A stretch of 64,000 nucleotides of DNA from Klebsormidium nitens (taxonomy: Eukaryota > Plantae > Klebsormidiophyceae), in NCBI GenBank assembly GCA_000708835.1, contig DF237071.1, forward strand, positions 1-64,000, read 5' to 3'. Positions 1-64,000 of the stretch are shown piece by piece. Below the pieces are notes generated by a model. The model worked only from the letters and a program-made list of their open reading frames with translations. It made no database searches and was not told where the DNA came from. Within the stretch, counting starts at the first letter, position 1; every line of letters begins with the position of its first letter. Both the position numbers and the translations under genes were made by a program.

Positions 1-864
1 GGATGAGGATTAAGCGACAGAAAGGATTCAGCTTTGTTACATTTGTGCTAAAGCACGGCCCGCTTACGAGAGCGTTTACTTGTTTTTTGAGCATGGTTGC
101 CTTCGCTTTGATGAGTATACAGCACTTTTTGGGGCAGGGTTGGCCAGCGGAAGAAACTCAACGGTGGGTGTGCGCACAGAGCACACGAACTTTGGCTAGG
201 ACAGGTCAGGAATCGAGCTTGCGCTTTTTGGTTTACATTTTGAAGTGTTGATCTGCGGCTGCGCCTATGAGAGCGTCCCTTCGAATGCACACCGGTACTC
301 GCCATTGCCAGACTGACATTCTTCCGGCTGGGTGAACCTGTTGTCCGGCTCAGCGACATTATCACCTTTCCGAATGGCGGATGCAACGCCACCAGACCCA
401 TCAGTGCCGGGAGATGCACTGCTTGAGAAAATACGGTTAAGCTAGACCGGCAGGTAGTCTCGGACTGAATAGAACACTGAACTGCAATGCAAACGCGGTC
501 GGTCAGGTCCAAAACAAGGGCGATAAAGCGCTTGCACAGGGCAGCTATGAGGTAGAGTATGCGGAAATTGTCGGGCCGCAGTCCAAATAAGAAGCACCAA
601 ATCAGGAGCCAGACAGTCTCAATCCCGGAGGATTGTTACACGTAGTCCAACGCCCGAGAAACCCCAAGAGTAACAAGGGCTAAGGAACGCTGCTGCGGGA
701 CTGCTTTGCGGTTGTGCATTGCGGAAACACTGGCAGCCGCGTTTGCCCTTCCTTGTCACAAGCGCAGATGCATGGTTATCAGCTTTCTCAAAGACAGAAC
801 TTCCATGCAAAGCTCGTCCAGTCAACGCAAGCGGGGTCAGATCGCAGAAGAAGGAGAGCAGGCA

Positions 865-1720
865 GTGGCGGCGTCCGAGAAACACTCGAGAGGAGCGTGA
901 GCGCTGACGTAAGGCCACAGTCCGTTTTCATCATGGCCGCGTTTCGCTAACCAAAAGCTCCAAAAAACGCTACAGCTGATGGTCGCGTCGGAGATGCGAA
1001 TTCAATGAAGAAAGGAGCTTGAGCTAGTGAGCTCACAGTCCTTAAGCTCGTCATGCGCTGAATGAAAGCTGCAAAGAATTTGTGAGTCAGAGAGGACGAC
1101 ACGGTGACCTTAGTGCAAAGGTGAGCTCACAATAAAAAAAAACGTCATGGTCGCGATGCGCTGACAGAAAGCTACAGAGGATTCCAGCAAGTGAATTGTG
1201 GCGTCGGACACAACCGCACGAGACCTGACCGCAAAGGTGAGCTCACAATCCATCAAGTTCGTCATGGCCGCGCTACGCCGACGAAAGCCGCGAAGAACTC
1301 GAGCAAGTAATCGTGGCGTCGAAGAGGACCTGAGCGCAAAGGTGAGCTCACGACCAATCAAACACGTCATGGCCACGCGGCGCCAACCGAAAGCGGATCA
1401 ACAAACCTAGAGCAGGTAGCGGAGGCGTCCGACTACGTGACCAAATCGTCCAATTTCGTCAAGGCCGTGCTGCGCTGATTAAAGGGTTGCAATGGGTACA
1501 GAGCAGGTAGTGCTGGCGTGATAAAAAACGACTGAACATAGAGATTTGAGCACAAGAATGGGCTCACAAACTGTTCTTGTTCATCATGGCCGCGCTGCAA
1601 AACATTGGCAGGCTGCAAAGACACGGAGCAGGTCTTGGTGGCGTCGTAGATGACCTGACGAGAAAAAAGGCATGCGGGCTAAAGCGAGCTCGCAACCGTC
1701 TAAGCTCTTCATGGCCGCCA
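865..1720. repeat. Cluster 1 of ~95-120 bp diverged tandem modules (~8 units)
   Basis: Recurring + strand order GTGGCGTC(G/A)G - variable - TGAGCGCAAAGGTGAGCTCAC - variable - TTCGTCATGGCCGCGCTGCGCTGAC-NGAAAGCTGC-ATTCGAGCAAGT. GTGAGCTCAC occurs at 1027, 1121, 1237 and 1342. Confidence 0.9.
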
Positions 1721-4700
1721 AGTCGGGAGTCTAGGCACATCCATCCAAACGACACGTACAGAGAAAAGACACCTTCTAGTAGTCGCCAAGCCTCACAAGC
1801 CTTGCCTTCAGATAGAACTTCCTGACACGTAGGACAGGCAGCTAAACACGGAAGAGAAGCGAAACCATCTCAAAGAAACAGTACTGCTGGATGTCGAAAC
1901 GACGATGCCTCCAGGAGCAAGGAGGCCCGCGAAATGACCGAGAGAACGTCCCTGGAAAGGAGCGCAACAAGCTGGAAGCGCATTAACAACCCGCAAAGCA
2001 AGCAGCCATACCCCTCGCGCTTTCGAAACAAATAAGGCGTTGACTGGGTTTGCTTGGAAGGACTGGTTGAAGCAAAATGACACGCGGAACGCGACGGCAA
2101 CTTCTCTAAAATTCGAGCCGCGATGACCTCAGCGATTGAAGGCAAGACGAGATGCCAAACGCCATGGGAAGGAGCGCGCGCTGAAGCAGGTAAAAGGACT
2201 TGGTCACCGGGCATGCCTTCATGATGTCTTCGAGCACCTTTTCAAAGGAGAGCTACGCAGCAGATTTCACCAACTGAGCACAACCGGCGGGCAGGAGACG
2301 GGTTAGGACTCTAACCCCTGCAACACTCGCTTTTTTCCGCCTCCAAATAAACGCAGAACAAGAACGCTAACGGCCTAAGCAGACGAAGAGCATCAACGAT
2401 CCACGCAGGAGATACGAAACTCCATCCACGCTGACGGCAGCGTCCTCGTATGGACGACTCTCTGAAATTCATCAAACGCAATATGAAAGAGATTATGAGG
2501 TGGCACGGCTTTTTGACAAAGCTCTAAGCCCAAGCAAAGCGGAATCAGCAAAACAAGCGACCGAGCGGGCTTCGAAAGCTGCCGTAAGAAGTGAAGACTG
2601 AAGCAATAGAACTCGCAATTGATGGCGGCATCATTTCAACCCTCGTGCGGAAAGTGGACACAACAATCTGCCCAGAGAGTTTGAAATCATTGCCGCCACA
2701 AAGAAAAGGAAGCGTTTCGGTATTCGCGAGTGTCCAAAAATGACGAAAAAGACAGAACACTGCCCAAAATCAAACGAGGCTGACCTCAAGGGTTTTGGCA
2801 TGTTTGACATTTTCACGACTAAGCGCCATGTGATACGCAAAGCTCAATGAGTTGCCGTGTGAGGCTGGAGGAAACCAAAGATTGAGCAAAGGCTAGTGTA
2901 GGAGCGCCAAACTCTATTGCGTAGCTCATAAATCCGAGTACAGACTCTACTGGGAAACTAAAGCTCCCAGTTTCTCATCAAGGCCACTGGAATCTCTGTC
3001 TCTTGACATCGACTTTTGAGGGTTGTGCTCCATTCTCCAGATGGCTCAGTAAACCAAGCGGGCGTGCACATGGGCGGTCGTAAGAAAAGCGGGCAAGGAA
3101 GGAAGGGGCGTTTAAACAATTTTTTCTGACCTGAGCCACTGCTTTGGTGACCATTTGGCAGCGGCATCAGAAGACCTTTGAGAAACTAACTTGAGCACAG
3201 TACTGCCCACGAGGATTACCTCTAAGGCCGCTACAAAGCCCACTGCACGTCCATCTTTTAAAGAAGGGCTTAACGAGTCGTGAAGCACACGTTATTGCAT
3301 AAGACGGTCCAGCCAGTGACGACATGTAAGGTCTATCCTCGTTCAAAGGACCAATACGAGCACAACGGGCGAGCACATACTGACCGCGGCGTCAAGCCTT
3401 GCACAAGACAAACGGCAGTACGTGGGTTTCCAGAATGAGCCCAAAGTTTATCATGGCCGCAGTTTCGGCAACAGTGGTCGACGTGTGATCGAAGAGAGTG
3501 ATTTTCACAAGCTGCATGCTCGTATCAGTTTTCCGGTTGCGTCAATCCTTCGCAAATGTCTGCCGGACATACTAACAAGGCGTCACTGCTGGAGTCACCG
3601 AAATAAGAGTAACATTGAGTTGCGCTCGAGTAGTCCCTCCATAAGCGGACCAGCGTCTGTACAAGTCGCCTTCACGGGGTCAAATATTTGAAACACCCGT
3701 CAAAGCCCTCGATTATTATGCACTTCACTGATGAACAGAAGAGACGCGGCGTCAGTTCAAGGCGGCCTGAGCAGCAACCCGGGAGCCTCATCCTAGAGAT
3801 TTCACCGCAGCCGCCACAATGAAAAAGGTTGCAAAGCGGAGGCAGCGTTGTACTGCTCACATGACGCATACCAAGTCGATTACAACGTACATGCAGGGCG
3901 AAACGGTCTCCAAGTGGCAAGGCAGAGCTGATTAAGTAAAGTTTATACTATGGACGCCTCTAGAAAACCAGACTATTCTGAGCACCCTTGCAAACCATAT
4001 GGATCACCCGCGTTCCTTTTTGGCTCTCGGAACATCGCTGACTAGACCTTGCTGCAAGAAGCAAGGCACTATAAGCAGCGGTCGGCCAACCCACGAAAAG
4101 GGTACAATAAGCAAGCTGATGTGGATCAGGATTGGCAACTAGCAGAACTCAAAAGTGCGTATGAGCAGAAAGCACACAAACTTTGGCTATGGAAGCTAAA
4201 ATCCTGGGCTAAACTCATTTTCTGAGATATTTGAGGTGCTCGTCTGCGGCTTGGCCTATCAGAGCGTTCCTTCGATCGAAATGCACACCTGTACATTCCA
4301 ACCCCAGACTGACATTCTTCCGTTCGGTGAACCTGTTGTCCACCTTAGCGACATATCACCTCTCCGAATGGCGGATGCGACGCCACGGGACCCATCAGTG
4401 CCGAAAAAATTACTGCTTACGAAAACCCGCTTAAGCTAAGCTGACCGGCAGGGAGTCTCGGACTGAATAGATGCACTGGAATGTTAGCAAGGGGAACGCG
4501 ATCGGTCAGGTCCACAAGAATTGTGAGGACACCCTTGAAGGATCTAGGGCAGGTGTAACGCAAAGTGTACGACACTTTCTATTGGCCGCGGTCTGGACAG
4601 TAAGCAACCAAAGGAGCCAGACAGTGCCAAGTTTCAAGACCAGTGCACGTAGACCACTGCTATAGTGGCGCCAAAGGCTGGAAAAGTAACTTCGAGACTG

Positions 4701-4869
4701 CTTCGCACTTGTGCCTCACGGCAGGTGACGGCAGCCGCGTCTGGACTTCCTTGTAGCGAGCGCCAAAGCATGTGTGTCCGCTCTCTTGTAAGCGGAAACA
4801 GTCGAGCAAAGATTGCCTGGTCAACGCAAGCGGAGTAGGAGCCACAGCCACGGAGCAGAAAAGAGCAGG

Positions 4870-5670
4870 TAGTGGTGGCGTCCGGACGGAAACGACGACG
4901 TGAGCGCTCACGTGACCTCACAGTCTGAATCATCATGGCCGCGCGGTCAGGAACAGTCAAAGTCTGAGAGGAACGGCACAGGTGATAATGGCCTCGGAGA
5001 TGCAACTTCGAACAGAGAGGAGCTGGAGCTAGTGAGCTCACTATTCGTAACTTCTGGCATGGCCGCGCTGCGCTGACTGAAAGTCACAAAGCATTCGAGC
5101 ACGTAAAAAGGGGCGTCGGAAACGAAGAAAGCGCTGAACGGAGCGCAAATGTGAGCTGACAATAAATGAAGTTCGTCGTGGCCGCGATGCGCTGACAGAA
5201 AGCTGCACAGGTTTCGAGTAAGTAAATCATGGCGTTGGAGAGGATCAAAGCCCAGACCTCAGCTCAAAGGTGAGCTCACAGTCAATCAAGTTCGTCATGG
5301 CCACGGTGCGCCGTCGAAAACTGCGAACGATTTGAGCGGGTGGCAATGGCGTCGACGCCGATGAGACTTCGGTAAGAGACTTGCGCACCAAGTCGTCTAA
5401 GTTCGTCATGGCCGTGCTGCGCTGATTAAAAGATGCATGTTGATACAGCAGCCAGTGCTGGCGTCAGGAGAAAAGCACCGGGCAGAGGAATCTGAGCGGT
5501 GAAGTGAGCCCACGACTTATTCCGGTCCATCGGAGTCATGGCCGCACTGCATGCAGAAAAGTGGCAGGCTGCGAAGGAATGAAGCACATCATGGTGGCGT
5601 CGGAGATGAGCTGACGCGAAATAACATCTGCGGGAAAAGCGAGCCCGCATTGGTCTAAGGTTCTCATGGA
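4870..5670. repeat. Module cluster 2a (~7 units)
   Basis: Same motif order as cluster 1, with the same flanking sequences. Confidence 0.9.
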
Positions 5671-6599
5671 CGCCAGGTTAAGGCACATCCTTGCAAAAGT
5701 TTCGTACTAAGAAAAGGCAGATTCTAGGAAAAACGACGCCTCACGAGGCTTGCATACGATCAAGGAAGAAATTCCTGACGTGTAGGACAAACAGCAAAAC
5801 ACGAAAGAGCAGCGATTCCAACTCATAGCAACGCTACTGCAGACGGAATGTCAAAAGACCATCCATCCAGGAGCGAGGAGGCCCTTGAAACGACCGAGTC
5901 AACGTCCCTGGAAAGAAGCGCCCCAAGCTAAAAGCCCCTTAGCAACCTTAGCTCAACAATGACGCCATCTGTGCTGTATTGGGCAATCATCTCCCAATTT
6001 CACATCAGAGCTACTAAGGTTTTGTCTTGAGATCAACGTAAATCGTGCTCCATTGCCAGAACGCTAGATAAGCAAAGCGAGCCTGCACGTGGGCGGTCGT
6101 ACAAGACGAAGAACGAAGAGGCTTTTGAGAGAACTCGTCTGACATAAGGCCTTGCTCGGGTGCCCGTTCACGGCGGCATCAGTATGAATCCTGAGAGAGT
6201 ATTTGTGTATCTGGACATAGTACTGCCCACGAGGATTGCCTCAAGACCGCTACGATGACTCAAGAGCACCACCCTCGTCATGAGTTGACATTCGCGTATA
6301 CCAGGACGACCTTTTTGAAGCGGCGATGAAAACGTCCACTCTCTGGCAGAAAAGCTTGTGTCCAGTATTGTGTCATCCATTGATGCTGCCATCCACTGCA
6401 AGGTTTTTGGAATTCGCTTCTGATGGCGATTTTAGAAGCTCGCTCGGTTGCTTGTTCCGATGACTCCGCTTTACGCGGACTTCATTGTTTCCGGAAAAAG
6501 GCGTGCCACGTCAAGTGCTTCGAGGTGCTCTTCATTCAAGAGCGTGGCCCACCTTGCGCAGCGTTGAAAGGCATTTGTATTTTACGGAGCAGAAAAGAG

Positions 6600-7495
6600 C
6601 AGGTAGTCGTTGTGTCCGGACGGAAACGACGACGTGAGCTATCAATGACCTCACAATCTATGTTCTTCATGGCCGCGCTGCAAGTATCAAGGTCTGCGAG
6701 GAATGGCACAGCTGACGGTGGCGTCCGAGATGCGGATTTGGACAAGAGAGGACTTTGAGCTAGTGAGCTCACAATCCGTGACCTGGTCATGGCCACGCTG
6801 CGCTGACTGAGTGCTGTAAAGAGATGAGAGAGGAGTGGTGGCGTCGGGAAGGACAACCTGCACGGTGACCTCAGCGCAAAGGTGAGGTCACGATCAATGA
6901 AACGTCATGGCCACGCTGCGCCAGTGACGAATTGTCAAGCATTCGAGCAAGTAAGTTGTGGCATCGGAGAAAACCCCACGAGACCTGAGCGCAAAGGTGA
7001 GCTCACGACACCCAGCTTCGTCATGGCCGCGCTGCGCTGACTATAGTTGGGGAGGATTCCAGGAAATAGATTGTGGCGTCCGTATGGACCCCAGAGACCT
7101 GAGCGCAAAGGTGAGCTAACGATAGAAGTTCATCATGGCCACTCTGCGCCTACGAAAGCTGCAAAACATCCGGGCGTATAGTGGCGGCGTCGATTCCGAC
7201 GACAGTTGGGTGTTATGCGACTCGAAATCGTCCAAGTCTGTCAGAGCCGTGCTGCGCAGATTGACAGCTGCAATCGGTAGGAAGCAGGTAGTGCTGGCGT
7301 CAAGAAAGATCATTGAAGTGAGAACTGAGCGCTAAAGTGAGCTCACAAATTGTTCCCGTTCATCATGGCCGAGCTGCACTTACTCAAAACTGCGGAAGAA
7401 CGGAGCAGGTCATGCGGGCGTCGGAGATGACGGGTGAGAAGATTGCGGGCTAAAACGAGCTCGCAACCGTCTGAGCTCGTCATGGCCGCCAAGTC
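6600..7495. repeat. Module cluster 2b (~8 units)
   Basis: Same motif order. It follows an inverted junction segment at ~6280-6545. Confidence 0.9.
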
Positions 7496-8671
7496 GGGAG
7501 TCTAGGCACATACTCGCCAAAGACCCGGACAGAGAATGGCACTTCTAGAAAACGCCAAGCCTCACAAGCATCTCGTTCAATAAAAGTTTCCCTGACGTGT
7601 AGGGCAGGCAGCAAAACACGATAAATCAGCAAATCAATCTCATAGCAACGCTACTGCAGAAGAGGAATGTCCAAAAAGACCAGGCATTCTAGAGCAGGAG
7701 GCCCGTGAATGACCGAGACAACGTCCCTGGAAAGGAGCGCCCCAAGCTGAAAGCGTCTTAGCAGCTCGCAAAGCAAGCAGCCGTAAAGCCTCGCGCTTTC
7801 AAAAGCAGGAACAGTGCAGGCGTTGACCGGGATTGCTGGAAGGTCAGGGTGACGAAACTAACACGAGGAACGCAACGGTGAGATTGAGCAAAGGCTAGGA
7901 ACGCCAACCTTTGCTAAGTAGCTCAAAGATGGACGCCATCTGTACTGGGCAATTTAAAGCTCCCGGTTTCACATCACGGCTAGTAAACGTTTGTCTTGAC
8001 AACGACGTGAAATTTGGGCTTCATGGCCGGAACGCTGAGAGAAAAAAAAGCGCCTGCAGGTTGGCCGTACATAATAGGAAAAAAACGCCTAACCTAGGAA
8101 CCGACCGTTTGATAGCAGCATTCCAACGAACCATGGATGTACTGTCGTAGTTGAGCACGATTCTGCCCACGAGGATAGCCTCAGAGCCGCTGCAAAGACT
8201 TGAGTGCACATGCTTTCCAGTCAGGCCAAGCGAGTCATGAAGCACATACATGACGGCTGAAAAGGTCCAGACAGTCACGAAGTGCAAGGTCTCTCCTGAT
8301 TTACAAGACCAACACGAGCACAAACGGCGAGTACGTACTGACTGCGGCGTCAAGCCTTGATCAGAAGAGGGAATGGCATTGGGTTCCTAGAAGGAGCCCA
8401 TTAATTATCATGGCCGCAGTTTTGACAACGGAAGAGGTTTGACACAGTGGTCGAAATGCACATTGCTGATCGAAAACAGTGATTGTCACAAGCTGCATGC
8501 TCGTATCAACTCCCAAGTTGGGTCAATCCTTCGGAAAGTTTGCTGGACATACGACAAAGCTTGCTACGGAGTCTCGTCACTGCTGGAAGTCACTGAGATA
8601 AAATTGAGATGCGCTCGAGTAGTCCCTCCATAAGCGGACCTGCGTTCATGCAAAAGGCTGTACAAGTCGCC

Positions 8672-9045
8672 CAGGGGGACCAAACGCCAGCCAAAACCCG
8701 TGGAACCATGTTCCGAGCCGTCCGATGAGAATTGTCCCTTCCTGGACGGTCAAGATTGCGTATTTGCGTCTCCCGAGCACCGATGTGGTCCTCGATTGGT
8801 CAGAGGAGAGGGTTATCTAGATGGTTAGAAGCTGGTTACCTAATAAATGCCTGTCGATTCAACCATAACCAGCCCCTTACTCCTCGTAAACGGCGTGTTG
8901 CCCGGACACAAAAAGGTAGGGGTTTGAAGCTGACCCTTTGGAGGTCTAATCCCACCATTGCCCGGTTCCGGACAACACGCCGTTTGCCTTCTGGAACATG
9001 GATCCAGGTTGCATGGAAGTTTGCCTGGGGTGTTTGGTCCCCCTG
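8672..9045. mobile_element. Non-autonomous hAT-type MITE, 374 bp
   Basis: Perfect 14-bp TIR CAGGGGGACCAAAC/GTTTGGTCCCCCTG and 8-bp TSD AAGTCGCC (8664-8671 and 9046-9053). The paralogous empty site with a single AAGTCGCC is at ~3663-3670. There is an internal inverted repeat AAACGGCGTGTTGCCCGGA (~8888) / TCCGGACAACACGCCGTTT (~8966). Confidence 0.9.
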
Positions 9046-9414
9046 AAGTCGCCTCCACGGCGTCAAAAACTTGCGCATCTGTCAAAGCCCTCGATTACAT
9101 TATGCAGTTCATTGGTGACCAGACGAGACGCGGGGTCCGGACAGCAAGCAACTAAGGGAGCCAGACAAATGCCAAGCTTCAAGACCAACCCACGTAGACC
9201 ACTGCGAAGTATCTGCAATAGTGGCAAGGGCTAAAGAAAGCACCCGAGAGACTGCTTAGCACTTGTGCTTTGCGGCAACGCCGGCGGTCACGTTTGCGCT
9301 TCCTTGTCGCCGAGCTTAGATGCATGTTCGCCCGCTCTACCGAAACCGGAAACAATCAAGCAAAAAGTTGCCCGGTCAATGCAAACGGGGTCAAAATCGC
9401 AGAAGAATGAAGCA

Positions 9415-10155
9415 GGTAGTGGTTGCGTCCGGATGCAGTAACGACATGTGCGCTCATATGAGCTCACAGTCTATGTTCATCATTGCCGCCATGCGGTAAC
9501 TGAGAGCTGCGAGAAATCGAACAGTTGATGGTGGCGTCGGAGCTCAACGAAATGAGGAGCTTGAGCTAGCGAGCTCGCAATCCGTAAGTTCGTCATGGCC
9601 ACGATGTGCTGACAAAACCTGCAAAGGATTCGAGCAAGTAATCCTAGATTGGAGAGAAACAAAAGGGAAACCTGAACGCAAAGGTGAGCTCACGATAATT
9701 CAGGCTGACTGATAGTTGCGAAGATTCGAGCAAGTAGTCATGGCGTTGGAGAAGACCGCATGACAACTGAGCCCAAAGGTGAGCTCACAATCAATCAAAT
9801 TCGTCACGACCACGCTCGCCAAAAGCTGCAAAGCATTCATGGGTACTATTCCTGTCGAGACCGTGGGTGTCATAAGACCTGAAGTCGTCTAAAGTCGTCG
9901 AGCTTGTGCTGCGCTGATTAGAAGCGACAATTTTGAAAGTGCAACTGCTGACGTCAGGAAAAAGCACCGGACAAGAAGTTTGAGCACTGAAGTGAGGCCA
10001 CGACTGTTCCGATTCATCGTCATTACCGAGCTCCATTGCTTAAGAGTTGCGAAAGACTAAAGCAGGTCAAGGGGCGTCGGAGATGAGTGGTGAGAAAGGG
10101 GAAAATGCGGGCTAAAACGAGCTCGCAACCTTCTATGCTTGTCATGGCCGCCAAG
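9415..10155. repeat. Module cluster 3 (~7 units)
   Basis: Same motif order and the same downstream flank (CCAAGTCGGGAG...GGCACAT). Confidence 0.88.
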
Positions 10156-13100
10156 TCGGGAGTTTCGGCACATAATTGCCAACGACACGTACAAAGAAAA
10201 GGCACCTTCTGGTACACGTCAAGCCTCACTAGCCTTGCATTCAAGAAAACGGATTTCATGACGCGCGGTGCTGGCAGCAAGATACGAAAGAGCAGCAAAT
10301 CCATCTCAAAGCAACACTACTGCAGACACAGGATGCAACAAAACCATACATCCAGAGCGAGGAGGCCTTTGTTGAATTGACCGAGACAAGGTCCCCAAAA
10401 AGGAGCGCCTCAATACAAAACCCCCTTAGCAACCCGCAAAGCAAGCAGCCGTAACCCTGGCGCTTCCGAAACCAGAAACAAGTATAGGCGTCGACCTGAT
10501 TGGTCGGTAAGGACAGGACGACCCAAATGACTTACACAACGGTGAATTTTTCGAATATCGAACCGCCATCAACTAGGTGGATATTCGGGAGACAGAAGCA
10601 GTAGATGACACGGAGTAGCGGTGATTGAAGCAAGTAATCGACCTTGGGCAGTGCACAAGCCTCGAATATGGACGACATCCTCGGCACTTTTCTAAACAAA
10701 GTAAATGCGAATCATTCTGCTCACAAAGGACTGAGCATAACCGGTGGGCAGGAGACACTGGGCAAGCACTCGTCGTCACCCCGCTCGTCTTACTTTCATC
10801 TGCCTTTGTAGTAAAGCTCAGATGAAAAACGCCTACGAAGATTGATGAAGTTTCACGCACCGAGACAGTTGGAGGTCTCCTAACGGAGTTTGAAGCGTTC
10901 TTGCATTGGCCCCTGATCTGACTCAGTGAGCGACTTGGAATGCAATGACGTGGCACGGCTCGTTTGCGGGCCTGTGAAACCAAGCGAAGCGGAAGCGGGC
11001 AAAACGAGCAAGCGAGCTTTAAAGCTTGCCGGATGGTACAGCGAAGGCACTAACTTGCAGTTGGTGGCGGCATCAGGTACGCAACGAATTCTGAGCACAA
11101 AAGCTGCCCAAAAGGGTGATGCTTTCATCGCCGCCACAAAGAGAAGCGTCCTGGGATATGTGAGTGTCAAACAAGGGTGTACGGCTGAGCACAAAAGTTG
11201 AACGCCGTCGGAGAAACGTTTGAAAAGGAGGGTGACCTTATGGTTTCTGGCATGATGTAAACAGAAACGAACGATGTGCGAGACGGACCTCTGTAAGTGC
11301 CCACATCGTGCTACAAGAGTTCAAAATAGGAGCAGCAGGACGTGGGAACGTGCAGGGTCTGCGGTTTTGCTCTTGACTTTGCATTTAGGCCAGTTTTCAC
11401 TAGCAAGCCTCCGTATGTCTTCACGGCCAACACGATGTTTCGGAGGAAGAATCGCGTTCAAGGATTGCTTCAATTGCCACACCGCTAAAACAAAAGTGGG
11501 CGCGGGCGCTCGTAAGCAAAGCGGGCTTGAAAGCAGGGCTTCTCAAACTAAACATCATAGCGAGGCAAATCTTGGGTGACCGTTTGAGAGCGGCGTCAGA
11601 CAGGTGGAATTTGGGGCCCTGGCGAATGTGGAGCACTATTTGTATGCCCAGGAGGATTACCTCAAGACCGCCACGAAATTTATTGAACTTTGGTCAGAGG
11701 TTAAGGCTAAGCGATTCGAAGAAGCGAAAGAACGCGATACAAAAAGCTGTCGTGGTCCTTGGAAGAGCAATCAAACACATTTGCAACGGCTGAGAGGCCA
11801 TAGCCGCGGCGGCATCAACACTTTTGAGTCAAGGAGGTGGGCAATTGGCCTCAAAAATCGACCCATCAACTCTCATAGCCGCAACGTCAGCCACACGAGC
11901 CAGGCTGACAACGACCCATCAACAACATCATCAAGCACGAAGCAGACAAGTGCAGCGTCAGAGTTGAGTTCAAAGAAGCGTGGGCACTTAAACATGAGCC
12001 CACATCAAGAAGTCTCGCCACAGTCCCGATGGTGACTCGTAAACCATTATTGAAAGGTGGTACATGCGGTAGTGGCGAAGAAGCATCATTTTTCCAAGCA
12101 GGTGTTTAGAATCGCCACGAGGCCAGGAGAAGCGAATATTTACGGCACCGAAAGACAAAGCAACAAAATAGATACGTTTGACGCGTGCGCGTTTAAGCGT
12201 TTCCAAGCATGGGGGCTCCACGTATGCTTCCGATCGGTATGAATCTAGCAAAACCTCTCTTCCTTGAGAATGCACGCGAGTGCTGGCCCTGTCTGAAGGG
12301 ATCTGTGAAGTTGGAATGGGGTATCTCTCACTCGCACCTGCATTTCTGCACAGTCTGCAGGGTCATTAAAGGATCGTGGCCACCTATGAGTAATTTGTAT
12401 TCTTTCGTTAAGAGGCACGTAGCGTAGAATGATGCAAGGTGGCCTGAAAGATGACCCCGAAGCATTTAAACTGACGATGTTTGAATCTGGACCCGTTTTT
12501 CCAGTGAGTATAGACTTTAGTTAGCATGCCCAGGCAGTCTGACAGAGAGTCTGTCTGATAACCAACTTTTACTTCCGTGTTGCATTCAGATCTGCCTTCA
12601 AACCCCTCCAGTCAATCGCAAAATCTATACCGCAGATAAAGAAACGCATGCCAGCCAAATAATAAGCCAGGAACAGCTTGAAGCAGCTCAAGAAGAGGTG
12701 GGCAAGCGGCCACTACCAATCCTCAAGAGACGGGCAAGCGGCCACTACCAGTCCTAAATAGTGCTGAAGTCAGAGTTTTGGCTTCGTGTCCGACTCAGAA
12801 GCAGTGGGCCCGTTCAGACTCAGTTTCCAAATCGTGGCCATTATGACATCCGCGATGCACAATCCTCTTTCAAGCCCCAAAAACAATGGCACCAAGAAAA
12901 GAAATATTAGAGCTGTCGGCCACACGAAGGATTGGACGACTACAGACAAATCATGCTGAAGCGACACTGTGACCGGAAAGCACGACCAAGCAGCTCGTGG
13001 GTAGATTCGCATCGACAAACCACGTTGTAAAACGAGCGTGGCTCTCAGAAACATCTGGAATACATGTGGGCACATTGATAGCCCTTTGTAACATCATAGC

Positions 13101-14232
13101 CAGTACTTAAACGCCCAAGCGTGCTTTCGATAGAAGATAGGTAGAGGCTGATGAACTTCAACGACTGCGATATGAACCAAACCTCTAGGCCTTCTTGAGA
13201 GCTCAGCCGCCGACGGCCACAAGAAGAGTTTCGGAAACTTAGCCAACTAGTGTCTATGCGCAAAAGAGAAACGCAGTAGGACCAGTGATTAAGAGACTGT
13301 TGCTTCAAAAGCTTTCCTTGACATCAGACTCAGCCCGGAATCTTTCAAAAGCGGAGGACTGATTCTGGAACCAAGTACACCACGCTTAGAGAGGGCCACG
13401 TCCTTTACACAGCCCCAATTCCGCACTTTGTTTGCGCCAAGCGAGACGGTTGATAGCCATTGTTCGGTGGTCGTGAGGCCAAAGTACGAACATTCTGGAG
13501 GTATGCAGGGCACCACAGTATATACATCTGCAATCGCTCCAACAAATGTTGCGAGGTGCTCGAGACAGCCTGAGCCTACAGGGAAATTAGAAGGTCGCGA
13601 AAATGTTGCGAGAAAAACGCCCTCAACGTCAGGTACCAGAACAAAGAAAATCAAGGCTTGGACATTGATATTTTAGAGCTACATCATAGCCGCTTCTTAT
13701 CATAGTCACTGAAGGTTTTGGCAGCAGGGTGCATGGATGGCGCGAAACAGACTCACAAGAGGAGACGTCAAAGGTCTCTAATACCAAGGATTGAACCACG
13801 AGAGCGCTATTCAAAGCGGACTAGGCCGCGGCTGCTCCAGAAGTGGGCCGATCGAAAAAGAAGACATTTGGAGGGAAGTCATACCAACAAGAAAACATGG
13901 CATTCTTACGACGGGAGCTTATGGGACTCGCACATCGGATTTCAGTCTAAAGAATGCACAAGCACGTTCACAAAGTACCGGCTGCTCTCTGATTCTTCCC
14001 AGCATGAAAGGTGAGCCATTTGCAGAAATTTTGTAATTCAATCAAAGGTTTCAGGTCAGACAAGTCTACAGTGCACTCACACAGATCCGACAAGGTCAAA
14101 AGCATGCAAAAACGTCCGCCGTTCCAAGTGCTCTGACCGGCGGAGAATGTTTCTAAAGATGGCAAAAAATTGATCCACAGTGAAATCAGGTTTTACAATA
14201 AAGGCGAAGAAGAAGCAATTCACCGCACTTAC

Positions 14233-14574
14233 ACGAGAAATATGGCGCCAAACGCGATGTGCAGGCACCGCTCAAAGTGCTCCGGCCGGCGCATGCTCCT
14301 CCGCAACGACGGCAGGCCCGCGTGTCCCGACAGCGACACGATCATGATCCCCGCCCCGGTTGGTAACGACGCGGCTTTTACGAACGTGTGCTGATGCGCG
14401 CCGGTCCCGGTTACTTGCGCCGAGTCGGGGTCCAATAGGAGCGCGCCCACGACGACAGCTGTCCACAGAAGACTGGACGAGACGCCGGAGATGGCAATGC
14501 CGGTGAGGCGGGAGAAGCCGCGGACCCAGATGGAGGGGAGGACGGCGGCCAGGCTGCCGAGAATCAAGGAGTGC
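14233..14574 (-). CDS. Intact duplicate of AVT1-like exon 3 (paralogue exon or alternative cassette)
   Basis: Same length (342 nt) and same phase as 28886-29227, with an open frame, a GTAAGT donor and a weak AAG acceptor. Manual codon alignment gives 20 synonymous and 5 non-synonymous codon differences. Confidence 0.8.
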
Positions 14575-16082
14575 CTTTGGGAAGATACTGACCCGAATCC
14601 TCGCAGAACCGGACTACCGGGGAAAGCCTTGGAATCAACTTTGGGGGCAAAAGGAGTCTTGCAAATCTGTGCTTTGTCGATCTGCTGGTCTACGGGCATG
14701 GTGTGATCTCGCCCGACATCAGAGTGATCCTCGTAGTCGCAGTGCGTCTCGAACGCAGGCATCAAAAGGCTCCTCACGGTCCGGCTTGAGAAAGTGACTC
14801 CTATGGGTCCTCGATTCGCAATTGCTGAGGCAAGCTTGGTACACGCTTCTGCTCAGACAAACGTGGCTAAGAGTAACAAAAGTCCATAATGGCAAGCAAC
14901 GCAGGGGCAGGCTACCGTGACGTGCACCTCCTTTCCTATTCAAGGAAGGTGCATATTGATCTTCTGGGCCCGCATTATTTTCAGGGGGGGGAAAAGTACA
15001 AACCAGAAAGAAGCCGCACAACCGGTAAAGCAATGCCATACTTCAAAAAGATGGCGTCGGGAAAGTATCTGGTCACTTGAGCAAGAAGCTCTTCGTGTTC
15101 CGCTCACTCAGCGACCAACGCCCACACGGGCTTGACAAATTCCCCAAGAAAGGGGTCAAAGGCGCCCAATACTCTCTTTTGCGGACCGTGTAAGAAGCGA
15201 CAATTCGAATTTATCAGCATTTTTTTGGATGCCATGAAAATGTCAAAGCAAGAGAGGTATGTCAAACCAACGTACTGCATGCGTTCGAACTGTTAATCAC
15301 CAGGATGGACAACTTCGTCATCAGCGGGTAACCTGCTTGTACTGATGAGCAGATTGCTCGACAGCTCATACCCTCATAGCCTTTCTTCTTTCGGAAACAT
15401 CTCCTTATGGCCGTTTCGGAAGCCGTCTGATTGCGCGACGAGAGGAAGCAAGTACGTTACCTCGGATGAACTGCATACCCAAACAGAGTAGGCAACGACT
15501 ATAGCTAATGAAGGCACACGCGCTTATCCAGGTTTTATTCAACCTGCGAAGCTGATGCAAAACAACAAATTTACGCCGCTTTGAGAAACTCTGTTTATAC
15601 GCAGACGTACCAGGAGACGTCCTCGTTACAGCTCCTTATATCAGCCCCCAACCAACGACTTTCGAAAAGTCGATGGAGAAGTGTCCCAGGATCCGGTTGA
15701 AAAGAGCGTACCACCCTCAACCATGACGTCAGGGAGTACCGCCTCGCATCAATCTTTGAGCAAACAAGCCCAATGATGCAATATCGCCCATCATGGCCAC
15801 ACTACACTAGAGTAATGCTTGATTCCAGAGAGCAAGATGGATCATTCAGGGCTAGCTTACAAAAATCGAGCAGGCAAGAAATGCAAGCGGGACGCACGTT
15901 CTCCTAAAGACCCCAGCACAAGCGGTGGTAAAGCTGAGTGCTCGGAACGAAACAGGTACATTCGATTGCGGGCCTGGTTCGTATTTTTTTCCGCGGAAGC
16001 GGAAATTGTCACGAGCAAAATCGAGCTTTGATGCTGGCAGCCTCGTCTTGACGATACATAAAAGCCGCCAAGCATGACAACG

Positions 16083-16136
16083 TACCTACTACAAAGCTAC
16101 CTACAAAGCTACCTACAAAGCTACCTACTACAAAGC
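16083..16136. repeat. Minisatellite (TACC[TAC]TACAAAGC) x4
   Basis: Directly visible 12/15-bp tandem units. Confidence 0.9.
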
Positions 16137-16704
16137 TTTTCAAGGCCCTAGTCAAAGCGACTGCACCTTTTGAACGATATCAGATTGGCAAGTCCACAAA
16201 TAGTACGCGGCTTCTGGGACTATCATGACAACGCTGGCCTTGTCTCTCCGGACAAAGGGCGCGACCCAGATTCGTCATAGCCGCACTTCAATTCCAGTGA
16301 GAATCAAGAGAATCTATTGAAACCAAGGACGGGTCCTTTCATTGTGCAGATCCACAGCGGAAATTGCAGCATGCGCACCGAGTTTGTGGTATCCAAACGT
16401 GGAAAAAAGGATTGACCTCACGCAAGACGGCTAATTCCTTGCATGCTCTCAAAGACGTGGCATCCGTGGGAACGTACCCGAATACGCTGAGCAACGCCAG
16501 TACTCGAGAGTGCCCATCTTCATAGCCCGTTTACAATCCTGTTCGCCTACAAACGAATTTAGTAAAACCACCCAAGCTTCAACCAGAATAGTTCGTTGTG
16601 TCTGAGATCTCTCCGTTGTAAACAGCAAGCCACGCGAGGCTTATGATGCCATTCTGGCATAATCTACAATCTCGAGTAAGAATTCTACAAGATTGAACAA
16701 GGTA

Positions 16705-16724
16705 NNNNNNNNNNNNNNNNNNNN
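16705..16724. other. Assembly gap (20 N)
   Basis: Run of N; the true size is unknown. Confidence 1.
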
Positions 16725-16995
16725 ACAATCCGACCATGAAAGCGGGATTATTTATGCTGATTCCGATCACAATCCGAACGCCCTATGTCCTCTCTTGGAC
16801 AGGGAGTTTTAGGCCCATTCTGGCAGTTTTGGAGCTTCCGAGGACCATTCCGGAATTAATTAACCTTTCCGAATTTCCACTTTCCGAACGAGAAATCCGA
16901 ATTTCTGACTTTCCGAATGCAAATAATTATTTATTTATTCGGAATCATTTCCTTGGACTACGGTATTACCAGGTCTTTGGTGCCTTCGATTCCTG
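16725..16995. mobile_element. Probable transposon end with subterminal (A/T)TCCGA repeats
   Basis: AT-rich segment that differs in composition from its flanks, abuts the gap, and carries about 8 copies of TTCCGA/ATCCGA. No TIR partner or TSD is visible. Confidence 0.35.
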
Positions 16996-19482
16996 AAAAG
17001 AAGCTCGAAGCGCTCGCCCTGTCGAAAAGGAACACGGTAGACTGACCAGACTCCCACGCTCGACAGCAACTGAAGCACGGTTTAGACATGAGAGAACTCC
17101 CGCTAAACGGCCTGGCTGTGGAGGAAACAAATCAATGACGATCTAGATTCATGGGCTGAAACGAGGTACAGCTGCTAACGACACCGCCTGCCTGGCGCCT
17201 CGGTACGGCTGAAGATTCACTCCCTACCCCTCGACTCACAATCTCTTTTGCATCAGCCGAGCCGGAACAAAAGGGACAGAAACGATTGGAGGCTGAGAGG
17301 GGATCAGATGACGAATCCGTTCCCCCCGCAAATGGCCCCACTTTGATGAAGAACCTATGCAATTCGTGCTAGAAGAAGCGGGTTCGTGTCAATTGACAGG
17401 CTGCAAGGTAGTAGAGCATGAGTGGGACGAATCAAGGGGCCTTGAGAATACATGAGTGCAAACAATGCATGACCGGGGCAACATGGTTTCGAAGTGCTAT
17501 CCAACCATGTCAGCAAACAGTGACGTCTCAGGAGACGCAACAAGCTTCAAAACGGAAAAGAGGGTGACCAGAACTGAAGGATAATGATTCCAGAGACGGA
17601 AGATCGTCTTTCGGCCCGAGAACTTCACGGTCGCAATTAAGTTCACGAGAACTGAAGCAGTGAGCAGAGACAACTCATTGAGTCCTCATCCTTTCATTGC
17701 CGCCGTTCCTCAAAGAATCTCCGAAAAACCAGAGAGCTCCGCGCGCACCCTTTGCACCTGTGTCATGCTCCAATAAGATCAACCAATCAGCCAACTTAAG
17801 ACAAGCCTTCATAGCACGTCCCTATTCGTCAAACCCGAAAGGGACGATCCCAAGCACATGCGCAGAGGCGCAAAAGCTGCAACCAACGATGGGGTTACCT
17901 TTCAAATTAAAAGAATATTGCAAGGTGACAACGATTTCAAGAACAGGTCACGGTCGGAGTGCACATCAAAGGCTGTTCCTTGCTGACCCGTGTCGACACG
18001 GAGCATACACTGTTGCTAAGTAAACGCTCTCGTCCTGAGGCCTCGTCAGCACCACTGACTCTTAAAGAGCACTCAATGTGTTTCCAGAGCCTCTCCTTCT
18101 GGGCTTGCAAATGCATTTCTGAAGGTAAGGCAGTAATGACGGGCCATGCGGCGTGAAACCGATAGCGGGGTGAGCAGCGTAAGCAACATAATGGTCAGAA
18201 TCGCAACCGTACTTTTGAGTGTTGAACCGCATTGAAAATATGTATTCGTGAAGAGTCTCCCCTGGCCCTGAGCAGACTGCTCGCGATGGCTGCAATCTAC
18301 TGACCCTCTTTGTGACCTGCTCTATGGAGACGCCGTTCCGTACCAACTCAAGAAGCTTCGTATGACCATGAACTTCCAATCCCGTCAGCGGTTTTGAGAC
18401 CTGTAAAAAATCGCGGCGAAGCAGCTGCGCAAATGTCTAATGCACATTACAAAAAGACCGGACGCCTGCCTTGCAAGTGGCTCAAAAGCCAAAGTACGAT
18501 GTATAAGCTCTCTAAGCTCATCGAACTCATCACAGCCATGAAAGTTGAAAGCTCTCACAGGCTTGCTCCTGAAAGGTTGATAGATTTTCAGTCCAAAAGC
18601 CCTTCACGTCCGACCGAGGCAGAGAACCAAAAATACGATCCGTTCAAAGCCGGCTCTAGATCAGGCTGAGAGACACGTGACCTTTGGTTGGAAAGGGAAA
18701 AGGTGGCTCCCGGCGGCCATCACAAGTTGCCACAGCCGAACACTAACGGCTACAGACATGCCACATGAACAATTCTGAAGCTCCTCTGATGTTAAGAACA
18801 TCCAGAAACCGCCACAAAGTCACTTTTGCATAGAACTCAAAGTACGGGCATCAGCCTCGTAACATTTGATAACTACCGAGAAACGCTAGTAGTTTGGAAA
18901 CGTCGTAGCCACCCCTCGAGTGATCCGGAAGGCGTGAATAATCAAGTGCCTTGCCAAATCAGGAGCGGAATTTTGTCATAAGAAGCATAAAGTCAAGTGA
19001 ACATATTTGAGCAATAAGAGTCTATACTCTTGAAAGGCTGCAAACGGCACACTCTAGAATGCAGCGACGTATTTCGTGAGCAGACCCGTGAAAGGTAATC
19101 CCATTGGTACTCCCATCGAAGCAGACAGAAGACCCCACATTTATGTTGGATCGAAGCAGATCGGACCTTTTCCTTTCCCAAAGGTGCTATAAGTGCTAGC
19201 TCAAGTTGAAAGCAGTCTGAAGACGCGGTCAAGCAAAAGCCGCCACACTCCTCGAACTCAGACGACGGGCTTGAGTCCGGAAGTAGCTCAAATGATAAGG
19301 TAACAAGCACCTGCTTCGGCAGATCAAGAACGGCATACAGGAAGTGCATGCATGATGAAATGTCCCCACCTGTTGAAAAAACCGAGTCGAAAATTCGTGA
19401 AACTAATGGTGCTCTTCGAAGCACGTCTTTGAATGGTTGGTTCCGATCAAATGACTGTCGAAATCGCGAATTGAGAACTGAT

Positions 19483-22400
19483 TCAAGACGGCGGAAGGTA
19501 ACCGGGCGCTTTTGTCCTTCTGAGCTTCTCGACGTCTATCACTCCGATGAACACCGCACAAGCTGCCCCTACGCACACCAGCGCAGCTACTAGAGTCCGT
19601 TGCCGCAAACCCATCTCGTTCCGGTGCAACCTGCAGAGACAAGGAGACCGACTTAGAGCTTGTCGATTATCTAGATACCAAACAAAAACCGAGCGGAGTC
19701 ACGCAGTCACTTGGAGAACCATCGAAAGACGACACTGCTCGGAAAGGGATCAAATGCAGATAAGGGCTGTCGCCAGGACTACAGAAGATTGGTATTGGAG
19801 CCCGTCCCATGATAGCCTGAAGTTCGATCCTAGTCATTTAGTACCTGTCCTGCTTGAGAGCTAAGTTAATCGATCCGTAAGGAAGCCAAGATTGCCGCAT
19901 GACTCTGCACGACTCAAACAGAATTTTAGAATACCCCGAAGCTGGCGCTCTTGGCCCAAGTTGGCCACTTATTTAGACTTACCAACTGCGAATAGGGACA
20001 AACCCGCGCATTAGCGCTGATCGCCGCTGCTTGGGCCCTTTCAAAATGCAGAAAACAAGGCAAACACATCCCTCGCACGCCGTAGAAGATAACGAGAAGC
20101 GGAAGTGTGCCTCCTCACAGGTTCTAAAATACAGTTGGCAGCCGCTAGAAGGCGCGAACACTCTTCGCAGAACTTGACCACGACAAAGACCGGACTAGTG
20201 TCACATGTAATCGAGGAGCTTGGCAGCAGCAGCGAGAAGCGAACTTTTCAGATTTTGACCCTGCCAAGTCTCACGAGCAAAGCGGACACGTGGCATCCAC
20301 AAGGGGTACATGACCCTTGGCAGCAGCGGGGGAGGCCCCGTGATTGCGAGCTTCCGAAGTATCATGATCTTTCAAAAGCGGCCACGTGGCATTCACGCCT
20401 GTAGAAGATACCTGGCAGCAGCAGCAGGGAAGACCCCCATGCTTGCAACTCTTCCTCAATCTCCGACAAACTTTGCAAAAGCTGACACGTGGCACTCACA
20501 CGTAGTAGAAGACACCTGGCAGCAGCAGCGAGGAGCACATGCTGGCCACTCCGCCCACGAGCGACTCCACGTAGCCCAGCACGTCGTACGCCACCACGGA
20601 CACCGCGTACGCCACGCCCAGGACCACTGTCCGCAAACAACGCTCCACGATCGCTGCAACAGGGCAAAGAAAGCTCCTTTTTAAGAGAGGGCATACTTCA
20701 AGGGCATCTTAGACTGGTTGGGTTGAAGTACCCGAAAACACACACGGATCGCGGATGTCATTGGCAAAACCAGCGTCCGCAAAGACCGCTCCACCGCTGT
20801 ACGCCAGCTGCGAGTTTCTTTCGGAGAGTGATTTCGACATTTAGAAATGTTGCCGGCAGAGTCCATAAGAACTGATAGTCAAAATCGTCGTATGTCAACA
20901 TGAAACAAGAATAGGACAGAGCCCGCCGAAGATAACCTGACTCGCGCGCTTTTGCTGGCGTGTACGCCATGTCAGTGGTGAGCTCTGCAATACGAACCAT
21001 AGTAGAGAGGGCGTAGGGGGTCAAAGGTTTGCTATGATTTCGACTGGAGCGGACTAGGAAGTCTGCAACAGACTCGCATGAGTGTTTCGATGTGTTGCAG
21101 GCCAATCGAGGGTCCGAGCTTCCGTGTTCCTCGAGCCGCCAAGTCGCGTCTTTTTCATAAAGCGTAAGGAGACCTGAAGAGAGGAGAAACAACCGCTGTA
21201 GAAGCGGTAGATCGAAGGAACAGGCAATCAAAGCGAAGGGGACGGTGAACGAAAGACAGAACAGTCGACCGTACCCGACGCAAACACTTTCCGGTTCCTG
21301 TGCGACATATCAACAGGTAAGTTCCGCCAAAGCAGACACGAGCGGCAAAATCCTCAAGCAGGCGTGAAAACCTTTACTATGATGATGAAAACAAATTGGG
21401 TAACAATTTGAACCACCTCCAGGAATCCAACGTTTGACGTTCTCAGCTCGTTACCTGATGCGCGCGCTTTCGTGGTCCCCTGCGCCATGTCGATGATAAG
21501 CTCCGCGAGCACGAACACGAGCGGCGAGATCGTGGAGAAGGAACTGAGCGCAACTAGAGCGGAGAGCAGCTGCGAGAGGCTGATCTCGAACGCGCCCAAC
21601 TTGAGAAGCTTCCACCCCGCGACAGAGGAAGAAGTTGCCAGATTGTGGGTGACGAGAACGGAACAGCTTTCACCGAAGTACTGATAAGCGGCGGCGCCCA
21701 TTAGAGCGTACCTGCAGGGAAAAGCAAGGTCCTGAATAGAAAAATCTTGCTTGGCTTTTGAGCCTTACTGATGTTCCAAACTGCAATCCTGTGAAGCAAG
21801 AATTTGGGTGTAAGTTTCTTTTTCTCCGCGGAGGAACCCAATGTTGCCAGACAATCAGCGACGTCACATGAGCAGCATTTGCTGAACTACTGTCATGCGG
21901 CAGCTGTCATCAGCGCGTATCGTCAAAGAATCAGAATTTCTACCTTCAGATTTCAATAGAGCTTAGGAACCTGACAAAAGCTGGCGACGGAAGCTGACGT
22001 GGCAAAGTAGTTTGCGGCAAGTAGAGGCCAGAGCTCAAGCAAGCCGCGGCGCCCAGCAAAGCTTATTTGCGCGGCATGCAGAGAAGCTGCTTCTTACAAT
22101 CTGCTTGTTTTTAGAGCGCACCAACCTACGAATGGGTTGAGTCTCACATCTCGCTGAAACAGCCTCAACGGTGCTAGATTGCGTGAATTGAGCAACAAGA
22201 AATGATTTAGCTTTTGTCAGAGTTATGCTAAGCTACGGCAGCTAACAAGGGCGTTCACGTGTTCGATGACCATGCTTGCTTTCGCTTTTAAAAACCGCAC
22301 TTTTGCGTGGTTCAGGACTGGTGTGCGGCAGGAAACAGCAATTGCGTATGAGCAAAGAGCACACGGGCTTTGGCTATGAGGGACACAAACCCGAACTCGC

Positions 22401-25400
22401 CCTTGTTTTGTCAGAACTTTGGAGTGTTCATCTGCGTCTGCGCCTATAAGAGCGGTCCCTTCGAAATGCACACCGGTAGTCAATTCCGTTCCCAGCCTGA
22501 CATCCTCCTGCCTGGAAGCGTGTTGTCCGGCTAAGCGTATATTCACCCCTCCCAATCACGAAGGAAACGCCACCAAATCCATCAGTGCCGGGAAACTTAC
22601 TACTTAGAAAGTCCACTTAAGCTAAGACCGGCAGGGAGTCTCGGACTGGATAGAACACCTCATCGTTAGCGATGCAAACGCAGTCGGTCAGGTCCAGAAA
22701 AAGTGCGACAAAGCGCTTGCACAACTGCATAGGGCAGGCAAGAGGCAAAGTATGAGGGGATGGTTGGCCGCAGTCTGGACAATAAGCAACCAAAGGAGCT
22801 GATTTTGACAAACCAGTGCAATAATCTGATGCCAGGGAAACTTCGAAAGTGGCAACGGCCTAAGGAACCCTGCTACGAGATTGCTTAGCACTTGTGCGCT
22901 GTGGCAGACAACGGCAGCCGCGTCAGGGCTTCCTTGTCGCCTGAGCGCGGATGCGTGTGTCCGCCCTACCAAAAGCGTAAATGCTCGAGCAAGAATCGCC
23001 CGGCTAACGCAAGCGGGGAGAGAATCGCAGAGGAATGAGAGCAGGTAGTGGTGGCGTCCGGGACCCTACAACTACGTAAGCGCTCACTGGAGCTCACAGT
23101 CTAGTCCTCTTCATGGCCGTGCTGCGCTGACCAAGAAAGCTGCAAGGAATGCAACTGTTGCTGGTGGCCGTCGGAGATGAGAGCAGATCACGAGCTTGAG
23201 CTAAAGAGCCCACAATCTGTAAGCTCGTCATGGCCGCGCTGCGCTGACTGAAAGTTGCAAAAAATTCGAGCACGTGGTCGTGGCGTCGGAGAGGAACGAA
23301 TCGAAGAACTCAGCGCAAAGGTGAGCCCACGATCATCAAAGTTCGGTATGGCCGCGATGCGCTGACTGAAAGCTGCGACGATTCCGAGCGATCTGATCGG
23401 GGCTTCGGAGAGGAACGAAGCTCAGACCTGAGCGCAAAGGTGAGCTGACGATTGAGGGTCGTCATGGCCGCGGTGCGAACGGGAATGCGCCAACGAAAAA
23501 TGCAAAGGATTCGAGTAAGTAGCGGTGGTGTCGACGCCGATGAGGCTTCGGTGTTCTACGACTTCCGGTTGTCTACTAGGTTTGTGATAGCCGTCCTGCG
23601 GTAATTGAAAGTTGCAACATTTGTAAAACAGGCAGTGCTGGCGTCATAAAAATCACCGAAAGTGAAAATTCGAGAGCTAAAATGAGCCCACGAATTGTTC
23701 CGACTCATGATGGTTGAGAGGCACTTATTGGAGGCTGAACAGAATGGAGCAGGTCATGGTGGCGGTCGGAGATGGCCTCACGGGAAGGAAATTTGCGGGC
23801 TAAAGTGAGCCCGCATACATCTAAGCTCATCATGGCCGCAAGTCGGTCGCTCAGGCTCATACATACAAAGGGGGAAGAACAGAAAAACGGGGTCTGCTGC
23901 TGAAGGCCGATCTTTTGCGAGCCTAATTCCCCTACCTTGGGACCGTTTCTCAACGTTTAGGGCAGCCCAAGACGATATGAAAACAGTGCAAAACAGTAGC
24001 ACGAGCAACGGCGAACTTCCTCAGTCCCTGAAGAACAGCGCACAATCTAGGGTGAGAGTGGGTAGCGCAGTGACGCTTGCACGCCGCGTGTCATCCAAGA
24101 AAAGAAGGCCACTGCCCAAAGCGGTGCATCACGATAGCTTTTTGTATAAACAGAAATGACCATGATCATGGGCAATGACCGACAGTCAGTCCGTAAGGCC
24201 CTCAGGCTATTTCTAATCGCTGCGGGGATAGGGGCAAAACCAAGGCCTGTGGCCTTTGAGCGCTGCTTCAACTTGAATGAACGAAGTAGATAAAGGATGC
24301 AAGGGGTCCTAATGGTAAAGTACTGAAGAGTAGACTATGTCAACCAGGCCGGTACGCCGCCTCACGCTCTTCTGCTAGATGAGTATATGTAACTCTACTA
24401 GACTTCAGAAAAGGTCCGCCTTCATCCTCATAAAATTGACGAAAAAGGGGAAGAGCGGGATTCTCAACTTCACCGTTTCACACTTGAGGGACTTTCAGAG
24501 ACATTGGAAGGCGTACAGAACAGATGCGCGTGTTGCAATCTCTAGTGACCTTGTATTGAATCAGCAGGCCTGTGAAACCACCAGGACACCGTTTTGTCCC
24601 TTAAGCGAAGGGAGTGCCTCGTGCCTCGTGCCTCGAATCGTCCTTGTGACGGATAATGGGCTTTCATAGAAAGTGACCCGGCTCCCATAACGTGGGCCCG
24701 GCTCCTTGGCGGGCCTTCAGAAGCCAAAGCAAAGACTACGAGAAAGGAGCAAGCAAACAAGCGGGCTCTTCAAAGCTTGCCAGGAAACATGCAAAGACAG
24801 ACTGTCCTCGCAGTCCAAGGCGCATCGGGTTAAAGGTAACCAATATCTGGGTACAGCCAGTGTGCCCGGAGAAAACATCTTCATCGCCGCTGCAAAGGGA
24901 GGCGTCCTTGTATACGCAAGCTAGTGTCAAGTAATCACGATGCAACACAAAACACCGCCCAGACTCAAACGTATTGGACGACGAGGCTGACCTTGGAACA
25001 CTTGCAATACTCGGCGTGATCTAACAATCACACCATGTGAGACGCAAGCTGAGCAGTTGCCCGTATTAGGCTTGAGGAAACCAGAAATTGTGCAGAGGGT
25101 ATTAAGGAACGCCGACCTTTGCTGTGTAGGTCGTCGATCTACATGCTAACTAGCCTGGGCAAGCAAAGCTCCCGGTGCCTCATCACACCGACTGGCTTCT
25201 GTCTTGACAAACGACTTTTCAATTCATGCGTCGCTCTCCATGGCCAGAACGCCGAGAAAACCTAGCGAGCGTGCACGCGGGCGGTCGTAAGAACCCGGCG
25301 AGAAAGGAAGGGGCGTTTGAGAGAACTCCCCTAGCCTAAGCTACTGCTCGGTGACCCTTTGTCAGCGGCATCAGAAGAAATCTGGAAACCCACGTACTTG

Positions 25401-28400
25401 AGCACGGTACTGCCCACGAGGATTGCCTCAAAGCCGCTACAAAGCCGATTACATCTTTTACAGGAGGGCTTAACGAGTCACGAAGCACACTTATCGCCTA
25501 GAAAGGTCCAAGCAATCCACGAAACGCAAGGTCGCTCCTGGTACAAGCACAAATGGCGAGCACGTACCGACTGCGGCGTCGAGCCCCATGAAAGAAGAAT
25601 TTGCAATGGGTTTCCATAATGAGCCCATTGATTATCACAAGCGGCACTTTTGGTGACAAACTTCTCGACATAGTGGTCGACGTGCACATTGCTGATCGTG
25701 GGGAGTCGAGACTTCTTCACAAGCCAGCGCATACTCTTAACTACTTTCCCAAGTTGGGTCAACCGTTCACAAAAGTCTGCAGGGCATACGACAACGGGAT
25801 CACGTACGGTTTTTTTGTGGCTTGAGAACGTCCGTTACTAGACGTTGGTGTCGCACGTAGTGCAGCAGACGGTCTTCTTCGGACATCGATTAACAAGCGC
25901 GAAAGAAGTACATCGTTGGCATCTCTAGGAACATAAACGTGCTGCGCAGTTCGCAGACTGAACCCGGTGATCCTGGCCTCCCACAGACTTCATCATAGTC
26001 GTTCATATGAGGCTGGAAGAAACCAAAGAATCAATGCGTTAAGGCTAACGTAAGAAACTCCAACCTTAAATTGCGTAACTCATAGATCCAGATGCTTAAT
26101 CTTCTGGGCAACTACAGCTCCCACTATCTCATCAGGGCCACTGAGCTCCCTCTCTGGTCAACGACTTTGGAGTTTATGCAGGCTCCATGGTCAGAACGCT
26201 GAATAAGCAAAGCGAGCATGCACGCCGGCGGGTCAAACAAAAAGCGGGCGAGGAAGGAAGGGGCGTCTGCAAGAACCCCCCTAATCCAAGGCCACTGCTC
26301 GGGTGACCGTTTAACAGTGGCTCAGATCGACTTCGGAGAGTCCCGCGTCCTTGAGCACGGCACTGCCCACGAGGATGGCCTCAAAGCCACTACAAAGCCA
26401 AGCCACTACAAAGCCAACTGCAGCGTGTTATACAACATTAGCAAATCATGAAGCACACACTTCTCGCCGAGAAACCTCAAATTTCGTGAAAGAAAAGCAC
26501 CTCGGAACCACTTGACGGGGCACGGCTTTTGGAAAATCAACAACCCGAGTGAAGCGAAATCATCAGAATAAGCAACCGAGCGGGCTTCGAGGACTGCCAT
26601 CAGAAGGGATAGCCTAATGCAATGAAACTAGCAGACGGAGCAGCATCAACCGGTGTCTACAGTACTGGACACCACCATCTGCCCAGAGAGTGGAAGCATT
26701 CATCACCGCAACAAAAAGGACGTCCTGGTATACGCGGATGTCGAAACACGAAGAGGAAACACAGAACACCGCCCAAAAACTGCAGGTGACCTTGAATTTC
26801 CTAGCACGATGTGCAAACGGTAGGAAGGAACACCATGTGAGACGCAAGGTAAGTAGATTCCCGTAGCAGGCTGGAGGAAATGAGAGATTGAGCGATGTCT
26901 AGGAACGCCAAACTTGGTTGCGTGTTTCATAGATCCGGAAGCCACTTTCTTGGGCCAACTACAGCTCTCAGTATAACATGAAGGCCACTGGACTCCCCTT
27001 CGTGTCAACGACTTCCGAGGTTGTGCTCCAAGGCCAGAACGCGAAGTAAACGAAAGCGAGCGTGCACGCGGGCGGTCGTAGGAAAGCGGGCAAGAAACGA
27101 AGGGGCGTTTGAAAGGACCCCCCTAACGTAAGCCATTGCTCGGATGACCGTTTGACAGCGGCTCGAGTTGACTTCTGAGAATCTTGCGAAGCTGAGTACG
27201 GTCCTGCCCACAAGGATTGCCGCTACAAACCCGATTTTGAAAATATTTTTTAAATAAGGCCACGCGAGTCATGAAGCACATACTTGAAGGCTAGAAAAAT
27301 CCAGACAATCCACGAAACGTAAGGTCTCTTCTGGGTCGAAAGCCCAATACGATCACAAATGCCGAGCACATAATGACCGCGGCGTCAAACCTTGCGCGAG
27401 AGCAATGGCAATGGGTTTCAAGAATGAGCCCGTCTTTTATCATGGCCGCGGTTTCGGCAACACAACTAAGTATAACAGAGTGGTCGACTTGCACATTGCT
27501 GATCGAGTGGAAATTCCTTCACAAGCTGCATACTTTGACTACGTTCCCGAGTTGGGTCAATCGTTCACAAAAGTCTGCTGGGGATACGACAAAGGGATCA
27601 TATTCGTCTTTCGTGGCTCAAGGAAAACACCAGTGACTGAATATTGGTGTGGCACGCAACGCAAGCGGACAGTCTTCCCAAGCTCTTAGTCCAATCAAGA
27701 AACGCGAAAGAAGTGCATCGTGGGCATTTCCGAAACGCAGACGCTCTGCGCAGTTTTGCAGACTGATCAACAATGATCCTGACCCCCTACAGACTACATC
27801 ATTGTCGTTCCTTGAAAAGGCTTTTGCGGTCAACCGATTCGTGGCCGCTAGGCTTCGGCTCCATAGCACGGGCAAGTATCCGGGTGCCAAAGGATGAATG
27901 ACATTACGCGGTAAGCGGGCAGGCAGTAACCACGATGTTGAGTCGCAGGGCCTATACCGCACGAGACCTTCAACTCTACTTCTCCTCCTCGCACGCTAGC
28001 TCAAAACATCAGGACATGCACAGGCTATGGAGGAGGGCCCTTCGAGACCCACCGACTGAAGGACTTTGATCTTATACCTGGAGTCTGTATCCAAAGCAGA
28101 AGCTTACAAAGAAAAGCGGCTCAACTGTCCCACAGCAAACTATTGTCAGCATCTCGACAGCCCATTTAGACATCATGGCCGCTCCCATGCGTCCTCGCAA
28201 TCGGTGTCAAGAACAGATAAGGCTTAGCAAGTCAATCTCAAGAAGCGGGGATGACGCGAACCAGAAAGCTGAACGCTATCAACACTCAAAACATTTTCGA
28301 GCGCATGAAGTCGGTCAACACGGTTAATCACAGCGGACTGGATTATGGCGGATCTAGATTCGCTTCTCAGCATTTCCTTCTGTTTTAACACTTTAGCAAC

Positions 28401-31400
28401 TGCACAGGCTAGAGTCAAAGACCAGATGAATCCTAAGATGGATCCTACACGTGGCGCTTCCGTTCGAGCACCGTTGAACATACTTCGGCTGCGGCCTACT
28501 GCGTTCTTGCAGCATCCGGGAATCGAACCAAAAAAGAGTCCTGATCCAATCAAGTTCCCTCGAAAATGACAAGTCTCATGTGCACTCTTGCAAAGCAGAC
28601 AACGCTTCCGATAGCAAGTAGGCTCACCACTGCCAAGCGCTCTGGCGCCCGAACTTGATCCTACGTCGCGCGGCTAGACAGACCAGGTAAAAGATTCTCG
28701 CCATAGCTCGAAAATCGAAAGTAGTTCGTCGAGTCAAACGAGAAAGAGGGTGCCGAACTCAACGCAACGGCCACTCCTTCGAGTGCTCAAAACGTCGCAC
28801 GCTGGTTCTCAAGACGGCAGCCAAACGGTTACATGAAAGTCTACACGCAGTGTGGCCGAGAAAAAGACCAGTTCAGTGAACTCACACGAGAAACATGGTG
28901 CCAAACGCGATGTACAGGCACCGCTCGAAGTGCTCCGGCCGGCGCATGCTCCTGCGCAACGACGGCAGCCCCGCGTGCCCCGACAGCGACACAATCATGA
29001 TCCCCGCGCCGGTTGGAAGTGACGCCGCCTTGACGAACGTGTGCTGATGCGCGCCGGTCCCGGTCACTTGCGCCGAGTCGGGGTCCAAAAGGAGAGCGCC
29101 CACGACGACAGCTGTCAGCAGGAGACTGGACGAGACGCCGGAGATGGCGATGCCGGTGAGGCGCGAGAAGCCGCGAACCCAGATGGACGGGAGGACGGCT
29201 GCCAGGCTGCCGAGAATCACGGAGTGCCTGCGGAACGAATGTGACACGTGTCAGTTCTGAAAGCACTTTGAGTCGGTTATATACGAACGGCGGGAAAGTC
29301 AAAGAAGCTGTGGAGCCAGATAAAGGGGGACAGCGGCAAGACTGCCGAGAATCACACAGTGCCTGCAGAATGTGTGACAAGTATCATCTTCAAAAAAGGA
29401 TTACTCTGAGTCAACTCGAACGGAGTCGAACGACAGTGAAAAGGCAAGACCAGGGAATCAGATGGAGATGAAGACGGCGGCCAGGCTGCCAAGAACGACG
29501 GAGGGCTGCCGGCCAAAATGCACAAAGATTGACCACGGCAGAAGAGACGTTCCTTTCGCAACTTAGAGACAAACAGATTGCGCAAACGACAAAGCAAGTA
29601 GCTATATCGAACGGATAACGGTGGATAAGGTGGGCAGAATTGACTTCTTGGCAAGTAAGGGAGCCGCTTGTATTCGGAAAGGCAACTTACAGCCAACGTG
29701 TTTGGACCAGGGGTGGATATCGTGATTATTTGTTTTTGGTCATCGAAGCGACTCTCGACTTTAATAACACGGATCAATACGGAGAAGGGAAGGAGGCAAG
29801 GCTGTCGGAAATGACGGCGTTACTGGACAGCAACGAAACAAGTCGGTCTCTGAAGCACTGCAGCTTGGATACCGTGCAAAAGTCGTCCCCATGGAAATCA
29901 TAACCGGCGACGGGCTGGGTTCAATCAGCTGAGCAGAGATTAATCTGTGTTGCAGGGAACTGAGTGGCACTTGACCCGCTTCCAAGGGTTACCAAAGACT
30001 ACAGGGCGCGAAAACAGAGACCTCTGCCATTGCGGCAAGGATGATTCTTCCAAATATTTTGAGGTCGTTAGCAGACACGCACATGCACGTGACGTTTATC
30101 GCATGGCATCAGCAAAAGACTGTCATTGAGCAGTACGTTTGCTCGTTCCTTGAAACATCTTCGCCAAGACGAGAAAGTCATTGATCAGTTTATCTTCAGC
30201 AGATGCTCGAGATCATTCTTTCATCATCACACTTCTGCTCGTCTTATTATCAAGCAACTATCGTTCATCGTTCCTCCTAAGGCAGCACAACTTCGCATGT
30301 GAAAAATGCACGCAACGCATGTCAGGTGCCGAGGCTTGATGGCCTATCAGGTCTTGAGGAGTATGATTCCTTGCAGTCAACGAATTGTTGGAGACACAGT
30401 GGCAAAAGTCGAGACAGAAGCATTAGAGACTATGACCCCGCACAGCGCGCACCAGGACCGCCGGCATGGGGGGTGGAGTAGCATTGAGACAAAATGTAAT
30501 CATCGCCACTCATGCTAAGAAGTTGATTGACAGACTCATCAACGAGCCTCTCAACAATTTACTACCAGACAGCATAATTTTGAGCTCTCCTAAAAAGTAC
30601 GAAAGGAAACCAAAGCTCGTGAAAACACAGAGGCTCAGAGGCTTGAGATTCTGCTTCTGTACGGGCCTGGTGAAATGTCGGCTGACGTTGGAAAAATTGT
30701 CGCAATGCGTCTCAAACGCAAGCATCGAGTGGCTCCTCATGGTCAACCTTGAAAAAGTGAGCACCTTGAACAGGTCTCTCCGGGCACGGTATGTTAAGCA
30801 AGATTGGTCTACTTTTGGGTGAGAGATGAACATGTTGTGGAACTACATGCTATACTGGCTGCGAACCAGGGCAGCTTAGGAGTGCCTCCGTTGCATCTTA
30901 ACTCTCTTTCCTGCAAGGATACCAGGTCTGCCACACAAATGACAAACACCAGACCACAGATCAAGCCGCAGTACTGCTGAATCAGCGACTTTTGCAAGGT
31001 GGCCTCAAGAGTGAGAAACAGCGAATCAGCGAATCAGCAAAACGCTCATAGCTCCGCTCCCTCATGGTCGTCACCCACATGAGCTTGACGATTATTTCCG
31101 AGGAACTATTCAAGCAACGGCTGAAAGGGTTTCCCGGCCGCTCATTCCAGTCAGACAGATTCGCAAGAGGAAGTGCTAAGTGCAGTCAACAGGCGCGACA
31201 ACCTTAGAAGTCCAGCCCGGGGGGCCTGTCCGATCAACCAACTGCTTAGAACGAACTCGAAAAAGCAATCACAAGCCCGGACAAAGTTGGCATCAGTAAC
31301 GCGCAGTTCTGGCAGTGAGCAGATTGCTCAATTGCTCATATCCTCAAAGCCGTTCATGTCGGAGCTTTCGTAGAGGACAAATCTCGAGGGCCGTCTCAAA

Positions 31401-34400
31401 GGCCATCTTGGGCGGATAAAAATTGGAACAACCGAAAGAAGATGAGTACGTAGCCTTGCAGTGCAGGCGACAGAATCAACAAAAACAATTCAAATTTAAC
31501 ATCGCCCGCGGACACATGCAAAACAAAATGAGCGGCTTTGAGCAACTTGCATGCACAGCTTCTGACGCGTCCAAAATCTTGATGCGGCAAGTTGGTTTTC
31601 CTTTAAGCGACAGCCAGACAATAGCCCTGAGGCTGAGTACTCAAATTCACCTGAAAGAGTAGTGCACCTCGCAACCATGACTTCATAGAACGATCTCTAC
31701 CGCCGGCTGAGCAAACAAGCCCATCATATTGCCCATCATGGCCAGAGTTTATTGGATGGCTTCGTTGCGCAAACCATTTGAACTCTTCAAGAAGTAGAGA
31801 GCGCGAGCCGGCAAGAGACGTAAGCGGGACGCACGTCCTTCTTAAAATCCTTGTAAATGTTGTCGGTACGGACATCGTGCTCTGGGCATAACTGTACCGC
31901 TAAATGCAAGGCGGATTGGTCTTGACCATCCCCAAACACGCAAGTGCCCTGGGAAAAAACTGTAGATCCAATCTTCAAAAACCAACGCACGGGAAAGCCA
32001 GTTACGAAGCCTTGTTTGGTGCTAAAAGATGCTCGCTATGACCATAGCCGCTCAAAGTTGTTGGTTTGCTGGTTGGGAAGTATGAAGCGAGAAAACAACT
32101 TATGGGACCGCTGGACGGGAGACTCGCGTCAAGATCACTGAGACGTTTTCGCAATACGCGAAGAGAACAAGGAAAGCTGGACACGAGGTTGAGCATAAAT
32201 TGAGGATGCTGTAAAGTCCGAGAACATTAGCAGCCTCTCAGGTGGACGCAATTGAAAACAGATCGCCGACGCCTTGGTGAAAGATCGGATGTTTGATCAA
32301 TGAGGCGGCCAGACATGGGGATGCATACAGGGAAAAAATGAAGCCACTTACAAGCGGCTGTCAGGAATCTCGTTGAAGCCCGGCCTTCTTCCTCTACTTT
32401 TGCAGTCGACTAGCAATCGGCCAGGAACCAGCACAACGCACTCTCAACAAGGCGGTACCTCTTTACTGTAACCTTTGCGCCTTGAGGTACTAGCCGTGCA
32501 AGGAAGCTCGAAGCTCCGAGGCGCCAGAAAACTTCGCAGCTATTCGTCGAATCGTAGAAAAAAACAGGACCATCTGGTATTCCGAACGAGCGATTCCTAC
32601 ATTCCTACGGCCAGTAGAGCAGAAGCAGCTGATTCTTTCCGTGACGTTCTCACAAATCTGGCTTCAGCGCGACGACACAAGACACACATGAGCTTGTCTC
32701 ATGAGTGATTGATTGATTGATTGATTGATGTGGTGCTCCCTGACATCGCAACGTACACACAATTTGACAACACTTTGGCGTTCAAGACCGTCGAAAAGGC
32801 ATGACAGCATGACTTTAAGACGTCTTGGGTCTGACCAGAGCACGAGTATGACCGCCCGACCTCATGACGAAGTAAGGTGCACAAATAGACGCCAAGCATG
32901 CCAATCTATTATGCACAGAAACCGTCAAAGTTCCTGCTGTGATTTCCAATTACTAAACTCAATTACTAGCTGCAGAACTCAGACGACCAGACTCGTTGAT
33001 CTGTGGACAAGTATGCGGCCTCTGAGAAAAGCAAGGTCGGACAGGTGAGCACCAAGGCTCGCGTCCAAATTCGTCACAGCCGCATCTGCTTACAACAAGA
33101 CGAGATTTGCAAAAGCACGAACGGTCTTTCGGCCGACTATGTGCAGGCCTGGAGGAAAAGGGCAAACAACATTTTTCAAGTCAAAAAGGTCCATGCCCTA
33201 GTGTGAGCCGCTCTGCAGATTCCTGGTTTCTTGCAGGTGTTTCAAATAGTGGCTTCCGCGATGTAATCCTAGATGAGCACGTTGGTGCTCAAATGCAAAC
33301 ATCCTCATAGCCTCTGCCCAACCGTGCATGCTCGATCAGTGTCCAAAATACACAACGTGATGCTTGTCATCGTTTGACTACGCTTGGGTCTGATCCGTTG
33401 CGGTAAGTCACGGCTTTTACAGGTCAATGTACTTCAACAGGCCTCATGAAATGAGGGGGAAAATACCTGTGGGGAATGCTGCTCTCGTAGAAGACTGCGC
33501 GTCTGAGCGCCTCAGATTTGATTCACCAACAACGGTCAGGCGGTGAGCTCGCAGCGCTCAGCCTTTTCTAGTCACGACCAACGATGTTAAGAGTTGATGT
33601 ATTTCCAAAAACATCAATGTTAACGTCCAGGCTCGACGGCAGTACAGGAAAGAGAGATGTTCGGAATTGGCATCGTACCTGAGGGGTCAATCTCCATGGC
33701 CTCAGATTTAAGGTCTCCGAGAAGACATCAACATGCTTTGACAGTCGACATGAGCAGATCTCAGAAGATCCTTCCATCGACAAGTACCTAGGTTGGTTCA
33801 AAGCGGATCACGTTTTATTTTTAAGAATAAACTTCAATAGCGTTCAACTGTGACTGCGGGAGGAGTATGATTTGCCTCACCGCAGCAGAAAAGGAGATCG
33901 TTAAATTGGGACCTAGTCAAGACCTACCCGACCGTTGAGGAACGCAGATGCCCTTTGCCTTGCTGACGTCAACAGACAAGTACAGTCTCTCGCGCCAAAG
34001 CACGAAGTACAGCCACACATCATGGCCGGGTACAAAACGGATGCACGGTTGCCCAACCATTAGGAAGCGGAAGTGGAGAGGTCGCAAGTCAGGGCAGAAC
34101 TTCCGCATGGACTCGCTCAAAGTCTTGAGAATAACTCGAGCAACCCAATCCCTGGTATACCAGCAAAGTCGGGCTTCCCTCTTCGAATACTTTTAGGATG
34201 AGCGAGCAGAAGGTCGAATCGAGTAGTGAAGACGCGTTTACAGCAGCGGCACTGCTGGCGAAGTTCGACTGGCACAGCGCACGAGTCTTGGCTTTTGAGC
34301 AAGTCCGTCGAAAACACTCGCAACGCTCATCGTTGTTGGCTCTCCTTGGAGTAACCCATTGAGCGATGACTGGCCAAACAAGGCTCGATCATTGCCAAGC

Positions 34401-37400
34401 AAGGACAAAAAGGTCTCGGAGAAGGCCATGCAATCTGACAGCGCCCCTCTGTAAGAAAGACATCGGTCTCGACGTCCAAAGACTGCACCAAATCACGACA
34501 AGCTCTAGCATGCCGAATCGAGAAGCAGGGACACCAGGACACGGATAGATTGGAGCTGCTGAGCTCGCTTTCGACAACGAGAGCTCTTTGCCACAGCGAT
34601 CGTCGCCTCGATTGACATGCACGACCAAGTCTCGCGTTCACCTTTTACAACCTGAGTTTGACAATCACTATCATTTGGACGATTTTCTTGTCAAGGCGGG
34701 AGAAACACAAGAGATTCAGGAGAGTCCAGTGCCCCTTAGAACCAGGCATCAAAGCTGGACGATAGTGAGTGGACGGAGTGCCCAGAGCTTGGTTTCGTCA
34801 CAGCCGAAGATCCAAGAAGCAACTCTCTTGTCGCTGCGAACGTGACACGTTTTACGACAGCGGGGCTACGAAACTTCACCAGAACAAATTTGCAAGTTAC
34901 CTGACTTTTTCTCCTTCCGCCAAGCCGCAAGAACAGTGTTGTGAAGACGTCCGGTGTTCATTCGTAAAAAGACGGAATGCGCTCACGTCGATGCGACAAA
35001 ATCACAGCATGTCAAATTTGTGCTTCAGGCGTCCGCTAAAAGATGGACATTTCCTTGAGCAGGTGCTCAATACTTCCATCATCATAACCATCAGCTTTTG
35101 CTTTCGAAAGTCTGTCCTAGTAACAGCGGCCTGCAATCCATTCTGCAGCTTTTTGAGATTTGAACTCTTAACCCTCCTGCGATCTGATTCTTGGGAGGGC
35201 TCCCTTGAGCACTGAGTACGACGTGACTTCACGAACATCTAGATATGAGCGAAGTTCCTTTCATAGCACGTCTTCAAAGTGCGGAGCGTACGATTCGCTA
35301 CTGCTTCAAGTGAGAACCGAGAAGAAGACCCGTGAATTCGAGGAAGAGGGAAAGCTCAAAGTAGAATGCAGAAGCTGCTCGCCTGCCCAAAAGACTTTTC
35401 TTTCTCAAAGATCCTTCAGAATCCATTGAAGGTGACCTTCAAGCACACTCTTCCAGAGAATTTCAGGTACGTCAAGTTTCAAAGAACAGTCCCACAGAAA
35501 ACATTGGTGGTTTCAGCAGCGATAATCGAGATCAAATCGCCTTCGAGGACGCGAGACAAGGCTGCATCACGGTCACAAATAAGCAGCAAATCCTGTCTCA
35601 CCAGAACCTAAACAAACATCTCTCCTCAGAGACCGACCTTCAATTAAGGAATCGTCGATCTGTCGTTGCGCAGAGAATGTTTTCAGGACAGAACGATGGG
35701 AACAACTGCTGTGTCAATGAAGGATCTTTTAGCCAGACGTTACGTGGACCCAAAAGGAGTATGCTAGGTAATGCAACGGTTTGCATGCGGTCTTAGTAGA
35801 CGGAGCAACCTCACGGAAACGGGAAAACACATTTGACAGAGCACGAAAAGCCGTGCACTTCCAACCAATGGTTAGTGTCCGCACTGAATGCTGCGGCTCC
35901 AAGAAGCTTCAAGAGTGAACCGTTTTGAGGCGTTCAGGTCCATTTCTCATCATAACCGCAATTTTGAGCCCCTAAGAATTCGGAGTACAAGGTACCTCTT
36001 CCGCTGATGCCAACGTATCAGTAGTGGAAACTGTCTATGAGGACCCGAGGATCCAAATACTGCTCAGAGCAGCAACAATCTACACCAGAATAGACAAGAC
36101 GTGATCCGACACCTCCGAAAACTTCCAGGCGGAGGAAATCCCCCACGCATAAAAGGATCCAATAAGCATGTGCTAATTTTCACGCACAAACATAACCAAA
36201 ACCAAACAGCAAGAGCACTCGGACTGCCCCTTTAGCAGCAAACAGCATTCTCAAATGATTCAAGTAAAACCCCACCCACAATCAGACATGCGTATCCCCC
36301 TCAGCTTAGTGCCAAGCATGTGCTTGCCAGGGCAGAAGCCTGCCACGGCTGCAAAACGTCGCCGCGACCGAGCGCCAATTTTCCCTCATCTCAAATCATC
36401 ACGAATCAATACAAAGAAGCAAGAAGAAGAAACGGAGTGAGGTTGTCAATCGCTATCAAACTGAGGCTGAGCGACAGGCTCATTTCGGGCATGCACACTG
36501 GGAACAGCATCGCCACCGACTGCCACGTCACCATTCGATTATTCAAGCCGGAATAACAAAGAAGGAGTGGGAATAACTAACTCCTTACCTGAGCGACAGG
36601 CATGTGCCGACCATGCACAGCCCCGCCCCCGCTGGGAACAGCAGCGCCACCGACTGCCACGTCACGATGAGGCACATGCACGCGGCCCCGAAAAACTCGG
36701 TGAAGGCGACAACCAGGACCGCCCATTGGCCCGCGGCGCCGCACGCGTGGGACCCGAGGCCCGGGTAGCTTGGTTCGGCGTTGGGGGGGAGCTTCTCGAA
36801 CGAGCGGCAGAGGAGCTGCGCGCTGAAGCAGAAGATGACGCTGAAGGTGAGCAGGACGCCCTGTACGGGGGGTATAAGATAGTGTTTGGCGATGGTTAAG
36901 AGGAGGTGGTTAGGATCGAGGTTGTTAGCTTCAATGGGGAGCTTCTAACGCAGAAGATGACGCTGAAGGCTGGCAGGACGCCCAGCCGCGGTGGTTGAAA
37001 ACACGTGGTTAGCAGTGGTCAAGGTGAGGTGGTTAGCAATTGGGGGGGGGAGCTTCTCGAAGGAGGGGCGAAGGAGCTGCGCGCTGAGGGCGAAGATGAC
37101 GCTAAAGGTGAGCAGGACGCCCTGTCGGGGTTTAAAGAAAAGGTGGTTAGCGGTGGTCAAGCGGAGGTGGGTAGCGGTTTGTGGGGGGCCTTCTCGAAGG
37201 AGCGGCAGAGGAGCTGCGGGCTGAAGCAGAAGATGAGGCTGAAAGCGACCAGGAAGCCTTGCCGGGAGGGGGGGCTGGGAACGGCGGTTAGGGACGGTTT
37301 AGGACGTCGCATGATGTCAGATTGACTATGTCAACCTCGGAAAACACTCTTTAGTCAGAGACAAAGATGTGCTTGCGAATTTTGAACGTGAACGAGGAAA

Positions 37401-39543
37401 GCGAGGACCAGAGGAGACTTCGAGAGTTGACTTTGAACCCCTGAACAAGTGCTGAAGGAGGTAGAGAAAAAAACTGCTCGTTCCCGGAGTTGCAGAATAC
37501 AGTCGAGCGAATGATTCACATGTCAGCGTCGGGCAGAAATTAACACAACGCATGTTCAAAAAGCCGTTTGCAACAGGCAATGCGGCTTCGCGCAGTGGAC
37601 ACGGAGAATGAGAATTTGACTTTGGTTCAGCCAACGTGGATTCTCGTCATTGCCGTCTTTCAGTACACTTGTCTATAGCCACACGCGTTCGTCATACCCA
37701 TGAGGCTACACTAGGACAAAAGTAACCCAGCAGCGATTGTGTCCAGGCTTTTCACGAAAGTAGCCTTGGACTCGTTCTAAAATACAGACTTCACTCGAAA
37801 CCAGTACCAGCACTGGCGTCAAATAACTTGAGAAACACTAACTCCGGCCTGATTTATCAAGCATCGCCGAATCAATTTCAGGGCCAGCGAAGATTGCTTC
37901 CATAGACACTCAGTGGAAAAAGGCACCCAATGCCCCAGACAAAGGGATCTTTCTCAAGAGGAACTATCCACTGGTACCATATTCAGGGTATTACTCATCA
38001 AGAAGCTCTACTCTGCAACTCGCAATCTCAAACCGAACTGATCACACAGCCCTTCATGGTCCTTGCAGAAAAGTTTCTCTCGTCGGGATGCTTCATCTGT
38101 TTGGCAAGAACGATGGTCATAACGGATGCGTCACTTGACTGCCTTGTGCACCCTGTTCACAGAAACAAGACTGTGCTTACTAAATGAAAAGGACCAACGG
38201 ACAAGCGCTTTCATGCCAAAGAGTGAAATGTTCCACCGCAGTTTCCGCAAAGAAAGCCTTTAATGAAAATTCTATGCTTCAGATGCAATTCCTCTCATGC
38301 AACGGGACGTGATGCCTACCAGGGCCGCAAAAAAAACATCTTTACTTGCGACTACAGGCAGGATTCACGAGGAAAGGCAAAGAGGTTACAGACAATCTTA
38401 TATGTGACGGTGTCAGACACCCCTGACGGATTGTGGTCGCATTGTGGCGCCACTGGGAGGGGACTCGCAGGAAGCATATATGGCCTCTTTTAATCATAGC
38501 CGTCCAGAGAAATATAAAACCTGTTGGACTCAAGCACCATCCCCAATTGTCCATGATCTGCTGAGATCGCATTCCAATGCTAGCTGCTATGCTCTGGTCC
38601 AATTTCAGCTGCTCTCTTAAAAGGCAACACTCCGTACAATGAGTGGTATTGAGATCGCCAGCATGGTGAGGAAAATCAAAACGGGACGCGCCGCTCAGGC
38701 TCCAAGAGATTGGCACCACCAACGAGTTGCATAAGATCAAGGCATTGTTGGATTGCAAATCCAAGCAACGGCAACTTTACATGACCACCCGTAGCATCAG
38801 AAGAGTCAGCCTCAGAACCACCATGAATGATTCTCACTGGCCAAGGTTCCATGGAGAAGCGCATCGTACGTGTGCATTGATCAACATCACCAGTAGCCGG
38901 GTTGAGTATCATGCATTGGTGCAAGACGCCATGCAGCTGAATGTCTGTGCATGCTTCACTCAAGTTTCAAGACCATTGAACGTGGTTGCCAAGCAAGTCA
39001 CCAATCAACTTCTCCAGCTTGAGAGGAAAGCAGATCGTAGAGCTACAATTGCTCCCCAGAACCCAAGACCCAAGCAGGACAGGCCAGATTGACTGAAACT
39101 CAACAGGCTGGCACGGCTCGTAGTGCAGACAATAGTCAGGCTACCTCACCCTTGGTCACTTTCAGAAGATAGATCCCCAGAGGAGGTAAACTCACCAGGC
39201 TGGCCCAACCCCCCAGGGCGACCGCGTACCCAATTGTCACCAGCCCCACCCCCACATACAGGTTGATTGTATTGAACACTGTCTGCAACTCGCTCGCCGT
39301 CCCCCTCCCCGCAAGTTGCCTGCTGTCAAACGCCTCTAGAAGTTCTAGCTTCATCGAACCGGGCCCAGTGCCCCCATCAGGAAAGCAGCCGACAGGACCG
39401 TTCGTCTCTGCTGACATCGGCATGCTCTCATTGTCCAATGCTGCTCCTGACTGCCCTGCTGAATTGTTGTGTTGTCCGCTGTGCCCTTCTTCAGCTCCCA
39501 GAAGGGGGTCGTGGATTTCAGACTGGCGCCCATTGGCCATCAT
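19483..39543 (-). CDS. AVT1: Amino-acid/auxin permease (AAAP) family, AVT1-like vacuolar amino-acid transporter, ~506 aa, 6 exons
   Basis: Exons 39543-39196, 36860-36589, 29227-28886, 21711-21455, 20653-20500 and 19630-19483. All junctions are GT-AG and phase-compatible; the total is 1521 nt ending in TGA. The translation carries AVT1-type motifs: TVFNTINLYVGVGLVTIGYAVALGGW, EPSYPGLGSHACGAAG, SLSGHAGLPSLRRSMRRPEHF, YALMGAAAYQYFGE and LVGGVASMCSSLLLPG. Confidence 0.88.
23045..23845. repeat. Module cluster 4 (~7 units), inside intron 3 of the AVT1-like gene
   Basis: Same motif order. It lies between exon 3 (28886) and exon 4 (21711). Confidence 0.9.
25040..27400. repeat. Triplicated ~0.9 kb block within AVT1 intron 3
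   Basis: The anchor AGCGAGC(G/A)TGCACGC.GGCGG.TC recurs at ~25265, ~26210 and ~27056, with collinear flanks (TGAG.ACGG..CTGCCCAC.AGGAT). Confidence 0.85.
32706..32729. repeat. (TGAT)6 microsatellite
   Basis: Directly visible. Confidence 0.9.
36935..37265 (-). pseudogene. Three decayed copies of AVT1 exon 2 acceptor and 5' end inside intron 1
   Basis: Repeats of GAGCTGCGCGCTGA...GAAGATGACGCT.AAGGTGAGCAGGACGCCCTG at ~36940, ~37040 and ~37185, matching 36790-36865. Confidence 0.85.
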
Positions 39544-40128
39544 GCTGGCTCGTTTGAATGGTCCAACAGTGCTGCGAAGTTAAAGTTGGAGGGTCAATTT
39601 TGGAATGCTGTCTTTCAATGCTGCTTCACAACTTACATACTCCTGCTGTCATCAGACTCTCTCCAAGGAGCCCTTCGCATTTGCCAGGGATTTTGAGACA
39701 GCGACTGACAGGTAAGCTGAATGATGTCCTACAAATTTACCGAGAAGAGCAGAAGTCTCCTTTTCGGCAAAGGGAGGAGATGCCCCTCGCGACTTCATGC
39801 AATAGCCAACTTTGCTTTCAAAAGTTCATTGTTCAATGTGGACGTGAAAAGAAAACAGCATCGGCAAACAAATGAACGAAATGCATGCATGTCACCTGTC
39901 TGCAAGAAAGCCTGTGCAAGGAACTAGGCTGGCGCAATCTTGCGCTACACCTCGGCAACCGTCACAACAGTGCGGTAATGCTCGAGCACAAGATTAGGGT
40001 TCCTGATTGCATGGAAGACAGCCTGCTGAACATTGTTGAAAGAAAATTCAACTTCAAGCCCTCAGAAAAGGGTTCTGGACGGAGGAAAGGGGCGCCCTTC
40101 GGTTGTGTGCAGCTTCCTGCCGCTGAAG
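39544..40128. promoter_or_regulatory. Putative bidirectional promoter/5'UTR region between AVT1-like (-) and RH5 (+)
   Basis: Divergent start codons 585 bp apart. No specific elements were identified. Confidence 0.5.
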
Positions 40129-43100
40129 ATGGGCAAGAAAGATAAGAAGATGGTGCCGGCGTTGGCAGATTCTTCCATTGGCTTAGACGGTGCCGCTGCA
40201 CTTGAAAAGGCGAAGAAGAGAAAGAAGGACGGCGTCGAGAGTTTGGAACAAGGGGCTGAGGCCAAGAAGTTAAAGATGAGCATTGAAGATGGATTCGAAG
40301 GAGGAGTGGTGAAGAAAGAAAAGAAGCAGAAGAAGAACAAGGGGCTTGATGTGAACGAGGAAGAGCCTAGTAGTAGTGCCGTGGTGGAAGAGGCAGGAGA
40401 GGTGGAAAATATAGAAAGGAAGAAGAAGAAAAAGAAGAAGGGGCTGAACGTGGAGGAAGTGGTGGTCAATGTACTGGAGCCTAATGGTGCCGTGTCGGCT
40501 GGACAGGACACGAACGGAAAGCAGAAAAAAAAGGAAAAGAAGGCGAAGCAAACAGGCGGTGAGATCGGGGGTGATGTGGCTGAGATAGAGAGTGGGGCGG
40601 ATCACAAAGAAGAAGCTGGCAGTAAGAAGAAGAAGGCAAAGAAAGAGAAGAATGGGCTGGTGGAGGAGACTATGGCAAATGAAGTCTTTGAGAAGAAGAA
40701 GAAGAAGGACAAGGGGGCGAACGGGAGTGTTGGGGTTTCCAGTGAAGGGGGAGATCTGGGTTCGGCGAGGGCAGCATTGAATATGGTGGTCACGGGGAGG
40801 GATGCAAACACCGCAAAGTTCCGGCCGCTGCAAACGTTTGACGAAGCGAACCTCCCCGAGGTGATGATCCGGACTCTGATTTTAGGGTTCCCCCGTTTCC
40901 ACCATTACCATGTTGTTTGGGTCTGCCCAATTGTGCACCACCCGCCATCGAGACAATTTTAGGCTGTCTTTGCCTTCCTTGTCTTCTAAAGTTTACAGTG
41001 AGTTGGCACTATGTCCTCCAGCATTGTTAGTTCTTAGACTTTTAGGATGATGAGTCAGCTTTGTGTCTCAACATTTTGTGGAGTGCCTTAATCTAGTGTT
41101 TTGGCAAAAAAAGGGCTGTGGATATCGAAGTGCATGGGTCCAGCTGGGGAACGCAAACCATCATTTTTAGGGCAATCAAGTCGGCATGATCATTTCAATT
41201 GCCGATTCCATTCTGCTCTAGGATGCGCCAACTTCGTCTTGCCCCCCTGTTGAAAGAACTGTACAAGCAACTTTCTACGTCTATGAATTGGACGTATTGA
41301 ACCTAGTCTGATCGTCTGTCTAGACAAACGGTCCTGTTCCAGCAAATCTCTCCCATGCTTCACGAGCTTTCCCCTCTTTCCTGATTGAGCGCCAGGCTTG
41401 GCCCCATGTGGGGTGCTCCTACAATTCAATCCCGTTTTACCTGATTGAGCAATGTTGATCTCCCTACATACGCCCCTCCGTTTTTCCGATTCTGCAAAAG
41501 ATTGGTCCTGCCTCTGTGTGGCTCCCCAGAGTTTTGTGCAACGTGGACTGACTTCGACTCCAGATTCTGTTCCCTTCTTCCCCCCCAAGGTCACAGACAC
41601 CCTCTCCATTATACGGGCCCAGGCTTGCGCTGTGTTCCCTGATTCTCAGAATTGAGAATACTACATTCGTACATGTCAAAACCAAAATCTCAGAATCACA
41701 ACATTCACTTCAAGGCTGTGCTTTATGCCTACCCCGCACTAGCTTCAAGCATGACTGCGCCCTCCTATTTTTCCTCGAAAAGCACTACTCCAATTCAACT
41801 CTTGTTCCAGTAGGTCAGTAGTCTAATTATCCCGTCTTATCGTCCAGGTTTTACTCCACGGCTGTGCCGGCTTCGCCTCCCCCTCCCCCATCCAGGCGCA
41901 GGCCTGGCCGATCGCCCTTGCCGGGCGAGATCTCATCGGGATTGCCAAGACAGGCTCTGGGAAGACGATAGCATTCGCCGTCCCTGCTCTTTCTCACATC
42001 ACTAAGCTCGGAAAGCCGCCCAAGTCGCCCGCGTGCCTGGTGCTCGCGCCCACTAGGGAGCTCGCAATCCAGGTCAGCGTGCTCCTGTGGAAAGCAACGT
42101 TGAGGTGTCGCAATTCGTTCAAATTGTGATTCAACCCCAAGTTCTAGTCCTGTGATAAGAGAGAATCTTCAATCATCATAGACGGGCCCGTATTGCAAAG
42201 ATGTTTGAAGCGCACAAGTGCAGACCCCATGGCGTGTGGTCTCCTAGTTCTGGCCCATACGAAGTCGTGACTGTCAGTTGAACACGTTGAAGTAGATTTT
42301 CATCAAAGTTCCGGCCAGCACCACGACGACAAATTTTGAAAGCTCCACATCGACGTCTCAGTTTCTTCTCCACTATCACCCTTCTGCAGTCCCTCAGAAG
42401 AGGCACCACTGATGCTTTCAATCCTCTCCGCCGGCAAGATACATAACACCCACATTCTCAATTGACTAGCATCTCTGTCTGTAAACAACACACTCAAACT
42501 TCCAACATGCAGATTTGGAACAATGCCTTATTTGCATCGTGATTGACTTCGTTCCTCTCCTTCTTCCCACCAGATTGCGGAGGTGTTCGAGAACGCTGGC
42601 AAGCGGTGCGGCGTCAAGACCGTGTGCGTCTACGGGGGGGTCCCTAAGGGCCCGCAAAAAGCGGCGATTCGGGCAGGGGCGACCGTCGTGGTTGCGACAC
42701 CTGGCAGGTATGCCGCCGGCATTTAGACAATTTCGTCTCTTTTGTCGGTTCCACGGTCCAGCCTTTTCCGAATGCCAGGATCCAAAGGAATCATGTTTTG
42801 AAGGCCCCGCGAATCTAGCTACAGTCAGTCATAAGGAGCTAAACAAGGAGCCGTACTGAGTCCTTTGGCTACGAGCTGTCCCTAGCACAAGGTTGATCTT
42901 TCGTGCATTTCACTCTGCAAAGGGGTGAAGCTTGCGACATCTTAACAAGCTGTTGCAGCCGTTCCAGCCGTTGTGGTATTCTCTGCATACCTGCTCTTTT
43001 GAACAAAGTTTCGGAGCATTGGCAGGATTATATTCGACGAGGTTCGTGCTACAGTATGCTTGACCTGAGTCGTGGTTGCTTGGCAGGCTGCGAGATCTGG

Positions 43101-46100
43101 GCAATGGAGGCGCATGCTAGTCAGTTTTAACCTGGTTCTAACTGGCTGGTTAAGTCGTTCTTAACCTGCTTCGTTATTCCCTGGCAGGCTGCAGGATCTG
43201 GTCGATGAAGGCGCGTGCGCCATCGGGCAGTGCGGCATGCTTGTCCTCGACGAGGCGGATAGGATGCTGGACCTGGGATTCGAGCCGGCGATTCGGAAGA
43301 TCATTGGGCTGCTGCCGAAAGGTGCGCGCTTATCTCTCTGTTTGCGTTTTCTGTTCATTCCTTTATTTCACCATCCCGTACGTCTCCTCGGAGGTCACAA
43401 ACTATGAGCTTTTGCTCCTCGGACTCTCGTTGACCTTTGGTCCAGCATGCTAAGACTCCCTTGGGTTTCGAGTTATCCGTCTTCAAGTTTTTAGGAACAC
43501 AACATGCAGTCTGATCAGACTAGTTTGATTTCACGTGATTCCAAGAATGGGCAAGACGGACCTGCAACACGTCCAAACATGTCAAACAAGGGTTTCAAGT
43601 TGGATGGCCTCGACATGGACGTTCCGCTTGCGGTTGCATACCTCACAAGATGTCCAACAGTTTTTCTTTCTTGGCTGATCTGACGTCGCAACTTGGAGGA
43701 AATTGGATATCCACTTCTTTGTTCCAAATTCCCCTCATCCCTTTGTTCCTTTCTTCCTTTGAAGTTTTTATTTTCCTCGTGCGCAGCCCACCAGACGTCC
43801 ATGTTCAGTGCCACGTGGCCCCCCGAGGTGGCCAAGCTGGCCGCCGAGTTCCTGAGGGATCCCCTCAAGATCACCATCGGGTCTGAGGACCTGACGGCTA
43901 ACCACGACGTAACCCAAATTGTGGAGGTGTGCGAGCCGACGGGGAGGGAACCGAAGCTGGAGCAACTGCTGAGAAAGTACCATGCGGACAGAAAGTGAGC
44001 TGCTTATCTGCATTCCTTGTTCTGCCTTTGCACCTTGTCTTTCTCAGGGACAAGGTTTGCATGCGATCTTGCAGCCCGGAACGCGTCACCCTAGGGTAGG
44101 AGGAACCTACTTTCGCATCTTTCAAGTCGGTGACGCAAGTCTGAAAAGTTGTAAACGTTTGTCCCGGATGAGTAGGCAGTCGCTCTGCTGAGTCAGGTCT
44201 GGAAAGCCATCAGAATATGGCCACTACAGAGAGTTTGAACCCCTTCTTTTCAACCATTGGAACGTTTACGCTCGTCTTTGTACCCATCCAATTTATGGCA
44301 AGGATATTGGTCGGTTTGATGCCCCACGCCAAGTTGCGCTTTCGATCTGTCTCTTTTGTCTTCGATCAAATCTACGCCCTTGGATAGCAGCACAGGTTAG
44401 GGCGCAAATTGGGTTAAGTTTGGCATACACACCAGCAGAGTCCTGCCATTATGCAATTTGCACTTTGAAGACCACTAACTTTGACTCCCTGCCAAATTTC
44501 CAGGACGCGCGTGCTCGTGTTCGTTCTCTACAAAAAGGAGGCCGCCCAAATGGAGACCTACCTGACGCGCAAGGGCTGGAAAGCGGTGGCAATCCACGGG
44601 GACAAGGGTCAAGCAGACCGGTCCAGTGCTCTCCAACATTTTCGGGACGGCACCATCCCCCTGCTGGTGAGTAACGCTCCCTAGTTTCCCGTCTCAAGAG
44701 TGCTAGGTATCTGGCTGTCCATTAGAGCAAGGGATAGGTCAACCTCTGACGTGTTTTGTTTGGGGACTGCGAAGTTTCCACCGACGTGGCAACACGTGGT
44801 CTTGGAATCGACCGCAGAAGTCCTCTTCTTTTAGCTCCAGCGACGGTGAAGGACTCTGTGCAAGTTCCATTTTTTAGATTTGTCGTACTTGAGCTCTAGC
44901 TTCCAAAGTCGTTCAAGCCGTATTTGATAGTTTTGCGCTGCAGCTGGTCATTGTCGTGGCGACTCGTGCGCTCGACATCTCTGACTTCGAGGCCGCCATG
45001 ATCTGCAACTTAAAAACGCTACAATGAGAAGGCTTTCACTTTGCAGTTTGCGACTGACGTGGCCTCGACATCCCGAACGTGAAGTACGTCATCAACTACA
45101 GCTTCCCGCTCACGGCCGAGGACTACGTGCACTGCTCTTGGATTTCTTTCTAGAGGACCTCGCATCATTTAAAGGCTACAATTAACTGGAAGGCCTTTCT
45201 ACTGCAGATTGCGACTGACGTGGCGGCCCGTGGGCTCGACATCCCGAACGTGGAGTACGTCATCAACTACAGCTTCCCGCTCACGGCCGAGGATTACGTG
45301 CACCGCATCGGGCGGACGGGGCGCGCCGGGAAGAAGGGTATCGCGCACACGTTTTTCACGGTGAACGACAAAGCGCGCGCGGGGGAGCTGCAGAACATTC
45401 TGCGGGAGGCGGGGCAACCGGTGCCCGAGGCGCTAACCGCCTTCGGGACGACGGTCAAGAAGAAGGTGAGATTCTGCCTAAGACTTTTGTCTCGTTGGTG
45501 TGACCCCCTTCGTTTGGCTGCTGTTTGGTCGGTTAAATTTTGCAGCCGGCAGTTGAGAGCCCTGAAAAGGCGGTTGTCGATAGTCGTGAGCGGTGCCAAA
45601 GGCGTTGACCCCTATGGGCATGACGAAAGTGGAATTGTGGATTGAGCTGAACCTCAGCGGTTGTCTCCTTGGTTTGGGTTGTTTCGTCGCGGACTATTGA
45701 TCAACTTCTGCCAAGGCAGGTGGTAGCCCGATCCCTGGAAAGCACGTTCTGGGCAGTCCTGGCAATGTGATGCCGTTCAATTGCAGAATCGTGTGCTGAA
45801 GGACGGGTTCAATGATCTCAGCGTGAAGTGTGCGGTATTGTACAAACCCTCTTTGGCCACGACACTGAACGTGCGACTTGTTTGCGGAGTTTGATCCGAT
45901 CCGTCCTAACCGCATGTGTGCTGATAATCCCCAACGGGTTGTCAAAAGAGACAATCGCATTGGGAAGGACCTCTTTTTCTTTGTTCACAGGTCTGAGATA
46001 ATTTGTGCTGAATTCTTCAGTGTGGCCCTGTTTGCAAGACCTCGATTTGTGTATTGCGGTCTCTTTTAGATTGAGCTGGTGTGACCAAGAAAACAATTTT

Positions 46101-46265
46101 TAGGTTTGTCTCCACGATCACGCTGTTCAGATCTTGCATGTAATGTTGGCTCAGCGGCTTGTTGGTGTGTGCGTGTAGGAATCCAAGCTCTACGGGGCTC
46201 ACTTCCGAGAGGTTGACCTGGACGCAAAGGCGACGAAGATATCGTTCGACAGTGACGACGAGTAG
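40129..46265 (+). CDS. RH5: DEAD-box ATP-dependent RNA helicase, RH5/STRS1 (fungal DBP3) type, with Lys/Glu-rich N-terminus
   Basis: Exons 40129-40860, 41848-42072, 42574-42707, 43188-43321, 43787-43994, 44504-44666, 45208-45465 and 46179-46265, all in frame. Motifs: [10 protein letters not shown] (Q motif), [66 protein letters not shown]. The C-terminus [12 protein letters not shown]...[12 protein letters not shown] is typical of RH5/DBP3. Confidence 0.95.
45029..45133 (+). pseudogene. Decayed copy of RH5 exon 7 acceptor and 5' end inside intron 6
   Basis: TTGCAG|TTTGCGACTGACGTGGC-CTCGACATCCCGAACGTGAAGTACGTCATCAACTACAGCTTCCCGCTCACGGCCGAGGACTACGTGCAC matches 45208-45303 except for a 10-nt deletion and a few substitutions. 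Confidence 0.9.
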
Positions 46266-47640
46266 GTTTATCTTTGACAATTATTGGATTATATAACTCT
46301 ATGAAGATTTGAGTTTGTAAGGAAAGGTACCTGGAATAAAAGTGGATCGTTATCGAATGTACAGTGTTTTGATTCTTCCCGTCCTCCACTAAGCCAAGTT
46401 CCTAAACTTGCAGTGCTGATCATGCAATGAAAAGGAATGTGTTTGCAATATTGTGCGGTCGGCGCTCATCGGCATTGCCTGGCCGGTGTGGAAGGTGCAT
46501 ATCGCGTTCGACTGCCACTGATGATCGGACCGGTCACGTCACTTTGAAGCGAAGAACCTGGCAAAGCTCTACTAGCTAAGCTAGCGTGTGGGCGTCATTG
46601 CAGTTTGAATTGTTGTCCGAAAGGCTCCACGCGTCCAGCGAGCATGTCGAATATGGCGCTGATTCATAAGTTGCACCGCTCATATACGATGTGGACGGGC
46701 CGTGGCATGCATGGCCGGGCGGGCCACACATGGAGTTGCACGTTCATCATACGTTACGAATCAAAGTTAGTGTATCATACTACATGTTTGCTGCATACAT
46801 GGCGCACGATTACTTTTCCCGGTGCCGGCCCCTGGGGACGTCGAGCACCGCCACGCTCTCCGCTATAGGCTCGCCCAACCAATGTTGATTAATATACGCA
46901 GTGAATATATTCAATTCATTCCATCATGGCATCATGTGCGCCGTTTAATTTTGAGTTGGACGTTGACGTAGAATCAACGAGAAGAATGAGGCATGCCGCG
47001 CTGACTTGCTCTGGTGAGCGAGAATTGTGTCAGTACGTTGCTAGCTTTCATTTTTGAGCTCGAATCCAATAAAACATTGGAGGTCATTCACTTCTATGCA
47101 TATTTAGCTGGCTGACCCATCCATTCCATACGCGGCCAGCGTAACTGCGCGCGCGCATGCGCTCGACAGAAAGGAAGCATGTACTGAACAGCTTAAAAGC
47201 TTATAAGCCTCCGCAGATGTTTGAGAACGAGCCGCGCCGCGGTGCCATTGCACAGACCGTCAGATCACGAGTGACATGCCATGCATATGTCCAACAGTGC
47301 ACTGGCACTGAGTAAACTTCACTAACGCGCCCGCAAACCAAATGCTGAAGAATTGCAGTCCTCGACCTGTCGAAATTGACAAGAGCTTGGAGCATTCATG
47401 ATTGCGAAGGATTCCTGCAACCAACACACTAGACACTGCGCTTTTTAAGCTGTACTTATATTAAGTACAGACTTGTCCACTTATACTCGATTCTAGTCTT
47501 GTCCTTGCCTGTGCAGACTTAAAAGCAGAGGAACTACCCAGAAAATAGATTATATTTGCCGGCCGGCCACTGCATGATAGGCCGAAAACCGTTGACGACA
47601 GAACCTATCATTCGCAATAACAAAACTGCGTAACCGACAT

Positions 47641-50600
47641 TTACAGCTGATAGGCAAGCCGATGATACTCAAGGTACACTCCCTCATCGTTGTTCTTGAG
47701 TTGAGACACCAGATTCGAGCAATCGTTCATCATCACTTCGGGACCTGCAGGAAACACACAAATCATTTCAGTCATCAAGACCTAGACATTCAAAGGAATC
47801 TGAATATCTAAACATGAGTACATCGACGAAGTTGCGAGTTGATCCGATGATCACCCCATTTCCCCAACCACTGAATCATATCGGCCGAAGAATACCAATC
47901 AGTTGCTCGCAAATCTGCATCATGTTGGGCCGGTTATTTGTAGTTTTATATCGAACACCCAATGCCACATACGAAGCCAAAACAAACCAGCATTTCATTT
48001 GCACAGGGGCACTGCAAAAACGGCAACGGAAAAGAGGAGCTTGGACGAGCGGAGCTGTCATTACCGGCACAGCAAATGGCAACCCTCGTCGAAGCCTTCT
48101 CATTTACGATGATGCTTTCGAGGGCAGTCCTGAGGTCGGGGCGCCCCTGCTCGATGTTGACTTCCAGGCCCAACTCGTTGAAGCTGACTCTTGTGGTAGA
48201 CTGCAAGGAAAGCCAAAAAGAAGCGGTTAAAAACGCGGTTAACAAGGTTATTTTATGCGTCCAAGGGACTGGAATGGATCGCTTCAAACGAACAGGGCCG
48301 CTCTCTTCTCCTCGAGCGTTGCCTGACGATGTCCCTAAAATTAGAAGGGCGGCGTCCCCTGACGTTGATCTCCAGCGACATACAGCCCGTAAAAGAGGCC
48401 AGAGCGTCGCTGCGAAAAAGGTGACCACGTGCAACTTTTGGGCGATCGCCACCGCAGAAGAGTGCCGGGAAACGTTCTGCCGACGCCGACTTCCAACATG
48501 GAGCGCCAATCTTTGTTTGCACGGTTCTACGCCTATCTGATCCCTTCTGTCTGTCGAGCTTGCGTTGCTTGCAAATCGAGCCACGAGTTGCGGCGCGCTT
48601 ACGACGGACGGGTGATCGGGGCTCTCGTACACGTCCTCAGCGGACGCCAGCTGTGACGCTTGGATGACGTCGTCCCTTCTGTAGCGCAAATACCTGCAAA
48701 GATAGTATTAACATAAGTACGCAGACTATGTATCGGCAAACTAGCTTAAAAGTCCTAGCGCTTCCGGGTTCAGAATATTTTGAAAGCGATCCAGACAGTT
48801 TGAGACAGGAACCCCACGGGAGCACAAGGTGTGCCAAACAAAAAGTCAACACGTCAACTCAACAAGAATCAAGAGACGGTCCAGTTCGTTCTGCCCGAGT
48901 GATTTTGGTCTCGCTTTTGTAACCTGGCGTTAAGTTTTGGACATGGGACAGAGTTCCGGATTTGGCACGAACAGCAATCTCTTTCTTCAGTGCCGGGCAG
49001 GGGAAGGCAGTCCATCTTGAATGTCAGCCAAAGGAATATAACAGGGCGCCTTTGCCTTGATCAGAGCAAAACCGGATCATTCCGCTCCGGAAAGTGGCGG
49101 ACGAGCCGCAGCTAGGCCACGGTTCAAAGCCGGGGTCACAGAGATCAGGAGCTCATTTCCGTACATATCGGAGCAGTTTCCTAACAATTCGAACCTGTTC
49201 TCTGCAAATCGACCCTGATATCGGCCCTGAACCGGGGCCTAGCTCCGGTTTTCCCGGAGTGGAAGGATCCGGTTCGGCTCCGGTGTAAAGCGAAGGCGCC
49301 CTGTGCGTTCAGAAGTTGGTCACTGACCTGTAGAGGTGCCTGGGGAAAATCACCACAGCTACTGGCAGCCCGATCGACGTAACGGAGAGCAGAACGGTGT
49401 AGAACAGACCCGCCTGCCAATGAAGGGCGAATGCTCATTCAAAGCTTCACAAAGGTAGCCTTAACCGAAGCGGTTGTCGAAGATTTCAATCCAGAATCCT
49501 TCAGCTGATCCTTGATCAAACTGTGAAAGCCGGAGATCCGTGAAATGGACGTCAAAAGTTTCTATGCAATTGCAGATATAGTCACTGACAAGCTTTGTTT
49601 AGTTGCACCTCCTTTGAGCTTGGATGTCGAAGCAGAAAACATGAAGCACTCTCACCTCGGAATCTGCCCTAAACTGAGATTAGTAAAAAGCTGTTCAGAG
49701 ACGCTAGAAACGTTTGCAAAAAGCGGCTCTTGCTTTTACCTGCCAGTATTTTGGTCTGGTGAAGTACGTCTCCACGTACTCCGAGTAGAAGCTCTGGCAA
49801 AGAACCAGGCCACACCAGCCGCCGATCCACGTCATCACGATTACAAGGAGCGTCTCCAGCTCGTTGAAGGACTTGGGCTGAATCGGCCTGTACGTGGAGT
49901 AAACCAGGTTAGTGAGATCAGATTTCGATGCGGTGCACATCCATTCGCCTTTTTCGGACTTGTGTCTCGCTTCTTAAAAGCAAAGCGCATTCCAAGGTGA
50001 AACAGCTTGACCCATCACGGCAAAACTTACCAACCGGACGAATCTGGTCTCCGCTCTTTCTGTGCCGCGCGTCAGGCGGTGGCTATATTGATCTCCAGTT
50101 TCAATACGAGTCGGCGTCGGAACAGAAAGAAACGGAACGGAATAGAACGTTCTCTTAAGAACAACTCTATTTCGATGAAGCCGTAACGAATTCTCACCTC
50201 GCGTAATCCCAGAAGAAGCTGGACGCCCCTGAAATCATGACGTCACCACAGCGCTGTGATTCAGCCGGGGCGCTACTAGACTTTCCAGCATCAACGTTAG
50301 TCGTCTCCGGCACTTCACGACCCACGTCTACGTTGAATTTGGAGCTTTTGAAGCTTGGGTTCGCCGTTGGTACCGTGGACTCTTCGCCGGTGTAGAAGAG
50401 ACGGGCGCTGAGCCACTTCTCCCTGTAGAAGACGACAAGAGAGGTGATCTAATGTGAGGCAAGAGGCTTCAGATTAGTTAGAGGCCGGAAGCCGCGTCAG
50501 AACGACTCTACACCGGATCTAGGATCAGCGTAGCAATTCTTGATGACAAACTAAGGTGGCGAAAGGAAGCTGAGAAGCAGAGAAGACGTCGCAACTAAAA

Positions 50601-53600
50601 GTCACGGCTAAAGTTGGTTTGCGCGGATTTATCAGGACGGAGTTCCTAAACGAAGTCGAATGCCTCGAAAAATTCCGAAAAGGGCTTTGAGGTAACGTCA
50701 CTAACAGCCGTGTGACTGCAAATGGATCTGACAAGCGGAAATGGAAGCCCTTCATATCAGTTCAGTATTATTGAAAAGCGCCTACTCCAACACTTACTGA
50801 GTTTCTACCGAATCCGTACGCTTTAGGATGTCAACAAGCGCTCACTGTAACGCGGCCGCCATGTCCCTCGTGAGAAGATGGAACTCCGCCTTGTGACGGG
50901 CACACCAGTACAGAACCACGTGCTTAGGTACGTCATCCTGCGAGCCAGCCCCGCGCGCGGAGAGCATGTCTTGCAGGAGCGAGATGAGCGGCACAACCTG
51001 TAGAGAGGAGCATAAAAAATAGAGGAATCTGGGCGAAAAGTGTGTTCATGCTCCTACCAAACCTGGGCGGATTGGGTGGAGCCAAGTAACAAAACTTTCG
51101 CTCTGTGAAAGTACCTGGAAGATGCGACTACTGTAGGTTCAAGCATGATATACTGTGCACAAAATTCTCTAGCGCTAACCGGCGCGAGCTAAGCATATGC
51201 TTTGCGCGAGCCTCCGTCAATCGGAGACACATCATGATCGAGATTTTAGTGTTCAAGGTACTACATGATCACTTTCTGCCGATCAATCTGGAATCCATAG
51301 CTCTTTAACCTCTCGCTTTCCGAGCATGTTCTCACGAATTGTGTGTCGAGTTTTTCAGAGCTCCAAAGGATCGATCGCTGAAAGGTATAGAGGGAATTTC
51401 GGGGAGTCGTTTTCACCCCAATGCCGCCCACGTGGAGGTTTTTGGACAAGACCGGTAATTAACCTTGCTAAAGGCTGGTTAATGCCCGTCAGTTTATAGG
51501 AAAGAAATCATTTCTTAAACAGCCCATAAAAATAATTGGTTTTCGACCGACAAGAAAAACTTCACTCGTGTGATCGACGAGTTTCGGGGAGTTGTTCTCA
51601 CCCCGATGCCGCCTGCGTAGAGATGGACGACGTCGTATTTGCGCCACTGGAAGGAGGTCTCGCCTCCAAACGGGCCGCTGAGCCGCACCGCCAGTACCTC
51701 TCCGTTCTTCAAGCGGTCGATGAATTCCTGGAACGAGAGAAGAGGTTCATTTATCTTCCCTCATACTGTTAATTCGTAATATAATAAGTAGGAAACTTCA
51801 AAAGAGTCGCAAGGTGCATGAGGGCCCTCCGTTCGAGCATTCCGCCGAACCCACTGCTCGAGGTCCTAGATTGAGGGCTGCTAAGGCTGGGTCAGAATGA
51901 AAACCAAACCGAGCAGAAAACTCTGATCAAGCTAACCAAAGCAATGCGAGACACCTTCAAAGGTGTCTCCTGGATACAGTCCACAGAAGCGGTTCCCGCA
52001 CTGCGCGCCGTTCGTGCAGGCACACCGTTTCGGTCAAGCTAACCCAAAATTGCAGGCTGGTAACCCATTTTCGCCAGTTCGAAAAATTCTCCTGATCACA
52101 GTCTCTGAAAGCGCGTGCGCTACGGCGACGTGACGCGGCCGCGCGCGCAATAGCAACCTGACGCGACGCGTGCGCACCCGGACGCGCGCGCACTCACCGC
52201 TGTCCACTTTCCGTAGCGCTTCATGCTGATCAGGATCTCCTGGCTGCCGCCATCCAATGGGCACGCAGAAATCGTATCACCCTTCGCGATGCTGAACGGG
52301 TGGTACTGCCAGCGACTAATGTCTGGGAAGGCCACGTAGATGTCTTGCAGAGGGCTCAGCTTTATGTTCTGTATGCACAGACGGCTTAAAATTGGTGCAC
52401 GCACGTGTTACTAGTCAGAACCGCGCAACGAATTATCTGGGCTCATGAAAGGAAGGTCCAAAAGGGTCGGGGTACGAATCACAGGGGCCGTGGATTACGC
52501 CACAAATGACGCAAATGAAAAGTTGCGAGTTAGCAATTCGCGTTACGCGAGGGAAAGTGGGTAAACAGATTCTGATGCGCGTCGCGGAGGCAAAAGGGCC
52601 CCCGGAACGGTGGCAGCAGCAGATAGGTTCGAGGGAGTGACGGGATGAAGCAGAGATGTTCGTCAATAAGACACAGAGCTTTTTCACGACCATTCGAGTC
52701 TGCTTCAGCGGTATCCGGAGCTCGTCATTCGTCAACCGTTTGGTCAGACGAATCTGAAAGGATGCATCTAACCCGGCAGCTTACATACCTTGTCGACCGA
52801 AAGTTTGATCATGACAACCGAGTCTTCTTCGCAGACGCCCTTTGCGATCGCTGTCGACGTGTTCTGGATCTGGCAAAGCCTGACTGCCAGGTCAGCCGCG
52901 TACAGAAGCAGGCCTGCGCAGCAAATGTAAATACTTCTTCTCAAACCCAGAAGCACTCAGGGAACAGAGAATTGCAAAAACCGAACTTCGACAAAGCGCA
53001 CCTTGCGTCGGTATAGATCCTGGTATAATCTAGGCAGGCAAGCTGACAGCTGATCTCGTCTGAAGGCGTTGTACTCGTTGGGAGGACCGAACACAAAACG
53101 GCACTGATCGAGCTTTGTTACTTTGCACAAGTCACTCCTGAGGAGATGCAATCATTTCCGGTTTTCGATTTGGGCAGAATTGCTCACCTGGGAGCCAGCA
53201 AGCCCACATCCAGTAGTAGTGCATCTGAGCGAAAATGATGAAGCCCACGAACCCGATGAAGTGTGTTTTGTAGAAGAGCTGCACAATCAGCGTCCGACAG
53301 AAAGTCTGGTCATGTGCACCCTTTCACAGGCAGGTCGAAAGCATGTTGTGACGGTCTGAGCAATTCAATTTCCAGCTTCTACTTGAAGAGTCCAGATTCG
53401 ATTCAGCTACATAAAGAAACCCTGCCTGTCCTTTGATCCTGGCAGAGCGATTCTGTCAGGCCGATCAAAGCAAGCGAACCGTCTTTGAGCATTTCTCAAT
53501 CGATTCGAAAGCAAGGCAAGATGCCCGACCCCGGCCCCTACCTCGAAGTACTTGCGACGGATCCAGTCGAGGGATGTGAACCAGAGAGCGAGTCCAAAGA

Positions 53601-56600
53601 ACCAGGCGATAGAGCCGGCGAAGAGGTTGATGGAATAACGCTGGCCCCAGTCGAAGAACTCGTGGAGGAATCTGGGACAAAACGTATTGGAGCTATTCAG
53701 CGAAAGCGCGGCCACTTTTCGGTCACCCGTCGGAAAGCTCTGGAGTTCAAATCGTCTGATTCCTTGATTGCTGTATGCTTTTTGTCACGAAACTATGACA
53801 AGTGGAGCTAGAGCAATCGAAAAGACAAGAGACAAACCCAGCAAAGGATTCCTCTGCCAAGGCTTTTTGACTCATTAATACCACAGCAAGCATGTCGAGT
53901 ATGACACAACAACGAAAGCGAGGGGTCAAGTAAAAGTGAGTCGAGTACGGCTGACTCACTTGATTTCTGGGTTAGCGATCCAGTAGAGATAGTAAAAGAG
54001 GGCGTGCGCAGTCGTGGTCCACATGGCCACGTGTCCCAACCACCTGCGAAGAGAGTCATTTTGGCTCTTCTTTTCTGTACAAAGCTTCAGTTGGATCACC
54101 TACTTCAGAGTCGCAGGTTCATGACGGCGAAAGGTCTTGAGAAAGGAGCATTCACAGCTCAAATGAACAGCGTATTTGGAGAAGCCCGGTCGAAGTCAAT
54201 CTTCTACAGCGTGCTAACCGAGTCAGCATCTTCTGATGTTTTGAATTTTCAAGTCAGTTAGAACCGTTCGGAGAACATTGAAGCATGCCAGGAATACTGA
54301 AGAGTTGGATAGTCAAAAAGAGGAGAAGTAAGGTTTTTCAGACATCAAAAAAAGGTCATCGGGACATGTTTCCTTTCTTTCTCTGAGCATGTACAAGCAT
54401 GTCTGTAGTGGAAAAGAAGCTCGCCTGTGGTATCGAATGAGGTGCGGGAAGGGAATGCCGAACATGTAGTTCAGGAACGAGCTGTGGGAGATCGGGAAGA
54501 ACAGGAGGGCAAAGTCCACGAACAGTATCCAACCCCAGGCAATGGCAATCCTGTAAGGAAGAAGGGCAATTCCCATCAGCTGGCGAGCACGGAAATAGCA
54601 AGCAAGACAAAGAAGGGCAGACGGTCAGATTTGTAATAACGCTAGAAACAAGAGAAGGGTCTCGTGAAGGGCCCAAACGCAACTTCAGAATTCTCCGGAA
54701 CTTTCGATTGTCGAGCAGACTTTGGAAAATGGCGAGTTTTGAACATCCGGAAAGCCAAGTAGACTGGGGATTCAGATTCTCGACGTACCTGTCGAGCGCG
54801 TATACGCTCTTGGGTACGTTGTAGTAGAGACCAAGCGCGTCCCCTGCAACAGGATTGAGATGAAATCTGATCGAAGCTACGTTCTTAGACAGGGAAGAGC
54901 AAAATTTTTGCCAACTGGTGTAATCCATTTGTACGATGCAGTATTTATAGGTCCTCTCCGGAGAGGTTAAAATTTGTATATCCTATAGTTAATATAAGAG
55001 GCCTTTGGGTTGCCCAGGAAACCATATATCAGCAGTATCAACTGATTGTATAAAAGTACCTCCTAATACTTCAGGTATTTCTTTGTGATTAAAGTAGACA
55101 CGTAAGCCTGGTTTGCTCATATTCTTCGAAAGAATCAGAGAAGATTCGTATAGACTCTTTCAAACGAGAAATAAGTAGGACTTCCAGCATTTTTTCAAAA
55201 TTCGTCCGAATTATCTGCAGCATGTTTGTCACTGTATATCGACGCCAAAGGGTCAGTTAGGGGGAGCTCAGAGGAAAGAGTGCCTTACACGCGTCGAATC
55301 GACCCTGGTAGTAAGTCATGTGGCTCCATAGGCAGACGAAGTGGGCCGCGATCCAGCTCGCGATCAGCAGGAACTCGCTCAGAGACATGCCGGAATAACA
55401 CCAGAGCCAAAACCGGCGGGGCGGGATTTCCCAGGCGAATATACGCCGGACCTGCACAAGAACACCCTTCTTTTTAAGGTTTTCGCTCTTGATAATGAGT
55501 CGAACCAGGGGTTGACCACGTTTTTCTTGGTATAAGGGCAGTTAAGATCAGCCAGAAAACAGGCTCGGTTGAACTTGGTCTCTCTTCGTGAAACGTATGG
55601 GCCATATATGAAACGCAGTAAAGCTGAAGAAGGTGCAAGTTGTGCAGTTCGCTTTTTGCACGGAATACTTTACTTTCAGCAGCTATTATGTACACAGGAA
55701 GCGGTGCTGAATATGAACCCGTTATGCTGGACATCTGCTGCCATAAAGGTGCCAATCGCAAGCATCTAAGAACCGACAAGTAATTCCAAACAAGGTCCGC
55801 AAAACGCATTAACCTGAAGCTCAAAGTGCAGACTACAGTGACCCGCTCAATAGCCAAGCTCATCATTCCTCACCCACTCAAGTCCTTCGTGGGCGGTTTA
55901 CCCAAGTACCATGTTTTTGTAGTCTGCCCGGGTCATCTCTTTTTTTGGTAGCATCCGAGCGAGGGAGATGCAGACGGCGGCAACTAGAGGCGGCGCGATG
56001 CAGGTGATTGCAAAGAGGGCGTCCCAGCCGTAGACGACGTAGTAACCTGGTTCCATCATATGGTTCCTGTGATAGGAAGGACAATCACCTGTTCAGAGTC
56101 CCGTACACACGACCTCAGCAAAGAGGAACAGAGGAAACCAGCCTCTGAGTATTTAAAACTCTCATGGACAAACCGCTGTGGAGGTTCAAACACGGAGTGA
56201 TCTTATAAAGCCTCTTGATTCGGTAAAGACAATTTCGTATGTATCAGCATCTTGAGATGAAGCAAAGAGTAGACCAGTTTTTAATGTGAGTGGATCCACT
56301 AGAGCTTATGAAGACAGCGTACAAAGTGCCTTCACTTCATTAGAACGCCCTTGACAACCGCCAACAGCCATCAATCTGCAAGATCAAGTGAGATCTGCCG
56401 CCACTAGCACTAGATCAGTGTTTGAGCGCGGAAACCTTGCGAGCTTTAAAGGACGCAGTAAGCCAGATGTCTTAGGAAGAAAGCTGATCAAATGGCTGCG
56501 ATACTTGAGCCTCAGCCCAAGTCACTACTAGCAATAGATCAGTGTTTGAGCTCGCAAAGCTTGATAGCTTCATTAAGAACGCAGTTGTACAACCTCAATC

Positions 56601-56905
56601 TCATCTGACTTAGAAGAAAATATGATCAAATGGCTGCCTTACCTGAGCTCCAGCCCAAGTCGCACGTCTTCCCAGAACTTGCCCTTTATGTGCACCCAAC
56701 ACCACGTGGGCAGGTTAAAGGTGATCTGCCAGAACACGAAGACGAGCACGCACGCCCAAGCGATTGCGATCAGCACCGAGCGCAGGATGCTGCAGAGTAG
56801 CAGCAAACCGCTCGAGTGTTCTCTTGAGGGAAGAACCTCCCCTTTAAGGTTCTCCATACTGCTGACTGGCTGGAAGCCTCCGCTTACTGAGCTGGAAGCA
56901 GCCAC
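47641..56905 (-). CDS. FRO: Ferric-chelate reductase / ferric reduction oxidase (FRO family flavocytochrome)
   Basis: Exons about 56905-56643, 56066-~55910, 55451-55289, 54843-54789, 54550-54425, 54043-53960, 53671-53542, 53278-53188, 52913-52789, 52368-52198, 51727-51602, 50997-50846, 50422-50198, 49887-49740, 49413-49328, 48693-48065 (may contain a further intron) and 47744-47641. Motifs: LFFPISHSS...[37 protein letters not shown] (FAD), LSGPFG, YAGGIG (NADPH), LYWCAR, GRPDL and ICCAGP. The exon 2 donor is ambiguous. Confidence 0.88.
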
Positions 56906-58704
56906 CTGCAGTGCTACAGTGCGTTAGATTTATATTTAGGAGCTGCTGAGCTGTTCAGCACTAGAGGTGGAGTACGTTCAAAAATTGTGGTTTGTCATTC
57001 TGAGCTTCTCTAAGCACCAATTTTGGAAGCAGCAATGCTGACGGTGTGATCGCTCATAGCGCAGAAACGTAACTACCTACTCCCAACGGAGAGTGTGGGT
57101 GAACTAAGAATCGAATCTGGAAGGTTTCCAAAAGTCGCAGACGGATCTAGGTCAGGGAGCTACCTCATGTTCATGTCTTGCTTGCAATAGGGTACTGCAG
57201 CAACACTTCACTGCCTCTGCAGCCTTTGTTAACGGTGAGGTAATACCACTAGTACCTGCATCTTCTCTAAAAGAAGCCTCGTCAGCTCATGACGACTCAC
57301 TCTTCAGTGGAACACGATCGATATTTACAGATTGCATGATTGCCGTAGAATGTAATGGGTACTCTATCTCTAGTGCTATCAGCTTCCGGATGTCGCTGTT
57401 TGCACGGACATGCTCAGGTTCAGATGGTCCGTGGAAGCTAATACAAGCACCCATGTGTAATTGGAGCGTGTAAGGCGATGCCCAAATTGTTTTGACCTAT
57501 GTGTAGCTAATTTTCTACGGCGAATAAAGATCCTAATCATGCGGAAGGGGGAACATGTGCAGGTAATACTCATGCAAAGCGGGCTAAAGAGTGATACAGA
57601 TGTGACGATAGTGCGGGGGCGCAACTCATAATGGCGTATCACGTTTGTGCTGTAGCGCACCTAGTACGGTAATATGCTCATTGCTCACAGTTCTAGGTTA
57701 GCTGGGTATCTAGAAAGGCTAAATTCTAGGTAATAGCCTTGAAAGGCCGGACGGCGAGTTCATCAGGAGTTTAGCTGACAATCTTCAAGGTGCGATCGTC
57801 AGGATGCAAGTCCGCATGTCGACATCGTGCTCAGAGTAAGCATGATCATAATGTCCCGAGTGCGAGCCGACGACCGTCCGACCGCCCAGGCCGCTTCTAC
57901 CGACCCTCTGACCGACCGGTCGTCAACTCAAGTCTGGGTGGCCGAGCGACCGGTCCACTCAACCGAGAGGCCGCGGTAGGCATGGCCTAATACCGTACGT
58001 CAGAATGAGCGGTATTAGCTCGGTATTCTACACTTTCCGACCGCTTTTACCGGTACGAACGCGAGCTGGACTCTCGAGTCTGGAGTCTGGACTGTGGAGA
58101 CTCGACTCCGCGGCAGTCTGGGGTCCAAGCCCAGCTCCTACTGTCCCAGGGGCTCCTAAGAACAGCTCGGATCACACTAGATCCACTGGTGACTGGGGTA
58201 TATCATACCTAGCTGGGGTACTCGGCTACTCAAACCACAGGCATAGCCTGCGCATGCAAAAGCTATTAGCTCCAGCTAGATCAAAAAGAACGGCTCGGTT
58301 CTGTGTGATAGCTAATATACGTTACTAAGGCCGGGTGGTGTGCGCAGTACTCTTAGAACTAGTCGGCAGTGCCCGGTTGGGGTCTTTCAGTATGATCGGG
58401 GTGAATTTGAAAGATTACTGATTAGGCATGACCCCGCTAGTCCTAGATCCTGACTGCTCTCAAATATTCGCTCAACCTCAGTACTAGTCAAGCTGTTGAC
58501 AAAGACCAGGACGATGTAACACTGTAGTCTGTGTAATACGTACCCTGGTTGCTTATCACCGTACCTAGCTTGAGGGAGAGCATCTTCATTAAGGTACCCG
58601 CAAAAGAAGCTGGGCCTCAACCTCTGCTATCGTGGAGAAAGAACAAAGCCTCGTTGGCCTTTGCTGACCAGGTTCTTCCTACACAAGCTATCCTAGGGTG
58701 CCTA

Positions 58705-61356
58705 ATGGCTGCCCCACGCTTGAACAGAGCTCTCCTTCTTGTCGCGCTTTCGGCGGCCTACTTCGTTGCAACCTTACCATACCCAGCTGCTGCCGAGCGA
58801 AATGCTGCTGCCCCAAATGCAAACGAAGTTCTTCCAACTCCGGTCAACGTGGAAGAGGCGTGCACAAAAGAGGTATTCCACAGCTTGACACACCACTATC
58901 GCAGCTGCAGCCGGAGTTTCTTTCATGTTGAAGACCCAGGTGACGTGTGCCAATCTGAGAAGCTTTGAGTCACGTCCTACACGCCTCGGTCTCAGCAATG
59001 TTCGAGGTTCAGAGTTCATTACACCCAAATCATGAGGTGATAAGCTGTTCTCATCAGCTAGGCAGTAGTTCTTTGCAGTCAAACATGTATGCTAGTCGAC
59101 TTGAAGGAAAGGGTTCCAAGTTCGAATGAAATGGCTTGCCTTTTGGTGCGCAAAGCAATCACACGTGTGCTACTTGTTAATCTGCTGTTTTGTAATCATG
59201 AAAGGGACTCAGATCTTGCAGCTCCGAGCTGAAGTTCAGTAGATGGCATTCGACTGAGGCTATTAAATAGGAGAACTGATTTCGGCAGCTGGCCGCATGT
59301 TACCTTCAGCGCAGCTAAGTGAACTCGTTCTTCTCCATGTGGCATGCTAGCCACCGTGCCACCAAAGGAAGGGACATCAGATGTGGATCTCTTTGAGAGT
59401 GCTGAGCTTGAGCAACCTTCACAACGTCCTGGGGATTAATATTGTAGCACATAAACAGGTCTGTGTCTGTTGACTGCTCTTTCAAAGCAGCGCCTGGTTG
59501 TTCCGTTGCCTCAAGGTGAGCTGTACCATATTGCAGTGACCAGAGACTTCTTCTCTCTACATATACTAGTACTGGGCTTCTGAGCTGACGTTCTCGTCAT
59601 CCCTTATTCTTCAGATGAAGACTGCTGCGAGGGACTGGCCCACTTCTACGGCCCCCAGTCGCCGATGCCCTCCCGCAACTGCTTCTGTGACGCGACGTAT
59701 GCCGCCTGGTTCACCAAGATGTAGGTGTTTGAAAACCGTTCCTACTACCTGATGGCGACAGCGTTCAAGGTTTGCAAGTAAGTAGACGCTGCCAAGAGCA
59801 TGCTGCAAAGCAACGAGGCATCTTTTGATCAGACTGCTTTCTACCAATGAAATGTACTAAATTAAAGTATGGGGACTGCCACGGTTTCAATCTACAGATA
59901 GAGCCAAATGTCGAACTTAGGAAAGCAACACTTCCATACTCATAAAGTCTTAGGTAGCAAAGAGGTCTCCCAGAAGAAAGAAGAGAGCAGCCCTGCAATT
60001 TGCGTTGACCTTGAATCTGTTGAATCTGTATGCTTGTATGAGATTATCAATCAGTGGCGTCTCCTTGCGCTTAAAGAACCGCACTAAAGATTATGTTAGT
60101 ACTAAAGTTATATCCTCTGTTCGGCGAGCTGCATCGACCCAAGTAAACTGTTATTTCGGACTCCCTCAGTAAGTTGTTAGCTTCTTCTCTACGCTTCTGC
60201 ATCAGAGGCTTCTAGGGTTCGCAGGAACGCTTGAAGCCAAGTAAGAGTCCATCGAGGTGCCCTTCTAAACCGTATGGTCGTGCTATCTCCCAGCATCTAG
60301 TTAATGCCGATCTTCAAGCTCTAATCAGGGACATGAGTCTGCTTTCCACGAGAAGCTTTTGCACTCAACTACGATTGGTCAAAAGGGAGCTGTCGAAACA
60401 CTGACATGAACCACGTCCCCTTTGTTAGACATCATCCAACGGATCACAAAGCGGAACTGGTTGATGCTGACTTCATCCTGTGTTTTCAGGAACTTTAACA
60501 TCACCGTTGGTTACTTTGACGACGGGGAGGGCCCTTGCGCGGGGAAAGAGTACTCCGCAGAAGACGTTGAAGGGACGTGCATCAATTGTTACAAAGACGG
60601 GCCACATGCTTCCCTTGCAGACTGGCTATCCCGCTTGGATCAGGACTGGGGGATTGCGATGTCGTTTGCCATCTTCTGGGTTTCCTGTAAGCGGTTTTGG
60701 CCCCGAATTATCTGCCCTTATTTCTTGCCATGTACCTACGCTTCATCTTACTGCTTAGACTGCGAGAAAATTCACAGAACTCAATAGCGCGAGAATGTTG
60801 CAGGGGCTGTCGGCTCTCTCAAAATCAAGATTGGTCTTAAGTGGTTCCTGTACATGGTTCATGTTTTTCAATCGACTTTTGGAAGACTTCCGTGAACGGC
60901 GAAGTTCTTTGAGGCTGAGTGCTGGGAACTTTCGTTATCTTACTCGATAAAAGGTAATAGGCCGGCGGCAGATAACCAGCAAGGTTGGTGGCGGTGTAGT
61001 GAGAAGTAAACTTCCACATGCGTGGACCCCTGCGAGATCTTACCCCTTTTCTATGATTCGTGACCTACTAGAACTACATGAGCTGTTTCTAACGGGTTTA
61101 TGTTCCTCAAGAACCAGCTCTTCTCGTCTAAAATCCTAGCGTTCGTGAACCTACTAGTGTAAGTTAGTGTGTCTGCTGCTAAGTACATCTAGACTGGGTC
61201 TACTGAAAGTAGAACGAGGCAGTAGTCGGAAAGAGCTGCACTAACTCCGTTCCTGACGTTTGCTGTGCAGTGTTCGGCTGCATCATCCTAGTGGGCTCCT
61301 TGACCCTGGACCTCGCGAAAGACGCCCAGAGGGTGGTGGCGAAAAAGATGAGCTGA
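58705..61356 (+). CDS. Predicted secreted/type-I membrane Cys-rich protein (~226 codons) with in-frame TAG in exon 2; possible pseudogene or alternatively spliced
   Basis: Exons 58705-58939, 59615-59777, 60490-60686 and 61271-61356 are phase-compatible with canonical splice and branch signals. There is an N-terminal signal peptide (MAAPRLNRALLLVALSAAYFVATLPYPAAA), a C...C...CC...CxC pattern, and a C-terminal hydrophobic segment (WGIAMSFAIFWVSLFGCIILVGSLTL). TAG lies at 59722-59724. Confidence 0.7.
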
Positions 61357-62581
61357 ATCATCATCATTAACTAGCGAGGTACTTGAGTCACGAAGAGCAT
61401 TGGGCCAAAACCAAGAAGGATATGTCAATCTTGGTCCAGCTCTTGACCGTTTAGCGCCTGTCGAAGAACGCGGCCGTATGCATGTCCCGCATGCTTGTTG
61501 ACACTAGGACGGACGCATCAGTGTCCAACTCTATCGTAGGACATTGTGAGCTGCCAGAAGCTGTCTCGATTGTACAGCAATTGAATTGAATGTACTCTGG
61601 CCGATCCGATCCATGATAGTTCCGGCCTGCCGGCCTAAGGAATGGGCACGTACTCGAGGAGGTTTGTACGCCCAGAATTACCTCGCAAAAGCTTTCTGAC
61701 ACATGCCCGTGTATCACACCGGCGCTCGCATGGAATGGCCCTAAATCGTATGACGCCTAGCTAGCAATGAAGGCGTCAGGTGCGCCAGTGGTCGGCCGGC
61801 GCGGGGGCGCGCAGTTTACTGTATATACACCGTACTAGCTATAAGCTACATATATGCAATGCTTTATGATGAGGATATATCGGATGATGCATCGCCTCAA
61901 TAAGATCGAACTCAAGGGCGACTGGCATGGCTAGCTAGCTAATGATCCGAGCAACACTCAGTGATTGAGCCGGGCGGGCGCTTCATGCAAGCTATAGTAA
62001 TGCCACCGGCTGAATTGCACATGCCACACATGATCGAATAATGGTGAAGCATCGCTCCGACAGAAGAAGTTCTTCAAAGGCCTCTGTCCTACTTTTGTTG
62101 AAGACTTGACTTCAGGATTGAACCAATGGTCAGACGCGACCGAAAATGTTAAACACAAGATTTCAAGCCTGGTATAGAAGGATCAACGGGCAGCGCACAA
62201 GCGCAGTTCCCACGCAGCTGGTTCTTGAGTTGGATCTGCTGGCATGGTTGAGTCGGTTTCTCGCCAATTCATGCAGGCACCTTGCCGTTGACCATACACG
62301 ATAACATGATTGGGAATCCATGCACGATCTTCCACTGCCACACTACATCTCGAATCGAATCAAGCTACAAGCGATGCCACGCATGCAGAGTGCAGAACCT
62401 GGCCAGCAGGATGTGTACGCAAGCCGAAGTACTCACATATACATCCGTGTCAAAGCAGCACGTGCGCCAAAAGCACCTTTGCACACGATCAGGCATGTAT
62501 CAATCACGCGGGAGGAGGAATCGGGACTGAATGGCTTGCTTTCAGCATTCGATAAAAAAACGTGATGGTGGCATGGGGCCT

Positions 62582-63905
<1,324 letters not shown>

Positions 63906-64000
63906 TCAATCGTACTGTGGACCTTACTGTCAGGCGCGGTGCTCATTGCTTGCGACAAATGGTTGTCTTGACGGGAGTGTAAAAGATAGAAAGCAAACAC

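Follow-up and report, generated by a model that had tools for sequence, protein, structure and literature searches.

The first 64,000 nucleotides of contig DF237071.1 of Klebsormidium nitens, an early-diverging algal relative of the land plants, contain 37 short repeated units in five tandem clusters, together with ~17 scattered relatives (about 50 in all), on the minus strand throughout. Divergence among the clusters indicates that selection maintains the ends of these units, which are predicted to bind protein. We think it fairly probable that the units are orphan box C/D-like (k-turn) small RNA genes, some of them dead copies, whose RNAs would be processed from host introns. The window, as we use the term, is this whole stretch of DNA.

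An nhmmer profile built from copies anchored on GGCCATGA, a word with 30 occurrences on the window's minus strand and none on its plus strand, gave 40 matches, 40/40 of them on the minus strand. A covariance model, whose construction the first-pass annotation had proposed, recovered 36 array units with E values from 1e-16 to 1e-3, and scored the scattered units more weakly. Its lone plus-strand match was weak (E 1.4) and overlapped a minus-strand unit. Within the five clusters the unit length is 92–130 bp, the tandem period is about 119 bp, and the linkers between units are 35–45 nt long. Some linker words, UUUGCAG for example, are half-conserved and resemble splice signals.

Eight tandem units make up cluster A (864–1720; H, G, F, E, D, C, B and A, with B lacking the 5' stem and C the 3' stem), and eight also form cluster C (6605–7491; H, G, F, E, D, C, B and A). 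Seven are found in each of cluster B (4871–5675; H, G, F, D, C, B and A), cluster D (9418–10153; F and C degenerate or 5'-truncated, the 5' end being missing in two) and cluster E (23047–23841), which is located within an amino-acid transporter gene, in one of its introns. Read along the minus strand, the unit types follow one order in all clusters, H-G-F-(E)-D-C-B-A. Because the clusters sit within duplicated segments of 1.4–2 kb (~69–72% identity) that also contain the non-unit flanks, the array is a higher-order repeat. The hierarchical array that had been described from the letters is therefore real, its five clusters having been copied whole with their flanks and with a shared type order; the outliers listed at that time belong to the same superfamily, and additional scattered units were found besides. 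Visible damage, in the form of a deleted stem or box, affects about 6–8 of the 37 units in the arrays. Tandem Repeats Finder reported two short stretches of period 119 and no more, since the array copies are 25–45% diverged.

The minus-strand consensus reads GYGGCC-AUGAYGA-(~12 nt)-GUGAGCUCAC..GCGCUCAGG-(variable)-YCCGA-C-GCCAC, with a conserved internal hairpin, UGRGC-loop-GCUCA. In the 5' box AUGA is kept, its columns being 0.83–0.89 identical; the full C-like box of most array units reads AUGACGA; types A and G have AUGAUGA, and the related algae GUGAUGA or GUGACGA. The D-like box of most array units is CCGA, CGGA, UCGA or CCAA, with just GA kept, and the A of this GA is invariant in 36/36 units. 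The canonical D box, CUGA, is absent from most array units, being confined there to type G; many of the scattered units have it. Coupled changes affect the third pair of the box helix, which is C.C in 17 of 35 units, U.U in 5 and U.G in 4, so that the proposed AUGACGA/CCGA pairing, with C.C in place of the canonical U.U, is indeed the commonest. A kink-turn's tandem G.A pairs would come from the conserved UGA and GA. In most members an extra nucleotide (C or U) separates the D-like GA from the stem, and the kink-turn geometry would therefore be non-canonical; the canonical register, a 3-nt bulge with the stem starting right after the D-box A, is missing from most units and occurs at 28110–28186 alone. 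Of the box C/D layout originally suggested, the terminal stem and the RUGA..GA core stand, but the canonical D box in most array units and the kink-turn register in most members do not.

The unit at 28110–28186 has the most canonical box C/D appearance of the scattered units, all of which are on the minus strand: its stem (GAGCGGC/GCCGCUU) abuts the boxes, and it has a C box AUGAUGU, an internal CUGA and a D-like UUGA. An X type at 3375–3465, with an 8-bp terminal stem (ACUGCGGC/GCCGCGGU), AUGAUAA and UUGA, has copies at 8334–8422 and 27370–27454; the third outer stem pair is U-A in the 8334–8422 unit, U.G at 3461 and C-G at 27450. Further single units lie at 11055–11137 (8-bp stem GUGGCGGC/GCCGCCAC, AUGAAAG, CUGA) and at 2621–2698 (8-bp stem GUGGCGGC/GCCGCCAU, AUGAUUU, AUGA). 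The unit at 3154–3233 (stem AGCGGC/GCCGCU, CUGA) has a copy at 25362–25440, and that at 15719–15805 (AUGAUGG, CUGA, stem GUGGC/GUCAU including G.U pairs) a degenerate copy at 31668–31750. A UUGAGG box, CUGA and a 6-bp stem that includes G.U pairs characterize 11588–11676. AUGAUGU and CUGA occur both in a short unit at 13038–13107, with stem UGGCU/AGCCA, and at 13622–13698, where the stem is weak; the unit at 33011–33085 combines a 7-bp stem (AUGCGGC/GCCGCAU) with GUGACGA and CAGA. Weak covariance-model matches at 11954–12029 and 16230–16286 may be degenerate units.

Terminal stems of the scattered units and of those in related algae are 5–9 bp long, against a threshold of at least 4 bp, and are specific to each element. 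Array units have a weaker stem, consisting of three G-C pairs and an outer pair with a frequent C.A mismatch between them; the second stem pair is C.A in 21 of 32 units, where the opposite strand would give G.U. The G.U pairs of the hairpin and of the scattered units' stems sit on the minus strand, which supports a minus-strand RNA. Over 13 subfamilies the cognate stems total 78 bp, a figure reached in 0 of 20,000 permutations of the partners. In the model-fitted alignment 74.7% of cells pair, as compared with 31–54% when the partner is slid, and the covariation score is 0.155, as against 0.097 after shuffling. Covariation, a test of which had been called for, is weak within the arrays alone but good when subfamilies and related algae are compared. 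Predicted folding energies of the array units were no better than those of shuffled sequences (z from -2.6 to +1.3).

We then compared rates of change since the clusters were duplicated, using five orthologous copies of each of seven unit types and a preselected set of core positions (GGC/GCC stem, UGA and GA). The minority-state fraction was 0.074 (27/367) at the core, 0.20 in the flanks and 0.216 in the linkers, making the core ~2.7–3 times slower than the flanks (Fisher p ~1e-10). Matching the flanks on base composition gave an expectation of 0.195, and CpG sites were not faster. Linkers are neutral, and the segment before the 3' box drifts freely, its minority-state fraction of 0.277 placing it at or above the flank rate. 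In 300 uniform-rate simulations the variance across columns always fell below that observed; the count of highly conserved columns did not depart from the simulated range. The first-pass annotation had reasoned that in a neutral decaying satellite the motif positions would diverge as fast as the spacers, and this is not what we find, because the motif positions are slower. We accordingly rejected a neutral tandem satellite under uniform decay, both on the difference between core and flanks and on a column variance beyond that of 300/300 simulations.

The host consists of two tandem Aa_trans (PF01490, amino-acid transporter) genes, with the units on their sense, minus, strand. Host exons were recognized at 28885–29250 (profile 121–240) and in an open frame at 36588–36944 (profile 39–123). 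Downstream of cluster E lies an exon at 21457–21721, 88–90% identical in amino acids to the relatives' gene, followed by further exons at 20494–20658 and 19511–19642. The intron between 28885–29250 and 21457–21721 holds cluster E and several single units. A second copy of the Aa_trans exon (14232–14585) shows 94% amino-acid identity to 28885–29250, and clusters D–A are situated downstream of it. The claim that the copies occupy the sense strand of a host intron is therefore borne out for strand in every copy and for intronic position in cluster E; for clusters A–D we infer an intronic position, the next exon lying beyond the window.

Two related algae (L001/L226 and L002/L227) carry the same tandem Aa_trans genes, with exons ~80% identical in DNA; blastn gave no alignment of their introns to the window. 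Single units of like architecture are found in the same intron, at 8383, 12436 and 17353 in L227 and at 2098 and 5807 in L226, and the L001 unit at 9377 is the same unit as L226 16232–16300. The L227 intron at 3454–18378, with three units inside, corresponds to that of cluster E. The host intron is very long in all three taxa, 7–15 kb as compared with ~1 kb for neighbouring introns. Between the two relatives the unit ends are identical and the segment before the D-like box is unalignable. The relatives' units are embedded in repeated segments of 0.4–0.7 kb, 84–88% conserved between the relatives, and their conservation does not stand out from these flanks. A search for syntenic arrays in related algae, as had been suggested, thus returned single homologous units in the same intron and no arrays, and we conclude that tandem amplification into arrays is specific to the K. 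nitens lineage.

No Rfam family matched at gathering score, the matches at E 5–10 being at chance level (wrong strand or unrelated families), and an exact look-up of two array open reading frames in the assembly index returned no record. We searched for targets with plant 18S, 5.8S and 25S rRNA (L037) as the reference, in place of K. nitens' own rRNA and snRNAs. The best guide-anchored duplexes to plant rRNA averaged 10.2 bp, as against 10.3 and 9.5 for decoys; free plant-rRNA matches of at least 10 nt numbered 23, as against 13 in decoys, and 0 adjoined a box. The earlier failure to recognize an rRNA complement therefore holds, plant rRNA matches being at decoy level. Complementarity of the variable segments to the window likewise showed no excess over decoys. 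The suggestion that these segments are guide-like is not supported, given the drift of the segment before the D-like box and the lack of excess complementarity to rRNA or window. Because the would-be guides are unconserved and have no rRNA match, a role of the predicted RNAs in guiding conserved rRNA methylation is improbable.

Under the reading that we favour, the predicted RNAs, ~70–90 nt long, would form a lineage-specific family encoded in the long introns of the two Aa_trans genes. In K. nitens, tandem amplification to a cluster of 7–8 units was followed by five-fold duplication of the entire cluster. The host intron, or a read-through transcript, would act as a polycistronic precursor, like those of the intronic snoRNA clusters of plants and Chlamydomonas. 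On its kink-turns Snu13-type and Nop56/58-fibrillarin-type proteins would halt exonucleases, so that each unit would yield a small RNP and the linkers would be broken down. The role of such RNPs would depend on the protein-bound core and hairpin, or on fast-changing targets other than rRNA. A bolder version, in which the hypervariable segment supplies fast-evolving guides (for 2'-O-methylation or other targeting) to non-ribosomal RNAs, transposon or mRNA for instance, and amplification creates new specificities, seems to us very unlikely; we know of no description in plants or algae of a box C/D scaffold used to generate new specificities.

It could be argued that one ancestral intronic snoRNA-like gene works and that the arrays are mostly dead copies, a pseudogene satellite giving no or few stable RNAs. 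Such an explanation would sit well with the single units of the relatives, the stem or box deletions in 6–8 of 37 units, the non-canonical boxes and C.A stem mismatch of most units, the folding z-scores near zero, and linkers and variable parts that change at the flank rate. We nonetheless judge it unlikely, because the core has evolved 2.7 times more slowly than the flanks since duplication, unlike neutral pseudogenes, and because the constraint is spread over all seven unit types and not confined to one. The units might alternatively act in cis, their kink-turn-like cores and hairpin being bound, on the pre-mRNA, by proteins of the L7Ae type such as Snu13, with effects on the splicing, folding or stability of the unusually long introns, or they might be protein-binding boxes of a satellite at the level of DNA. 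What is conserved amounts to short words that hardly require a guide, three taxa have units in one and the same very long intron, and linkers contain the splice-signal-like words; however, the element-specific complementary stems, with their G.U pairs, indicate an RNA fold in which every unit is closed on its own, and the linkers overall evolve at the flank rate, so that we regard a cis-acting role as decidedly unlikely.

Repetition of units and flanks many times over, and the 0.4–0.7 kb repeated segments around the relatives' units, would be compatible with a repeat derived from a mobile element (a SINE, a MITE or a transposon containing tandem repeats of its own) whose inverted ends would be accidental. 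This origin appears extremely unlikely, since all copies keep a single orientation, over 38 kb in the window and ~45 kb in the contigs of the relatives, long terminal inverted repeats are absent, and no transposase was found among the tested open frames. Moreover, the copies are tandem, in register and in the same order in each cluster, an arrangement of the kind that local unequal crossing-over generates.

In the mammalian SNORD115 and SNORD116 arrays, orphan box C/D units that are nearly identical and have no known rRNA target follow one another in tandem by the dozen, in the introns of a long transcript. The K. nitens units, as seen in the DNA, resemble them in the lineage-specific amplification of tandem intronic orphan units. 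They differ in that SNORD115/116 have canonical boxes and place each unit in its own intron between small non-coding exons, whereas 7–8 K. nitens units share one intron of a protein-coding gene, with linkers of 35–45 nt. If the orphan box C/D-like units are expressed, they would provide a SNORD115/116-like system in a tractable alga with single-copy ancestors in sister taxa, could reveal the origin of orphan snoRNA arrays and of box C/D scaffold function without a conserved guide, and would test whether a snoRNP can still assemble when the box is CCGA, the pair is C.C and one base is inserted. If they are not, they would be a snoRNA-derived intronic satellite of modest interest.

The snoRNA genes of plants and Chlamydomonas are organized as polycistronic clusters within introns and have numerous isoforms (Chen et al. 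2008, Genetics 179:21, as cited in PMC7671301). The K. nitens units are like the clusters of plants and Chlamydomonas reinhardtii in the head-to-tail arrangement of snoRNA-type units on the sense strand of a host intron, as seen in cluster E, in isoforms that arise through local duplication, and in short linkers without information. In most of the plant and Chlamydomonas snoRNAs the C and D boxes are canonical and the guides address known rRNA or snRNA sites. K. nitens differs in a D-like box that usually reads CCGA, in drifting guide positions without an identified rRNA complement, and in the expansion of a single unit type into a higher-order tandem repeat. Orphan lineage-specific snoRNAs, found as expressed RNAs and mostly from single genes, have been described in Ostreococcus tauri (PMC7671301) and Arabidopsis (PMC2875012). 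The K. nitens units share with these orphans the box C/D type, a narrow lineage and the lack of a predicted rRNA or snRNA target (PMC7671301, PMC2875012); they differ in being recognized here from DNA and in their very high copy number.

When the clearest copies of the box C/D snoRNA-like unit were used to build a profile, it matched 40 units in the window, all 40 on the minus strand, and a word count over the window gave 30 occurrences of GGCCATGA on the minus strand and none on the plus strand. A covariance model recovered 36 array units at E-values of 1e-16 to 1e-3, together with weaker scattered units. The minus strand is T-rich across the first 38 kb of the window. The units form five clusters on this strand (A, 864-1720; B, 4871-5675; C, 6605-7491; D, 9418-10153; E, 23047-23841). 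When the five cluster regions were aligned, 7-8 unit types followed one another in the identical order H-G-F-(E)-D-C-B-A in each, and on either side the homology extended for several hundred bases into non-unit flank. This shared type order and the shared flanks indicate that one cluster was built by tandem duplication of a ~119-bp unit, and that the entire cluster and the DNA flanking it were afterwards copied five times. The first-pass annotation had described the region as a hierarchical array, and the common unit order and homologous flanks bear this out.

Read on the minus strand, an array unit runs GYGGC-C-AUGAYGA, ~12 nt, GUGAGCUCAC..GCGCUCAGG, a variable stretch and YCCGA-C-GCCAC, and is followed 3' by a linker of 35-45 nt. 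The most conserved columns are GGCCAU, GA, GA, G.G.GCUC and GAC-GCC; 36/36 units retain the A of the 3' GA, and the UGA and GA words are present on the minus strand only. Scattered single units on the minus strand (2621-2698, 3154-3233, 3375-3465, 8334-8422, 11055-11137, 11588-11676, 13038-13107, 13622-13698, 15719-15805, 25362-25440, 27370-27454, 28110-28186, 31668-31750 and 33011-33085) follow the same plan, but their stems are longer and perfect and they often have a true CUGA. An internal hairpin, UGRGC-loop-GCUCA, is common to all units, array and scattered. The array linkers (e.g. 6917-6953) contain the half-conserved words CUACCUGCUC, UUUGCAGC and UCAGUCAGCGCAGC, the middle one of which resembles a 3' splice site.

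To measure change after cluster copying, each unit type was compared across its five orthologous copies and the per-site fraction of minority states was scored; the core positions (stem GGC/GCC, UGA and GA) had been set beforehand on the basis of the kink-turn model. This fraction was 0.074 (27/367) at core positions and 0.20 in both flanks (Fisher p ~1e-10), the flank expectation being 0.195 after base-composition matching. The linkers as a whole changed at the flank rate (0.216), while the variable parts gave 0.21-0.28 and the hairpin region 0.13-0.14. The first-pass annotation had reasoned that a neutral, decaying satellite would show motifs diverging at the speed of the spacers; instead, the core lagged well behind flanks and linkers alike. 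A uniform-rate simulation calls for some caution: the variance across columns exceeded 300/300 simulations and was the sole statistic out of range, and the number of highly conserved columns, 11, was one that the simulations also produced (mean 6.6, maximum 15). CpG decay as a general cause of apparent compensatory changes was dropped, because CpG sites in the flanks were not faster than other sites and gave no sign of hypermutability; single sites may still be affected. The changes weighed against such decay were GUGAGCUCAC to GCGAGCUCGC and, in the X type of scattered unit, U.G, U-A and C-G.

Between subfamilies the terminal stems (5-9 bp) have different sequences and yet keep their complementarity. 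Cognate stems summed to 78 bp over 13 subfamilies, three of them from related algae, a value reached by none of 20,000 partner permutations. In the model-fitted alignment, which leans towards the model, 74.7% of cells paired, compared with 31-54% with slid partners. Covariation inside the arrays alone was weak, and from the MAFFT alignment RNAalifold retained only a 3-bp palindrome. The counts at the canonical U.U box position (C.C 17, U.U 5, U.G 4) suggest a coupled change. Folding energies of the array units were no better than those of shuffles, so that a thermodynamic signal was absent; because box C/D RNAs usually give little of it, we regard this as weak evidence in either direction. The second terminal-stem pair (Y-R) is C.A in 21 of 32 array units (e.g. 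1194-1273) and never U.G on the minus strand; read from the plus strand, C.A there would be a G.U wobble. All other strand indicators point to the minus strand, namely the boxes, the G.U pairs of the hairpin and of the scattered units' stems, which fall on that strand, and the host orientation.

Host exons were searched singly. Pfam profile matches identified minus-strand Aa_trans (PF01490) open frames at 36588-36944 (profile positions 39-123) and 28885-29250 (positions 121-240), and further minus-strand open frames at 21457-21721, 20494-20658 and 19511-19642 aligned to the gene of the related algae. These flanking exons place cluster E and several single units inside a 7.2-kb intron, on its sense strand. 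The exon for positions 121-240 is present again at 14232-14585 on the minus strand (94% amino acid and 90.6% nucleotide identity to 28885-29250), with no further exons of a second paralogue detectable in the window. This copy could mark a tandem paralogue with a 5' exon that has diverged or is concealed by the assembly gap, or it could be a partial duplicate. Downstream of this copy come clusters D to A, the following exon being outside the window; by analogy with the first gene and the relatives, these clusters probably occupy the homologous intron in a tandemly arranged paralogue. The assembly gap is a run of 20 N (16705-16724). The window also contains a 137-bp tandem repeat in 2.3 copies (36950-37266) that corresponds to the 5' portion of the open frame with the Aa_trans exon 36588-36944; tblastn placed partial copies of the exon at 37044-37172 and 37166-37270. 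A plus-strand helicase gene, represented by a Helicase_C open frame (45220-45642, E 4e-12), lies upstream of the transporter genes.

An exon query, 21357-21764, matched two JGI proteins at 88-90% identity. The tandem Aa_trans genes are also present in the contigs of these proteins, from two related algae (L001/L226 from sample 3300060285 and L002/L227 from sample 3300060284), with exon DNA ~80% identical; in blastn of these contigs against the window, exon segments alone aligned. The relatives' contigs contain no unit arrays. In them the covariance model detected units that stand singly in the same intron, on its sense strand, at 8383, 12436 and 17353 of L227 (intron 3454-18378), at 9377 of L001 (the unit also seen at L226 16232-16300), and at 2098 and 5807 of L226. 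The relatives' units read GUGGC-A-GUGAYGA ... UGGGC-loop-GCUCA ... CCGA-C-GCCAC and match the K. nitens architecture, CCGA box and extra base included. In the orthologous pair L001 9377/L002 8967, the 5' 20 nt and 3' 16 nt are identical and the segment before the D-like box is unalignable, with the surrounding intron ~84% identical; in a second orthologous pair both boxes have changed. The single homologous units in the same intron indicate that the family is older than the split of the three taxa and is retained in that intron; as the relatives have no arrays, those of K. nitens represent a later amplification. Each of the relatives' single units is embedded in a longer repeat segment (0.4-0.7 kb) that recurs every 4-5 kb in the intron (L227 12235-12963 and 17200-17600; L001 474-1246 and 9205-9615). 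Flank words common to these segments include GACGAACA..GCCTTTCG and TTGGGTTTGCTGGACGT, and the intron growth was by segmental duplication in the same orientation.

Other identities for the units were considered. Protein coding was ruled out, because the units range in length from 92 to 130 bp and the array ORFs have neither relatives nor a Pfam match; ARAGORN found no tRNA, and no Rfam family matched the units, which disposes of a known RNA family. Guide-type pairing of segments anchored at the D-like box was measured against plant rRNA and gave 10.2 bp, no improvement on decoys (10.3 and 9.5 bp); free matches to the same rRNA were not positioned next to boxes. This rRNA came from a contaminant contig, L037, in a leaf-symbiont assembly (18S 846-2655; 5.8S 2853-3008; 25S 3236-6623); both it and a similar contig, L005, carry plant-sized rDNA (ITS ~200 nt, LSU 3388 nt) and derive from leaf-nodule Burkholderia assemblies. 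Contigs bearing a eukaryotic 18S 3' end, and hence contaminant rDNA, occurred in >100 bacterial or archaeal assemblies (L003-L105), of which L037 and L005 were the two read; the 18S pattern had no match in viral contigs. Inside the window, the variable segments had no more antisense matches than controls. The unit pattern gave at least 120 single, random-looking matches in unrelated metagenome contigs, and the profile confirmed none among the matches listed.

We conclude that the family is real, under selection and strand-specific. Because they lack an Rfam match, guide-like pairing with plant rRNA beyond that of decoys and an antisense excess in the window, the units look like putative orphan box C/D-like RNAs. 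Their putative function would be based on the conserved core and hairpin, not on a conserved guide. The candidate RNAs would most likely be freed from the intron after splicing, by exonucleases halting at a protein-bound kink-turn, a route for which plant and Chlamydomonas intronic clusters provide precedent (PMC7671301). The units are best filed among intronic polycistronic clusters, as genes of the orphan box C/D snoRNA type. The family has non-canonical boxes and, in K. nitens, a recent tandem amplification absent from the related algae.
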